This document shows positions 1 through 29,639 of a DNA stretch of 29,639 nucleotides, in pieces (positions within the stretch are counted from its first letter, which is position 1; each line of letters begins with the position of its first letter). The notes under the pieces are model-generated. The model was not told the origin of the DNA, ran no database searches, and worked only from the letters and a program-made list of their open reading frames with translations. The position numbers and the translations under genes were made by a program. The stretch is from the IMG/VR virus record IMGVR_UViG_3300030508_000019. One strand, given 5' to 3'. The stretch is from a virus.

Positions 1-189
1 TGTAGGACTTATATTTTGTTTTCCTCCATAAACACTTTTAGGAGCCATTCGGTCGATCAATGACCTGAAGCTCCCCATCGAATATAATACCCTAAAATGG
101 GGAAAATTGTCAATATTTTATTTGAATGTCTTTATTTTCAACAACTTAATGTAGCTTGACTATTCATTTCTTTAAACGAGGATAAAATT

Positions 190-1326
190 GTGCCTGATGT
201 TTATAAAACTTTCTCGATAACCCAATCTGTTCCTGGCGGTCCGTCAAAAGAACAGCTAGTGGGGGTGGTAGTCACCAGTAGCGGCGTTGCAGATTCAGGT
301 AAAATCGTCTCTTTAAATGCGTTGGGAATTATTGACCCTACCCTCATTTCCCCCACGGGATCCATAGCATTTAATGGAATTCTCAGTGGGATAAACACCA
401 CAGCGAATCTAGTTGTAGGCTCTGGTGCTACTTTAGGCCCTACTGGCTCTGGTGTCATCAACGCCACAGAGATCAATGGCATACCAATTATTGGAATCCT
501 AACCCATGCTGGACAAATCCCCATTTCGCAACCAGGTAATGCAACGGCTGTTTGGGCTGATCCTTTAGTGCAGGGAATTCAAGCTGCGGGTACAAGTGCA
601 ACTACAGTTAATCCCGTTTTAGTCGCTGGAGTGGATGCTGCCGGGGCTATGCTTAATATCTCAGTGAATGGTGACGGCGATCTTATTGTATCTCAACCCG
701 CAGCGGCCGGTTTAAACGCCACAGTTGTTTTTCCCAGTGCTCAGCATGTAATCGTAGATTCAGGGGGTGGGGGAGGAACCCAATACACCGCTGGAGCATC
801 CGTAACCACACCTACAGGCACAGTAGCGATGGGGCAAAACGCTAGTAATGTACTGGAACCTTTATTTTTAGATACAAATAAAAATCTTTTTGTAATAGAA
901 TACAAAGATACAGGAAGGGTTTATTGCGTATGGTTTATTGATTCTATCGCTACCACTACATCCGAGACTTTGATTAATGTTGGTGCCAATCGCGCAGGAA
1001 CCGTTAGTTCTCCAGCTACTACTTATACTGTGACAACTGGGAAAACTTTACGAATACAGTCTTTTTGCGCGTCAATTCAAGAACCTAGTTCTGTTGTAGA
1101 ATATGTGAAATTGCGTATACGATCAGCGAGCACTGTAAATGCTTCTTCTCCGGTTGTTCTTGGATTGTTACTAAGTACTTCTGGTGTAACAAACAACGCG
1201 GGCTACGGAGAGATTAGTATTCCAGATGGTTTAGAGATTGCCGGGGGACAAGAAATTGGTATCAGTCAGTTGAGTGATACAACAACCGCAAATGTCACTT
1301 TTACTCTAATTGGATATGAATACTGA
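190..1326 (+). CDS. Gly/Thr/Ser-rich fiber-like structural protein (378 aa). GTG start, convergent with the minus-strand tail module
   Basis: Long ORF preceded by a GAGG Shine-Dalgarno 9 nt upstream of the GTG. Low-complexity G/T/S/A/V-rich beta-type composition typical of phage fibers. The stop lies 3 bp from the stop of the convergent fiber gene. Confidence 0.5.
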   Translation: MPDVYKTFSITQSVPGGPSKEQLVGVVVTSSGVADSGKIVSLNALGIIDPTLISPTGSIAFNGILSGINTTANLVVGSGATLGPTGSGVINATEINGIPIIGILTHAGQIPISQPGNATAVWADPLVQGIQAAGTSATTVNPVLVAGVDAAGAMLNISVNGDGDLIVSQPAAAGLNATVVFPSAQHVIVDSGGGGGTQYTAGASVTTPTGTVAMGQNASNVLEPLFLDTNKNLFVIEYKDTGRVYCVWFIDSIATTTSETLINVGANRAGTVSSPATTYTVTTGKTLRIQSFCASIQEPSSVVEYVKLRIRSASTVNASSPVVLGLLLSTSGVTNNAGYGEISIPDGLEIAGGQEIGISQLSDTTTANVTFTLIGYEY

Positions 1327-1329
1327 TTA

Positions 1330-4300
1330 CTATATATATATTGTTGGAATGTGCGGCTCGTAAAGTATAGTATCAGTCTGCGGTAATGTTAAAGTTCCAG
1401 GTATGGCCATTCCTATATACATTACCCACCCTACTTGAGTGATGAGAGTTGTATAGTCTTGAGTCAATACACCATTCAACCCCGCATAAACAGGTTGTCC
1501 AACAGTTAAAGTAAGACCTGGTATCTGCACCGATTCTCCGTAAATCGTATTAACACTTACCATACTCCCCGCAGCTGCGGAAGCGATTGTAATTCCATCA
1601 GGATTCGGAGATAAAATTGATCCGGAATCATCAATCGCTAAATACACATTCCCTGTGTCTGATGCTGGACCGTAACTCGCGTGAGTATATGAAATAAAGG
1701 TAGCTGTAAATGTATTTGTTGTAATTCCGGTAATAAGAGCGACTTGATTATTAACAAAGCTGGCTGCATCAAACCCAGAAAATACTATCAATTGCCCCAT
1801 AAAGAAATGATGTGTAGTATCTACAGTAATCATAACCACATTAGGGTTCGTGATTTGAATTAAAGAAACACCAGGAACAAATGGATCCACTGGTACTACA
1901 TTTCCATTTGGTTGAATAACTTGTACAACCGTAGCCGCGGGTACGGGACTGCTTACCCAAGTGGGTAAGGAATTAACCATAGTAAACATGGTGGTAGTAT
2001 CACTAGGAGTTACAGGAGGAGAACCGCTGCTAGTAGTTTGAGCTCCTGTTTGAACCAGGCTAAAAAAACTCTGGGGTATAACATTTTGGGGTACCCCATT
2101 ATCTTGATTGGCGATAACTTGCACCACATCTCCTTGAGCAAAACTACCCGCAAACGAAAATGGCAATGTTAAACTTGCATTGGCTGATGTCGTAGTTACA
2201 GATGTAGTAAATATTCCAACACCGTTTTGATTTATCGTAACATTATAAGTTCCGGCAACTGTCGCAACCCAATCCAATTGTCCATAACCAGCATAATCAC
2301 CTGCGGCTTGAATTGTAAAAGTAGTGGGATTAGTTACATTTCCCGTGTAATCGTAATCCCCCAAAGCTGAATTTGTACTGTCATCAAATAGAACAGGAAT
2401 ACTCGCCCCCGAGGGTACGGTTGTGGTATCATTCACAGCCGTCACATGAAACCCTATTTGTTGGGATTGTGCCAAGATACTTTGAGCATTTGCAATTTGT
2501 CCCGCAATTTCATTTTGGAAGTTGTTTTTGAAAGTTTGTAGGGCGGCGTAGCTTATGTTTGTACGTAGCATGGCCATCTGCACTGGAATAGGTTGTCCCT
2601 GTACATCGGGGCGTGCAAGAAAAGTATTAGGGTCAAAATCTATTGGAGGATTGATCCAACCCCCTGTAGATGGGGGAGAACCATTGTCAGTGTAGGATAC
2701 TATAGGTGCGATTGGGATACTCAGCAAGGGGGTTCCAGGCGTCCAGGATCGATTTCTACTCGAAGTGTCTACTTGTAGGGCGTTATATGCCGTAGCATCA
2801 GCTAGGGGGTTTAAGGCTCCGTTCAATGTACCAAAATATGTGATTACAAATTGAACAAGATAAGGATCTTGAGCCAGAAGAATTTTAAGATTGGTAGCAA
2901 AATCGCGCCAAAACTGGCTAAATCTATCGACTAAGGTTGCTTGTGCAAACTGATTGTAAGTGTACCGGTTCCCCAAACGAACTGATAGATATCCAACATC
3001 GTTTTGAATATTTATAGTTGCGGCTGCTATGACAGCGTTCAATTGCACTGTCATAGAACTAGGGAATGTAATAGGCGTAGGAAAATCTGCTACACCCTCT
3101 CCTAAAATCAAAGTGCTAGTTGTAGTTGAAATAGCCGTAGGTGTGTAATCCAAATCTGATCCAGTTACATTCGAAAGGTAATTGGCGTTTTGATAAGCAT
3201 CCCATGTTTGATTTCTGGTGTAACCTAATAAAGAAGCTTCGATATATGAAAGTTTCCACAGCAGCGTATTTCTATCTCCTAAACTTAAGCTGTTAAGGGT
3301 AGCGATCAGAGGTATGTTGTTTGGGGCGTTTTCATACACAGTATTTAGAGGAATAGGTGTCTGCCAGTATGTGGGATTCGTGTCTGGTTCATACCCTGTA
3401 TTGATTTGCAGAGCTATATACAAATTTCCATTGTAAGTTACCACGTCATTTACTTGGTATGCTACTGTAGTTCCCCAAATACTCATGTACTCTACACCAT
3501 TTCCACTGACATTATTGTAAGGCACAGGAGTGTTCTGCAAATAAGTGATGGACGGTTGAATGTATTGTTCGTACACGGATTCAAAATTTGGTAACCAATT
3601 GCCACCCCGCCCGATGTGCGTAGCATTGAGGTATAAAATCCACGCGCTGGTTATAAACGGATCATAATTATTGGCTACGATATTACCTAATGTGATGAAA
3701 TGAATTAGGTCTTTGCGCAACCCTGCTGCCCTAACTGTATAATTGGGGTTTGAGTAATCAGCATCTGTAGGTTCTACTGTATCCCCTCTCAACACCGGTG
3801 TAATGGATACAATGTTGTTCATGTAAGTAGCTGCGGGCATTAAATAATTATCAACAATAGTATGGGGGTCGGGTACCGCTCCATTCATTGATGTATTAGG
3901 ATTAAATGTAGGTCCATAAACTGGGGATGCCCCTGGTGCTGAGGATGAAGAACCCCCTAAAGGTGGAATATACTGCGCCGTACCGAGCATTAATCCACTA
4001 TTAGTCGTAACAGATATCGGAATATTATTCCCCAATGCCCCTGAATTAAATAATCCAGGAATAGACAACGAACATTGACTGAAAGAAAAATTGAAATTGA
4101 ATGATGGAGGCGTAGCAAACGCTTTAGCAAAATTAGCTAACGGAGCAAAATTAAAACCGTTCCAATTCCACATACCCTCAGGTAAAAGATTGGGGATTGA
4201 TGGACGAGCTGGCAGTCCCCAGTTACAAACATTGTTCAGCAAATTTGCTAAAGCATTTGAATTAGTCTGAACCATTTGCAGCATGCTTTGTTCAATAGAC

Positions 4301-4686
4301 AGAAGCATAGTAAGGTTCTGCTGAATTGCTTGAGCAAGTCCAGTAATTTCTTTTTCAAATTGGGCTACAGTTTTTAGGATACTGATAGAGTCCGCGATGT
4401 ATTTAACCGCACGAGGACCGTGTTGGAGCTGTCCGTCTACAGCTAAAGAATTCATATGGGTGTAGGTTTGAATGTACTTTAAGGCTTGTTGTTTTTTCTG
4501 AAGAATCCAGTTATTAGCGTCAGCTATACTTTTTTCTAGGAAACGACCTTGCTCCATGGCAGAGTGGTAGTATTGCTCAATCGTAGGATCCCCAAGAGGA
4601 TTTAAACGATTCACTTGTCCTTTGGCTTTGATCGGCCACAAAAGCGCGTTATTTTCTGCCTGTGTTAGTCCTGGTATGCTGCCCAT
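1330..4686 (-). CDS. Tail fiber or receptor-binding protein (1118 aa)
   Basis: The N-terminal 200 aa are helical (coiled-coil-like: LEKSIADANNWILQKKQQALKYIQ... LAQAIQQNLTMLLSIEQSMLQM). The remainder is N/T/S/G-rich and beta-type. It is the last gene of the minus-strand virion operon. Confidence 0.6.
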   Translation of the reverse strand: MGSIPGLTQAENNALLWPIKAKGQVNRLNPLGDPTIEQYYHSAMEQGRFLEKSIADANNWILQKKQQALKYIQTYTHMNSLAVDGQLQHGPRAVKYIADSISILKTVAQFEKEITGLAQAIQQNLTMLLSIEQSMLQMVQTNSNALANLLNNVCNWGLPARPSIPNLLPEGMWNWNGFNFAPLANFAKAFATPPSFNFNFSFSQCSLSIPGLFNSGALGNNIPISVTTNSGLMLGTAQYIPPLGGSSSSAPGASPVYGPTFNPNTSMNGAVPDPHTIVDNYLMPAATYMNNIVSITPVLRGDTVEPTDADYSNPNYTVRAAGLRKDLIHFITLGNIVANNYDPFITSAWILYLNATHIGRGGNWLPNFESVYEQYIQPSITYLQNTPVPYNNVSGNGVEYMSIWGTTVAYQVNDVVTYNGNLYIALQINTGYEPDTNPTYWQTPIPLNTVYENAPNNIPLIATLNSLSLGDRNTLLWKLSYIEASLLGYTRNQTWDAYQNANYLSNVTGSDLDYTPTAISTTTSTLILGEGVADFPTPITFPSSMTVQLNAVIAAATINIQNDVGYLSVRLGNRYTYNQFAQATLVDRFSQFWRDFATNLKILLAQDPYLVQFVITYFGTLNGALNPLADATAYNALQVDTSSRNRSWTPGTPLLSIPIAPIVSYTDNGSPPSTGGWINPPIDFDPNTFLARPDVQGQPIPVQMAMLRTNISYAALQTFKNNFQNEIAGQIANAQSILAQSQQIGFHVTAVNDTTTVPSGASIPVLFDDSTNSALGDYDYTGNVTNPTTFTIQAAGDYAGYGQLDWVATVAGTYNVTINQNGVGIFTTSVTTTSANASLTLPFSFAGSFAQGDVVQVIANQDNGVPQNVIPQSFFSLVQTGAQTTSSGSPPVTPSDTTTMFTMVNSLPTWVSSPVPAATVVQVIQPNGNVVPVDPFVPGVSLIQITNPNVVMITVDTTHHFFMGQLIVFSGFDAASFVNNQVALITGITTNTFTATFISYTHASYGPASDTGNVYLAIDDSGSILSPNPDGITIASAAAGSMVSVNTIYGESVQIPGLTLTVGQPVYAGLNGVLTQDYTTLITQVGWVMYIGMAIPGTLTLPQTDTILYEPHIPTIYI

Positions 4687-4773
4687 TTATATTCTCTCTG
4701 CCTTACGTTTAAGCACGCCGTATTCTGCTCGTCTTGAAAGAGTAGGCTGTCTCCACTATATCCCCTTATCTTT

Positions 4774-7158
4774 TCAAGAAATTTGATTTTCATTGCTGAC
4801 ATAAAGTCCATTATTATCCACAGAATTTGGAGCTTCTCTCTTATCGCTAACAAGAGAAGCACTAATCGCATTCATCTGTGTTTCAATACGATCTGTTTTT
4901 ACAATACTTCTCGCTGTTGTACATTCTGTAATTATATCTCCCCCACAGTTGTACTGAAGGTGCCCTTTATGAGAGATGTCAACATCACCAATAATATTTA
5001 ATCGCATGGCTTTTCCTTGTGCGTTAGGAAGTATAGTAATCTCAATCCCGCCGTCTAAGGCCGCGGTAATAGAACGCCCCTGATTGTCTTTTCCCAGTGC
5101 TGCAACTATTCCACCGGCTAAGTCTAAAAGCAACGATTGCCCAGAATCTGGATTTGAACCCAAACGCAATAAAGCATCTCGCACAGCATGCAAATCAAGA
5201 GATTGCCCATGAGCATCCATGTTGATTACTGGAGAACCACTCCATGCGTATGGGGGAAAAGGATTAAAGTCAGTTGTCCCCGAATTTGGCGGGGGTGTTC
5301 CTACTTGAGTAAGATCATGGAACCGATAAATATTATCCCCGGCTCCGTAGGTGGGACGACCCGGGCTCTTGGAGTCTATGCGACCATGGAAAGGTTCCCC
5401 ACAATCAGTACCTCCGCCATAAGGTCCTGTAGGAGATTCTGGATAAGCGGTTTTACCAGGACCATCGGAGTACCCATTAATCAAATGACGGCGTAAAGAT
5501 GCTGGATTCTTAGCCCCCAAGCGTAGTACAGCGCCTCCATCCGTAGCAGCGCGAAGAGATATATTCTCAGCACCCGTTTTCATAGTTAGGCTACCGGCGT
5601 CCCCTGGATTCAATTTGTGTTCGGTCCAGAACTGTAAAGTACGAGTCGCCGGAATATCTCCATTACTTCGAATTTGAGTCTGTACTGTGCGACGAGAATT
5701 CGGAAGAGATGCATCATCCGCCCCTAGACGAATTACAGATTGCCCTAAAATTTGAGCGTCCAAAGCATCTTCTTCATCTCTATTTTTACCGATAACAATT
5801 TTTGCACTACCTACAAGGTGCGCTTCTAAAGAACGGCCAGCACCGTGGGGGTGTTCATATCCACCTTGCCAATGCTTTAGAATATTTTCTTTAGGTAAAG
5901 TCGATCCGATTTCCAAGCTGATAAAACCCTCTTTCGTTACATCCAATCGCGTAGTGTTTTGGTCATAAGGGAATCGTATTGCTAGACAAGATGCTGCTAA
6001 ACGAGCTTCTTCATGATCCGCGGAATCCACAACTGGCAAATATCCTGATTCCACATCTGCTCCAAAACGCCCGCAGTAATTATAAGGGAATAGAACAGGC
6101 TTCAACACATGACCGTAAGTTGCCTGGTCAAAAATATTATATCCAACCAAGGTGCCTTGAGATTTTTCTACAATAAAAGCTCTACGTTGCGGGGTAGGTC
6201 CTTCATTAAGTGTTGGACCCACGGCTTTTGCTCTATCATCAAACGGATCATCCCAAGTCTGGGTAATCATGTAAGTTTCGTTATCGTAAGCTACTTGACC
6301 GCTGGGAGAGGTTACCTTAGTGCGTGCCCATGGGTCTGCGGTAGAACCTAATACGGTGTTAAACAAACTGGTCTGTAATACTTCATAAGGCATGGGATAA
6401 TCAAGAGAGAATTCCTGCGTCAATTCTGTGTGTTCAGCGAAAGGAATTACATCCTGCTTCCCGCTAACATATCGATCTGATGGTTGGGCTCCGGGTTGCA
6501 GGTAGGCTACATATTCCATTGTCCCATCTGGGAGAATCACAGGGATTAAATTTGATGCCAGAGGGCGATTCACTGACCCCTCAAAAGATACCCCAGCATC
6601 GGTATAGGAGACCCTACGGGCCGCTATCTGAGTCCATTGACGCTTATCCGCATCCGTTTTATCTCTGCTATAATCGGCTGCTTGTCTATCCCAGCCGGTA
6701 TCCACCTTTTCTGACGCCCCACCTGTATAAGCTGATGTTTTTTGCCCTGGGAACGCCTTTCGATATACACCTCTCAGACGGTCGCTATAACCTTGGATTC
6801 GGGTGCCGGATATTTGTCTAACCCCAACAGCATCTATCCCAAGATACCTATCCATATGAATCCAGCTAATTATCATCACCTGACGAAAACCTTTATCGTA
6901 AGCAAAATTACAAGCAATTCCCATAGAACCTTGTTCGGGCATTACCATATCGTATCCTTGTGATGAAGTGGACGCGGATGGAAATACTTGAACATTACCA
7001 TAAATAAGGCCATCTTTGACATCTTCTACTGTCATTACTTTACGCTCATAGTCAACAGTAAGAACTTCTACAATGAAAATATCGCGGTGGAGGCTTTCAT
7101 TTGTTCTTTCAAATGATGTAGGTGGATAAAAATCCGTATTTTTTCTTAGTAGCGGCAT
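4774..7158 (-). CDS. Virion baseplate or tail structural protein (794 aa)
   Basis: Large ORF inside a tightly packed structural operon. No catalytic motif recognised. Its position between the Ser/Thr-rich structural protein and the fiber suggests a baseplate component. Confidence 0.5.
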   Translation of the reverse strand: MPLLRKNTDFYPPTSFERTNESLHRDIFIVEVLTVDYERKVMTVEDVKDGLIYGNVQVFPSASTSSQGYDMVMPEQGSMGIACNFAYDKGFRQVMIISWIHMDRYLGIDAVGVRQISGTRIQGYSDRLRGVYRKAFPGQKTSAYTGGASEKVDTGWDRQAADYSRDKTDADKRQWTQIAARRVSYTDAGVSFEGSVNRPLASNLIPVILPDGTMEYVAYLQPGAQPSDRYVSGKQDVIPFAEHTELTQEFSLDYPMPYEVLQTSLFNTVLGSTADPWARTKVTSPSGQVAYDNETYMITQTWDDPFDDRAKAVGPTLNEGPTPQRRAFIVEKSQGTLVGYNIFDQATYGHVLKPVLFPYNYCGRFGADVESGYLPVVDSADHEEARLAASCLAIRFPYDQNTTRLDVTKEGFISLEIGSTLPKENILKHWQGGYEHPHGAGRSLEAHLVGSAKIVIGKNRDEEDALDAQILGQSVIRLGADDASLPNSRRTVQTQIRSNGDIPATRTLQFWTEHKLNPGDAGSLTMKTGAENISLRAATDGGAVLRLGAKNPASLRRHLINGYSDGPGKTAYPESPTGPYGGGTDCGEPFHGRIDSKSPGRPTYGAGDNIYRFHDLTQVGTPPPNSGTTDFNPFPPYAWSGSPVINMDAHGQSLDLHAVRDALLRLGSNPDSGQSLLLDLAGGIVAALGKDNQGRSITAALDGGIEITILPNAQGKAMRLNIIGDVDISHKGHLQYNCGGDIITECTTARSIVKTDRIETQMNAISASLVSDKREAPNSVDNNGLYVSNENQIS

Positions 7159-7159
7159 A

Positions 7160-10100
7160 TTATGGTGTTATATCTACTGGTAAATTACTCGTTGTAGTTT
7201 GCGCTGGACCCAAAGTTTGAGCTATAGTACTAGTTGAAGCTGTAACCTTAGTTGTAGTAAGTCCCCCAGCATTTGCGGATCCCCCTGGTAAGGTCAGTGT
7301 AGCAAATGACTGCTGTGCATTAGCCGCACTGTTTTGAGCAATTAATAATTGTTCTTGCACCGCTGGGATTGGAGCTACAGTCCCAGATACTAATACGCTA
7401 ACTAGCTGCTGTTCGGCCAATCCAGCGTTTTTAGCGCTAACTAAACTAGCGGCCAAGGCGTTTTCTGGTTGAGCTGCATTTAACAAATTACTATTAGAAC
7501 CTGGTTGACTGTAATCTAATACTATTACAGTAACATCTGGTTGTATGGTATTTGTCGAATTTCCCCCGGTATTCGGTGAATTTGGAGCTGATGCTGAAGC
7601 TGGTGAAACCGATGTAGGTGTAGTATTTGTACTTTGTTGGGTAGCCATGGCCGTGGATAACATAGTCGATGGGTCACTTGTAGCCGTTGGAGTACCTAAA
7701 CCAGCAAACAAAAAAGCCTCCGTACTTTGAAAAGTTGTCTCATCTTGTAAATCTTGCCCATTTAACCCGTTAGTCTGAGGAATATTAATCCACCCCTGTT
7801 CGGTTATTTCACTGATGATTGTGTTGAGATCTTTCCATCTCCCCCATGGAAATGGGGATATTAATTCATATCCTTTATCATCTGTGTAAGGAATAACAGA
7901 ATTTGGATTACCACAAATATCCTTTACATAATCTCCATCCGCTGGTCGGCCTGGATAATTTGGGTCTTTTGCTCTTCCATTAAAATACCCCGTATCATTT
8001 ACGATAACATAAGTAGATGTAGGAGTACTGGCTTTATTACCTACGGTTGTTGCTAAGGTAGTGGATAGATAAGAATACACTTTTATTTGTTGATCTGTTG
8101 GACCAAATTTTGTTCCGTCAATGTTTTTCGTAACAGCGGGTAAAGATTGAGATACATTTAGCTCACTTGTCATATTAGTGTTTGTATTTTGATTACCCCC
8201 AGCGGTTTGTTGAATATATTGATTGTAACTTTGGGGTTGCGCGGGATCAAACACCGTAGCTGCGACTGGATTATTTGTCCACATATAAATTAAATTAGGG
8301 GCTGTGGTATAAGCGGAAAATTTTGTGGCCGGTGAATTACTAACATTGCCCGTAGTAGATGTTTGAGCTGTCTTAACCAAAACTCTAGGTCGGACTGTAT
8401 CACATACTATGGACATTGTAGCTGACCCCCCAACCTGATAATTTATAGCTACAGATTTTATGTATGCGTACATATCTTTGTGGGGTATAAATACGGGGAA
8501 TCCCAATTTCAATTCAGGGCGCATGGGAATAGTAAACGAGTAAGTACGGTACCCTCTATTTGTCCTAGCTGTTTCTGCGGCAGCGTGAGCGAATAGAGTA
8601 TATTTGTCTCCCATTGTAAGCCAGGGTACTTGCTGCATGGGTTCTTCCCTAAGACCAAACTTTGCTAGTTTTGTGACATCAATATACTCCGCTACTGGCT
8701 TTGCGGGTGCCGGAAAATTGTTCCCCTGCCACGGCATAATATTTCCTGTTATAGTGGTGCGCGTGCGTCGAATGGCGCTTTGATCTTCTGTTTCCTGTTC
8801 TGTTAACATTTCTGATAAATAAACCACAAAAGGGTTATTTTGCGGGTAAATTTGAGTCAGAGGATTCGTCATACTATTGCTAGTAGATGGTGGATTAATG
8901 CTACTAGCAGACACTGAATTACTAGAGGTAGTTGTTGTTGGCGTCGAGCCTCCACTAAGTGCAGTAGATATAGATGATTGAACTAAACTGTCAAAATTTT
9001 GAGGGCTGGAACTAGTTTGTTTAGACCGAGTACCTAAGTTTGTGACATCCAGATTGTACAAAGGTGGTTTGATAATAATCTTACCATCAATATCTTGATA
9101 TGCTTCAAAATCCATCTTCTTAACTACTTCACGAATAAGATCCAATCTATTAACAATAACACTCTCAGTAAGCTGTAAACTAGCGGGAGTTCTAAAAGGT
9201 AAAAATTGTTGTATTTTTTTATAATAAGGGGAGTTATCAGTAATCGTTTCAGTAAAAGTTTTTACGGGATGAGATGTAACACTAGCATACTTCTTATCTT
9301 TGTCCATCTTCCCTTTATTTTCATCTTCTTGTAATTGATCTAATTGCCCTAAAGTATCTTTGTCTGGCCCATAAATATGTACATCTTTAATCATATTCAT
9401 CAAAATGGCTTGCCATTTCGCCATGTAACCTCTAGTAACAGCGGAATAAAACATATCACTTGGAGTTAAATAACCTCCATCTGTGCTCCTAACTGAACTA
9501 GCTTGAAATCCATCCGATTGAAAACCTGTTGTGAAAGCTTTTGCTAAGATAGTAAAACAATTATTATCTCCAAAAATACTTTGCTGCCAGGTTAACATAC
9601 TCCCTAAAGTTGCCGCTGCCATTGCAGATGGGTGAACATTAATTTGCATCTTTTCAAGTAAGTGCATTGACCCTTGACATTGAATTGATATCTCCAGAGT
9701 TTTTCCATTATCGTTATAACTTATGTGAGATGTAATTCCCTTGAAAACCCGGCGATATACTGTATCTCCGTTTGATGCTAAGTAATATCCTTTAGCATAT
9801 ACTTGTACCTGCATCATAGTTTCTAAAAGATTGTTACCACCAGGCATTTTATACAAGTACCTTAAAAAATTTGGAACCTGCAAACCGATAGTGGCGTTGG
9901 GTACCATTATATCTGTATCATAAGAAGCGTTGAATGCTGTGACATGGTCATTAAAATTCACTAAAGTACTACTAGCTTTGGTTTTTGGATCGTCGATAAA
10001 GTAATTTGTCAAATAGGGGGTTCCCTCTAAATACACAATAACATCGGGAGCGGTCTTGATTATTTCTCTTTCTTGACAACTTTGGGACAAATTTCTAATA

Positions 10101-10264
10101 GTAGTAGCCGGAGTTTGGGATGGAACTGTACCCGTAACTCCTGTAGGTGATGTATTGGAGATAGGTAGTTGATTCGGGAGTGTAGAATTCTGCGTTTCTA
10201 CTGTTGCACCTGTACCTGTAACGGTAACTGCGTTATTCGGATCAAATGGAACTGGAATAGCCAT
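7160..10264 (-). CDS. Large virion structural protein (1034 aa) with Ser/Thr/Pro-rich linker segments. It has a C-terminal 40-aa module shared with the 484-aa lysin-domain protein
   Basis: Low-complexity linkers (SSSPQNFDSLVQSSISTALSGGSTPTTTTSSNSVSASSINPPSTSNS; TPTATSDPSTMLSTAMATQQSTNTTPTSVSPASASAPNSPNTGGNST). The C-terminus ...LTLPGGSANAGGLTTTKVTASTSTIAQTLGPAQTTTSNLPVDITP is near-identical to the C-terminus of ORF 11431..12885. Confidence 0.6.
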   Translation of the reverse strand: MAIPVPFDPNNAVTVTGTGATVETQNSTLPNQLPISNTSPTGVTGTVPSQTPATTIRNLSQSCQEREIIKTAPDVIVYLEGTPYLTNYFIDDPKTKASSTLVNFNDHVTAFNASYDTDIMVPNATIGLQVPNFLRYLYKMPGGNNLLETMMQVQVYAKGYYLASNGDTVYRRVFKGITSHISYNDNGKTLEISIQCQGSMHLLEKMQINVHPSAMAAATLGSMLTWQQSIFGDNNCFTILAKAFTTGFQSDGFQASSVRSTDGGYLTPSDMFYSAVTRGYMAKWQAILMNMIKDVHIYGPDKDTLGQLDQLQEDENKGKMDKDKKYASVTSHPVKTFTETITDNSPYYKKIQQFLPFRTPASLQLTESVIVNRLDLIREVVKKMDFEAYQDIDGKIIIKPPLYNLDVTNLGTRSKQTSSSPQNFDSLVQSSISTALSGGSTPTTTTSSNSVSASSINPPSTSNSMTNPLTQIYPQNNPFVVYLSEMLTEQETEDQSAIRRTRTTITGNIMPWQGNNFPAPAKPVAEYIDVTKLAKFGLREEPMQQVPWLTMGDKYTLFAHAAAETARTNRGYRTYSFTIPMRPELKLGFPVFIPHKDMYAYIKSVAINYQVGGSATMSIVCDTVRPRVLVKTAQTSTTGNVSNSPATKFSAYTTAPNLIYMWTNNPVAATVFDPAQPQSYNQYIQQTAGGNQNTNTNMTSELNVSQSLPAVTKNIDGTKFGPTDQQIKVYSYLSTTLATTVGNKASTPTSTYVIVNDTGYFNGRAKDPNYPGRPADGDYVKDICGNPNSVIPYTDDKGYELISPFPWGRWKDLNTIISEITEQGWINIPQTNGLNGQDLQDETTFQSTEAFLFAGLGTPTATSDPSTMLSTAMATQQSTNTTPTSVSPASASAPNSPNTGGNSTNTIQPDVTVIVLDYSQPGSNSNLLNAAQPENALAASLVSAKNAGLAEQQLVSVLVSGTVAPIPAVQEQLLIAQNSAANAQQSFATLTLPGGSANAGGLTTTKVTASTSTIAQTLGPAQTTTSNLPVDITP

Positions 10265-11431
10265 TTAAGAAACTCCGTTATAAAAATTAGACGCTGCCAC
10301 ACTAGTGGGGTTTAAAAGAAAAGATGTATTTGCCATATTATCTACGGATGTAGGAGCTACTTGTGGCAGGGTATTGTTAACATTAGCAGCCGCAACAGAT
10401 GGGGAGACTAAAGCTGGTTGACTATTCAATGTACTAAACCCAACACTAGAAATATTGGTTCCTGGTATATTTGATGGAGGTAAATTAGCCAACGATGATA
10501 CTGTAGTTGTACCATTTTGTGAAGTGGTAGCAGCCGAAGCCCATGCTCCATAAGTATGCCCTCGTTGTACATTATTGAGAATCAAATTTTGATACGGGGA
10601 TGTGGAGCGAAATCTCTCTTTCCATGCGATAAAACTGATTTGAAAATTCATCAGCCAAGGTGCTTCCGCCGATTGACTAATAGTAAGGGAATCAAACATA
10701 CCGTACCAAATAAAATTTCCTACCCACAATTCGACATCTTGGTGCATTTTGATTCTACGTCTGGTGAAATCCGCTGCGAGTGGGCCTTCAGCTGCTTGCT
10801 CTCCTTCAAACCAGTATCCGTTATTTTCAAACACCATGACCAAAGACTCTAAATTCCGATAGGAATCTGAAAATGGTTGAAACTGATCTGTAACTCCAAA
10901 GGCAAAATATTGGCCAGCGGTTTTACCGCTGAGATTTACTTGGAAAGAATCTTCTCCCCACACACCTATCTGCCAGCCAGCACGAGTCATAGCTTGCCCA
11001 TCTAAAGTTTGTCGATTGACTTGAACCTGAGACGGGTTAATGAGAAATCGAAAAATAGCTGCTGGTGCATTACCATTTTGTTGTCCGGTGGATGTAACTC
11101 CGCGATGTGGTATACGAACGAGTACATAATCCACGAAGGGTTTCATCGCCCCCGCTGTAAAAAAATCGCTATATTGCACAAGACTTGTTCGACCGGTGGC
11201 AGCGTAACCCTTATCTTGAGGGGATTTTTGTCCCCGTGCTGTATATGCTTTTTCAATCTGACTACTGGTATCGCTGGGGCTAATAGGACAGGGAATGATG
11301 CGTTTCTCTCCGCGAATAGGCAGTTGAACAGGGGATGTTTGCGCCGAATTTCCCGCAGTTATATTGAAATCACTAAAATCGGTACTTACATTTGATCCAA
11401 TATTGGAGTTGTTTGTATTTGTGCTCGCCAT
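10265..11431 (-). CDS. Virion structural protein (388 aa). Its core domain is paralogous to the central domain of the 484-aa lysin-domain protein
   Basis: TAATG start/stop overlap with the upstream gene. Shared motifs with ORF 11431..12885 are TRAGWQIGVWGE..SGKTAGQYFAFGVTDQF versus SRTGMHITLWGM..SGTTGVFMNQYGITDWF, and APWLMNFQISFIAWK versus SPFQWKFSFTFQV. Confidence 0.5.
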   Translation of the reverse strand: MASTNTNNSNIGSNVSTDFSDFNITAGNSAQTSPVQLPIRGEKRIIPCPISPSDTSSQIEKAYTARGQKSPQDKGYAATGRTSLVQYSDFFTAGAMKPFVDYVLVRIPHRGVTSTGQQNGNAPAAIFRFLINPSQVQVNRQTLDGQAMTRAGWQIGVWGEDSFQVNLSGKTAGQYFAFGVTDQFQPFSDSYRNLESLVMVFENNGYWFEGEQAAEGPLAADFTRRRIKMHQDVELWVGNFIWYGMFDSLTISQSAEAPWLMNFQISFIAWKERFRSTSPYQNLILNNVQRGHTYGAWASAATTSQNGTTTVSSLANLPPSNIPGTNISSVGFSTLNSQPALVSPSVAAANVNNTLPQVAPTSVDNMANTSFLLNPTSVAASNFYNGVS

Positions 11432-12885
11432 TAAATATCTCCCACGGGTCCTGAAGTTGTAGTTTGTACTGGACCTAAAGTTTGAGCTATGGTATTAGTT
11501 GCAGATGTAACCATAGTTGTGGTAAGACCTCCTACACTTGCGGATCCCCCACGTTCTGTCAATGTAACAATCGGCTGCGTTGTAGCTTGAGCCAGTAAAT
11601 TAATCTTAGGGAGGGGTTGAGTGACTTGAAAATTGGGATAATACAATGATGTATAGGTATTCTCAACTTGAAATGTAAAAGAAAATTTCCATTGAAACGG
11701 GCTGTCCGCATCTTGGGTCCAATTCAAAGACTTGAAATACCCCAAATAAACATTGTTTCTATACTTCATCCCCACATACCCGCGTGTCATAACATCATTG
11801 TTACGCCCATGTTGTTGAAATGAACTGGCTCCTACTTTGGTAGACCAACCATTCGGGGCTTGTTGTTCTTGTTCGCCCATAGTTCCGTTATAACTATCCG
11901 TGTGATACCACACATTACCGTTCATTTGGAATAACTTCAAAAATTCTACAAAACAATCCTGTGCCGCTACTCGATAGGCTTCTGGGTTTTGGTTAATAGC
12001 CCTTTCTGTATCGGGATTGTTACTAAAACCAGCTCCTACCAATTTAGCTATCTCATCATTAATTTGAGCGGTGCTGAACCAATCTGTAATACCGTATTGA
12101 TTCATAAACACTCCCGTAGTGCCGCTACCATTGATGAGATCCGGTTGCATACCCCAGAGGGTGATATGCATACCTGTACGCGATGGGGTGCGATTGTAAA
12201 CATGCTTACTTGCTATTTCAAATGTAGTCATTGATGTGTTGAGTTCAATGACGATAGGTTGCTGATTAGTGGGGTTATTCAGCGTTTGTGTGGGGTCATT
12301 ACGATCCAGGTATACTACAAAACTCACTGGTTGTACCATACCACGCGCATGAGGATTTCCAGTGACTAAATTTCTATCCAAATACCATGGCGTGGCGCTT
12401 AGACTTGGCTCCGGAACCTGTAAAGGCGGTGTAAGATCAGCCGCTGATAATCCGTAATTAGTACCGGTTGTGTTAGGCCCAATAATATTTCCTACTTGAG
12501 GCGCTACTGGAGTATTTAGTACATTAAACCGGGAAATTCCTAAAGTACTAGCAACTTGAGTTGCTGTATTTGGGTCTAGATGGTCCAAAAAAGCACCGCT
12601 TCCAAAGGTAGTCCAAGCACGGTAACCTTGGGCTTGGAAAATAGCGAAGGCTGCGTCAGCATTAGCTTGAGGATCTGTTATTACATTTTGGTCATACTGT
12701 GGCCAATAATGCCCATCTATTTGCCAAAGGCCTACTGACCCCCCAGGGTCGTCTGGATTATATTTATTGGGATTCCCACTACTCTCCGCTAAAGCAATAG
12801 CGGCCATGATGGGTATTTGATCTCCTGTAAAACCTGCATTAGCTGCAAAACCCTCTAATTGGTTGAAATTATATATTGTTGGCAT
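11431..12885 (-). CDS. Tail-associated peptidoglycan hydrolase (484 aa). N-terminal lytic-transglycosylase (lysozyme-like) domain, central structural domain, and the shared C-terminal module
   Basis: The N-terminus IALAESSGNPNKYNPDDPGGSVGLWQIDGHYW matches the catalytic Glu-Ser ... G-L-(M/W)-Q signature of family-1 lytic transglycosylases (SLT domain), as found in virion-associated lysins. It lies immediately downstream of the tape-measure-like gene. Confidence 0.7.
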   Translation of the reverse strand: MPTIYNFNQLEGFAANAGFTGDQIPIMAAIALAESSGNPNKYNPDDPGGSVGLWQIDGHYWPQYDQNVITDPQANADAAFAIFQAQGYRAWTTFGSGAFLDHLDPNTATQVASTLGISRFNVLNTPVAPQVGNIIGPNTTGTNYGLSAADLTPPLQVPEPSLSATPWYLDRNLVTGNPHARGMVQPVSFVVYLDRNDPTQTLNNPTNQQPIVIELNTSMTTFEIASKHVYNRTPSRTGMHITLWGMQPDLINGSGTTGVFMNQYGITDWFSTAQINDEIAKLVGAGFSNNPDTERAINQNPEAYRVAAQDCFVEFLKLFQMNGNVWYHTDSYNGTMGEQEQQAPNGWSTKVGASSFQQHGRNNDVMTRGYVGMKYRNNVYLGYFKSLNWTQDADSPFQWKFSFTFQVENTYTSLYYPNFQVTQPLPKINLLAQATTQPIVTLTERGGSASVGGLTTTMVTSATNTIAQTLGPVQTTTSGPVGDI

Positions 12886-12927
12886 ATTGATTATTGATTA
12901 TTGATTATTGATTATTGATTATTGATT
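12886..12927. repeat. Perfect heptanucleotide tandem repeat (ATTGATT)x6 (AATCAAT on the coding strand). It spans the TMP stop codon and ends 1 nt from the lysin start codon
   Basis: Six exact 7-bp units are read directly from the sequence. They resemble STRR-type heptamer arrays of heterocystous cyanobacteria. Confidence 0.9.
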
Positions 12928-15900
12928 CCTATTTGGAAGTCCCCCATTCAACCAAGGAGCGATTGCCGGGTGCATCTGTTTACCTGCTTGTTCATTAGAC
13001 ACGCTTGCGCTGTCATTATACCCAGCATCTTGGTTAATTTGAGCACTATAAAAATTATATACAGTATGGGACACCGGTGGACCCGACGGAGACCCCCCAG
13101 CCCCTTGTGGGATCTTGTGTCCCATAAACCAAACGCCGGTATTTAAATCTGGATCCAAATCATCATTGGATTGGTTGCCCGATAATTTATCTAATATTTC
13201 CTGCATTTGGACATCGTTTTTAAACATTCCTAGGCCTTCATATTTTTTTAAGTATTCCACCAAAGCTGTATCTTTATCGATGGTGGTTTCCAAAAGCTTT
13301 TCTCTGTTTTTAACGGCATCAGTTTGATTTTCCGAATTTAATCGCTTTAGTGTTGCCGCTGCTTCAGCCGACTCTTTCCGGGCTGCATCCATAGTTTCAG
13401 GTATTTTGGCGTCTTCAAAAGCTTTTGTAAGCCTATCTGAATCAGTTGGGCCTCCAAAGATCCAACTATTAGCCATATGTTCTACGAAAAATATCAACTT
13501 ATTAAGTAATGGGGCGATTAACTGTTCAAGAACATCAGAAGGAGATATTTCTCGTTTTTGAATACTTGCTTCGTCTTCTATAGACTTTGCTAAATCTGGA
13601 TCTTTTATATCCATGGGCTTTAGGTTTTTTAATACCATTGCTTGGGTGCTTGGTAATTCTTCTACCAAAAGCTGTAGTTCACTAAGTAATTTTTTTGGGT
13701 TTGTTTGCTGAGAATCTAAAGCATCATATAAATCATCTGTTGATTTTGTTCCGTTTTCTACCTCTGATATTAATTCTTTACTAGCTCCTTTAGTCCCCAA
13801 ATCTACAAGAAAAGGTCCTCTAGTTTTATTAGCTTGCCACAGTTCCCTAAATAAAGCTTTTCGAGCATCTTTTTGAGCTGCTACATCTTCTTTCCCTGCT
13901 CCAGGTAACCCTCCTGGCATTTCGTCAATATCTTTTATACGACCTGTCGCCATATCTTGAGAATTTTGTTGGATGAAAGCTACAGCATCTCCCTTTACGC
14001 CTATTGCATCAAGAATCTGCGTCAAAGCCATAGCTGCGCTAGGATTTATTGAACCGGTTAATATACTACTTAAGTCAGTACCAGAATACTTTAAGGCGCT
14101 TAGGACATTGTCTTGGGCGGTAGCTGCTGTTTGATATTGACTTCGTTGAAAAAGAGTAGCGCTAGCCGCACGACCTTCCATTGTACTCCCAGGTGCGTAT
14201 GCTGCGCTTTGTCGAAGAGATAAAGTAAGATTGTTTAAAGCATCCTCAAGATTCTTTCTAGTTCTTTCATCTTGAACATTTGATACGGCTACTCTTTGAG
14301 CTTCAATAAGACTTACAGCTTTTGTTGTATCCCCTTTGGCTATTAAGTCTTGTATAGTAGATTTATCTATTTTATCTGCTCCTACCGACTGTCCGTTAGC
14401 ATCTACTAACTTTCCACTATCTACTTCGTCATTATACATATCAACATAGGTTCCAGCTTCCTGTTGAAACCGTTTATTCCCTTGAATAATTTGTGCTGGG
14501 TTTTTTAAAGCTTCCTGCCACATAGTTTGAGCTAAATTTCCAGAATTTCTTTTGTCACCGCCTTGAGATAAAAATTCCATCATATCTTTTAAAGATTCTG
14601 AACTAATAGCTCCATAGCGACTAAGATTACGCATCATTTCTGTAGTAAACTCTAAAGAACGATTCATACGATCAAAATGCATACTTACTTCATCAATGAT
14701 TTTTAAATATTTGGTAGTACTTATACCTGCCGCTTGTGTATCTTTATTTAGTTGAGTAAAAAACTTTTCAGAACTACGCATAGTCTGCCCATATTGATCT
14801 AACAACTTAAGTAATTCCGTTACTCCTTCTGTATCGGTCAAGCCCGCAACTCTAGCTGCCCCAAAAACTACTCTCTGTGCTTCCCCCAGGCTACCACGCA
14901 TATACCCTCTATTTCCTCCCGGTCCTTGATTGGCTGTATCAGGGGCGTTATCTACCAAGGAACCCCCTATGTTAGTTCCACCCGCCGCTAAACCTCCAGC
15001 TAAATCTAAATTCCTTTCAAAAGTTATTCCCAGCCCCAAGCCCTGCCCCATGAGCCTTGGTGTTAAAGCATTTCTAGCTGTTTCAAAAGCTGTACCAGCT
15101 AACTCCCCTGCTCTAGCGCCAGAGAATAAACCAGCTTTTCCTAACTTCCCCTCCATTTCTTTATTTTGCTTTATGTAAGTTCCCATTAAAGCACTGAGTC
15201 CTACAATAACGCCAGCGAGAACTTCAAGAGGTATCATGATTTCCGGAGCAATTCCTGTAAGTGCTGTTATCGCCCCCTCAATACCTTCGGAAAGAGTGCT
15301 CATGGCCCCTACTACACCGGAACCTCCTTCCATTGCGGCGGTATATCCGATCCCTGTTGCACCTTCAGATTCGAATCCTTCAGCCATTGTTCCGGCTTTG
15401 AAATCAGCCGCTTTTTTACCTTTAAACCCCATTTTCTTCATTAAAAATTGCATACCTCTTTCGGTGGGTTTACCTTTTTCATCAAACTGACGAGGTTCTC
15501 CCGCTTCCTGCATTTTTTTCATTTCTTTAAAAGCGGCGTCTCGTTTATTTGTCATATGCTCGCGTGTCGCAGCAAGACGATGTTTTTTAGTTTCTTCAGT
15601 TTTATCCTTCAATTCTTGAATTTGTTCTAACCTACGGTCTATTTTATAATTAATCCCTTTCCCGATACCGACGGTTCCCAACATACCCATGATGCCTTTA
15701 AAATGCGCCAATGAAGGACGAAGTTGACTAAGTGCTTTAGCTAATGCTAAAACATTTTTTGTAGAATCGCTGACAATCTCACCAACCTTAGCTAGCTCTT
15801 CTTCATTTAGTTTAATCGCCTTACCTATTTCGCTATATACTTTTTTAACTTTATCCAATTCTTTGTTGAGCAACTCAGTCTCAGTTCTATTTGCTTTAGA

Positions 15901-16275
15901 GTCTTTTAAAATTTTGTTATATATTCCCATCAATTTTTCTAACTCTTTCTTTGCCTTATCTGTATCCCTCATTTGATCTTTACCTATTTTTTGAGCTTTT
16001 TTTGACCAGTTAGCTACCTCTTTGTAACTTTCTTGAAGATTGTCACTGTATTTCACAAAATCCTTCATAGTACCCACACCATCTGTAAGATGATCGACTA
16101 CCTTATCAGTCATATCCGCTACTGTGGTAAAAGTTTTTTCAAGTGTCTCTCCTAAAGCTGCCATAGTGGTAGTGAGCCCGGATAAAACATTTAATGCAGC
16201 GGACAAATCTGGATTAACTGGTCCTTGTGGGTTGTTATTACCAGGTCCTTGCGGGTTGTTAGGATCGTCGGGCAT
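12919..16275 (-). CDS. Tape-measure-like protein (1118 aa)
   Basis: Very long, K/E-rich helical protein with Gly-rich hydrophobic segments (GIAPEIMIPLEVLAGVIVGLSALMGTY; GLGLGITFERNLDLAGGLAAGG) typical of tail length tape-measure proteins. It is preceded by a small chaperone-like ORF with a TAATG overlap and followed by a lysin-domain tail protein. Confidence 0.55.
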   Translation of the reverse strand: MPDDPNNPQGPGNNNPQGPVNPDLSAALNVLSGLTTTMAALGETLEKTFTTVADMTDKVVDHLTDGVGTMKDFVKYSDNLQESYKEVANWSKKAQKIGKDQMRDTDKAKKELEKLMGIYNKILKDSKANRTETELLNKELDKVKKVYSEIGKAIKLNEEELAKVGEIVSDSTKNVLALAKALSQLRPSLAHFKGIMGMLGTVGIGKGINYKIDRRLEQIQELKDKTEETKKHRLAATREHMTNKRDAAFKEMKKMQEAGEPRQFDEKGKPTERGMQFLMKKMGFKGKKAADFKAGTMAEGFESEGATGIGYTAAMEGGSGVVGAMSTLSEGIEGAITALTGIAPEIMIPLEVLAGVIVGLSALMGTYIKQNKEMEGKLGKAGLFSGARAGELAGTAFETARNALTPRLMGQGLGLGITFERNLDLAGGLAAGGTNIGGSLVDNAPDTANQGPGGNRGYMRGSLGEAQRVVFGAARVAGLTDTEGVTELLKLLDQYGQTMRSSEKFFTQLNKDTQAAGISTTKYLKIIDEVSMHFDRMNRSLEFTTEMMRNLSRYGAISSESLKDMMEFLSQGGDKRNSGNLAQTMWQEALKNPAQIIQGNKRFQQEAGTYVDMYNDEVDSGKLVDANGQSVGADKIDKSTIQDLIAKGDTTKAVSLIEAQRVAVSNVQDERTRKNLEDALNNLTLSLRQSAAYAPGSTMEGRAASATLFQRSQYQTAATAQDNVLSALKYSGTDLSSILTGSINPSAAMALTQILDAIGVKGDAVAFIQQNSQDMATGRIKDIDEMPGGLPGAGKEDVAAQKDARKALFRELWQANKTRGPFLVDLGTKGASKELISEVENGTKSTDDLYDALDSQQTNPKKLLSELQLLVEELPSTQAMVLKNLKPMDIKDPDLAKSIEDEASIQKREISPSDVLEQLIAPLLNKLIFFVEHMANSWIFGGPTDSDRLTKAFEDAKIPETMDAARKESAEAAATLKRLNSENQTDAVKNREKLLETTIDKDTALVEYLKKYEGLGMFKNDVQMQEILDKLSGNQSNDDLDPDLNTGVWFMGHKIPQGAGGSPSGPPVSHTVYNFYSAQINQDAGYNDSASVSNEQAGKQMHPAIAPWLNGGLPNRNQ

Positions 16276-16904
16276 TAGTTAGTTTTTTCCTTTTCTTCTT
16301 CTTTATATAAGTCTGAGACTTGATCTTCTAGAATAACTTTTTGTATATCATCCATTTGTTTCTTGGCTCGCTCAATCAAACGCGCTTCTGCTTCCGTCAT
16401 GATTGCGGTATTAGGGAACTGCTCCTTCAAGCGATCTTCAACATTTTGGGAATGATTCATTACTACTTTCCAAAGAGTTTCTACAACTTCTTGCCCCCAA
16501 CCCATGATGATGTTTCGCAGCACTACTAAATAATCTTTTGATAGACTCTTATCTGTGGGGTCGGAGACAAATCTTTGGTCTAGGGGAAGGTTACGAAGGT
16601 TTATTCCATTAATCCAAGAAATGGATCGAGAAAGAAGTTCTACCTTGACTCGTTTAATCCAAAGATAGCCTTTAAATTCATCCGCTGCTTGGATAGCCAA
16701 CATTTCATCTGATGTTGGGATGTTTGAAATTTTTAATTGTAGAATATGGCTTCCACTTTTGACAGTGAGAATTTCTTCAAAATCCTCTAGACCAAATCCC
16801 CGAAGTCCTGCGATTACATCATCCAAGGATTTAGGTTTCTCAATCTCTGGGGTTGGTGGGGCTATTTCTTGTAATTCACTTTGTGCTCTTTCTACATTAT
16901 CCAT
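16275..16904 (-). CDS. Putative tail assembly chaperone or hypothetical protein (209 aa from the ATG; an alternative GTG at 16949 gives 224 aa)
   Basis: The ATG at 16904 has a strong SD (aacAGGAGctttATG) on the minus strand. It is translationally coupled (TAATG) to the TMP-like gene, and a position immediately upstream of the TMP is typical of gpG/gpT chaperones. No sequence motif confirms this. Confidence 0.4.
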   Translation of the reverse strand: MDNVERAQSELQEIAPPTPEIEKPKSLDDVIAGLRGFGLEDFEEILTVKSGSHILQLKISNIPTSDEMLAIQAADEFKGYLWIKRVKVELLSRSISWINGINLRNLPLDQRFVSDPTDKSLSKDYLVVLRNIIMGWGQEVVETLWKVVMNHSQNVEDRLKEQFPNTAIMTEAEARLIERAKKQMDDIQKVILEDQVSDLYKEEEKEKTN

Positions 16905-17057
16905 AAAGCTCCTGTTAAGTGGGGTTGCAGTTAAAAAAACCGAAATCACTAACGGTTAATACTCTTTATTTGAAAATTATCTCTAAAATGTTGAAAATAT
17001 GGTCTTTACAATTAGCCAAAACCAGTGTTTTTGATGTATACTAAGAGTGGAGGGAAG
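16905..17057. promoter_or_regulatory. Divergent intergenic control region between the minus-strand virion operon and the plus-strand membrane-protein gene
   Basis: AT-rich 150-bp non-coding gap between divergently oriented genes. It carries a TATACT -10-like hexamer followed by a GGAGGG SD before the ATG at 17058. Promoter positions are not determinable by eye. Confidence 0.3.
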
Positions 17058-17639
17058 ATGAAAACACTTATTCGAATCATACTTGAGCAGTTGCTGATAT
17101 TTAGTCTCCTGCTGATTGCCCCTGTGTTATACATCGTGGTTCCAATAATTGCCTTAGCAGTGACCTCCGACGGCGATTTGTTGGGTGGTTTAGCCTTCGT
17201 TTACTTGTTGTTTGGACCCTTTGTTGCCAGTTTTTGGATGGTCATCACGCGCATGTATAGTCGGCACCAGCGCCTTACCGCTGATGGTTCGCCATATCAT
17301 AGCAGTTTCAAGGGTATGTTTATTGCGTGTGGCTGGATGATTGCTGGTCTCCTTTTATCCGCTGTTTTTGAATTTCTTTTTGTGTGGGTATTTCATTTCC
17401 CAAAAACTGGCGATACCATTGGGTGGATATTATGGTTTACTGCCGCTCCTTTTACTGCTTTCTCCCCTGTATTTTTAGGTTGGATACTTCGAGATCCTTG
17501 GCGCAACTGGCTAAAAAATCGAGAATGGGATAACAATATGAAAATTATGGCGGAAATTGGAGGGGAGTGTAGAGAAGGTAGCGTAACGTGGAACTGGAGG
17601 ATTCAACATGGCTACACCCCAAAACCTTGGATTGATTAG
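17058..17639 (+). CDS. Integral membrane protein (193 aa, about 4-5 TM helices). Function unknown
   Basis: ATG preceded by a GGAGGG SD. Strongly hydrophobic segments (LIRIILEQLLIFSLLLIAPVLYIVVPIIALAV; FVYLLFGPFVASFWMVI; MIAGLLLSAVFEFLFVWVF; ILWFTAAPFTAFSPVFLGWIL). The 3' end overlaps the convergent gene by 4 bp. Confidence 0.55.
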   Translation: MKTLIRIILEQLLIFSLLLIAPVLYIVVPIIALAVTSDGDLLGGLAFVYLLFGPFVASFWMVITRMYSRHQRLTADGSPYHSSFKGMFIACGWMIAGLLLSAVFEFLFVWVFHFPKTGDTIGWILWFTAAPFTAFSPVFLGWILRDPWRNWLKNREWDNNMKIMAEIGGECREGSVTWNWRIQHGYTPKPWID

Positions 17640-18721
17640 CGGTACGACCTAAGCTTACTCAGCATTCCGTTAGTAGCATCCTGTTCAAAATTTTCTCTTT
17701 TCGAGGGTGGGGGATTTGGCGATCTCCCTTCTCGTAATGCTTGTTGACGCTCTCGGACTTGTTGATCCGTCATAATCACCGTTGTTTCAAAATTTATTCC
17801 CGCTGCGGTAATGCCCCTATCCTTGCGAATCTTCTCAATCTCCTGCTTCTTGGCTTCTGCTTCATCAATCATTTGACTTTGCCATGCTTCTATGACTTTT
17901 TCATGTTTATCTCCTTCCATCATACCTTTCATTTCCCGCATTAAATCTTCCACACTGTCGCCTACATGCCCCCAGCCGTCATTCTTGTTCACTTCCTTGG
18001 GTACACTGACAACTTTCTCCCATAGCTCGTCTGAGTTCGTCTCTAACGACCTGGCGACCCCTTTTAATTCGTTGGCTATAGGGTCAGCGCTCTTCCCAGC
18101 CCATGGACGGACAATAAATAAAGCGTTCATATTTTCTTCTAAGCGCTTTTTTGCCTGTTCCCTGTAATTGCAAAGAGTTACCCACATACTGGAATGATCG
18201 GGGGGTGCCATAAGATTGATGATTTTACTATCCGGAAGAGTGATGATTTTATTTTCGAAGGATGCCAATCGCTCTCCCTTCCCATACCACAAGGTTTCCG
18301 ATGATTGGGTTGTAACATAGGCATTCAAATAGGGGAAAAGAGAAACATCATAATTGCTCATTTGGCGTATGACTTCTGTCAAACTTCGAATTTCAAATCC
18401 TTGCATAGATTCGATTTCTTCTTTGTTGAGGGAAGTCGCATGGAGTAGGGTTAAAGCAATGTAATCATTAGGTTCTCGTACCCAGCGCTTAAGTATTCGG
18501 CGTTCTTGGGTGTGTATACCACGCACCCAGCCGATTTGTTTATCCCCGCTCATTAAGGGACGAATACGAGCCCCGATTTCAATCAATTCCTCACAATTAT
18601 CGGTAATTTCTCGCTTTACTTTTTCGACAATCTCAGCGGGAGCTTTTTTCAAATCCCCGTCAGCGATTCGACGCATTAATTCCATGCCCATCGAATTTTG
18701 ACTACCGTGGCTTATCTGCAT
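17636..18721 (-). CDS. Hypothetical protein (361 aa), highly charged and helical. Possible early or replication-associated function
   Basis: Long ORF transcribed divergently from the replication module. No recognised motif. Confidence 0.45.
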   Translation of the reverse strand: MQISHGSQNSMGMELMRRIADGDLKKAPAEIVEKVKREITDNCEELIEIGARIRPLMSGDKQIGWVRGIHTQERRILKRWVREPNDYIALTLLHATSLNKEEIESMQGFEIRSLTEVIRQMSNYDVSLFPYLNAYVTTQSSETLWYGKGERLASFENKIITLPDSKIINLMAPPDHSSMWVTLCNYREQAKKRLEENMNALFIVRPWAGKSADPIANELKGVARSLETNSDELWEKVVSVPKEVNKNDGWGHVGDSVEDLMREMKGMMEGDKHEKVIEAWQSQMIDEAEAKKQEIEKIRKDRGITAAGINFETTVIMTDQQVRERQQALREGRSPNPPPSKRENFEQDATNGMLSKLRSYR

Positions 18722-19288
18722 TTATTTATCCTCGGTTGCCTTTACAGCGCCCCTCATTCCTGATTTTTTGAGAACCTCTCGCTCCAGAGCACGTTGTTCT
18801 TCCAATTCTTTACGCCCAAATTTTGTCTCCATTTCTCTCTCAACTTTGTCCATTATTTGCTCGCGTTCCTCTTCTACTTTCTCAAACGTACGTACTAATT
18901 TATTAGGTTCCGGTGCTTTGTACAATCCTATGGTTGTAAAAACCCGCGGTTCCAGGAAGGCGGCCCGATATAAAATGAAAACTCTGTGGATTACTGATAA
19001 AGGTATAGCATTCATCACTTTCAAGCCTTCTTCTGGAGTATTAACTTTGAGACCCGATATTTCATCCAAAGCGTAGGCCAATTGAACACGCCGCTTATCT
19101 TGTTTCGGTGGGAATTTCATACTAAGCTCTTCTCGCCAGGACAACAAACGAAAAATAAATTCGTACTTCAACAACGAAATTTTCATTGTACTCATGCAAT
19201 TTTGATGCTCATAGTCCCAATACCCAAAATCACTATCATAGTAAATACGAAGAAATCTCGAAGGGTGCAGTATTGAAAATAGTAGCAT
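18722..19288 (-). CDS. Hypothetical protein (188 aa) with a charged coiled-coil C-terminus
   Basis: The ORF is contiguous with the downstream gene. GGAGAcc is present before the first ATG. Confidence 0.4.
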   Translation of the reverse strand: MLLFSILHPSRFLRIYYDSDFGYWDYEHQNCMSTMKISLLKYEFIFRLLSWREELSMKFPPKQDKRRVQLAYALDEISGLKVNTPEEGLKVMNAIPLSVIHRVFILYRAAFLEPRVFTTIGLYKAPEPNKLVRTFEKVEEEREQIMDKVEREMETKFGRKELEEQRALEREVLKKSGMRGAVKATEDK

Positions 19289-19325
19289 GGTCTCCGGGTT
19301 GCTCCGCGAGATTTGTTCTGAGGTA

Positions 19326-19350
19326 GGGCATCAGACCTCAACTGATGCCC
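19326..19350. promoter_or_regulatory. Palindrome GGGCATCAG-N7-CTGATGCCC in the divergent control region between the 188-aa gene and the primase-helicase gene. Candidate operator
   Basis: Perfect 9-bp inverted repeat read from the sequence. No flanking U-tract on either strand, so it is not a typical intrinsic terminator. Confidence 0.4.
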
Positions 19351-19370
19351 CCTCGATTTGAGGAGAAATT

Positions 19371-22277
19371 TTGTCTACTAACAAATCGCAATTCGCTAAT
19401 ATCCAATTAGGCGTTAAATTACTTTTTCAACCCCATCAACTCGTTGAATGTCGTGTTCGTCTCACCTCTGGTCCTTGGCGTGGATTTTATTTCACCGATC
19501 ATGGTCGCTTAGCGGATGTTGTAAATCAACTGGATCAAGACCCTCGTGTTACTTCAATTTATTATGTCATCAATCCAGTAAAAGCGAATCTATTAGTAGA
19601 AAGAGCGAAATGTACTTGTAAAATATGCGTTAAAGGTAAAGGTGGGTTATTAGTAGACAACCCCACAGACATTCAAGTTGAATCCATTTTAACTGGCCCC
19701 TCACAACATCTCACCGGAAATGAAGATGTAGATTCTCTTAATTGGTTATTTATAGATGTTGATACTGTACGTGCCAAGGGAATGGAGCATGAAAGCTCTA
19801 CCAAAAAAGAAAAAGCAGCAGCATGTGGTGTAGCGAAAAGTGTACTCGCTTTCTTGGATGAAAAACAATGGCCCAATCCTATATTTGGAGATTCCGGCAA
19901 CGGTTTCCATATTCTAGCAAAAATAAAAATGCTAAATATGATATCCAACACTCACATGTTGCTGGATTGCTTGAAAGTGTTATCAAAAAAATTCAATTGT
20001 GAGGCAGCCCATATCGATGACGCTGTATTCAATCCTGCTCGTTTAACTAGAGCCTATGGTAGTACTACGCGCAAGGGTACCAATACCCCTGAACGACTTT
20101 TCCGCTATAACAAACTTGTAGAACCCAGTAGTCCGATTGAAGAAGTCCCCCTGGAAAAAATCATTTCCTTAGGTAGCGAAATTCCAATATCCAGCCGTCG
20201 AACTAATGATATTCCTGAATTGGACCCTAAATTTGACCCTGCGGATTGGATCAAGTGGTACGAAGATCAAGGTGCTTTCTCTATTGAAGAAGAGCGTGAT
20301 ACCAGTGGATTACACATCATGGTTACCGATACCTGTTTAAATGCTGGGCATCGGCATACAGGGTCTACTTACAGCGGGTTTGTAGTAGGGGACAGCTTTG
20401 GTTATCACTGCTTCTCCGATGATTGTCCTGATGTCACTATCGGAACAATTTTTAAGATTTTACGAGAGACCTTGGATGAAAATGGCAAACAAAAATACAA
20501 GCCTTACCTGGGTCCTATTTTTAAAGATGATGGATTAGAAGAATTTATTTTGGAGTTCGCTGATGTTTTAGAAAAAACAGAAACATCTATCGAACAAGCT
20601 CAAGAAATTCAAATGGATAAAGTCATGGAAGATAGTCCATCCGATAAAGTGGAGGAAAAATCTACTACTCGTGATGCTTTGGATATAGAGTGTAACCAAC
20701 AAGCAACAGATCTTCTAAGCATTATATTACACCATCCCGCAGAAGTATGGGAAGATGGCTTTATTTTTTATGTTAAACGAGTAAAAGATAAATTAGGATT
20801 TAACAATAAAACACCAAAAAAAGTGGGGTTAGGTGAGGTGGGTGTGCCTACATTAGGAATGCCTATAGGTGACACCATGTCTATGCTATTAAAATTTATA
20901 GATGTTCATCAAAAACTTCCAGATAAAGAAGCTTTAACATACTTTATTCAAGTAAATGATGATCCTACGGTTAAAAATAACAAATTTAAGGATGAGGTTA
21001 TACATTTTGTTAATAACTTACCAGACCGTCCGATAAGTACTTTTGACCATACAGCACAACAATTCCTTAAAAAACTAGATTTACGCCATGAATATAAAGC
21101 ATGGCGTGCAGCTTACAATCATTTCTTATTTACCGAAGGTGATATACAAGGGGCGAGAAAAGCTTTAAGAAAACATTGGAATATAAGTACAGCACAGGAT
21201 ACAACCTTCGAACAAGGTTCTTGGCAGGAAAACACTGAATCTATCTTAGCTGATTTTGAACGCGATCTTAGAGGAGATGATGATAGCCGGAAAATGATGC
21301 TAGGTTTCCCAATTATTGATAATTCTGGAGCAAATATTGGTTTAGATGGAGATCGTTACATATGTCTATGTGGACCATCAAATAACCGAAAAACCACAGC
21401 TGTTCTTTCCATAGCACTTAATTTAGCTATACAAGGACACCATGGATTATTTTTTGCTGGTGAACACCAGAAACCTAAGCTTCTTAAAAAATTAACTCTT
21501 CAACTTTCTCATTTCTTTAGAGATGATGAAGAAATAGGTCATATCCCAGGATTAAATAATTGGGAAGGATTGAAACGAACCGCCACAGAAGAAGATTTTG
21601 GTCATGTTAAAACCTTACTAACTAAGCTCCGTCTAGGTAAAATTGTACCTGGGCATTTAGAACCTCAAAATATTGATGCTCTCTCTCGGGGAGATGACGA
21701 TAAGGTGGGGGCGTTACTTGCTTATGCAGAAGCTACATGGTCTAAGTATCAATGGACTTACATCGTAATTGACCCTATTGATACAGTTATGCCCGTAGGT
21801 GGAGATAGTAATCGTGATGGACAAAGTATCTGGGATCGTAAATCAGAAGTTATTGAAAGATTATTACGTTTTAGTCGTAATGCTTTTGGTGGAAGAGGTT
21901 GCGCAGTATTTATTACCGCCCAATATAAGTCAGATGCGGCTAGAGAAATTCAAGGGTTACAGGAAAAGAATGTAGGACCGGATAGGTTTGATGATGCTAT
22001 CGCATCTGTGTTACGTCGAGATAGCAACATTCAAACCCTCACTACTATCATTCAAAAATGTGATTTATGTATAGGTATTGCCACATTAACAAAAAATGGA
22101 GATGTGGGTTTGATGGTGAGAGGTAGAGATCGTGAGGGTGGTAGAGATTGGGAATTAGAGTTTGAAGTAGATAAAGATTCTAATTATATGATGCAATCGA
22201 AACGTGAACGATCTTATAAAGTAGCAGCAGCTGAATCTTCAGCTCCTGTACATTTGGAACAGGTGGATCAATTATGA
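19371..22277 (+). CDS. Primase-polymerase (AEP/prim-pol domain) fused to a RecA/DnaB-like (AAA_25-type) helicase domain (968 aa). TTG start
   Basis: The N-terminal half carries the AEP catalytic motifs (LFIDVDT acidic DxD motif; SGNGFHIL sGxGxH motif) and a Cys/His cluster (GYHCFSDDCPD). The C-terminal half has a P-loop-like CLCGPSNNRKTTAV and a Walker-B-like WTYIVIDPIDTV. GAGGAG SD lies 5 nt upstream of the TTG. No in-frame ATG until about codon 138. Confidence 0.7.
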   Translation: MSTNKSQFANIQLGVKLLFQPHQLVECRVRLTSGPWRGFYFTDHGRLADVVNQLDQDPRVTSIYYVINPVKANLLVERAKCTCKICVKGKGGLLVDNPTDIQVESILTGPSQHLTGNEDVDSLNWLFIDVDTVRAKGMEHESSTKKEKAAACGVAKSVLAFLDEKQWPNPIFGDSGNGFHILAKIKMLNMISNTHMLLDCLKVLSKKFNCEAAHIDDAVFNPARLTRAYGSTTRKGTNTPERLFRYNKLVEPSSPIEEVPLEKIISLGSEIPISSRRTNDIPELDPKFDPADWIKWYEDQGAFSIEEERDTSGLHIMVTDTCLNAGHRHTGSTYSGFVVGDSFGYHCFSDDCPDVTIGTIFKILRETLDENGKQKYKPYLGPIFKDDGLEEFILEFADVLEKTETSIEQAQEIQMDKVMEDSPSDKVEEKSTTRDALDIECNQQATDLLSIILHHPAEVWEDGFIFYVKRVKDKLGFNNKTPKKVGLGEVGVPTLGMPIGDTMSMLLKFIDVHQKLPDKEALTYFIQVNDDPTVKNNKFKDEVIHFVNNLPDRPISTFDHTAQQFLKKLDLRHEYKAWRAAYNHFLFTEGDIQGARKALRKHWNISTAQDTTFEQGSWQENTESILADFERDLRGDDDSRKMMLGFPIIDNSGANIGLDGDRYICLCGPSNNRKTTAVLSIALNLAIQGHHGLFFAGEHQKPKLLKKLTLQLSHFFRDDEEIGHIPGLNNWEGLKRTATEEDFGHVKTLLTKLRLGKIVPGHLEPQNIDALSRGDDDKVGALLAYAEATWSKYQWTYIVIDPIDTVMPVGGDSNRDGQSIWDRKSEVIERLLRFSRNAFGGRGCAVFITAQYKSDAAREIQGLQEKNVGPDRFDDAIASVLRRDSNIQTLTTIIQKCDLCIGIATLTKNGDVGLMVRGRDREGGRDWELEFEVDKDSNYMMQSKRERSYKVAAAESSAPVHLEQVDQL

Positions 22278-22840
22278 GTGAAATTTTGCCCGGATGGAGT
22301 TGGTTTAAATTCGATATAGATGGTTGGTTATCTAGTAAAGATGTCCAGTGTATGAATATGAATGATAGGGGAATGTATACCCATCTTCTAATTATTCAAG
22401 CACGCGATGGAAAACTTGATGCTGATCTTCGTCATCTTGCTAAACAGGCAAATGGTGTTGATTATAGATCGGTTAAAAGTTGGATGAAAAAATGGGGATA
22501 TCTCTTCCCTATTATTGGGCTAGACCCTGACTTAATGGTTGCGCAGGCGCAGCGTCCGTGCAGCGTCCACGCTGCGTCCCCGCAACCTACATGCAGCGTC
22601 TGCGTTGCGCCCGCGTTACCTCTACGCTGCTTCCCCGCTGCGTCCTGGATGCGTGGACGCAGCGCCCGCGTAAATCCCAAGCTATGGAATTTGCAAGTAA
22701 ATACGGGAAAATTTGCATCTCTGCCGATCATAGAGGAGAAGAGAGGAGAAGGGATACTAGAAGGAGAATTAGAAGGAGATAATACTGCCGTAGTATTAAC
22801 CTGTAAAAATAAATCTTTATCTAAAGGTGTAGGTAAATAA
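22274..22840 (+). CDS. Replication-associated protein with a DUF1376-like N-terminal domain. The coding sequence embeds an 11-bp iteron-like array and a polypurine tract
   Basis: ATGA overlap with the primase-helicase stop (translational coupling). The N-terminus FKFDIDGWLSSKDVQCMNMNDRGMYTHLLII fits the D-(Y/W)-L-x-(D/S)-T/S ... LS ... E/D-x-G-x-Y-x-x-LL pattern of phage DUF1376 replication proteins, recalled from memory. Downstream, the ORF reads through a GC-rich repeat that is open in all six frames, so its true C-terminus is uncertain. Confidence 0.45.
   Translation: MSEILPGWSWFKFDIDGWLSSKDVQCMNMNDRGMYTHLLIIQARDGKLDADLRHLAKQANGVDYRSVKSWMKKWGYLFPIIGLDPDLMVAQAQRPCSVHAASPQPTCSVCVAPALPLRCFPAASWMRGRSARVNPKLWNLQVNTGKFASLPIIEEKRGEGILEGELEGDNTAVVLTCKNKSLSKGVGK
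22539..22670. repeat. Twelve tandem 11-bp GC-rich units (consensus cWGCGTCCnCG). Iteron-like array, candidate replication origin
   Basis: Units read directly from the sequence are ttgcgcaggcg, cagcgtccgtg, cagcgtccacg, ctgcgtccccg, caacctacatg, cagcgtctgcg, ttgcgcccgcg, ttacctctacg, ctgcttccccg, ctgcgtcctgg, atgcgtggacg and cagcgcccgcg. The island is GC-rich within AT-rich flanks. It contains a 10-bp inverted repeat gcgtccacgc (22563-22572) / gcgtggacgc (22651-22660). Confidence 0.7.
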
Positions 22841-23566
22841 ATGTCATTAACAAATCCATACTGGTCTAAAATGACTAAAGAAGAATGGGATAATCTTGAA
22901 CCAAAACACCAAGAGGAAATGAGACATAATCATGATCGTGAATTAATGTCAATGTCAAAAAAGCGAAATAAGGTCTCAAATGCTCCTATAAAAATTAATC
23001 CAAATATTGCCGCCCAGAAAAGTGTTTCAGATAATAGTGATAATAGTACTAACCATCCTGTAACTATAGAATTACCAAAAACTAAATTGAAAGGATTACG
23101 AGACTGGGATGAACAAGTTGGAGAATTTTCCGCTGAAAGACTTCGTGATTGTATTATCTATCAATTAGATGTAAAGAAAAATTCTTGGTATATAAGAACT
23201 TTAACTACAGGGTTTGTTTTTAAGAACGCGGCCAAGCTTGATGCTGACACACCACCAGATTACAGATATGAAGTAGACCCACTATTTGGATCATTCACAT
23301 CTGGTGATCAAACCCATCCAAAAATACTTCGTATGCCGAAGAATAATGAAGAGCGTATGGAAATAAGAAATAGACACGGAGTAAATAACGGAACTATTCC
23401 CTTTCTCGTCAAATTGAACTGTGCTACATGTAAGGGGACTGGTACTTACGAAATATCTTCTTACCCAAACGCTAAAAGTAATATTATTAGACTTCATGAA
23501 AAAGTTATTTGTGATTGTGTGTATGGAAATTCCACAGACGATGGAAAATCTTCACCTTCCCCATAA
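22841..23566 (+). CDS. Hypothetical protein (241 aa) with a C-terminal CxxCxGxG-type zinc-finger motif
   Basis: ATG immediately follows the upstream stop. The motifs are NCATCKGTGTYE and a downstream CDC. Confidence 0.5.
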   Translation: MSLTNPYWSKMTKEEWDNLEPKHQEEMRHNHDRELMSMSKKRNKVSNAPIKINPNIAAQKSVSDNSDNSTNHPVTIELPKTKLKGLRDWDEQVGEFSAERLRDCIIYQLDVKKNSWYIRTLTTGFVFKNAAKLDADTPPDYRYEVDPLFGSFTSGDQTHPKILRMPKNNEERMEIRNRHGVNNGTIPFLVKLNCATCKGTGTYEISSYPNAKSNIIRLHEKVICDCVYGNSTDDGKSSPSP

Positions 23567-23667
23567 AAATTTTCTGTATCACTAGTGAAATTTTTTCCCA
23601 ATCCCCGAAGTATATATGACCGCTTCAGTATTAACACATAGAACATTCCTAAGAGAGAAAGTATTTC

Positions 23668-25584
23668 ATGGTAAGTAAATTTGAGTTATCGCCGTATTCT
23701 ACATTCATTCATAAATCCCGTTACGCCCGCTGGTTAGAAGAAAAAACTCGAAGAGAAAATTGGGATGAAACCGTAAATCGATATATTACTTATTTCGCTC
23801 ATCGTATTCCGAAATCCGATCGTGAAGCAACATCCGCTGAAATTGAGAAAGCTATTTTTCATATGGATGTCATGCCATCAATGCGAGCGATGATGACCGC
23901 AGGTCCCGCTCTGGACAAAGACAATGCTGCGGGTTTCAATTGTAGCTATTTAGCTGTAGATGATCCTCGTGCTTTTGATGAAGCAATGTACCTCAGTATG
24001 TGCGGTACAGGTGTAGGATTTTCTGTTGAACGTCAGTATGTAAATCAACTTCCTATTATTGCTGAAAATTTCTATCCAGTAGATACCTGTATTAAAGTGC
24101 GTGATTCTAAAATTGGCTGGTCGAATGCGTTCCGACAATTGCTTAGTCTACTTTATTCAGGCTCTATTCCCACATGGGATATGAGTGCTGTTCGCCCAGC
24201 AGGATCACTTTTAAAAACCATGGGGGGTAGGTCCAGTGGTCCCGAACCCTTAGATCGTCTTTTCAAATTCTCCGTTAATCTCTTCCAAAAAGCCGCGGGG
24301 CGTAAACTAAATTCTATTGAATGTCACGATTTGATGTGTATGGTCGCAGATATTGTAGTTGTTGGAGGGGTGCGACGTAGCGCTATGTTGTCTCTTTCCA
24401 ATCTCTCAGATGAGCGTATGCGTAACGCCAAAAACGGTCAATGGTGGGATGAGAAAAACCCTCAAGGGGCTCCCTGGCGTAGACTAGCAAACAATTCTGT
24501 AGCATACACAGAAAAACCAGAACCAGAAATTTTTATTCGAGAGTTTCTTACTTTGATAGAATCAAAATCTGGAGAGCGGGGAATTTTTAATCGAGTATCC
24601 GCCGTCAATAGCGCAAAGAAAACAGGTCGCCGGAAATGGGAAGGTATAAATTTTGGCTCAAATCCCTGTGGTGAAATAAATTTACGCCCTAACCAATTTT
24701 GTAACCTATCCGAAGTAGTTATAAGACCTCACGATACTAAAGCTACCATTAAACGTAAAGTTCGCATCGCTGTAATCATCGGCTGCTTACAATCTACTTT
24801 AACTGATTTCCGATATCTTCGCAAAGAGTGGCAAAAAAATACTGAAGAAGAGCGTTTATTAGGGGTGAGTCTCACAGGAATTATGGACAATGTGATGATG
24901 TCCACTAATGGCGCGGATCTAGCAAAACTATTAGATGAACTTCGTGAATACACAATCGAGGTCGCTACAGAGTGGGCTGGGAAGCTGGGTATAAACGTCC
25001 CTACGGCGATTACTTGCATCAAACCATCTGGAACAGTCTCCCAACTCGTAAACTGCTCCCCAGGCATCCATAGCCGTTACTCGCGTTGGATTAAACGAGG
25101 TACGCAAGAAGATGCTAAGAGTCCAGTAAACACTTTTTTGAAATCTATAGGTTGGTTGTATGAACCTGAATTGAACAAACCACAAGACTCTGATCTTTTC
25201 TTTTTCGCCTTAGAATCCCCAGATATTAGTATATGTAGGAATGATCGTAATGCTATCGAACAATTAGAAATTTACAAAACTTACAAACTTCATTGGACTG
25301 AACATAATCCTAGCTGCACTGTGTATGTAAGAGAATCTGAATGGACGGATGTATTGGCGTGGATTTACAAACATTTCGATATTATTGGTGGGGTTAGTTT
25401 TTTACCCTACGATAACGGAATTTACCGTCAGGCCCCATTCACTGAAATTACCGAAGCTGAGTATGTGAAATTGAAAGAAAAAGAACCGGTAATCGACTGG
25501 TCGAAATTACCAGATTTTGAAAAAGAAGACATGACTACAGCTTCCCATGAAATGGCCTGCTCCGCTGGCGGATGCGAAGCCTAG
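23668..25584 (+). CDS. Ribonucleotide reductase, single-chain, probably class II adenosylcobalamin-dependent (NrdJ-like), 638 aa
   Basis: Active-site finger-loop motif FGSNPCGEINL (class II NPCGEI; class I would be NxCxE with Leu). C-terminal Cys pair (CSAGGCEA). No NrdB-like small-subunit gene nearby. Confidence 0.7.
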   Translation: MVSKFELSPYSTFIHKSRYARWLEEKTRRENWDETVNRYITYFAHRIPKSDREATSAEIEKAIFHMDVMPSMRAMMTAGPALDKDNAAGFNCSYLAVDDPRAFDEAMYLSMCGTGVGFSVERQYVNQLPIIAENFYPVDTCIKVRDSKIGWSNAFRQLLSLLYSGSIPTWDMSAVRPAGSLLKTMGGRSSGPEPLDRLFKFSVNLFQKAAGRKLNSIECHDLMCMVADIVVVGGVRRSAMLSLSNLSDERMRNAKNGQWWDEKNPQGAPWRRLANNSVAYTEKPEPEIFIREFLTLIESKSGERGIFNRVSAVNSAKKTGRRKWEGINFGSNPCGEINLRPNQFCNLSEVVIRPHDTKATIKRKVRIAVIIGCLQSTLTDFRYLRKEWQKNTEEERLLGVSLTGIMDNVMMSTNGADLAKLLDELREYTIEVATEWAGKLGINVPTAITCIKPSGTVSQLVNCSPGIHSRYSRWIKRGTQEDAKSPVNTFLKSIGWLYEPELNKPQDSDLFFFALESPDISICRNDRNAIEQLEIYKTYKLHWTEHNPSCTVYVRESEWTDVLAWIYKHFDIIGGVSFLPYDNGIYRQAPFTEITEAEYVKLKEKEPVIDWSKLPDFEKEDMTTASHEMACSAGGCEA

Positions 25585-25612
25585 AAATTTCCAAAAATGA
25601 GTATTGTACAGT

Positions 25613-25891
25613 ATGGAAATACATCTAGAATTTAAAATTACTCTCGCTAGCGGGGAAATCGTTACTCAAGATATTCAACTCCCCGCTGATCCAAATTACC
25701 CCATCGACAAACAAATGAAAGCTCTCATGCAAACCATGATAAACCAATATTCTACCGTGGGTATGCTACGAGAAGTTGAACCTGGGGTTTACAGGTTGCT
25801 TTGCCATAGCCAAATATATTGGGTAGAATGTTCTTTACCGAAGATTGTTTTGGCAAATGCTACGGAAGTACCGCAGGTGACTCTTGAATGA
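25613..25891 (+). CDS. Hypothetical protein (92 aa from the ATG; TTG at 25604 possible)
   Basis: ORF directly downstream of the RNR gene. No SD and no recognised motif. Confidence 0.35.
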   Translation: MEIHLEFKITLASGEIVTQDIQLPADPNYPIDKQMKALMQTMINQYSTVGMLREVEPGVYRLLCHSQIYWVECSLPKIVLANATEVPQVTLE

Positions 25892-26237
25892 TTTCCTTTG
25901 GATTGAATGGAAGATAGTGATTTTATTGATAGCTTTTTTCTGGTTGTTTATGGCGATTCATGAACAAAAAGCTTTATCAAAACCTATAGCTGTTCAAAAT
26001 CCTTGGTGCGATGCCTCTCCAGTTGATGGGGCAGGAAAACCAGAAATTTGTGATCACCAATGAACGATTATTAAAGATTTTGCATACACAGGTGTAAAAT
26101 GCTGTTCCTTATGTCACGAAACGGGGTATGATATATCAGGACTGGAAGTTTGTATAGTTGACGGACAGCCAGTTTTATTGTGTTGTACATTACATGTATT
26201 TTTTTATCCGCTAAAAGAAGATGGGTCGAAAATTACC

Positions 26238-26268
26238 CCCGAAGAAAAACTTCTTCGGGCAATTTTTG
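26238..26268 (+). terminator. Rho-independent terminator. Stem cccgaagaa / ttcttcggg (9 bp, loop aaac) followed by caattttt
   Basis: Perfect 9-bp stem, 4-nt loop and T-run read from the sequence. It lies in a 440-bp low-coding gap. Confidence 0.5.
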
Positions 26269-26329
26269 GAGGACGACCTCACCTTCAAGCAAAATAAAGA
26301 CTACTGACCTTTTTCAGTAGGGGGACTTT

Positions 26330-26566
26330 ATGGATGAGATTGTTACTCCCGAAGCACAAATCGAAACGCTTCTTCAAATTCTCGCCGCTATATTGGATAA
26401 ACAAGGTGGGGAGATTGTTTTAAGCCGTAAAGACTTTGAAATGTACGAAGGTGCCCCTGTTGTTGTCCGACGCTTGTCCGGTGATTATGTCTTAATTCGC
26501 ATCGCTTACGAAGATGAAGTTGCGGAAACGGATGAGTTGGATATTCCAGAAACTCCTCAAACCTAA
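26330..26566 (+). CDS. Small acidic hypothetical protein (78 aa)
   Basis: ATG with an upstream GGGGGA. Acidic C-terminus (EDEVAETDELDIPETPQT). First ORF after the terminator. Confidence 0.45.
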   Translation: MDEIVTPEAQIETLLQILAAILDKQGGEIVLSRKDFEMYEGAPVVVRRLSGDYVLIRIAYEDEVAETDELDIPETPQT

Positions 26567-26657
26567 CAAAACAAAGAAGAAATCAAATTTAGCCATTTTC
26601 AGTGTTTCCGATGTATACTAGGAATATGAACGGAATTCACAGGGAGTGAGGATTTAA

Positions 26658-27152
26658 ATGAACGTAATTGAGTACTGCACAGAGGAAGTGCGTAGACAAG
26701 GGCATGATATTACTCTGCTTGACGGCATTCAGAGAGTTGGTTGGATGTTAGACGGTTGGACTTACGCTCTTGTTAACGTTTCCGATCGCATGCCTGATCT
26801 AGGTGATGCAATCAGTTTGGGTATGCTTGTGGAAGTTAAGAAGAATGTTAACGGACTGCGTAACTGTGACATCCGAGTAGGTGATTGTATATGCCCAAGA
26901 CCAGATGAACTTCGTCGGCTGCTTAACAGGCTGTTCGATCTCCGTGATAGTATGACACCAATCGAGTTTTACAAAGAGTTTGAGATGATTCATCCGTTTG
27001 TTGACGGTAATGGGCGAACGGGTAAGATTCTGTTCAACTGGTTAAATAGGACGTTATTTGATCCAATCTTTCCGCCGAACGACTTGTTTGGTTATGTTGT
27101 AGCTAAACTGCCAGACGGACAGCGCGTTGCTGCCGAATTACCGACCGCATAA
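26658..27152 (+). CDS. Fic/Doc-family (Fido) domain protein (164 aa)
   Basis: IHPFVDGNGRTGKILFNWL matches the Fic active-site motif HPFx(D/E)GNGRxxR, with the last Arg replaced by Lys. A strong SD (GGAGTGAGGA) precedes the ATG. Confidence 0.7.
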   Translation: MNVIEYCTEEVRRQGHDITLLDGIQRVGWMLDGWTYALVNVSDRMPDLGDAISLGMLVEVKKNVNGLRNCDIRVGDCICPRPDELRRLLNRLFDLRDSMTPIEFYKEFEMIHPFVDGNGRTGKILFNWLNRTLFDPIFPPNDLFGYVVAKLPDGQRVAAELPTA

Positions 27153-27166
27153 ATGAGGAGATTCCC

Positions 27167-27418
27167 ATGCTTGGAGATGCGACTTATTCCGAAAGAGAAA
27201 TAAAGCTGTTCGCCCATTTCAAAATGGCGGACATTGCCTACAACATCCAACCGCCCCTACTTTATACGATGCTGGCGTATAGAGCGTTCTTGACGAACGA
27301 TCAGACCGAGTATGCCTCCGCGTTGCGGCGGTGCCTTGAGGCTCTTGAAAGCTTTGAAAAAGACAAGGTTTATCGCTGCACCCCTGAGTGGGATGCGCTT
27401 ATTGGAGACTGCGAATAA
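27167..27418 (+). CDS. Hypothetical protein (83 aa)
   Basis: GAGGAG SD 6 nt upstream. Starts 14 nt after the Fic stop. Confidence 0.45.
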   Translation: MLGDATYSEREIKLFAHFKMADIAYNIQPPLLYTMLAYRAFLTNDQTEYASALRRCLEALESFEKDKVYRCTPEWDALIGDCE

Positions 27419-27678
27419 TGACAAATGCGGAATTTGTTGCTGCTCTCAGTGAAAAATTCGGTTGCGACTTTGAACTAAGCACTCACGGACGCAAGTTTAC
27501 TAGGGTCACCAAGTACGGCTCTGCTTATTGCTTCCTTGATGCAGACGGCAACATCTATAAGGCCGCCAGCTGGAATACTCCTGCCAAGGGAGTGCGCAGC
27601 ACACTTGCTAGTGTGGATATGACAGAAGTTGATGAGTACGGCTGCTGGCTCTACTGGCGGCGAAAAGAGAAAAAGTAA
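27418..27678 (+). CDS. Hypothetical protein (86 aa)
   Basis: TAATG overlap with the upstream ORF. The ATG at 27418 gives MTNAEFVAALSEK... Confidence 0.45.
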   Translation: MTNAEFVAALSEKFGCDFELSTHGRKFTRVTKYGSAYCFLDADGNIYKAASWNTPAKGVRSTLASVDMTEVDEYGCWLYWRRKEKK

Positions 27679-27700
27679 TCGGGCAGTACCGGAGCAACTA

Positions 27701-27898
27701 ATGTCACTTGAGAAAATGATTTGCTGGCGTTGCCACGGTACTGGTGGGAAACGAAAAGTTCCCGCACGCCCGCGACATACCGTGGTTTGTAACTACGGGC
27801 ACAAGCACACAGTACCGGCCAAAAAAGCCACCACGGTATTTTGCAAAGAATGCGGGGGTAGTGGTATTGTTTTGGAAGTAAACTTCGGGAGGCAATAA
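27701..27898 (+). CDS. Small zinc-ribbon protein (65 aa) with two CxxCxGxG motifs
   Basis: CWRCHGTGG and CKECGGSGI match the DnaJ-type CxxCxGxG pattern. GGAG SD 6 nt upstream of the ATG. Confidence 0.45.
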   Translation: MSLEKMICWRCHGTGGKRKVPARPRHTVVCNYGHKHTVPAKKATTVFCKECGGSGIVLEVNFGRQ

Positions 27899-27930
27899 CC
27901 AGTCAAAATCCAAGATATGAAAGGGACAAC

Positions 27931-28590
27931 ATGGCAGTAGCGGGAGCAGCAAAGGCGAAGAAGGTGTGTGAGGTGTTTGACACACCATATATCATTACCC
28001 TAGTTCAACAAGCAAAAGCTGGAGATGAAGCGGCTTTTTCAACTCTATATCACAAATTTTATCGGTATTTGAGTAATACTATAAGGCGCGTTCTTCCCGG
28101 GCAACAACCGGATACAGCGGACTGGCTCGCCAACAAAGCCATGACCCAAGCCTGGTTAAATCTCAAAAATTTCAATGAGAAATCCACATTTCAAACCTGG
28201 ATTACACGCATTGCCATCAACGAATGGAAGATGTATATTCGTGAAGAAACATCCGTAGGTCGTCAACGAGACAAAGAACTTTCTCTAAATGAAATTTTGG
28301 ATGAAAATCCTAGCGACGGTAAATTTGGACAACGGGACATTAATTTAGCTGGTATCGCTGATCGACAAATGCTTGATTTGTCGCTTAAAGGTATCCCTAG
28401 TGTTTACCGTGATATTGTGTATTTAAAATTGTGGATGGGATTTTCCGTGAAGGAAATTGAAAATATCTTGGGAGTGAAAAGACCCAAAAAAGTCGGAATG
28501 AATATCGTTAAGGGTCGTAAGATGTTGCTGGAACAGGTAAAAAAGAATTCTACAAATAGTCCTAGACAAACAAGGATGACCGGGGTATAA
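27931..28590 (+). CDS. ECF-type (group IV) sigma-70 family RNA polymerase sigma factor (219 aa)
   Basis: Region 2: AKAGDEAAFSTLYHKFYRYLSNTIRRVL and TFQTWITRIAINEW. Region 4 helix-turn-helix: YRDIVYLKLWMGFSVKEIENILGVKRPKKVGMNIVKGRKML. Confidence 0.85.
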   Translation: MAVAGAAKAKKVCEVFDTPYIITLVQQAKAGDEAAFSTLYHKFYRYLSNTIRRVLPGQQPDTADWLANKAMTQAWLNLKNFNEKSTFQTWITRIAINEWKMYIREETSVGRQRDKELSLNEILDENPSDGKFGQRDINLAGIADRQMLDLSLKGIPSVYRDIVYLKLWMGFSVKEIENILGVKRPKKVGMNIVKGRKMLLEQVKKNSTNSPRQTRMTGV

Positions 28591-28638
28591 TCATTTTACT
28601 GTTAGTTTCGTGTGGCAGTCGTTGCAGTTGTGCTCCAA

Positions 28639-28688
28639 CCAATCCGCTGCATGTTTTTTCGTGAGAGCCTAGACATGCAGCGGATTGG
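28639..28688. promoter_or_regulatory. Perfect 15-bp inverted repeat ccaatccgctgcatg-N20-catgcagcggattgg between the sigma-factor gene and the PEP-CTERM gene
   Basis: Read directly from the sequence. The loop begins with TTTTTT, and there is no U-tract after the full stem on either strand. Candidate operator, processing site or atypical terminator. Confidence 0.5.
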
Positions 28689-28717
28689 CTGCTATAAAAA
28701 TATAGGGGGAATTAAAA

Positions 28718-29365
28718 ATGAGAATAAGTAAGGTAACAATTTTTGCGTTAATTTTGAGTTTGCTTTCGTTTGTTTCTGCGGCCTCTGCCGATCCCATCAC
28801 TCTGACGAATCTATTCGGCACCATAAGTATTAGCGATATCGGCGTAGGTGGAATGGGCACGATTGGTTCAACTACCATTACATCTCACGGTTCGGAGCTA
28901 ACAAACTTTGAAGGAATAACCGCTCCGCATGGGCATTCGCTTGGTTATGTAGGGTTTTCTACCGGCGTGCTAGAAAGCGGAAGTGTGCTAAACGGTGGGG
29001 TATTTTCCAGTACCGGGTCCACTTTCGATGTTATCGGTAAGGGTAAATTTGGACAACCTAAGGGAAATATTTTTATCGGCAGCTTTGTAGGTCCTATTGA
29101 CTGGACATTAATCTCCCAAAATAAGCAGGAGCGAACCTACACTTTAACAGGTGAGTTGTCTGGAACACTCTGGAATGGGCGTTTTACAACTGGGTACACT
29201 ACCCAAACCATCAATATACTCAACAAGAATCAACTGAACGGCGGTGTGGGGCACATTGGGCTTGGTTCTACGAGTATTTCCGCCCCTGAACCAGGGACTT
29301 TAGGTCTGTTGGGAACAGGACTCGTAGGGATCGCTGGAATGTTTCGCCGGAAGTATTTTTCTTAA
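28718..29365 (+). CDS. Secreted PEP-CTERM domain protein (215 aa), an exosortase substrate
   Basis: N-terminal signal peptide (MRISKVTIFALILSLLSFVSAASA). The C-terminus has a PEP motif plus a TM helix plus a basic tail (SAPEPGTLGLLGTGLVGIAGMFRRKYFS), the PEP-CTERM signature. Confidence 0.8.
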   Translation: MRISKVTIFALILSLLSFVSAASADPITLTNLFGTISISDIGVGGMGTIGSTTITSHGSELTNFEGITAPHGHSLGYVGFSTGVLESGSVLNGGVFSSTGSTFDVIGKGKFGQPKGNIFIGSFVGPIDWTLISQNKQERTYTLTGELSGTLWNGRFTTGYTTQTINILNKNQLNGGVGHIGLGSTSISAPEPGTLGLLGTGLVGIAGMFRRKYFS

Positions 29366-29400
29366 GTTTGCAGCACGATTTGGGTCGATGAGTTATCCCG

Positions 29401-29639
29401 ATGACAAACCAAGAAATCCTCCACGCATACGGCACTGGCACAACAGACCAGTGGCGTAACGTGATCGTTATGCAGAGTGCAGACTTCGTTGTAATCCGCA
29501 CTCCAGGGCATACTGACTGGTCAGGTGTTGGCTCACGCGATTACTACCCAACGCACACCGTAATCATTCGCAAGGGTGAATGGTGCCTACATGGTGAGCG
29601 GGAAGAGTGGTATGGGCGCGTATCCAAAAAGATTTTGAC
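29401..29639 (+). CDS. Hypothetical protein, 5' partial (79 codons, runs off the window end)
   Basis: Open frame from the ATG at 29401 to the end of the window. Higher GC than the phage-like region. Confidence 0.3.
   Translation, partial: MTNQEILHAYGTGTTDQWRNVIVMQSADFVVIRTPGHTDWSGVGSRDYYPTHTVIIRKGEWCLHGEREEWYGRVSKKIL

Follow-up and report, generated by a model that had tools for sequence, protein, structure and literature searches.

On comparison of the sequences, the baseplate hub protein of one lineage of soil phages, and of that lineage only, has acquired a copy of the C-terminal tail of a second inner-baseplate protein, in place of the short tail that is native to hubs. The two genes lie close together in the stretch of phage DNA that was analysed (29,639 bp, 41% G+C; hereafter the window) and encode a hub of 1034 aa and a protein of 484 aa with an N-terminal lytic transglycosylase domain and a tube fold. 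The explanation that best accounts for the findings as a whole, with a probability of about 0.6, is that the tail of the 484-aa protein was copied onto the hub in the lineage of the window and acts as a tethered docking tail, which would now be presented by the hub as well as by the initiator-like protein. The features concerned are collected in Table 1.

Table 1 Genes and module copies discussed in the text, with positions in the window
Feature	Position	Strand	Remarks
Tape-measure-like gene, 1118 aa	12919..16275	minus	Directly upstream of the 484-aa gene; synteny with Tunturi_5 gp257
Inner-baseplate protein gene, 484 aa	11431..12885	minus	N-terminal SLT domain, tube-fold domain and 76-aa C-terminal tail; module donor lineage
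Native module copy	11434..11593	minus	...LLAQATTQPIVTLTERGGSASVGGLTTTMVTSATNTIAQTLGPVQTTTSGPVGDI; DNA repeat 11456-11593
388-aa gene between the two copies	10265..11431	minus	Probable second tube-fold (tube-initiator-like) inner-baseplate protein
Hub gene, 1034 aa	7160..10264	minus	gp27 / Mu gp44 / P2 gpD fold with a large C-terminal extension; module recipient
Hub module copy	7163..7325	minus	Last ~54 codons, ...AANAQQSFATLTLPGGSANAGGLTTTKVTASTSTIAQTLGPAQTTTSNLPVDITP; DNA repeat proper 7191-7325

A repeat search over the whole window returned one direct repeat, 7191-7313 against 11456-11578 (123 nt, 80% identical ungapped), and this pair is the sole long internal repeat of the window. Its core, 7191-7300 against 11456-11565, had been put at about 83% identity in a preliminary description of this DNA; the measured value was 82% (90/110, ungapped). 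When three small indels are admitted the DNA similarity spans 7191-7325 and 11456-11593, with 109 of 138 positions identical (79%). The local alignment score of the two copies was 76, far above the 9.6 ± 1.5 (maximum 18) obtained with approximately 1500 random 231-nt windows of the same sequence, so the 110-bp repeat that had been described is real. Both copies are on the minus strand, each at the 3′ end of its open reading frame, and they make up roughly the last 50 codons of the 1034-aa and 484-aa reading frames. The encoded peptides are 66.7% similar over 48 aa by tblastn, and their homology reaches both stop codons, S[N/G][L/-]PV[-/G]DI. A third copy of the module was not found in the window by tblastn. 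Outside the tails no BLASTP match between the two proteins was better than E = 4.7, in agreement with the earlier statement that they are otherwise dissimilar, and the C-terminal peptides quoted for them were also correct.

Both tails recur without a single base change in 10 independent contigs, which come from different samples of ENA and JGI, so the arrangement is not an artefact of assembly. The longest contigs of this species measure 152,942 and 176,231 bp. Of the 29 codons that specify identical residues in the two copies, 20 are also identical as codons, where codon usage would predict 9.1 (P = 3.5e-5). This excess goes beyond what the protein sequence would require and therefore indicates that the similarity is due to common descent of the DNA.

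The SLT domain of the 484-aa protein was recognised by Pfam (SLT_3, 69.1 bits with a cut-off of 27; SLT, 26.2 bits with a cut-off of 21.3) and also matches Slt70, MltE and EtgA in the PDB, which bears out the lysin domain ascribed to it earlier. The catalytic Glu is in an E-S motif, ...IALAESSGNP.... Residues ~150-412 form a tube-fold domain of the tube-initiator or ripcord-like kind, with the tail-tube (Hcp/gp19-like) fold. No LysM domain was detected in the protein by Pfam, nor does it have a LysM/ripcord extension, and nothing similar to its C-terminal tail was detected among known proteins. It was therefore assigned to the same fold class as the ripcord proteins, as something that works like them, and not as a ripcord orthologue. 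Residues 429-484 are predicted by AlphaFold to be disordered (pLDDT <50), and the very end of the tail is degenerated (...TTTSGPVGDI).

The 1034-aa protein has a hub fold with tandem tube-like domains, and its gene is found downstream of the tape-measure and tube-initiator genes in a contractile-tail module. Its residues 976-1034 are likewise predicted to be disordered (pLDDT ~30). The hub copy of the module, which ends ...TTTSNLPVDITP, retains the ancestral terminal motif TTS.LP..IT. The 388-aa protein encoded between the two copies gave a weak Pfam match to Phage_tail_tube_init, and an hhalign comparison found a tube-fold C-terminal strand motif common to this protein and the 484 family; P0228 is a natural fusion of a 484-like and a 388-like protein. 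The 388-aa protein has a tail of its own, of about 100 aa and rich in S, T and N, which is unrelated to the module.

The 1118-aa tape-measure-like gene places the locus at the junction of tail tube and baseplate. The order tape measure, 484, 388, hub corresponds to gp257 (annotated as 'tail length tape measure protein'), gp256, gp255 and gp254 of Tunturiibacter phage Tunturi_5, a 309-kb myovirus that infects Acidobacteriota (PMC11924767), the 388-aa gene being syntenic with gp255. The same order is found in the related loci L003, L006, L010 and L012-L021. The window is part of a large soil phage related to this contractile-tailed jumbo phage. Many homologues lie on what look like huge-phage genomes, contigs of some 260-465 kb, and the family therefore belongs to huge soil phages. 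PHROGs gave no useful match for the hub, the 484-aa or the 388-aa protein, and the analysis provides annotations for three gene families that had no name before, those of the hub, of the SLT-tube-fold protein and of the second tube-fold protein.

The direction of the copying was deduced from homologues of the two proteins. In distant relatives (Tunturi_5, L002 and L003) the 484 homologue stops after the last tube-fold strand, at ...FQVE.T....P, and these tail-less proteins had suggested that the hub was the donor. This was overturned by the closer homologues, 118 of which have a hypervariable tail of 10-76 residues after that strand. The nearest, P0122 (69% identity), has a colinear tail of 76 aa, LLAQAVTPQQITVTSLGGFAVAGGVTSTKV...QTSTSTLPDQIT. 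Many members of the 484 family have, after a hypervariable low-complexity linker, the end motif [TS][TS]S.LP[DN]Q[IV]T at the extreme C-terminus, and in the tree built from the core domain it turns up in at least 5 separate clades. The colinear tail of P0122 and the presence of the end motif in several clades imply that the tail is native to the 484 family. Alternative tails (...PPPPPPTG and ...GNGQVxA) are found beside the LPDQ type, and the types are patchily spread over the core-domain tree, a pattern that fits the module exchange envisaged in the preliminary description.

The other hub homologues have a conserved ...AVQE.LLA.Q... followed by short, different tails, and the end motif of the module was present in 0 of 119 of them. 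The tails were also compared in 38 genomes, in which a hub and a 484 homologue were paired by the identical length of their contigs: the similarity score was 152 for the window pair, and the mean was 20.4 for cognate and 20.8 for non-cognate pairs. Four more pairs (Tunturi_5, L003, L006 and L010), inspected directly at one locus, had no shared tail. Since none of those 119 hubs has the motif and cognate pairs score no higher than non-cognate ones, the hub gained a 484-type tail once, in the lineage of the window. These results do not support the earlier suggestion of a conserved tag shared by the two proteins; among related phages it is the 484-family protein alone that has the motif, the outcome which the preliminary description had named as arguing against such a tag, and tail sharing is at the level of the background. 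A more general strand motif, 'hTL.P', was considered for the hub and 484 tails and rejected, as real comparisons scored 22.56 and composition-shuffled ones 22.55; no resemblance between hub and 484 tails across the families was found beyond that due to composition.

In the gapped DNA alignment residual similarity runs up to the codons for ...LL(I)AQ. This element is conserved in the hub family and is also present in the 484 tail of the window clade, and it is therefore a plausible recombination junction. The copy was probably joined at the short patch of similarity around these codons. A 37-position profile of the module, which being of low complexity has low power, matched only the window's own 484 cluster among 1.84 billion representatives, and the sharing is confined to one near-clonal species, which gives minimal comparative backing to a function of the hub copy. 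In the nearest other lineage (L004, that of P0122) the hub gene is known only to about 60 codons before its end; a metagenome scan for an overlapping contig gave more distant relatives only, and the species is absent from IMG/VR. As the end of this hub is missing, the transfer can only be bracketed in age and in phyletic extent.

Divergence of the two copies, calculated by the NG86 method, gave dN 0.11-0.27, dS 0.36-0.56 and dN/dS 0.3-0.5. With dS at ~0.4-0.6 the duplication is not very recent. The 'near-identity' of the preliminary description was thus an overstatement for copies that differ at about 20% of their bases, and of the recent duplication or gene conversion that it proposed, duplication stands; a very recent date and ongoing conversion do not, given this dS and the lack of shared tails in relatives. 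The DNA of the window's 484 tail is 79% identical to the hub copy and 61% identical to the P0122 tail, so either the copying postdates the split from P0122 or conversion took place after the split. At positions that distinguish the two copies and can be aligned with P0122, it is the hub copy that agrees with P0122, in having the ancestral states A and K within GGxAxAGGxTxTKV as well as the terminal LP..IT. Of the two, the donor copy has therefore diverged further since the duplication, notably in the otherwise conserved end motif. Variation within the species amounts to 0-16 SNPs in 5.7 kb, none of them in the modules, which is too low to inform on conversion or selection.

What the tail might do was considered by analogy with solved baseplates, from which a common docking tail is the best functional guess and a plausible one. 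In its layout, a long low-complexity linker with a conserved peptide at its end, the tail has the form of a tethered docking motif. It would then consist of a flexible tether with a short docking peptide at its tip, and would reach outward from the central complex of hub and initiator to a partner in the six-fold periphery of the baseplate, for which the sheath initiator or a wedge/triplex protein is a candidate. The trimeric hub could supply the same contact as the initiator-like protein, or supply it instead. Its tail may be redundant with that of the 484-aa protein or may be the main carrier of the docking peptide, and the latter would explain the decay of the end motif in the donor.

The main rival to a docking tail is that illegitimate recombination replaced a short, dispensable tail of the hub with a copy of the neighbour's, which, being disordered, has been tolerated as a passenger with no function, and that the two copies are still alike only because limited time has passed. 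The tails of both families are hypervariable in length and composition and of low complexity, and many relatives are almost tail-less, so a given tail may be dispensable. The predicted disorder of both tails and the restriction of the sharing to a single lineage are likewise consistent with a passenger, as is the marginal evidence for purifying selection: the excess of synonymous over non-synonymous differences had P = 0.02 for the 38-codon core and P = 0.06 for 47 codons, in a test that covered these 38-47 codons only. However, dN/dS is not close to 1, which is mildly against the absence of function, and the frame has stayed open to an unchanged stop position despite the ~20% nucleotide divergence and at least 3 indels. 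The recurrent end motif is also better preserved in the hub copy than in the donor, contrary to what would be expected of a functionless sequence. A neutral passenger is accordingly considered possible but rather unlikely; if it were the correct reading, the module would be a case of ordinary mosaicism at gene ends.

It is very improbable that the module is an old common functional tag whose two copies have been homogenised by recurrent gene conversion between the ends of the genes. The synonymous sites are indeed more alike than codon usage predicts, as described above, and the copies are direct repeats only 4.3 kb apart. Against this, no common tail was seen in the 38 paired relatives or in the four pairs inspected directly, the copies have diverged at about 20% of sites with the dS given above, and they have no exact run long enough for homologous recombination to be efficient; one duplication accounts for the data.

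Some tail proteins of other phages, such as lambda gpH and T5 pb2, are processed at the C-terminus. The suggestion that the module is a propeptide or processing tag that is cleaved off both proteins as the phage tail matures is nevertheless scarcely credible here. Neither a protease gene nor a conserved context for a cleavage site was identified, conservation is strongest at the very C-terminus and not at a junction, and tail-less relatives show that the core can fold and function with no such segment.

The idea that the repeat is a nucleic-acid element (the TR/VR pair of a diversity-generating retroelement (DGR), an RNA structure or a terminator) can practically be dismissed: the likeness to a TR/VR pair is one of superficial anatomy, an imperfect repeat of ~120-125 bp with one copy at the 3′ end of a tail gene, whereas each copy is protein-coding and stays in frame up to its stop codon, the mismatches are of all types and not adenine-specific, no reverse transcriptase was found by Pfam among the 18 largest ORFs, and the folding z-scores of the copies were +0.4 and +0.8, with no Rfam match.

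If the copied tail is a docking peptide, the window represents a natural experiment in which contacts between a three-fold centre and a six-fold periphery could be moved between subunits by copying a disordered tail of ~50 residues. It would also offer a concrete motif to be sought in cryo-EM maps of jumbo and huge soil phages, the baseplates of which are uncharacterised. A more specific version of the docking tail, which is speculative and judged improbable, takes TTS.LPDQIT itself as the docking peptide and proposes that the trimeric hub has taken over contact with the six-fold partner from the initiator-like protein, or shares it with that protein, in which case three hub tails and three initiator tails would serve the six wedges. 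Were this handover true, the window would hold an evolutionary snapshot of hub and tube-initiator contacts becoming interchangeable, comparable with P2, and the peptide would be a previously undescribed class of short linear motif in the inner baseplates of huge soil phages.

The shuffling of modules between phage tail genes is well known. Anchor modules common to different tailspikes or fibres of one virion are an established form of tail mosaicism, for example in the tailspike proteins (TSPs) of CBA120 and in gp63.1 and gp66 of G7C. The module described here resembles these in being a short element, gained by recombination, on two otherwise unrelated structural proteins of one virion. Known mosaic modules are mostly folded N-terminal anchors on receptor-binding proteins, whereas that of the window is C-terminal, predicted to be disordered and part of the inner baseplate. 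The unusual features here are the disordered C-terminal module and its carriers, a hub and a muralytic tube-initiator-like protein.

Compared with the hub family (T4 gp27, Mu gp44, P2 gpD and the pyocin R2 hub), the hub of the window is about three times as long and has a conserved C-terminal extension of ~350 aa, to which the borrowed tail is added in the window lineage. The 484-aa protein is comparable to the ripcord and tube-initiator proteins (pyocin R2 PA0626, Pa193 gp38/gp39, Bas63 gp018, and the LysM-tube proteins of phiCD508 and eCIS) but has an N-terminal SLT domain and not LysM. Its tail, a disordered stretch of ~76 aa rich in T, S, G and Q with an LPDQIT-type end, has no detectable sequence relation to the ripcord segments.

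In pyocin R2 the ripcord segment of the initiator stabilises the pre-contraction baseplate. In Pa193 the hub bears a 3+3 ring of ripcord-1 and ripcord-2, and gp37 and gp38 have outward C-termini to which the sheath initiator gp35 binds (PMC11042391). The C-terminal helix of P2 gpU and a loop of the gpD hub contact alternate triplexes in a similar manner (bioRxiv 10.64898/2026.09.14.750843). The outward C-termini of tube-initiator or ripcord proteins reach a peripheral partner in Pa193, pyocin R2 and P2, which serve as the model for the tail of the window proteins. The likeness to P2 is that hub and tube initiator would both contact the six-fold periphery, as they do there in resolving the mismatch between three-fold and six-fold symmetry (bioRxiv 10.64898/2026.09.14.750843). 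The P2 elements, a loop and a helix, are non-homologous and were seen in density, whereas the tails of the window proteins are identical by descent and their contact is hypothetical. For interchangeable contact elements on a hub and an initiator-like protein, P2 gpD and gpU nevertheless offer the closest precedent.

The C-terminal tails in the family (P0122-P0240) of the 484-aa protein (SLT lytic transglycosylase domain, tube-fold domain and a tail predicted to be disordered) sort into a few recurring end types: ...TTS.LPDQ(I/V)T, ...(Q)PPPPPPTG(Q/G/SEG), ...GNGQV(T/L)A or ...SLSEGPQ(V/E)A, and ...TSxIEGxIE. When the types were placed on a tree of the core domains of the family they were found to be scattered patchily, which suggests that tails have been exchanged repeatedly, or else that the short motifs are convergent.

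The 388-aa protein, a probable second tube-fold protein of the inner baseplate, ends in a low-complexity tail that bears no relation to the C-terminal module shared by the 484-aa protein and the 1034-aa hub. As a rule, inner-baseplate proteins of this phage group seem to carry long, disordered tails at the C-terminus. The metagenomic protein P0228 (807 aa) is a natural fusion, in which a 484-like part (SLT and tube-fold domains) and a 388-like part are joined in a single polypeptide, implying that the two separate proteins sit directly next to each other in the baseplate.

The start codon (ATG) of the 484-aa gene is immediately preceded by a tandem repeat of a heptamer, (CAATAAT)n. Contigs of this phage species that are nearly identical elsewhere differ in the number of copies (about 3, 4, 6 or 7), and it is at the repeat that many of the species' contigs break. 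The length of the product of the preceding tape-measure-like (TMP-like) gene is also variable among the contigs of this species (1110, 1112 or 1118 aa). The repeat may be a VNTR acting on translation of the 484-aa gene or on the C-terminus of the TMP-like protein.

Features of the window outside the shared module (coordinates in nt)
Feature	Window	Strand	Remarks
Distal tail protein, 1118 aa	1330-4686	-	CBM5/12; weak tail-fibre PHROG matches
S/T/N/A-rich low-complexity tail, ~100 residues	10265-11431 (whole gene)	-	residues ~285-388 of 388-aa protein
(CAATAAT)n	12886-12933	-	between TMP-like stop and 484-aa gene start
Ribonucleotide reductase large subunit	23668-25584	+	adjoins tail module
Fic/DOC-family protein	26658-27152	+	adjoins tail module
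Sigma-70 region-2 protein	27931-28590	+	adjoins tail module
215-aa protein	28718-29365	+	C-terminal PEP-CTERM sorting motif (PF07589)

The carbohydrate-binding module of the distal tail protein spans residues 404-442 (Pfam, E = 6.7e-8), and the protein is a probable receptor-binding fibre for a chitin- or cellulose-like glycan. The PEP-CTERM motif of the phage-encoded 215-aa protein (Pfam, E = 4.7e-6) suggests that the host has an exosortase system, through which this protein would be routed.

Contigs of 436-465 kb (e.g. Ga0326728_10000058, 436,173 bp), and a single contig of 894,233 bp, carry homologues of both the hub and the 484-aa protein. This suggests that there is a huge-phage clade with kinship to Tunturi_5, a 309-kb Tunturiibacter myovirus. 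The size of the 894-kb contig is out of the ordinary for a phage, and this assembly may be chimeric or host-associated. The window also resembles Tunturi_5 in its layout: in both phages the tail genes are followed by replication and nucleotide genes on the opposite strand.

Follow-up and report, generated by a model that had tools for sequence, protein, structure and literature searches.

The stretch of viral DNA considered here, IMG/VR record IMGVR_UViG_3300030508_000019 (29,639 nucleotides; hereafter the window), carries on its minus strand a series of tail genes, two of which are separated by a short tandem repeat. The features at and around this junction, in the order in which the coding strand is read, are the following.

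16275..16949, minus strand: 224-aa ORF, putative tail assembly chaperone by position only (as Tunturi_5 gp258); it overlaps the tape-measure start by 1 nt
12919..16275, minus strand: gene for a 1118-aa tape-measure-like protein, so named from remote homology to Tunturi_5 gp257 and synteny
12927..12930, minus strand: AGGA, candidate ancestral Shine-Dalgarno (SD) sequence, directly 5' of the array and overlapping its first base, now ∼41 nt from the lysin ATG
12886..12927, minus strand: perfect heptanucleotide array, (AATCAAT)x6 on the coding strand and ATTGATT on the plus strand, filling the whole intercistronic gap
12919..12921, minus strand: TAA stop of the tape-measure-like gene; its T closes unit 1 and its AA opens unit 2
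12883..12885, minus strand: ATG start of the SLT-domain tail lysin gene, directly 3' of the last unit, with A at −3 and −2 and without an SD
11431..12885, minus strand: gene for a 484-aa tail-associated lysin (predicted), with an N-terminal SLT_3/SLT lytic transglycosylase domain and a C-terminal tail-protein region
10265..11431, minus strand: gene for a 388-aa downstream tail protein, its start overlapping the lysin stop by 1 nt

Both proteins that flank the array have one match each among 50,697 phage records, and in both cases this is Tunturiibacter phage Tunturi_5, a jumbo myovirus of Acidobacteriota. The 1118-aa protein aligns with gp257 of this phage at 33.6% identity over 244 aa, or 22% of its length (tblastn, E 2e-23); gp257 is annotated as a tail length tape measure protein, a name that in Tunturi_5 is an annotation and not an experimentally shown function. 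Pfam and PHROG returned no family for the 1118-aa protein. However remote, the homology is accompanied by a gene order common to the window and Tunturi_5 (chaperone, tape measure, lytic tail protein, structural protein, tail protein, tail fiber), and together these support the tape-measure label.

With regard to the lysin, the Pfam domain SLT_3 scores 69.1 bits (cut-off 27) at residues 13–93 and SLT scores 26.2 (cut-off 21.3), while the catalytic Glu-Ser motif is found as ALAESSGN at residues 31–38; domain and motif together assign the protein, by prediction, to the SLT family of lytic transglycosylases. Its homologues number 210, and it is 34.6% identical to the “lytic tail protein” gp256 of Tunturi_5 (tblastn, E 2e-52), so that the product is predicted to be a virion- or tail-associated lytic transglycosylase, not an endolysin. 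The original prediction had called the two genes tape measure and lysin, and both labels are reasonable, given that the Tunturi_5 homologues are annotated likewise and stand in the same order, the lysin being of the virion or tail type. The ATG at 12885..12883 is the true lysin start, as indicated by the position of SLT_3, which begins at residue 13, and by the N-terminus MPTIYNFNQLE, which resembles the MANYTYQQLE of a 47%-identical homologue.

The putative chaperone had no family match in Pfam or PHROG, and the 388-aa tail protein gave a weak match to Phage_tail_tube_init, below cut-off. At the nucleotide level, megablast of 11400–16300 against the 50,697 phage records returned no match. The other junctions of the module (16275, 11431, 10264/10265, and 7158/7160) are overlapping or adjacent. 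The remaining gene content of the window is in keeping with a tailed phage; among its products are a CBM_5_12 tail-fiber-like protein, a class II ribonucleotide reductase, a Fic protein, and a sigma-70-like protein.

The junction itself, read on the minus strand, runs from CCA AAT AGG through six AATCAAT units to ATG CCA ACA. Tandem Repeats Finder (TRF) reports it at 12885–12927, with a period of 7, 6.1 copies, 100% matches, and no indels, and it is the sole perfect array of at least three copies in the 29.6-kb window. In shuffled windows, the two-unit 14-mer has an expectation of 0.70 matches when as many as two mismatches are tolerated; the window has 6, a number reached in 0 of 100 shuffles. 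The first base of the array lies 6 nt ahead of the tape-measure stop, and its end adjoins the lysin ATG. Given at least three units, TAA occurs in all three frames (AAT CAA TAA; ATC AAT AAT CAA TAA; and TCA ATA ATC AAT AAT CAA TAA). There is not a single G in the 42 nt preceding the lysin ATG, hence no SD sequence, whereas most other genes of the window have motifs of the GAGGA, GGAG, or GAGGAG type 6–10 nt 5' of their starts. The six-unit perfect array of the original prediction is thus confirmed in every detail, both by TRF and by reading of the sequence, and is unambiguous in statistical terms. Its further statements were borne out as well: the tape-measure stop lies inside the array (TAA at 12921..12919, the protein ending in ...PNRNQ), all three reading frames are closed, and the repeat abuts a lysin start (ATG 12885..12883, 42 nt without G) that lacks the SD of most other genes.

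Other signals were sought at the junction. A scan for promoters and terminators detected none on the coding strand there, and its yield of sites was lower than in shuffled sequence; an Rfam search at E up to 1 found no family, the matches being chance ones to eukaryotic families. It follows that the two genes are presumably co-transcribed. A site for IHF was considered and rejected: of the IHF consensus, the array has WATCAA and lacks the TTR part.

What did this junction look like before the repeat? The relatives offer an answer, because a repeat at the tape-measure/lysin junction is absent in all six that were examined.

Tunturi_5: junction AAATAATGCCA, with a TAATG overlap
L001: junction GGGGATCTATTGTAATG, with GGGGA followed by TAATG
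L002: junction GGAGGTACTCCGTAAATG, with GGAGG followed by TAAATG
L176/L177 (lysin 65% identical): junction GAGGGACCATAAATG, where the gene caller picked a downstream GTG
L174/L175 (69% identical): 15-nt spacer with GGTGGA
L178 (47% identical): 14-nt spacer with a weak GGTG

In these relatives the junctions are tight (TAATG, TAAATG, or 14–15 nt) and have an SD-like motif, weak in L178. Considered together with the tight neighboring junctions of the window itself, they make it essentially certain, as a reading of comparative data, that the array is a lineage-specific expansion at a junction of the coupling type. Termination-reinitiation at TAATG or ATGA overlaps would accordingly be the ancestral state, seen here as TAATG and TAAATG in the relatives and also at neighboring junctions of the window; unlike such overlaps, stop and start are 33 nt apart in the window and 19–40 nt apart across alleles. 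GGAGG, GGGGA, and GAGGGA occupy in the relatives the place of the window's AGGA. With one unit, AGGA would lie 6 nt from the ATG, and we infer that it is the ancestral SD, displaced by the array.

Evidence on the nature of the repeat comes also from its occurrence in other assemblies. More than 100 blocks of public assemblies contain the exact lysin and tape-measure proteins; the contigs measure 55–77 kb, with one of 153 kb. Units were counted in 17 independent contigs from ENA and JGI assemblies; the counts are therefore assembly counts, and the variation is variation between samples.

7 units, nine contigs: L003, L008, L010, L011, L015, L016, L019, L053, L185
6 units, three contigs, plus the window: L004, L012, L017
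4 units, three contigs: L005, L009, L018
3 units after a degenerate AATTAAT, two contigs: L006, L007

None of the 17 contigs has one or two units, or more than seven. MEGAHIT (k141) and JGI assemblies each yield several alleles, which coexist in what appear to be the same projects. Between the window, with six units, and L003, with seven, there are 0 mismatches in 13,406 nt of flanks; between the window and L009, with four units, there are 0 in 9,814 nt. That the repeat is all that differs in more than 13 kb is the hallmark of slipped-strand mutation proceeding far faster than substitution. Perfect head-to-tail copies and whole-unit length differences make it essentially certain that the array is a hypervariable microsatellite (SSR/VNTR). 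The original prediction had proposed a comparison of copy number among related genomes, and the outcome is positive: 3+1, 4, 6, and 7 units, with identical flanks.

An assembly artefact is very unlikely, since the alleles are concordant across assemblers (MEGAHIT k141 and JGI) and even the longest array, of 49 nt, falls short of the largest k-mers. The Logan k=31 contigs L020 and L021 stop ∼20 nt beyond the tape-measure stop, within the array region, as would be expected of k=31 assembly across a repeat of 42–49 nt. A scan of metagenome contigs with the junction 30-mer retrieved one error-prone contig, L053. In IMG/VR, the flanked array pattern had no match, and only two loci, of 43–44% identity, were found.

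The consequences of a change in copy number are unequal for the two genes. The stop begins with the last base of unit 1 and is complete two bases into unit 2, so that the tape-measure protein is unaffected by copy number; it has 1118 aa and an identical C-terminus in the alleles with four, six, and seven units. The distance from stop to start, conversely, equals 5 + 7(n − 2) nt, that is, 19, 33, and 40 nt for n = 4, 6, and 7, in agreement with the called gene coordinates. Of the expectation that slippage would alter both the tape-measure C-terminus and the spacing to the lysin start, the second part stands (19, 33, and 40 nt), and the first is wrong for any allele with at least two units. L006 and L007 do have another tape-measure end (...NPSRIPNRLGN, with the stop in AATTAAT and a 22-nt spacer); to judge from its sequence, this C-terminus belongs to a different haplotype and is not an effect of copy number. 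The array is present on both diverged tape-measure haplotypes and is therefore not brand new within the species. Its persistence on them could mean that it is maintained, and the bounded range of 3–7 units could mean selection on a range rather than neutrality.

How could a gene be translated behind such a leader? The account that we favor, with somewhat better than even confidence, is that of a microsatellite which expanded in this lineage only and is now tolerated as a spacer that has neither structure nor an SD and varies in copy number by nearly neutral drift; the array is probably a spacer of this sort and not a switch. Slippage-type events during replication add or remove whole 7-bp units. 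Through the expansion, the upstream stop and the ancestral SD (AGGA) would both have come to lie too far from the lysin start, and the lysin gene would in this manner have been uncoupled from the tape-measure gene. Lysin translation would then depend on de novo, SD-independent initiation in a leader that is G-free, A/U-rich, and predicted to be unstructured, has TAA in every frame, and places an A at −3. With all observed alleles already past the range in which coupling and SD spacing matter, a change between about four and seven units would have little effect, and copy number could drift nearly neutrally, at most fine-tuning the amount of a protein of which each virion needs few copies. Such a low requirement is presumed for the lysin, and it might allow a weaker start to be tolerated.

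Several observations are consistent with this account. Experiments in E. coli and Haloferax have established that an intergenic distance of ∼20 nt almost completely abolishes termination-reinitiation coupling (PMC10666635; reviewed in PMC12548453). The alleles, at 19–40 nt, lie at or beyond this limit, and AGGA is more than 20 nt from the lysin ATG in every one of them, so the lysin gene should be uncoupled and SD-less. In folding predictions the array is ∼0.84 unpaired, and the accessibility of the start region (−20..+15) rises from 0.52 at zero units to 0.77–0.78 at four or more and then reaches a plateau. Differences between four and seven units should consequently matter little, which would explain the free drift of copy number. 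As for the A at −3, it is known to promote initiation in Flavobacterium johnsoniae and E. coli (PMC6847099).

These data bear on two functions that had been suggested for the repeat. For a coupling element they suggest the reverse: the relatives are tightly coupled, the array separates the genes by 19–40 nt, and coupling is lost at ∼20 nt (PMC10666635). Phase variation of the on/off kind finds no mechanism here, because the array is situated outside both ORFs and the coding strand shows no promoter-like site; in other words, the repeat is neither inside an ORF nor between a −35 and a −10 element, the placements that define on/off contingency loci. A comparison can be made with the neuO gene of prophage CUS-3. 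There the repeat forms part of the coding sequence, and changes of reading frame turn the gene on or off. Like the present array, it is a heptanucleotide repeat in a phage genome whose copy number is changed by slippage, and it is described as a phage-borne VNTR in the gene for the E. coli K1 capsule O-acetyltransferase (PMC13001214). Unlike neuO, the array of the window is outside both ORFs and so cannot act by frameshift.

Production of a tape-measure–lysin fusion by hopping or frameshifting within the repeat was also considered and rejected, as every frame is closed by TAA. A peptidyl-tRNA(Gln) landing on the last CAA would read TAT GCC AAC AAT ATA TAA, a dead end out of the lysin frame.

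A different possibility is that the drift is not neutral. The array might be an adaptive contingency locus, or rheostat, in which slippage gives heritable and reversible differences in the ratio of lysin to tape measure, the efficiency of coupling or of standby binding falling with each added unit; virions with different lysin loads would then suit hosts or growth states that differ in their cell wall. The high mutability, with several alleles within the same sequencing projects, would be expected of such a device, as would the retention of the array on different tape-measure haplotypes and the bounded range of 3–7 units seen. Graded control by leader repeats also has precedents. Expression of hmw1A, with its (ATCTTTC)n repeat, is inversely proportional to repeat length (PMC12721329), and that of uspA2 in M. 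catarrhalis depends on the number of AGAT repeats, (AGAT)n, as cited in PMC4679880. The H. influenzae genes hmw1A and hmw2A, together with uspA2, resemble the phage locus in that a hypermutable short repeat (a heptamer in hmw) is transcribed 5' of the start and varies in copy number between isolates. The resemblance has limits, however: in hmw and uspA2 the repeats lie in a 5'-UTR downstream of the promoter and comprise at least 11 units, whereas the phage array is intercistronic with 3–7 units, and the hmw leader forms a long hairpin with a G-rich arm and is cleaved by RNase III, whereas the phage array is predicted to be unpaired and has no complementary G-rich segment. Without a G-rich partner or an hmw-type hairpin, with all alleles already beyond the ∼20-nt coupling distance, and with a predicted accessibility that is flat from four units upward, little graded effect is to be expected; nor does any relative have such a device. 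A rheostat is thus a possibility that we consider unlikely. Were copy number nevertheless to tune the lysin dose, the array would place a contingency locus of the simple-repeat type among virion structural genes, an arrangement for which no description was found in the literature searched.

The heptamer is not confined to this phage. (AATCAAT)x4 occurs in 30 IMG/VR stretches, many of them giant-virus bins, and in more than 120 stretches of species-representative genomes (185,579 species genomes scanned). Among the matches listed, most are from Bacteroidota (Saprospiraceae, Flavobacteriaceae, Cytophagales, Chitinophagaceae), and the others include Planctomycetota, Gammaproteobacteria, and a few cyanobacteria (Trichormus, Pleurocapsa, Prochloron, Hyella); some MAGs hold many AATCAAT arrays per genome. 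ATG ORFs of at least 100 codons were counted near 100 non-redundant bacterial arrays with adequate flanks, the antisense orientation serving as internal control. In this simple ORF-based count, which is no substitute for curated gene calls, an ATG ORF lies within 20 nt of the array in 19 cases in sense and 2 in antisense (binomial p 2e-4), and within 10 nt in 12 cases and 1 (binomial p 0.003). The stop-array-start layout of the phage recurs at 8 bacterial arrays. On this evidence, the count shows that the unit is compatible with being the immediate leader of genes in many bacteria.

A literature search on AATCAAT or ATTGATT arrays returned unrelated papers only, and the closest described parallel is that of the TAACTGA arrays (MacGregor 2015), which are start-proximal, sense-oriented, SD-poor, and unstructured and occur in Beggiatoaceae, Cyanobacteria, and Bacteroidetes (PMC4679880). 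They contain stops in forward orientation, hence overlap only the ends of ORFs, and are found at junctions of ribosomal and other operons (PMC4679880). The phage array is likewise a tandem heptamer, in sense with its stops, a few nucleotides 5' of a start, without SD and without predicted structure, and (AATCAAT)n shares the sense-oriented, start-proximal bias in bacterial genomes. In contrast, AATCAAT matches TAACTGA at 4 of 7 positions in the best register, and there are up to 169 TAACTGA sets per genome, as compared with one array in the window. The phage array is documented to vary in copy number in nature, and function is unproven for both it and TAACTGA. One could imagine that heptamer leader arrays close to start codons form a broader class, for the most part undescribed, to which (AATCAAT)n belongs and of which TAACTGA is the sole described example, providing SD-independent and slippage-tunable initiation regions in many bacteria and phages; here it would be a contingency locus that sets the ratio of tail lysin to tape measure and diversifies virion infectivity. 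As an overall picture this is speculative and quite unlikely.

The same parallel suggests a more specific role, proposed for TAACTGA, in which the units would offer repeated binding sites to an RNA-binding protein that controls lysin translation, be it ribosomal protein S1, a protein of the cold-shock or CsrA-like kind, or one encoded by the phage. The layout is that of the TAACTGA arrays (PMC4679880), the same position and orientation bias is seen for (AATCAAT)n in bacterial genomes, and some MAGs have many copies. Yet the idea is itself unproven for TAACTGA, whose unit differs, and the 29.6-kb window has a single array and no candidate binding protein; a copy number that varies freely also argues against a precise multi-site operator. 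For the phage array we regard such a site as improbable.

The last functional alternative acts on DNA or transcription: the repeat could be a recombination hotspot at a module boundary or, being G-free, untranslated, and UC-containing, a Rho-recruiting stretch that makes the downstream tail genes polar on lysin translation. It is true that contigs differ in mosaic fashion in the tape-measure gene but hardly at all in the lysin gene, that the variant segment of L006/L007 reaches the array, and that the array is G-free and predicted to be unstructured; but the haplotype breakpoint of L004/L012 falls ∼100 nt upstream of the array and not at it, and 33–40 nt is short for a Rho loading site. Either form of this explanation is very improbable.

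The array is most aptly classed among the hypermutable simple-sequence repeats of gene leaders, with a layout near that of start-proximal heptamer arrays and an unusual site, the junction of phage tape measure and tail lysin. It provides a clean natural case in which a microsatellite outpaces the remainder of a phage genome in evolution by orders of magnitude and, being all that differs across more than 13 kb, it can readily serve to mark strains of this widespread phage. A tape-measure/tail-lysin junction that is normally tightly coupled has been pulled apart without loss of viability, and this bears on how far the stoichiometry of the tail tip depends on coupling. Together with the orientation bias in bacterial genomes, the array also extends the little-studied heptamer arrays that stand directly before start codons.

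A final point concerns the host. Heptamer tandem repeats were reportedly described by Mazel and co-workers in 1990 as typical of Nostocales, and the array had been read as a hint of a heterocystous cyanobacterial host, from which an STRR-type repeat would have been inherited or by which it would have been shaped. The G+C content of the window (∼41%) and its gene for a PEP-CTERM protein are compatible with cyanobacteria, and one Nostocales genome among the matches listed, Trichormus sp. NMC-1, has (AATCAAT)x4. The hint nevertheless fails, and a cyanobacterial origin is scarcely credible: apart from being built of tandem heptanucleotides, the array does not resemble the STRR, whose units are others (STRR1–3: CCCCAGT, TTGGTCA, CAACAGT) and are dispersed in many copies in Nostocales chromosomes, as against one array here; the window has no STRR heptamer arrays and no HIP1, and its AvaII sites are not avoided; AATCAAT arrays, among the matches listed, are mostly from Bacteroidota, Planctomycetota, and Gammaproteobacteria; and the only cultured relative, Tunturi_5, infects Acidobacteriota. 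Strong SD use, as in the window, is moreover atypical for cyanobacteria, and the host appears to use SD sequences. The window has no tRNA genes. Tunturi_5 is distant and has a G+C content of 58% versus 41% in the window, so that an Acidobacteriota host is a weak lead only. A further property of the window is its marked avoidance of ACGT.

Arrays of (AATCAAT)n are also found in bacterial genomes. In some metagenome-assembled genomes they occur in multiple copies and reach, among the matches listed, 15-16 units; the loci listed for two of these genomes are as follows.

Saprospiraceae MAG CAYRYD01: array loci L055, L059, L060, L086, L119 and L163
Planctomycetota B140_G9: array loci L058, L100, L108 and L130

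In the Saprospiraceae genome, several arrays have near-identical upstream flanks in common (TATTTCTTACA, TATTTCTACA and TATTTGCTACA), as if they belonged to a dispersed promoter/leader element. At eight bacterial loci (L061, L079, L099, L128, L143, L144, L161 and L172) the layout is that of the window: the array ends a long ORF, and an ATG-initiated ORF begins 4-16 nt later.

As for the unit count of the array in the phage itself, the lysin gene of one metagenome contig, L053 (Ga0182031_1264877), carries many single-base insertions and deletions, unlike all other contigs. These are probably sequencing errors. The count of 7 units in this contig deserves less weight.

Which host does the phage infect? 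ACGT is strongly under-represented across the whole window: it occurs 22 times, where a Markov model predicts 58 occurrences and base composition predicts 109, and several hexamers containing it do not occur in the window at all; this scarcity suggests that the phage evades a restriction system of its host. Two cyanobacterial host signs were also considered: there is no HIP1 in the window, and AvaII sites are not avoided in it. Another possible clue comes from a gene for a PEP-CTERM protein, which lies in a phage-like setting together with two neighbours.

26658-27152: Fic/DOC gene
27931-28590: sigma-70-like gene
28718-29365, plus strand: PEP-CTERM protein gene (215 aa), with a C-terminal PEP-CTERM sorting motif scoring 26.9 bits (cut-off 20.7)

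Such a cargo protein is unusual on a phage, and it could indicate an exosortase-bearing Gram-negative host.

With regard to the genes on either side of the array, the tape-measure gene (12937-16275) is a mosaic between contigs (L004, L006, L007 and L012), in which the lysin and downstream genes are near-identical. Type A of the gene encodes 1118 aa; type B is diverged and encodes 1110 or 1112 aa; L007 joins a type A body to a C-terminus of the L006 type. Many long contigs stop within this gene, which is consistent with assemblies broken by co-occurring variants. Homologues of the tail lysin (P0022, P0029, P0043, P0050, P0053, P0085, P0101 and P0117, as well as P0003/L176) were found on a set of contigs very close in size (447-465 kb); one further contig with such a homologue is 894 kb long. 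These contigs could come from very large phages that form a clade, or they could be bacterial contigs that contain prophages. In L176 and L177, relatives with a 65% identical lysin, the order of the tail genes is unchanged, and a GIY-YIG ORF is interposed between them.

Another repeat lies elsewhere in the window.

22548-22645, plus strand: imperfect 11/22-nt repeats (CGCAGCGTCCC...), within the ORF at 22274-22840

Follow-up and report, generated by a model that had tools for sequence, protein, structure and literature searches.

The locus and its genes

The region described here belongs to a stretch of viral DNA of 29,639 nt, which is referred to in its entirety as the window, and is occupied by two consecutive plus-strand genes. 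The first is a 968-aa ORF (19371..22277), a prim-pol/helicase candidate with an N-terminal part resembling AEP prim-pols and a C-terminal part resembling DnaB-type helicases. The second is a 188-aa DUF1376-related ORF (22274..22840), a candidate initiator whose N-terminal helical/HTH domain spans approximately residues 13–78 (22310–22507). The start of the 188-aa ORF overlaps the stop of the 968-aa ORF (ATGA), the next gene abuts the 188-aa ORF, and from this spacing the 188-aa gene is predicted to be translationally coupled to the helicase gene.

Three observations bear on the 968-aa protein: a match to the DnaB-like helicase family phrog_19 (E = 1.5e-7, residues 506–721), a tblastn match of residues 23–356 with 27% identity to a Bacteroides phage gene annotated as DNA polymerase, and the AEP-like motifs FIDVD and SGNGFH, along with GPSNNRKT, which were read by eye. 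Searches of Pfam, NCBIfam, and PDB with this ORF returned no match. The label of primase-helicase that a preliminary description of this DNA had given to the gene rests on these three weak points and is plausible, although not established.

Homologues of the 188-aa ORF (183–190 aa, 43–97% identical) were exclusively metagenomic in a search of 5.8 billion proteins, and neither the array described below nor the gene had a match in isolate phages (DNA and protein), IMG/VR, or GTDB genomes. Where homologues lie on long contigs, the gene order is kept as in the window: two leftward genes, the gene of a ~1000-aa helicase, the array gene, a gene of 210–250 aa, and ribonucleotide reductase. Contigs of this uncultured large-phage lineage reach 178 kb.

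The designation of the gene as DUF1376-like in the preliminary description was borne out by profile homology and not by the Pfam cut-off. DUF1376 (PF07120) scored 16.7 bits on the window protein, below the gathering threshold of 30.1, and matched 14 of 15 homologues at E ≤ 0.1, likewise below threshold (best E = 3.6e-6), while HTH_36 matched six of the 15. The distant relatives P0022 and P0023 scored 25.4 and 27.8 bits for DUF1376; the idea that these two are fusions with the downstream 241-aa protein was rejected, as no similarity to that protein was found. A family profile searched against 1.84 billion representatives retrieved 1048 proteins at E ≤ 1e-3, and the sampled relatives P0041 (36.1 bits), P0044 (35.5), P0140 (50.6), and P0158 (39.0) pass the Pfam threshold. 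By this homology, the 188-aa protein is classified as DUF1376-related and HTH-bearing. An AF2 model based on a shallow alignment is helical over residues 13–78 (pLDDT 60–82) and drops below pLDDT 50 from residue 80; a fold search with the model gave nothing below E = 2 and only non-significant HTH-type matches.

The C-terminal half of the ORF had been suspected of being a read-through artefact. More than 20 homologues conserve the whole ORF at the protein level and share the motif NPKLWNL..GK, and in the repeat-encoded part (aa 89–133) residues C96, H99, C107, C110, A122, A123, W125, M126, and R132 are invariant in 15 homologues. Moreover, the codons of C96, H99, C107, and C110 vary synonymously (TGC/TGT and CAC/CAT). 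This conservation of repeat-encoded residues, combined with synonymous variation of the Cys and His codons, leads us to reject the artefact and to regard the C-terminal half as genuine protein. The repeat-encoded segment probably doubles as a linker with conserved Cys/His residues, which would give the array two uses.

A tandem 11-bp array within the coding sequence

At codon 89, past the predicted HTH domain, begins an array of 12 contiguous 11-bp units (22539..22670, no strand assigned) with the consensus CTGCGTCCnCG, translated as residues 89–133. Read in steps of 11 from 22539, units 1–6 are ttgcgcaggcg, cagcgtccgtg, cagcgtccacg, ctgcgtccccg, caacctacatg, and cagcgtctgcg, and units 7–12 are ttgcgcccgcg, ttacctctacg, ctgcttccccg, ctgcgtcctgg, atgcgtggacg, and cagcgcccgcg. 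Autocorrelation of the array gave identities of 0.587, 0.564, and 0.636 at lags 11, 22, and 33, respectively, compared with 0.10–0.36 at other lags. None of 20,000 mononucleotide shuffles matched the lag-11 identity at any lag from 4 to 40, and the same was true of 5,000 synonymous-codon resamplings that preserved the peptide (mean 0.37–0.40). TRF scored periods 11 and 22 weakly (50–57) because the units have diverged. With at most one mismatch, CWGCGTCCNCG was found nine times in the window (0.94 expected), eight of these within the array. The GC content is 0.705 in the array, 0.415 in the window, and 0.368 in the remainder of the gene.

The tandem 11-bp units and the 132-bp GC-rich island that they form had been pointed out in the preliminary description and are confirmed by these results. 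The same applies to two variant units, which start at 22583 and 22616 and are therefore spaced 33 bp apart, and to a 10-bp perfect inverted repeat within the array, CGCTGCGTCC at 22636–22645 and GGACGCAGCG at 22655–22664, which represents an inverted unit. The inverted repeat is lineage-specific, as a check of the homologues showed that it is not kept. The units are read in all three codon phases. Contrary to the earlier statement that all six frames are open, the array is open in four of six, and two minus-strand frames contain one and two stops.

Probable selection at the nucleotide level in addition to the protein

A codon alignment of eight distinct genes revealed clear differences among the parts of the ORF. 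In the N-terminal domain (codons 1–88), amino acid identity is 0.63, codon identity given the same amino acid is 0.38, and GC3 ranges from 0.30 to 0.93. The corresponding values are 0.57, 0.65, and 0.52–0.70 for the array (codons 89–132); 0.73, 0.82 (up to 0.89 in sliding windows), and 0.32–0.46 for the post-array part (codons 133–160); and 0.36, 0.43, and 0.07–0.68 for the tail (codons 161–188). Synonymous change is suppressed across an island of codons 85–162 (22526..22759, no strand assigned), which was taken as the extent of the cis-element and differs from the N-terminal domain with a per-column Mann–Whitney p of 5e-10. The loci of the relatives have GC contents of 52–64%, versus 41.5% in the window, and of the interval 21500–23600 only 22538–22779 aligns with those relatives at ~80% nucleotide identity. 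Genomes with 62–64% GC still use the rare AT-rich or purine codons CTA, AAT, TTG, GTA, AGA, and GGA.

Conservation within the array follows the position in the unit and not the position in the codon. Across nine genomes, unit position accounted for an R2 of 0.34 (adjusted 0.28), codon position for 0.03, and all other periods from 5 to 19 for about 0. Mean identity at the three codon positions is 0.72, 0.75, and 0.65 in the array, as against 0.72, 0.79, and 0.41 in the N-terminal domain. All nine arrays consist of exactly 12 units with zero indels, and no unit of any of the nine genomes departs from C at position 4 or G at position 11, although these positions fall in every codon phase. The two bases frame a degenerate palindrome G|YWRC across each unit border. 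In the clade formed by L002 and L024 the unit consensus is CaGCAAG(c/t)gTG: the 11-bp period is kept and, in many units, the variable half-unit CGTCC is replaced by CAAGT with the invariant G and C retained. A period of 11 nt is beyond the reach of protein selection because 11 is not a multiple of 3, and the 11-periodic conservation therefore indicates that the array is selected as DNA (or RNA) and is tolerated, and partly used, as protein. We consider it highly probable that the array and the tract that follows it have a function at the nucleotide level beyond their coding role, in agreement with the non-coding function proposed earlier.

The conserved box and the polypurine tract

Directly after the array lies a conserved box, AAATCCCAAGCTATGGAATTTGCAAGTAAATACGGGAAAATT (22671..22730, no strand assigned), which encodes NPKLWNLQVNTGKF and is single-copy in the window. 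Its per-column synonymous codon identity has a median of 1.00 (p = 7e-11). The box is followed on the plus strand by a polypurine tract (22731..22781) that encodes EEKRGEGILEGELEG and contains 10- and 12-bp repeats at 22732–22781 according to TRF. A polypurine tract with short repeats after the array was part of the preliminary description and is indeed present, with a purine content of 80% in the window and 63–88% in relatives; its AGA and GGA codons persist in the genomes with 62–64% GC. In GC-rich relatives the 60-nt box has an AT content of 0.52–0.62, compared with 0.36–0.49 for the locus. In the window itself the box is barely richer in AT than the background (0.62 vs 0.59).

The distant relatives P0022 and P0023 (28–30% identical) lack the array-encoded segment. 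Their DNA nevertheless reads AA(A/C)(C/G)CCAAGCTATGGAATTTGGCA.TAGAAGTGGGAAAA in the register of the window; CCAAGCTATGGAATTTG of the box is identical in the loci L022 and L023, where the proteins are 28–30% identical, and L022 also contains AGAGGAGAAGAGAGGAGAAGG, the same as in the purine tract of the window. As the box is kept without the array in P0022 and P0023, the box and not the array represents the older core. On this comparison, box and purine tract are the probable widely shared core, and the 12-unit array is a probable addition of this clade. Absence of the array from relatives that keep the gene had been named beforehand as a result that would speak against an origin, and P0022 and P0023 are such a case in part: they are array-less, but the box is kept. 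In the wider DUF1376 family, the place of the array is taken by variable linkers with many Cys, Ser, Ala, Arg, and Gln residues, which suggests, as judged from the proteins, that other GC-rich arrays occur there. Two matches to the box in GTDB lie in unrelated genes and are attributed to chance.

Box and tract also carry protein motifs that are conserved family-wide (N.KL..L..E.GK and EERREE). The conservation there is therefore partly at the protein level, and the codon-level identity exceeds it.

Several other element types were considered for the island and rejected. As to an overlapping gene, each alternative frame through the island is closed in at least one homologue, and gene positions 397–480, where constraint is strongest, are not covered. 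No sigma-70 promoter or terminator in the island exceeded shuffle expectation, and a promoter for a sigma factor of the phage itself is disfavored by the occurrence of the box just once in 29.6 kb.

Copies of the island in non-phage contigs

A segment of 22491..22886 (no strand assigned) recurs at 98–100% identity in non-phage contigs, with left ends at 22402 or 22491–22495 and right ends at 22869 or 22886. These copies, from several bog metagenomes, contain the whole island without the N-terminal domain and are embedded in unrelated sequence of 50–62% GC; the host contigs are apparently bacterial. All copies, phage and non-phage, are identical over 22495–22786, with SNPs from 22787 onward. 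Two left flanks were distinguished: flank A ends in an IS3-type transposase pair, and flank B is the 3′ part of the gene of a 360-aa HTH_36 protein, cut just past the HTH and facing the truncated gene in head-to-head orientation. With right flanks X and Y, all four combinations of A or B with X or Y are present, so that the core occurs between the phage flanks (the window), between B and X, B and Y, A (IS3) and X, and A and Y. In five more contigs, from five samples, the core is preceded by flank B, joined at 22491, and continues into the phage right side with 99.9% identity to the end of the window. As identical copies have differing flanks, the island is a repeat that the phage has in common with two or more further genomic contexts.

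Except for the IS3-type transposase and the one HTH_36 protein, the flank ORFs were unassigned in Pfam and PHROG, and they had no homologues in the phage loci. A profile comparison of the flank-B protein with the 188-aa family was not significant. The assembler may have generated some of the mixed contigs, which would then be paths through the graph and not real molecules. Approximately 92 contigs begin at ~22677–22691, just left of the SNP at 22787, as is usual for assembly graphs at a shared repeat; these starts are better explained as assembly-graph breaks k−1 bases left of that SNP than as physical genome ends.

The fragment may represent a prophage remnant or a partner in recombination, or else a satellite origin or a decoy for the origin. 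Plasmid-borne ori-lambda iterons are known to block lambda (PMC3349717). By analogy, the truncated copies might be functional origin copies, acting either as decoys that titrate the phage initiator or as the origin of a satellite or resident element, a proposal that we regard as distinctly unlikely; in the version with a resident element, that element could use the phage replication proteins and recombine with the phage.

A candidate replication origin

The interval of approximately 22526–22781 is interpreted as a cis-acting DNA element that, with middling confidence, most probably serves this uncultured phage lineage as its origin of replication. The single occurrence of the element, its phased 11-bp constraint, and its position in the replication module suggest this function. 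An origin would work as follows. The initiator, being either the N-terminal HTH domain of the gene's own product or the adjacent prim-pol/helicase, would load on the 12 in-phase units, each of which would offer it the invariant G-N3-C core. A repeat of 11.0 bp forced on B-DNA would store roughly half a turn of untwisting over 132 bp, and this strain could be discharged in the adjoining, relatively AT-rich box, which would melt. The helicase/primase encoded just upstream would then enter at the melted box, and the purine tract might stabilize an RNA–DNA hybrid or provide strand asymmetry. The 188-aa protein is likewise a putative initiator.

Several features argue against an origin. Twelve contiguous 11-bp units are nearer to R1 parC (PMC2241845) than to classical origin iterons of 17–22 bp, distant homologues retain the gene and the box but do without the array, box and tract are conserved partly as protein, and the box of the AT-rich window hardly exceeds its background in AT content. 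Analysis of GC skew, which had been proposed as a check, placed the cumulative minimum at ~19.0–19.5 kb, approximately 3.2 kb upstream of the array and at a divergent switch of gene orientation. This is weak evidence against an origin at the array, as skew at that point also follows the direction of transcription. The window contains one DnaA box, at 4814, and none near the array, a further point against an origin there. Overall, the iteron-type origin in a DUF1376-like gene put forward in the preliminary description retains its array, its constraint at the DNA level, and its lambda-like layout, while the read-through artefact is not retained and the skew minimum does not coincide with the array.

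An origin inside an initiator gene is an arrangement already known from lambda. What sets the present case apart is the 12-unit lattice in three codon phases, the DUF1376-related host gene, the uncultured large-phage lineage, and the non-phage copies. If the interpretation as an origin is true, a large and uncultured lineage of phages, known from metagenomes of peat, bog, and soil and unrelated to any isolated phage, would gain an origin and an initiator that can be tested by experiment, and part of the DUF1376 family would be assigned a role. The locus is a clean natural case of dual coding, with a DNA lattice of 11-base period laid over an ORF in all three codon phases, such that the 11-periodic and 3-periodic selective signals can be separated in the array. 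The non-phage copies could inform on origin capture, decoy defence, or phage–host recombination.

Alternative explanations

The array could instead be a protein-binding platform with a role as a centromere in partition, as an operator in autoregulation, or as a signal for packaging, with a small DNA-binding dimer coating the units. In R1 parC, too, the direct repeats measure 11 bp; roughly one ParR dimer binds to each of them, and the site has a second role as an operator (PMC2241845). The G-N3-C core is a degenerate palindrome (GYWRC) that would fit a dimer, and an HTH in the gene product makes self-regulation possible. The likeness to parC extends to the tandem 11-bp direct repeats of the window and ends there: parC is non-coding, with two sets of five units around a promoter, and lies beside parM and parR, neither of which was seen in the window. 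No ParM-, ParA-, ParB-, terminase-, or integrase-like family was found among the scanned ORFs of the window or in the Pfam tables of related loci, a search that small RHH proteins could escape. Moreover, the array sits in a replication module and inside an ORF, and a platform leaves unexplained the single-copy box, which outlasts the array in distant relatives. Such a function is unlikely, though by no means far-fetched.

Alternatively, the island might mediate recombination or integration, as an att-like site or as a hot spot at which homologous exchange with copies resident in host genomes takes place, and be conserved as the crossover region. This would account for a segment (22491–22869/22886) joined to differing flanks in differing contigs and for the identity of all copies over 22495–22786, and three of the four expected attP junction types were seen, although these may be assembly paths through an exact repeat. 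The same caution applies to the mixed junctions in general, which the assembler could have produced through the 290-bp exact repeat. The scanned ORFs of the window yielded no integrase or recombinase family, nor did the related loci within 10 kb, and phased 11-bp constraint, kept across differing GC contents, is unexpected for an att core. We regard this explanation as quite improbable.

The constraint might also act on RNA, as a structured or protein-bound element, a primer or R-loop transcript, or a translational control. Hybrids of purine-rich RNA with DNA are stable, and the window sequence folds somewhat better than shuffles on the plus strand (z = −2.95). Conserved structure was nevertheless rejected, since RNAalifold gave a covariation term of +0.1 with many broken pairs, and Rfam had no match on the island at the gathering score or at E ≤ 1, nor was a tRNA or tmRNA found. 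The inverted repeat is unconserved, and so is the slip site of a conceivable programmed −1 frameshift, G_GGA_AAA, a heptamer that is lost in L001 (GGGAGAA) and L003 (TCAGGAAAA). An R-loop primer would moreover be part of an origin function and no true rival to it. A purely RNA-level explanation is thus very improbable. Finally, the repeat might have no nucleic-acid function and simply be a peptide repeat of 11 residues, or a metal-binding Cys/His linker, maintained by selection on the protein. This would fit the invariant C96, H99, C107, and C110 with their synonymously varied codons and the always open ORF, but it is highly implausible because it can yield neither an 11-nt period, nor equal conservation of the three codon positions, nor invariant bases in every phase, and because the array, compared with the N-terminal domain, has the lower amino acid identity but by far the higher synonymous identity.

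Comparison with known systems

The interpretation as an origin finds its closest layout in ori-lambda, which lies within gene O and comprises four 18-bp iterons and a 38-bp AT-rich stretch (PMC3349717). In both cases direct repeats are located within a gene for an initiator (a putative one here), between the N-terminal DNA-binding part and the C-terminal part, and in both the DNA is also translated. The stretch directly after the repeats is AT-rich in lambda; here it is so relative to the locus in GC-rich relatives and barely so in the window. The parallel with lambda drawn in the preliminary description fits with respect to layout (PMC3349717), with the window element as a putative origin. 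The two differ in detail: ori-lambda has four spaced 18-bp iterons, whereas in the window 12 units of 11 bp, each with the invariant G-N3-C core, adjoin one another; the protein is lambda O in one and DUF1376-related in the other; and the partner is a P-type loader encoded downstream in lambda and a prim-pol/helicase candidate encoded upstream here.

The alpha protein of phage P4 and the Rep protein of SaPIs are primase-helicase initiators, and short iterons are present at the P4 and SaPI origins. The minimal replicon of plasmid pRN1 requires 166 bp located just downstream of the prim-pol/helicase gene orf904 (ORF904) (PMC4234260). The window element resembles pRN1 in that a cis element adjoins a gene for a fused primase/helicase. 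Unlike in pRN1, P4, and SaPIs, the element sits within a separate downstream gene and is dual-coded, and no sequence similarity to these systems was found.

A further relation is offered by the Rac prophage, in which the DUF1376 gene ydaU lies between ydaT and ydaV (an ATP-binding protein), in the slot of lambda O. Comparison of YdaU with the 188-aa family by hhalign gave E = 0.21, with no similarity detectable past the domain. YdaU has 285 aa, and its repeats are, unlike the array of the window, 14 nt long, AT-rich, and non-contiguous. Nevertheless, the two cases share a DUF1376 protein in the position of a replication initiator and internal repeats 33 bp apart: the 14-nt direct repeats of ydaU lie mid-gene with a spacing of 33 bp, and from the gene position, by analogy, they may have an origin role as well.

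Repeats and possible arrays inside other DUF1376 genes

Internal repeats were also found in ydaU, the DUF1376 gene of the Rac prophage of E. coli K-12 (L021), where four copies of a repeat of about 14 nt, AAGCAGATGTTCAA, lie at positions 2972-3078. Three of the spacings between these repeats are 33 bp, and an inverted copy is also present in the middle of the gene. The ydaU repeats suggest that the family of this gene, too, has an internal origin. In the wider DUF1376 relatives P0043, P0044, P0051, P0052 and P0062, the N-terminal domain is connected to the N.KL..L motif by a linker of variable length with many Cys, Ser, Ala, Arg and Gln residues, and in P0051 the peptide ASLRN recurs at a distance of 22 residues, equal to 66 nt or six times 11. 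These linkers hint that similar DNA arrays may be hidden in the genes of the proteins.

Copies of the candidate origin in non-phage contigs

Six contigs (L011, L012, L016, L017, L018 and L020) carry a gene fragment of 380-485 bp with 98-100% identity to the window from 22402 or 22491 to 22869 or 22886. The fragment contains the 11-bp array, the adjoining box, the purine tract and the end of the DUF1376-related gene, runs on for 29-46 nt into the next gene, and is surrounded by unrelated sequence that is apparently bacterial. Two left flanks (A and B) and two right flanks (X and Y) were distinguished around these copies, and all four combinations are present; in L011 and L012 the fragment is adjoined by an IS3-type transposase pair. 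The minus-strand ORF of flank B (L016 2148-2903; L017 3249-3983) is the 3' portion of a longer gene, whose full-length product, P0038, has 360 aa and an HTH_36 domain. This ORF breaks off just past its HTH; the DUF1376-like gene, arranged head to head with it, breaks off at the equivalent point. P0039 shows an N-terminal replacement of yet another kind. In the 87-aa P0075, which belongs to the group of truncated copies, a further 31 codons (C107 to L137) are missing internally, and with them roughly two thirds of the array and the start of the box.

The foreign flank B was also found joined to the phage right arm, at window 22491, in five contigs (L027-L031). They come from five samples, were built by three assembly pipelines, and match the arm at 99.9% identity up to window 29639. 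Either the joint is real, be it phage-host or recombinant, or it is a path that assembly took across the 290-bp exact repeat. L019 (1-2620) is a fold-back contig in which an inverted copy of window 21927-22899 (92% identity) and a direct copy of window 21888-23521 (97% identity) meet at about L019 956-995. Since its two arms are different variants, L019 is probably a chimera.

Other features of the window and its relatives

In window 12885-12927, TATTGAT is repeated perfectly in tandem 6.1 times. The repeat takes up the short gap between ORFs 12919-16275 and 11431-12885, both leftward, and lies immediately upstream of the start codon of the latter. Products of the phage right arm include a Fic-domain protein (26658-27152), an ECF-like sigma factor (Sigma70_r2; 27931-28590) and a protein that bears a PEP-CTERM sorting signal (28718-29365). 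A sigma factor is encoded by relatives as well, and the related phage locus L001 encodes a histidine kinase/response regulator fusion. The module downstream of the DUF1376-related gene differs among relatives: a T5orf172/MUG113-type gene is inserted ahead of the reductase gene in L003-L006 (9209-9580), and L010 (3580-6215) has, in place of the single 636-742-aa reductase gene, two class I reductase genes, Ribonuc_red_sm and Ribonuc_red_lgC.

Follow-up and report, generated by a model that had tools for sequence, protein, structure and literature searches.

The region examined spans positions 26330 to 28590 of a 29,639-nucleotide stretch of viral DNA (IMG/VR record IMGVR_UViG_3300030508_000019), which is referred to below as the window. 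Six open reading frames lie here on the plus strand: o1 (26330..26566), encoding an acidic protein of 78 aa with a pI of 4.05; o2 (26658..27152), encoding a 164-aa Fic protein, hereafter mini-Fic; o3 (27167..27418; 83 aa, pI 4.77); o4 (27418..27678; 86 aa); o5 (27701..27898), encoding a basic protein of 65 aa with a pI of 9.9; and o6 (27931..28590), encoding a sigma factor of 219 aa. An earlier note on this DNA had described six same-direction ORFs with SD sites, and a purine-rich SD is indeed found 5-9 nt before each start (6/6); the TAATG stop/start overlap of o3 and o4 is likewise present, at 27416-27420. The domain identities that it had read from the letters were confirmed by PF02661 for Fic, two repeats for the CxxCxGxG mini-protein, and PF04542 plus TIGR02937 for the ECF sigma factor. 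The proposed short-gap operon from o1 to o6 stands for the part from Fic to sigma, where the genes share one strand, carry SD sites and are separated by gaps of 14, 22 and 32 nt, and is less likely to extend to o1, which is 91 nt away from Fic. Part of this 91-nt gap is taken up by a conserved promoter-like site (26589-26619), so that transcription through sigma more likely begins downstream of o1 than at 26330. The six genes are real and probably co-transcribed, and the co-transcription claimed for Fic through sigma is likely, as predicted from the short gaps, the SD sites and the overlap. Rfam and tRNA scans of the window gave no match, and at the DNA level the region matched none of the deposited phages. 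The seven other copies of this phage are nearly clonal (0-1 nt differences), which left a selection analysis of the small ORFs without power.

The last gene of the array was characterized by profile comparison. The o6 protein contains a sigma-2 domain (regions 2.1-2.4; PF04542 over residues 39-107, 33.4 bits, cut-off 24) and gives a whole-protein match to TIGR02937 (49.7 against a cut-off of 42.9, residues 35-200); for sigma-4, PF08281 by itself is sub-threshold in o6 (17.4 against 25.7) but present in the orthologues P0004 to P0008. The architecture is ECF-like, lacking regions 1.1 and 3, with a length of 219 aa (group 4 range, about 170-220 aa), and the best PDB matches are SigW and RpoE. 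A scan of viral contigs with the single o6 protein returned no relatives; these were found by an alignment-based search instead. The orthologues are 35-85% identical and lie in syntenic phage loci on contigs of up to 436 kb, and the nearest cellular relatives are ECF sigmas of Acidobacteriota, at 26-31% identity. In general, o6 is an ECF-type (group 4) sigma factor and a conserved core gene of a large soil/peat phage group, whose hosts are possibly Acidobacteriota.

ECF-type sigmas have already been annotated in deposited phage genomes, for example those of crAss-like phages, and according to a review, sigma homologues are often found in jumbo phages that have no RNA polymerase of their own (PMC13282480). 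Like o6, phiEco32 gp36 (with its partner gp79), the sigma factor of Salmonella phage 7-11 and the crAss-like 'sigma-W' genes combine sigma-2 and sigma-4 in about 200 aa, and all of them belong to lytic-type phages, lack a membrane anti-sigma and are presumed to redirect the host core RNA polymerase to phage promoters. On the other hand, o6 is only 27-33% identical to the crAss-like phage sigmas, and gp36 is absent from the PDB matches of o6 at E 1e-5. A further difference from these phage sigmas is the N-terminal extension of o6, about 23 aa long (23-34 aa ahead of the profile), which is rich in Ala and Lys and specific to the clade; homologues from cells and from crAss-like phages can be aligned with o6 only from about residue 13-24 onward.

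A cognate anti-sigma factor is typically, though not universally, co-encoded with an ECF sigma. The observation that none follows the sigma gene here proved correct, as the next gene encodes a secreted PEP-CTERM protein, and no ORF of the array gave an anti-sigma profile match or contained a ZAS motif. No obvious anti-sigma gene was seen downstream of two Acidobacteriota homologues (L110 and L112) either. Gene content, as it bears on a sigma partner and a phage RNA polymerase, was read over 40 kb of the 178-kb phage genome.

Comparison with 14 distinct related loci showed that the gene order is kept: class II RNR, p92, a Cys-rich gene, the acidic gene o1, a slot of variable content, and sigma. 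The first small gene of this string, p92 (25604..25891, plus strand), has orthologues that are 61-98% identical and occupy the same position in L013, L014, L017 and others. The Cys-rich gene is present in the window as a remnant (26064..26297, plus strand), which alignment with L013 and L012 shows to be broken near its start by an 11-bp deletion that leaves MNDY-stop. Orthologues of o1, 47-99% identical, occur in 13 of the 14 sigma loci (absent in L038); the protein has a weak match to phrog_37448 (E 3e-4) and none in PDB or Pfam. The slot holds p309 in eight loci, p106/p117 in five and nothing in one, and in some relatives it contains an extra gene for a 60-aa Cys4 protein (zn60) or for a protein of 96 aa. 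Pfam and PHROG searches with p106, p117, p309, p92, the Cys-rich protein and zn60 returned only PHROGs of unknown function. Homologues of Fic, o3, o4 and o5 are found in none of the 14 loci. The earlier note had made its reading depend on the small ORFs co-occurring with the sigma or Fic genes; this was observed for o1 and for none of o3, o4 and o5.

In the closest relative, L013, whose flanking genes share 85-99% protein identity with those of the window, the same two junctions enclose just one gene, of 106 aa. Homology between L013 and the window is lost immediately past the slot-gene ATGAA and picks up again at GTCAAAAT, which lies 30 nt ahead of the sigma start. The window keeps the slot-gene ATGAA of its relatives and then diverges; this relic of the ancestral, probably leaderless start (26626..26649, plus strand) now opens a 7-codon mini-ORF, MNGIHRE-stop, that ends inside the SD of Fic. 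Between these junctions lies a lineage-specific replacement block of about 1.27 kb (26631..27900) with Fic, o3, o4 and o5, whose GC content is 0.477 and whose GC3 is 0.43-0.57, compared to 0.23-0.38 in the flanking genes. Homologues of Fic (47-68% identical) were found in eight other phage contexts, where they are placed among unrelated small genes; none of these contexts has sigma, o3, o4 or o5 near the mini-Fic gene, and no common neighbour recurs across them. Fic and the three small genes are a recent insert specific to this phage lineage, and the association of Fic with sigma is confined to it.

The promoter-like site in front of the slot-sigma unit (26589..26619, plus strand) reads TTAGCCA, N17, GTATACT and is sigma-70-like. 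In 11 of the 12 relatives examined, T(T/C)AG(A/C)CA, N17-18, GTATA(C/A)T occurs between the acidic gene and the slot, with a -10 of GTATAAT in L026, and the ATG of the slot gene lies 5-6 nt past the -10 hexamer in 10/12. Some relatives have a second copy of the promoter directly upstream of sigma, and in the window a 35-nt copy with 80% identity is present at 17012-17046; sites of this class number four in the window versus 0.6 in shuffles. Another member of the class, CTAGACA, N17, TATAAT (28562..28591, plus strand), is located within the 3' end of the sigma gene ahead of the PEP-CTERM gene, has 11/12 consensus matches and is kept in L013. ECF-type promoters (AAC...CGT-like) had been proposed as a place to look for targets of the sigma factor, including at the PEP-CTERM gene. 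Reading all intergenic regions by eye, together with scans on GTATA[ACT]T and on sigma-70-like -35/-10 pairs rather than on the AAC...CGT pattern itself, disclosed only the sigma-70-like class and no recurring AAC...CGT-type motif, and the PEP-CTERM gene has a promoter of the sigma-70-like class instead. The conserved promoter upstream of the slot and sigma is sigma-70-like and not of the autoregulated AAC...CGT type. Upstream of p968, CCGGGTTGCTCCG is invariant and single-copy.

The first gene of the block encodes a Fic domain (PF02661, 42.1 bits against a cut-off of 24, E 1.7e-10) with the Fic motif HPFVDGNGRTGK at residue 112, in which the last Arg of HxFx(D/E)GNGRxxR is changed to Lys, a change that is invariant in the family. 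The AF2 model of o2 (pLDDT 91.9) has FICD as its best Foldseek match (TM 0.65-0.68), and the profile aligns to the flap and motif of FICD, so that the protein consists of a Fic core plus flap. The family comprises 566 clusters, and 107 and 839 50%-identity clusters at E 1e-30 and 1e-10, respectively; a search of 50,697 deposited phage genomes revealed no member of it; mini-Fic is a large uncharacterised family of ~150 aa that stands alone in large metagenomic phages. The C-terminal PIxNP of the family is replaced in o2, which has an aberrant C-terminus and might be impaired through this loss. A frameshift was considered as the origin of the odd C-terminus and rejected, since the other frames do not contain PIxNP.

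Class II Fic proteins (FICD/HYPE, SoFic) share with o2 the Fic fold, the flap and the catalytic motif HPFxDGNGR. However, mini-Fic is half their size (family members have about 150 aa, o2 has 164), has an invariant Lys rather than Arg as the final motif residue, and lacks TPR and wHTH domains. The inhibitory motif (S/T)xxxE(G/N) is absent from o1, o2, o3 and the other neighbours. Instead, the family alignment shows E-V-x-R-Q-G at the end of the N-terminal helix, where class II Fic proteins are expected to carry the inhibitory motif. Judged from the alignment and the model, the inhibitory Glu and its paired motif Arg appear to be replaced by Gln and Lys in mini-Fic, and this replacement would make the enzyme constitutively active. 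Doc of phage P1 (Phd/Doc) and FicTA (VbhT/VbhA) are, like o2, small Fic-fold enzymes on a phage or mobile element. Doc, however, is paired with the antitoxin Phd, and its motif, HxFx(D/N)(A/G)NKR, is of the kinase type, whereas the motif of o2 is of the GNGR type; the FicTA antitoxin bears (S/T)xxxE(G/N), whereas o2 has no antitoxin-like partner, either present or conserved.

The genes of the block have independent histories, and its three small proteins differ in their affiliations. The o3 protein is an orphan, with no match in Pfam, PHROG, NCBIfam, PADLOC or PDB and no homologue outside the same phage among the retrieved loci. The o4 protein belongs to DUF7717 (PF24835, 33.6 bits, cut-off 27), a small protein common in phages, and also matches the widespread phrog_5014 (E 8e-13) and phrog_3274 (E 4e-11). 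In o5, two CxxCxGxG repeats, CWRCHGTG at residue 8 and CKECGGSG at residue 48, are conserved in P0010 and P0011 and make up a pair of zinc knuckles of the DnaJ / anti-TRAP type. Two such repeats in 50-65 aa are also seen in DnaJ-type knuckle mini-proteins, for example anti-TRAP (RtpA); o5 nevertheless scores below the curated cut-offs for both DnaJ_CXXCXGXG (PF00684, 18.3 bits against 32.7) and Anti-TRAP, and has a 36-residue inter-repeat spacer with a conserved C-NYGH-KH. Only three sequence clusters of o5 exist among 5.8 billion proteins, and its sole relative outside the lineage, in another phage (L019), is 69% identical. PDB sequence searches with o1, o3, o4 and o5 gave nothing significant.

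Based on these results, it is fairly likely that the region is a conserved phage sigma string with a host-promoter-driven early slot, whose content has been swapped for four unrelated accessory genes. The host holoenzyme would read the sigma-70-like promoter just upstream of the slot, and in most relatives this would yield an mRNA that is predicted to be leaderless for the slot gene and to include sigma where the latter is adjacent. The sigma factor would then compete for the host core RNA polymerase and redirect it to phage promoters. Its control would lie in the timing of its own expression, so that no anti-sigma would be needed. The region would form the promoter-distal part of a conserved string of early genes, in which the ancestral 106-aa slot gene was apparently replaced, from codon 2 to stop, by the 1.27-kb block from a source of higher GC content. 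Because the conserved sigma-70-like promoter lies upstream of the slot, the cassette would ride the early transcript of the sigma gene; its four unrelated accessories, each with its own SD, would be early because they are on the sigma transcript and not because they work with sigma. Mini-Fic itself most likely acts alone, presumably as a transferase that is constitutively active and targets a host protein by AMPylation or a related modification. Nothing points to a dedicated toxin/anti-sigma/sigma system, since sigma is a core gene and Fic and the small genes are a recent insert.

A closer tie of the inserted genes to the sigma factor was weighed in two forms. It is unlikely, though conceivable by analogy, that a component of host transcription, such as sigma-70 or RNA polymerase, is modified by mini-Fic in a way that lets the co-expressed phage sigma take over. 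T4 Alt and Mod ADP-ribosylate RNA polymerase, and the Fic fold and catalytic residues of o2 are intact, with no inhibitory Glu, in a gene that shares one predicted early transcript with sigma. Covalent modification of the host transcription machinery by phage enzymes is established (PMC13282480). However, the Fic-sigma pairing is confined to one lineage, mini-Fic genes without a neighbouring sigma number in the hundreds, and 14 sigma loci have no Fic. There is only a slight chance that mini-Fic is a constitutively active phage effector family whose member owes its place on the sigma transcript to a covalent modification of host transcription (sigma-70, core RNA polymerase or a regulator) that clears the way for sigma. 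Even less probable is a dedicated sigma regulator in o5, either a zinc-dependent anti-sigma, as the earlier note had suggested, or an RNA polymerase co-factor such as gp79 is for phiEco32 gp36. Sigma follows o5 at a distance of 32 nt on the same predicted transcript, there are known cases of small phage proteins acting as partners of a phage sigma (PMC12276001), and another small Cys4 protein, zn60, precedes sigma in the position of o5 in L014, L017 and L039. Homology of o5 to zn60 was rejected (hhalign probability 0.8%), and two unrelated zinc proteins directly upstream of sigma in different lineages could hint at convergent function rather than chance. Like o5, the ZAS factors RsrA, RsiW and ChrR are small Cys-rich proteins encoded beside an ECF sigma; o5, however, has no HxxxCxxC, is encoded upstream rather than downstream of sigma, and does not co-occur with the sigma family (0/14 loci). 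A small zinc protein is missing from 11 of the 14 loci, including the closest relative L013, and around the L019 homologue no sigma gene occurs in the 10 kb on its upstream side or in the 5 kb downstream. For o5, a low-confidence AF2 model (pLDDT 58) tentatively shows an all-beta fold, where an anti-sigma domain would be helical. The claim of a zinc anti-sigma was not upheld.

Alternatively, Fic together with o1 or o3 might form a phage-borne FicTA-like toxin-antitoxin, abortive-infection or superinfection-exclusion module, which is also improbable. Fic toxins with small antitoxins are well known, as in VbhT/VbhA and Doc/Phd on phage P1, and o1 as well as o3 encodes a small acidic protein. Among the ORFs of the array only o2 is matched by PADLOC models (SoFic and PDC-S04), but these matches span only about 25 residues around the Fic motif. 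The signature (S/T)xxxE(G/N) is absent from all three proteins, o1 is conserved in relatives without Fic, and a homologue of o3 stands beside none of the eight other mini-Fic genes, where no neighbour is conserved. With the pairing restricted to one lineage and eight other mini-Fic contexts without sigma, the proposal of Fic and sigma as a toxin/regulator unit does not hold either, and 'host-takeover genes' would be reasonable only as a loose label for early accessory genes.

The region is a known kind of phage sigma gene beside an accessory-gene hot spot, and the value of the analysis is mainly corrective, as what resembled a toxin/anti-sigma/sigma system is a sigma gene beside a site of gene swapping. 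A clade of very large soil/peat phages (contigs of up to 436 kb) keeps this ECF-type sigma in a fixed five-gene neighbourhood, which, with its conserved and often putatively leaderless promoter, offers an entry point to transcription control in uncultured jumbo phages. Both this clade and mini-Fic, a compact and apparently unregulated enzyme with hundreds of clusters, may be worth follow-up.

The structural elements at the two ends of the array remain to be described. The 'strong terminator' reported before the operon, a 9-bp stem with a T-run at 26238-26259, turned out to lie inside the conserved Cys-rich coding sequence; it is a product of the codons for PEEKLLRAIFG, a peptide that is conserved in nine loci, whereas the hairpin is not. 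Terminator-like sites are no commoner in the region than in shuffles (7 versus 5.7 +/- 2.5). Palindromes of the form A5-6/T5-6 are exclusively intergenic, with weak enrichment (13 versus 6.5 with one mismatch) and no shared downstream element. Between the sigma and PEP-CTERM genes, downstream of the PEP-CTERM promoter-like site, is an inverted repeat (28636..28691) that had been described as a perfect 15-bp palindrome. The repeat and its 15 perfect pairs are real, and its arms (28636-28654 and 28673-28691) are in fact 19 nt long, with one mismatch and an 18-nt spacer. No T-tract follows it, and the RNA fold of 28596-28720 has an energy of -48.1 kcal/mol (z -5.2). That the repeat is genuine follows from the comparison with L013, in which the arms are identical while the loop has been replaced by one that is 7 nt shorter.

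The window is phage DNA, in which a minus-strand block of tail-like, SLT-lysozyme and CBM5/12 proteins (1330-19288) is followed by genes that, from 19371 onward, all lie on the plus strand. These include a class II ribonucleotide reductase (RNR) gene (23668-25584) and the six plus-strand ORFs under study, namely, the acidic o1 (26330-26566, 78 aa, pI 4.05), the Fic gene o2 (26658-27152, 164 aa), o3 (27167-27418, 83 aa), o4 (27418-27678, 86 aa), the zinc mini-protein o5 (27701-27898, 65 aa) and the sigma gene o6 (27931-28590, 219 aa). A purine-rich SD lies 5-9 nt 5' of every start, the o3 stop overlaps the o4 start in TAATG, and gaps of 14, 22 and 32 nt follow o2, o4 and o5, all as the earlier note had described; o1 and o2 are 91 nt apart. 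The anatomy and the domains reported in that note are thus largely upheld, with the exception of the terminator, but its functional interpretation is wrong or at least unsupported. The region is a phage sigma gene, of a known kind, located beside an accessory-gene hot spot.

The identical sigma protein sequence is listed for 93 blocks of the assembly collection and occurs on at least 25 contigs (from 24 blocks), the longest being 178 kb; the fetched copies of the same phage are nearly clonal. More distant orthologues, 35-85% identical, are found on Logan, JGI and IMG/VR contigs of up to 332 and 436 kb. In all 14 distinct loci with sufficient upstream sequence, the gene order is p241, class II RNR, p92, an optional gene of ~58 aa, a Cys-rich protein, the acidic o1 homologue (13 of 14; absent from L038), one variable slot and the sigma gene. 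The slot is occupied by p309 (~310 aa) in eight loci and by p106/p117 (103-117 aa) in five, and it is empty in one; just before the sigma gene, three lineages carry an additional 60-aa Cys4 protein (zn60) and one carries a 96-aa protein. Relatives of Fic, o3, o4 and o5 are absent from all 14 loci. On the 3' side, most of the more distant relatives carry a 50-aa gene and DUF4031, and a PEP-CTERM gene follows sigma, among the loci compared, only in the lineage of the window and in its closest relative, L013. The RNR gene of L013 (1-2937) is interrupted in frame by ~1.4 kb relative to that of the window (product 978 aa, truncated by the contig end, versus 638 aa), and the insert is likely an intein or homing endonuclease.

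By aligning the window with L013, the replacement of the slot gene can be followed closely. The two are 99% identical in o1, 98% in p92, 97% in PEP-CTERM and 85% in sigma, and L013 carries p106 at the place of Fic-o3-o4-o5. Collinearity extends across a promoter-like element and into the slot gene as far as its fifth base (ATGAA, 26626-26630), is then lost, and resumes at GTCAAAAT (27902), 30 nt before the sigma start. Consequently, a relic of the slot start persists in the window as a seven-codon ORF (26626-26649) ending within the Fic SD. The inserted block is GC-richer than its surroundings, with a GC3 of 0.43-0.57 against 0.23-0.38 in the flanking genes (RNR to o1, and sigma). Several deep-branching groups of the clade have p106-type slot genes, and only the lineage of the window has the Fic block, which makes this block the derived state. 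Sequence comparison indicates that the cassette genes have separate histories, gene by gene.

PF02661 (42.1 bits; cut-off 24) assigns the o2 product, which carries the motif HPFVDGNGRTGK, to the Fic proteins. It belongs to a large family of proteins of ~150 aa, tightly conserved and here termed mini-Fic, with 566 clusters at E <= 1e-5 that are typically 57-68% identical to o2. An exhaustive profile search gave 107 clusters (at 50% identity) at E <= 1e-30 and 839 at E <= 1e-10, nearly all of 145-250 aa, and no member was found in 50,697 deposited phage genomes. PHROG profiles match only the surroundings of the motif, and the viral Fic proteins in BFVD differ in being larger and only 13-19% identical. 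The AlphaFold model, built on a 32-sequence alignment (pLDDT 91.9), comprises six helices and a beta-hairpin; Foldseek retrieved FICD, SoFic, CdFic, IbpA-Fic2 and NmFic at a query-normalised TM of at most 0.68, and in a profile alignment the family matches FICD over its flap and catalytic loop. Residues invariant across the family include those of the motif H-P-F-x-D-G-N-G-(R)-x-G-K (its R nearly so) and, in the N-terminal part, the E-E-V-x-R-Q-G-H with which helix 1 ends. The last 19 residues of o2, YVVAKLPDGQRVAAELPTA (27094-27152), have low model confidence and are unrelated to the C-terminal xPIxNP of the family. Because the lost PIxNP is encoded in no other reading frame, a recombination junction within the last codons of the gene is the likely cause.

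The Fic gene had been read as a toxin co-transcribed with a regulator, and a toxin-antitoxin arrangement is contradicted by two findings, the lack of an inhibitory motif and the lack of a conserved partner. Regulated Fic enzymes have an inhibitory Glu whose partner is the final Arg of the Fic motif. No (S/T)xxxE(G/N) motif is present in Fic o2, o1 or o3, and, judging from the alignment and secondary structure, the positions matching the inhibitory Glu and the last motif Arg appear to be Gln and Lys in mini-Fic proteins. Eight other Fic contexts were examined, six from the mini-Fic family (L001-L003 and L103-L105) and two, L005 and L006, whose Fic match is limited to ~57 residues around the motif. 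In the four read in detail (L001, L003, L103 and L105), mini-Fic sits in stretches of small phage genes, the contigs being 87-200 kb long, with no common neighbour and no sigma gene; in L003, the Fic gene adjoins a related RNR gene. A functional synergy of Fic with sigma, for which the sole support is their predicted co-transcription in one lineage, is improbable.

Among the remaining ORFs, o4 corresponds to DUF7717 and to PHROGs without known function, and o1 and o3 gave no informative match in Pfam, PHROG, NCBIfam and PDB searches; o3 has no relative in any locus fetched. The o5 product contains two CxxCxGxG repeats, matches DnaJ_CXXCXGXG and Anti-TRAP below threshold, and is represented by three clusters in the entire protein collection. 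The one from a different phage (L019, 69% identical) is surrounded by small genes of other kinds, with an HNH endonuclease nearby. The proposal that o5, as a zinc ribbon upstream of sigma, acts as its anti-sigma factor failed the tests of motif, co-occurrence and homology: there is no ZAS motif, it does not co-occur with sigma in the 14 related loci, and it is not homologous to zn60, which is likewise a small zinc protein and occupies this position in relatives. The predicted shape of o5 is all-beta (at low confidence). TROVE/Ro60-like proteins are encoded both in L019 (1271-2647) and in the mini-Fic contig L103 (11515-12456), and L019 also encodes Cpn10 and ClpP. What most merits further work is the mini-Fic family, together with the conserved five-gene neighbourhood of sigma.

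The o6 product is an ECF-type sigma factor (PF04542, 33.4 against a cut-off of 24; TIGR02937, 49.7 against 42.9, residues 35-200), with SigW and RpoE as the closest solved structures. All phage orthologues have an N-terminal extension rich in Ala and Lys, M-x-x-A-A-A-K-A-K...(Y/F)D(S/T)P (27931-28000; columns 1-24 of the sigma alignment), and the alignment with ECF sigmas of cells and of crAss-like phages starts only at about residue 13-24. It is well established that phages can encode sigma factors. Genomes of crAss-like phages have genes annotated as ECF-type sigmas, phiEco32 gp36 is ECF-like and works with a helper, gp79 (PMC12276001), and, according to a recent review, sigma homologues are often carried by jumbo phages without their own RNA polymerase (PMC13282480). 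Given these known cases, the missing anti-sigma gene is expected rather than anomalous. Most of the nearest cellular homologues (26-31% identical over the full length, ~40% in sigma-2) come from MAGs of Acidobacteriota such as Ca. Acidiferrum, Terriglobia and Bryobacterales, and many metagenome records with related sequences bear soil, bog or wood sample names. Both would fit an acidobacterial host; the GC content of the phage, 41%, is low for Acidobacteriota.

The strong terminator said to precede the operon does not hold. The sole strong terminator-like site upstream, a hairpin at 26238-26259 (9-bp stem and T-run), sits within the C-terminal coding part of the conserved Cys-rich gene, its stem being the PEEKLLR codons and its T-run the AIFG codons. 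The peptide is kept in nine related loci and the complementarity is lost in most, which indicates that the hairpin is mainly a by-product of the coding sequence. The Cys-rich gene of the window is itself broken, as an 11-bp deletion four codons after the ATG yields MNDY-stop (26060-26075). The lost bases correspond to CAGAAAACCTG in L013 (3413-3440) and CAAAAAACCTG in L012 (about 770-800); in L007, L011 and L012, copies of the same phage, they are kept, and an IS605-family TnpB gene (347 aa) has inserted just a few bases 5' of the site. Excision may have left the deletion as a scar.

A promoter class of the form T(T/C)AG(A/C)CA, 17-18 nt, GTATA(C/A)T (GTATAAT as the -10 in L026) is present between the acidic and slot genes in 11 of 12 relatives examined, and several relatives with a longer spacer have a second copy directly before sigma. 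The pattern has four sites in the window, including one before the PEP-CTERM gene (28562-28591), against 0.6 in shuffles, and a further site lies at about 11762 of L007. The class looks like an ordinary housekeeping type; if so, the host holoenzyme would read sigma and the slot content early. No recurring ECF-like motif was found by reading the intergenic regions by eye and by promoter-pattern scans. In 10 of the 12 relatives, only 5-6 nt separate the -10 hexamer from the slot ATG (L013, L017, L021, L027, L028, L031, L034, L036 and L040, and L020 if GTG is the start), a spacing that implies leaderless mRNAs, as predicted from sequence, in this phage clade. The 35-nt element of the window (26589-26623) is 80% identical to 17012-17046, and their common spacer sequence, CAGTGTTTnnGATG, points to a regulator site present in both or to a duplication.

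The perfect 15-bp palindrome described after sigma is a real repeat of a different form, whose 19-nt arms (28636-28654 and 28673-28691) contain one mismatch and are 18 nt apart. L013 has the same arms around a different loop, shorter by 7 nt, which points to selection on the structure; the RNA fold around it has z = -5.2, and no T-tract follows. A good promoter-like site, TAGACA, N17, TATAAT (28563-28591), kept in L013, precedes the repeat by ~40 nt, and the repeat is best described as a putative 5'-UTR or intergenic hairpin of the PEP-CTERM gene. This gene (28718-29365) encodes a secreted protein with a PEP-CTERM sorting signal (PF07589, 26.9 > 20.7; TIGR02595), has its own predicted sigma-70-like promoter and the conserved 5' hairpin, and is the most variable gene among the otherwise clonal copies (2-9 nt differences).

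Other intergenic signals were also observed. In the divergent region before p968 (19294-19364), CCGGGTTGCTCCG is invariant, though the p968 proteins of the relatives are only 54% identical. In the hairpin after it (19326-19350), the stem covaries in L014 and L017 and the loop CCTCAA(G) is kept, complementary in all three sequences to (C)TTGAGG in the p968 SD region, so that loop-SD pairing and thereby translational control of p968 are possible. A5-6/T5-6 palindromes such as GAAAAAATTTTTTAGG occur in intergenic DNA only, and their start frequently coincides with the stop codon of the gene before (window 23564-23610; L007 14330, 14503 and 17695; and 5' of the RNR gene in relatives), and the blocks ATCRCCAGTGAAAWTTTTTC and ATAGWTGTCGCC are conserved 5' of the RNR gene across the clade; together they could represent a second promoter class or a regulator site. 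In the virion block, a minus-strand tandem heptamer, ATCAATA (~6-7 copies, 12885-12933), forms the entire 34-nt gap between two minus-strand genes, directly 5' of the SLT-lysozyme gene (11431..12885). Finally, a 123-nt direct repeat, 80% identical (7191-7313 and 11456-11578), lies near the 3' ends of the minus-strand genes 7160..10264 and 11431..12885, which suggests a common C-terminal module in two tail-associated proteins.
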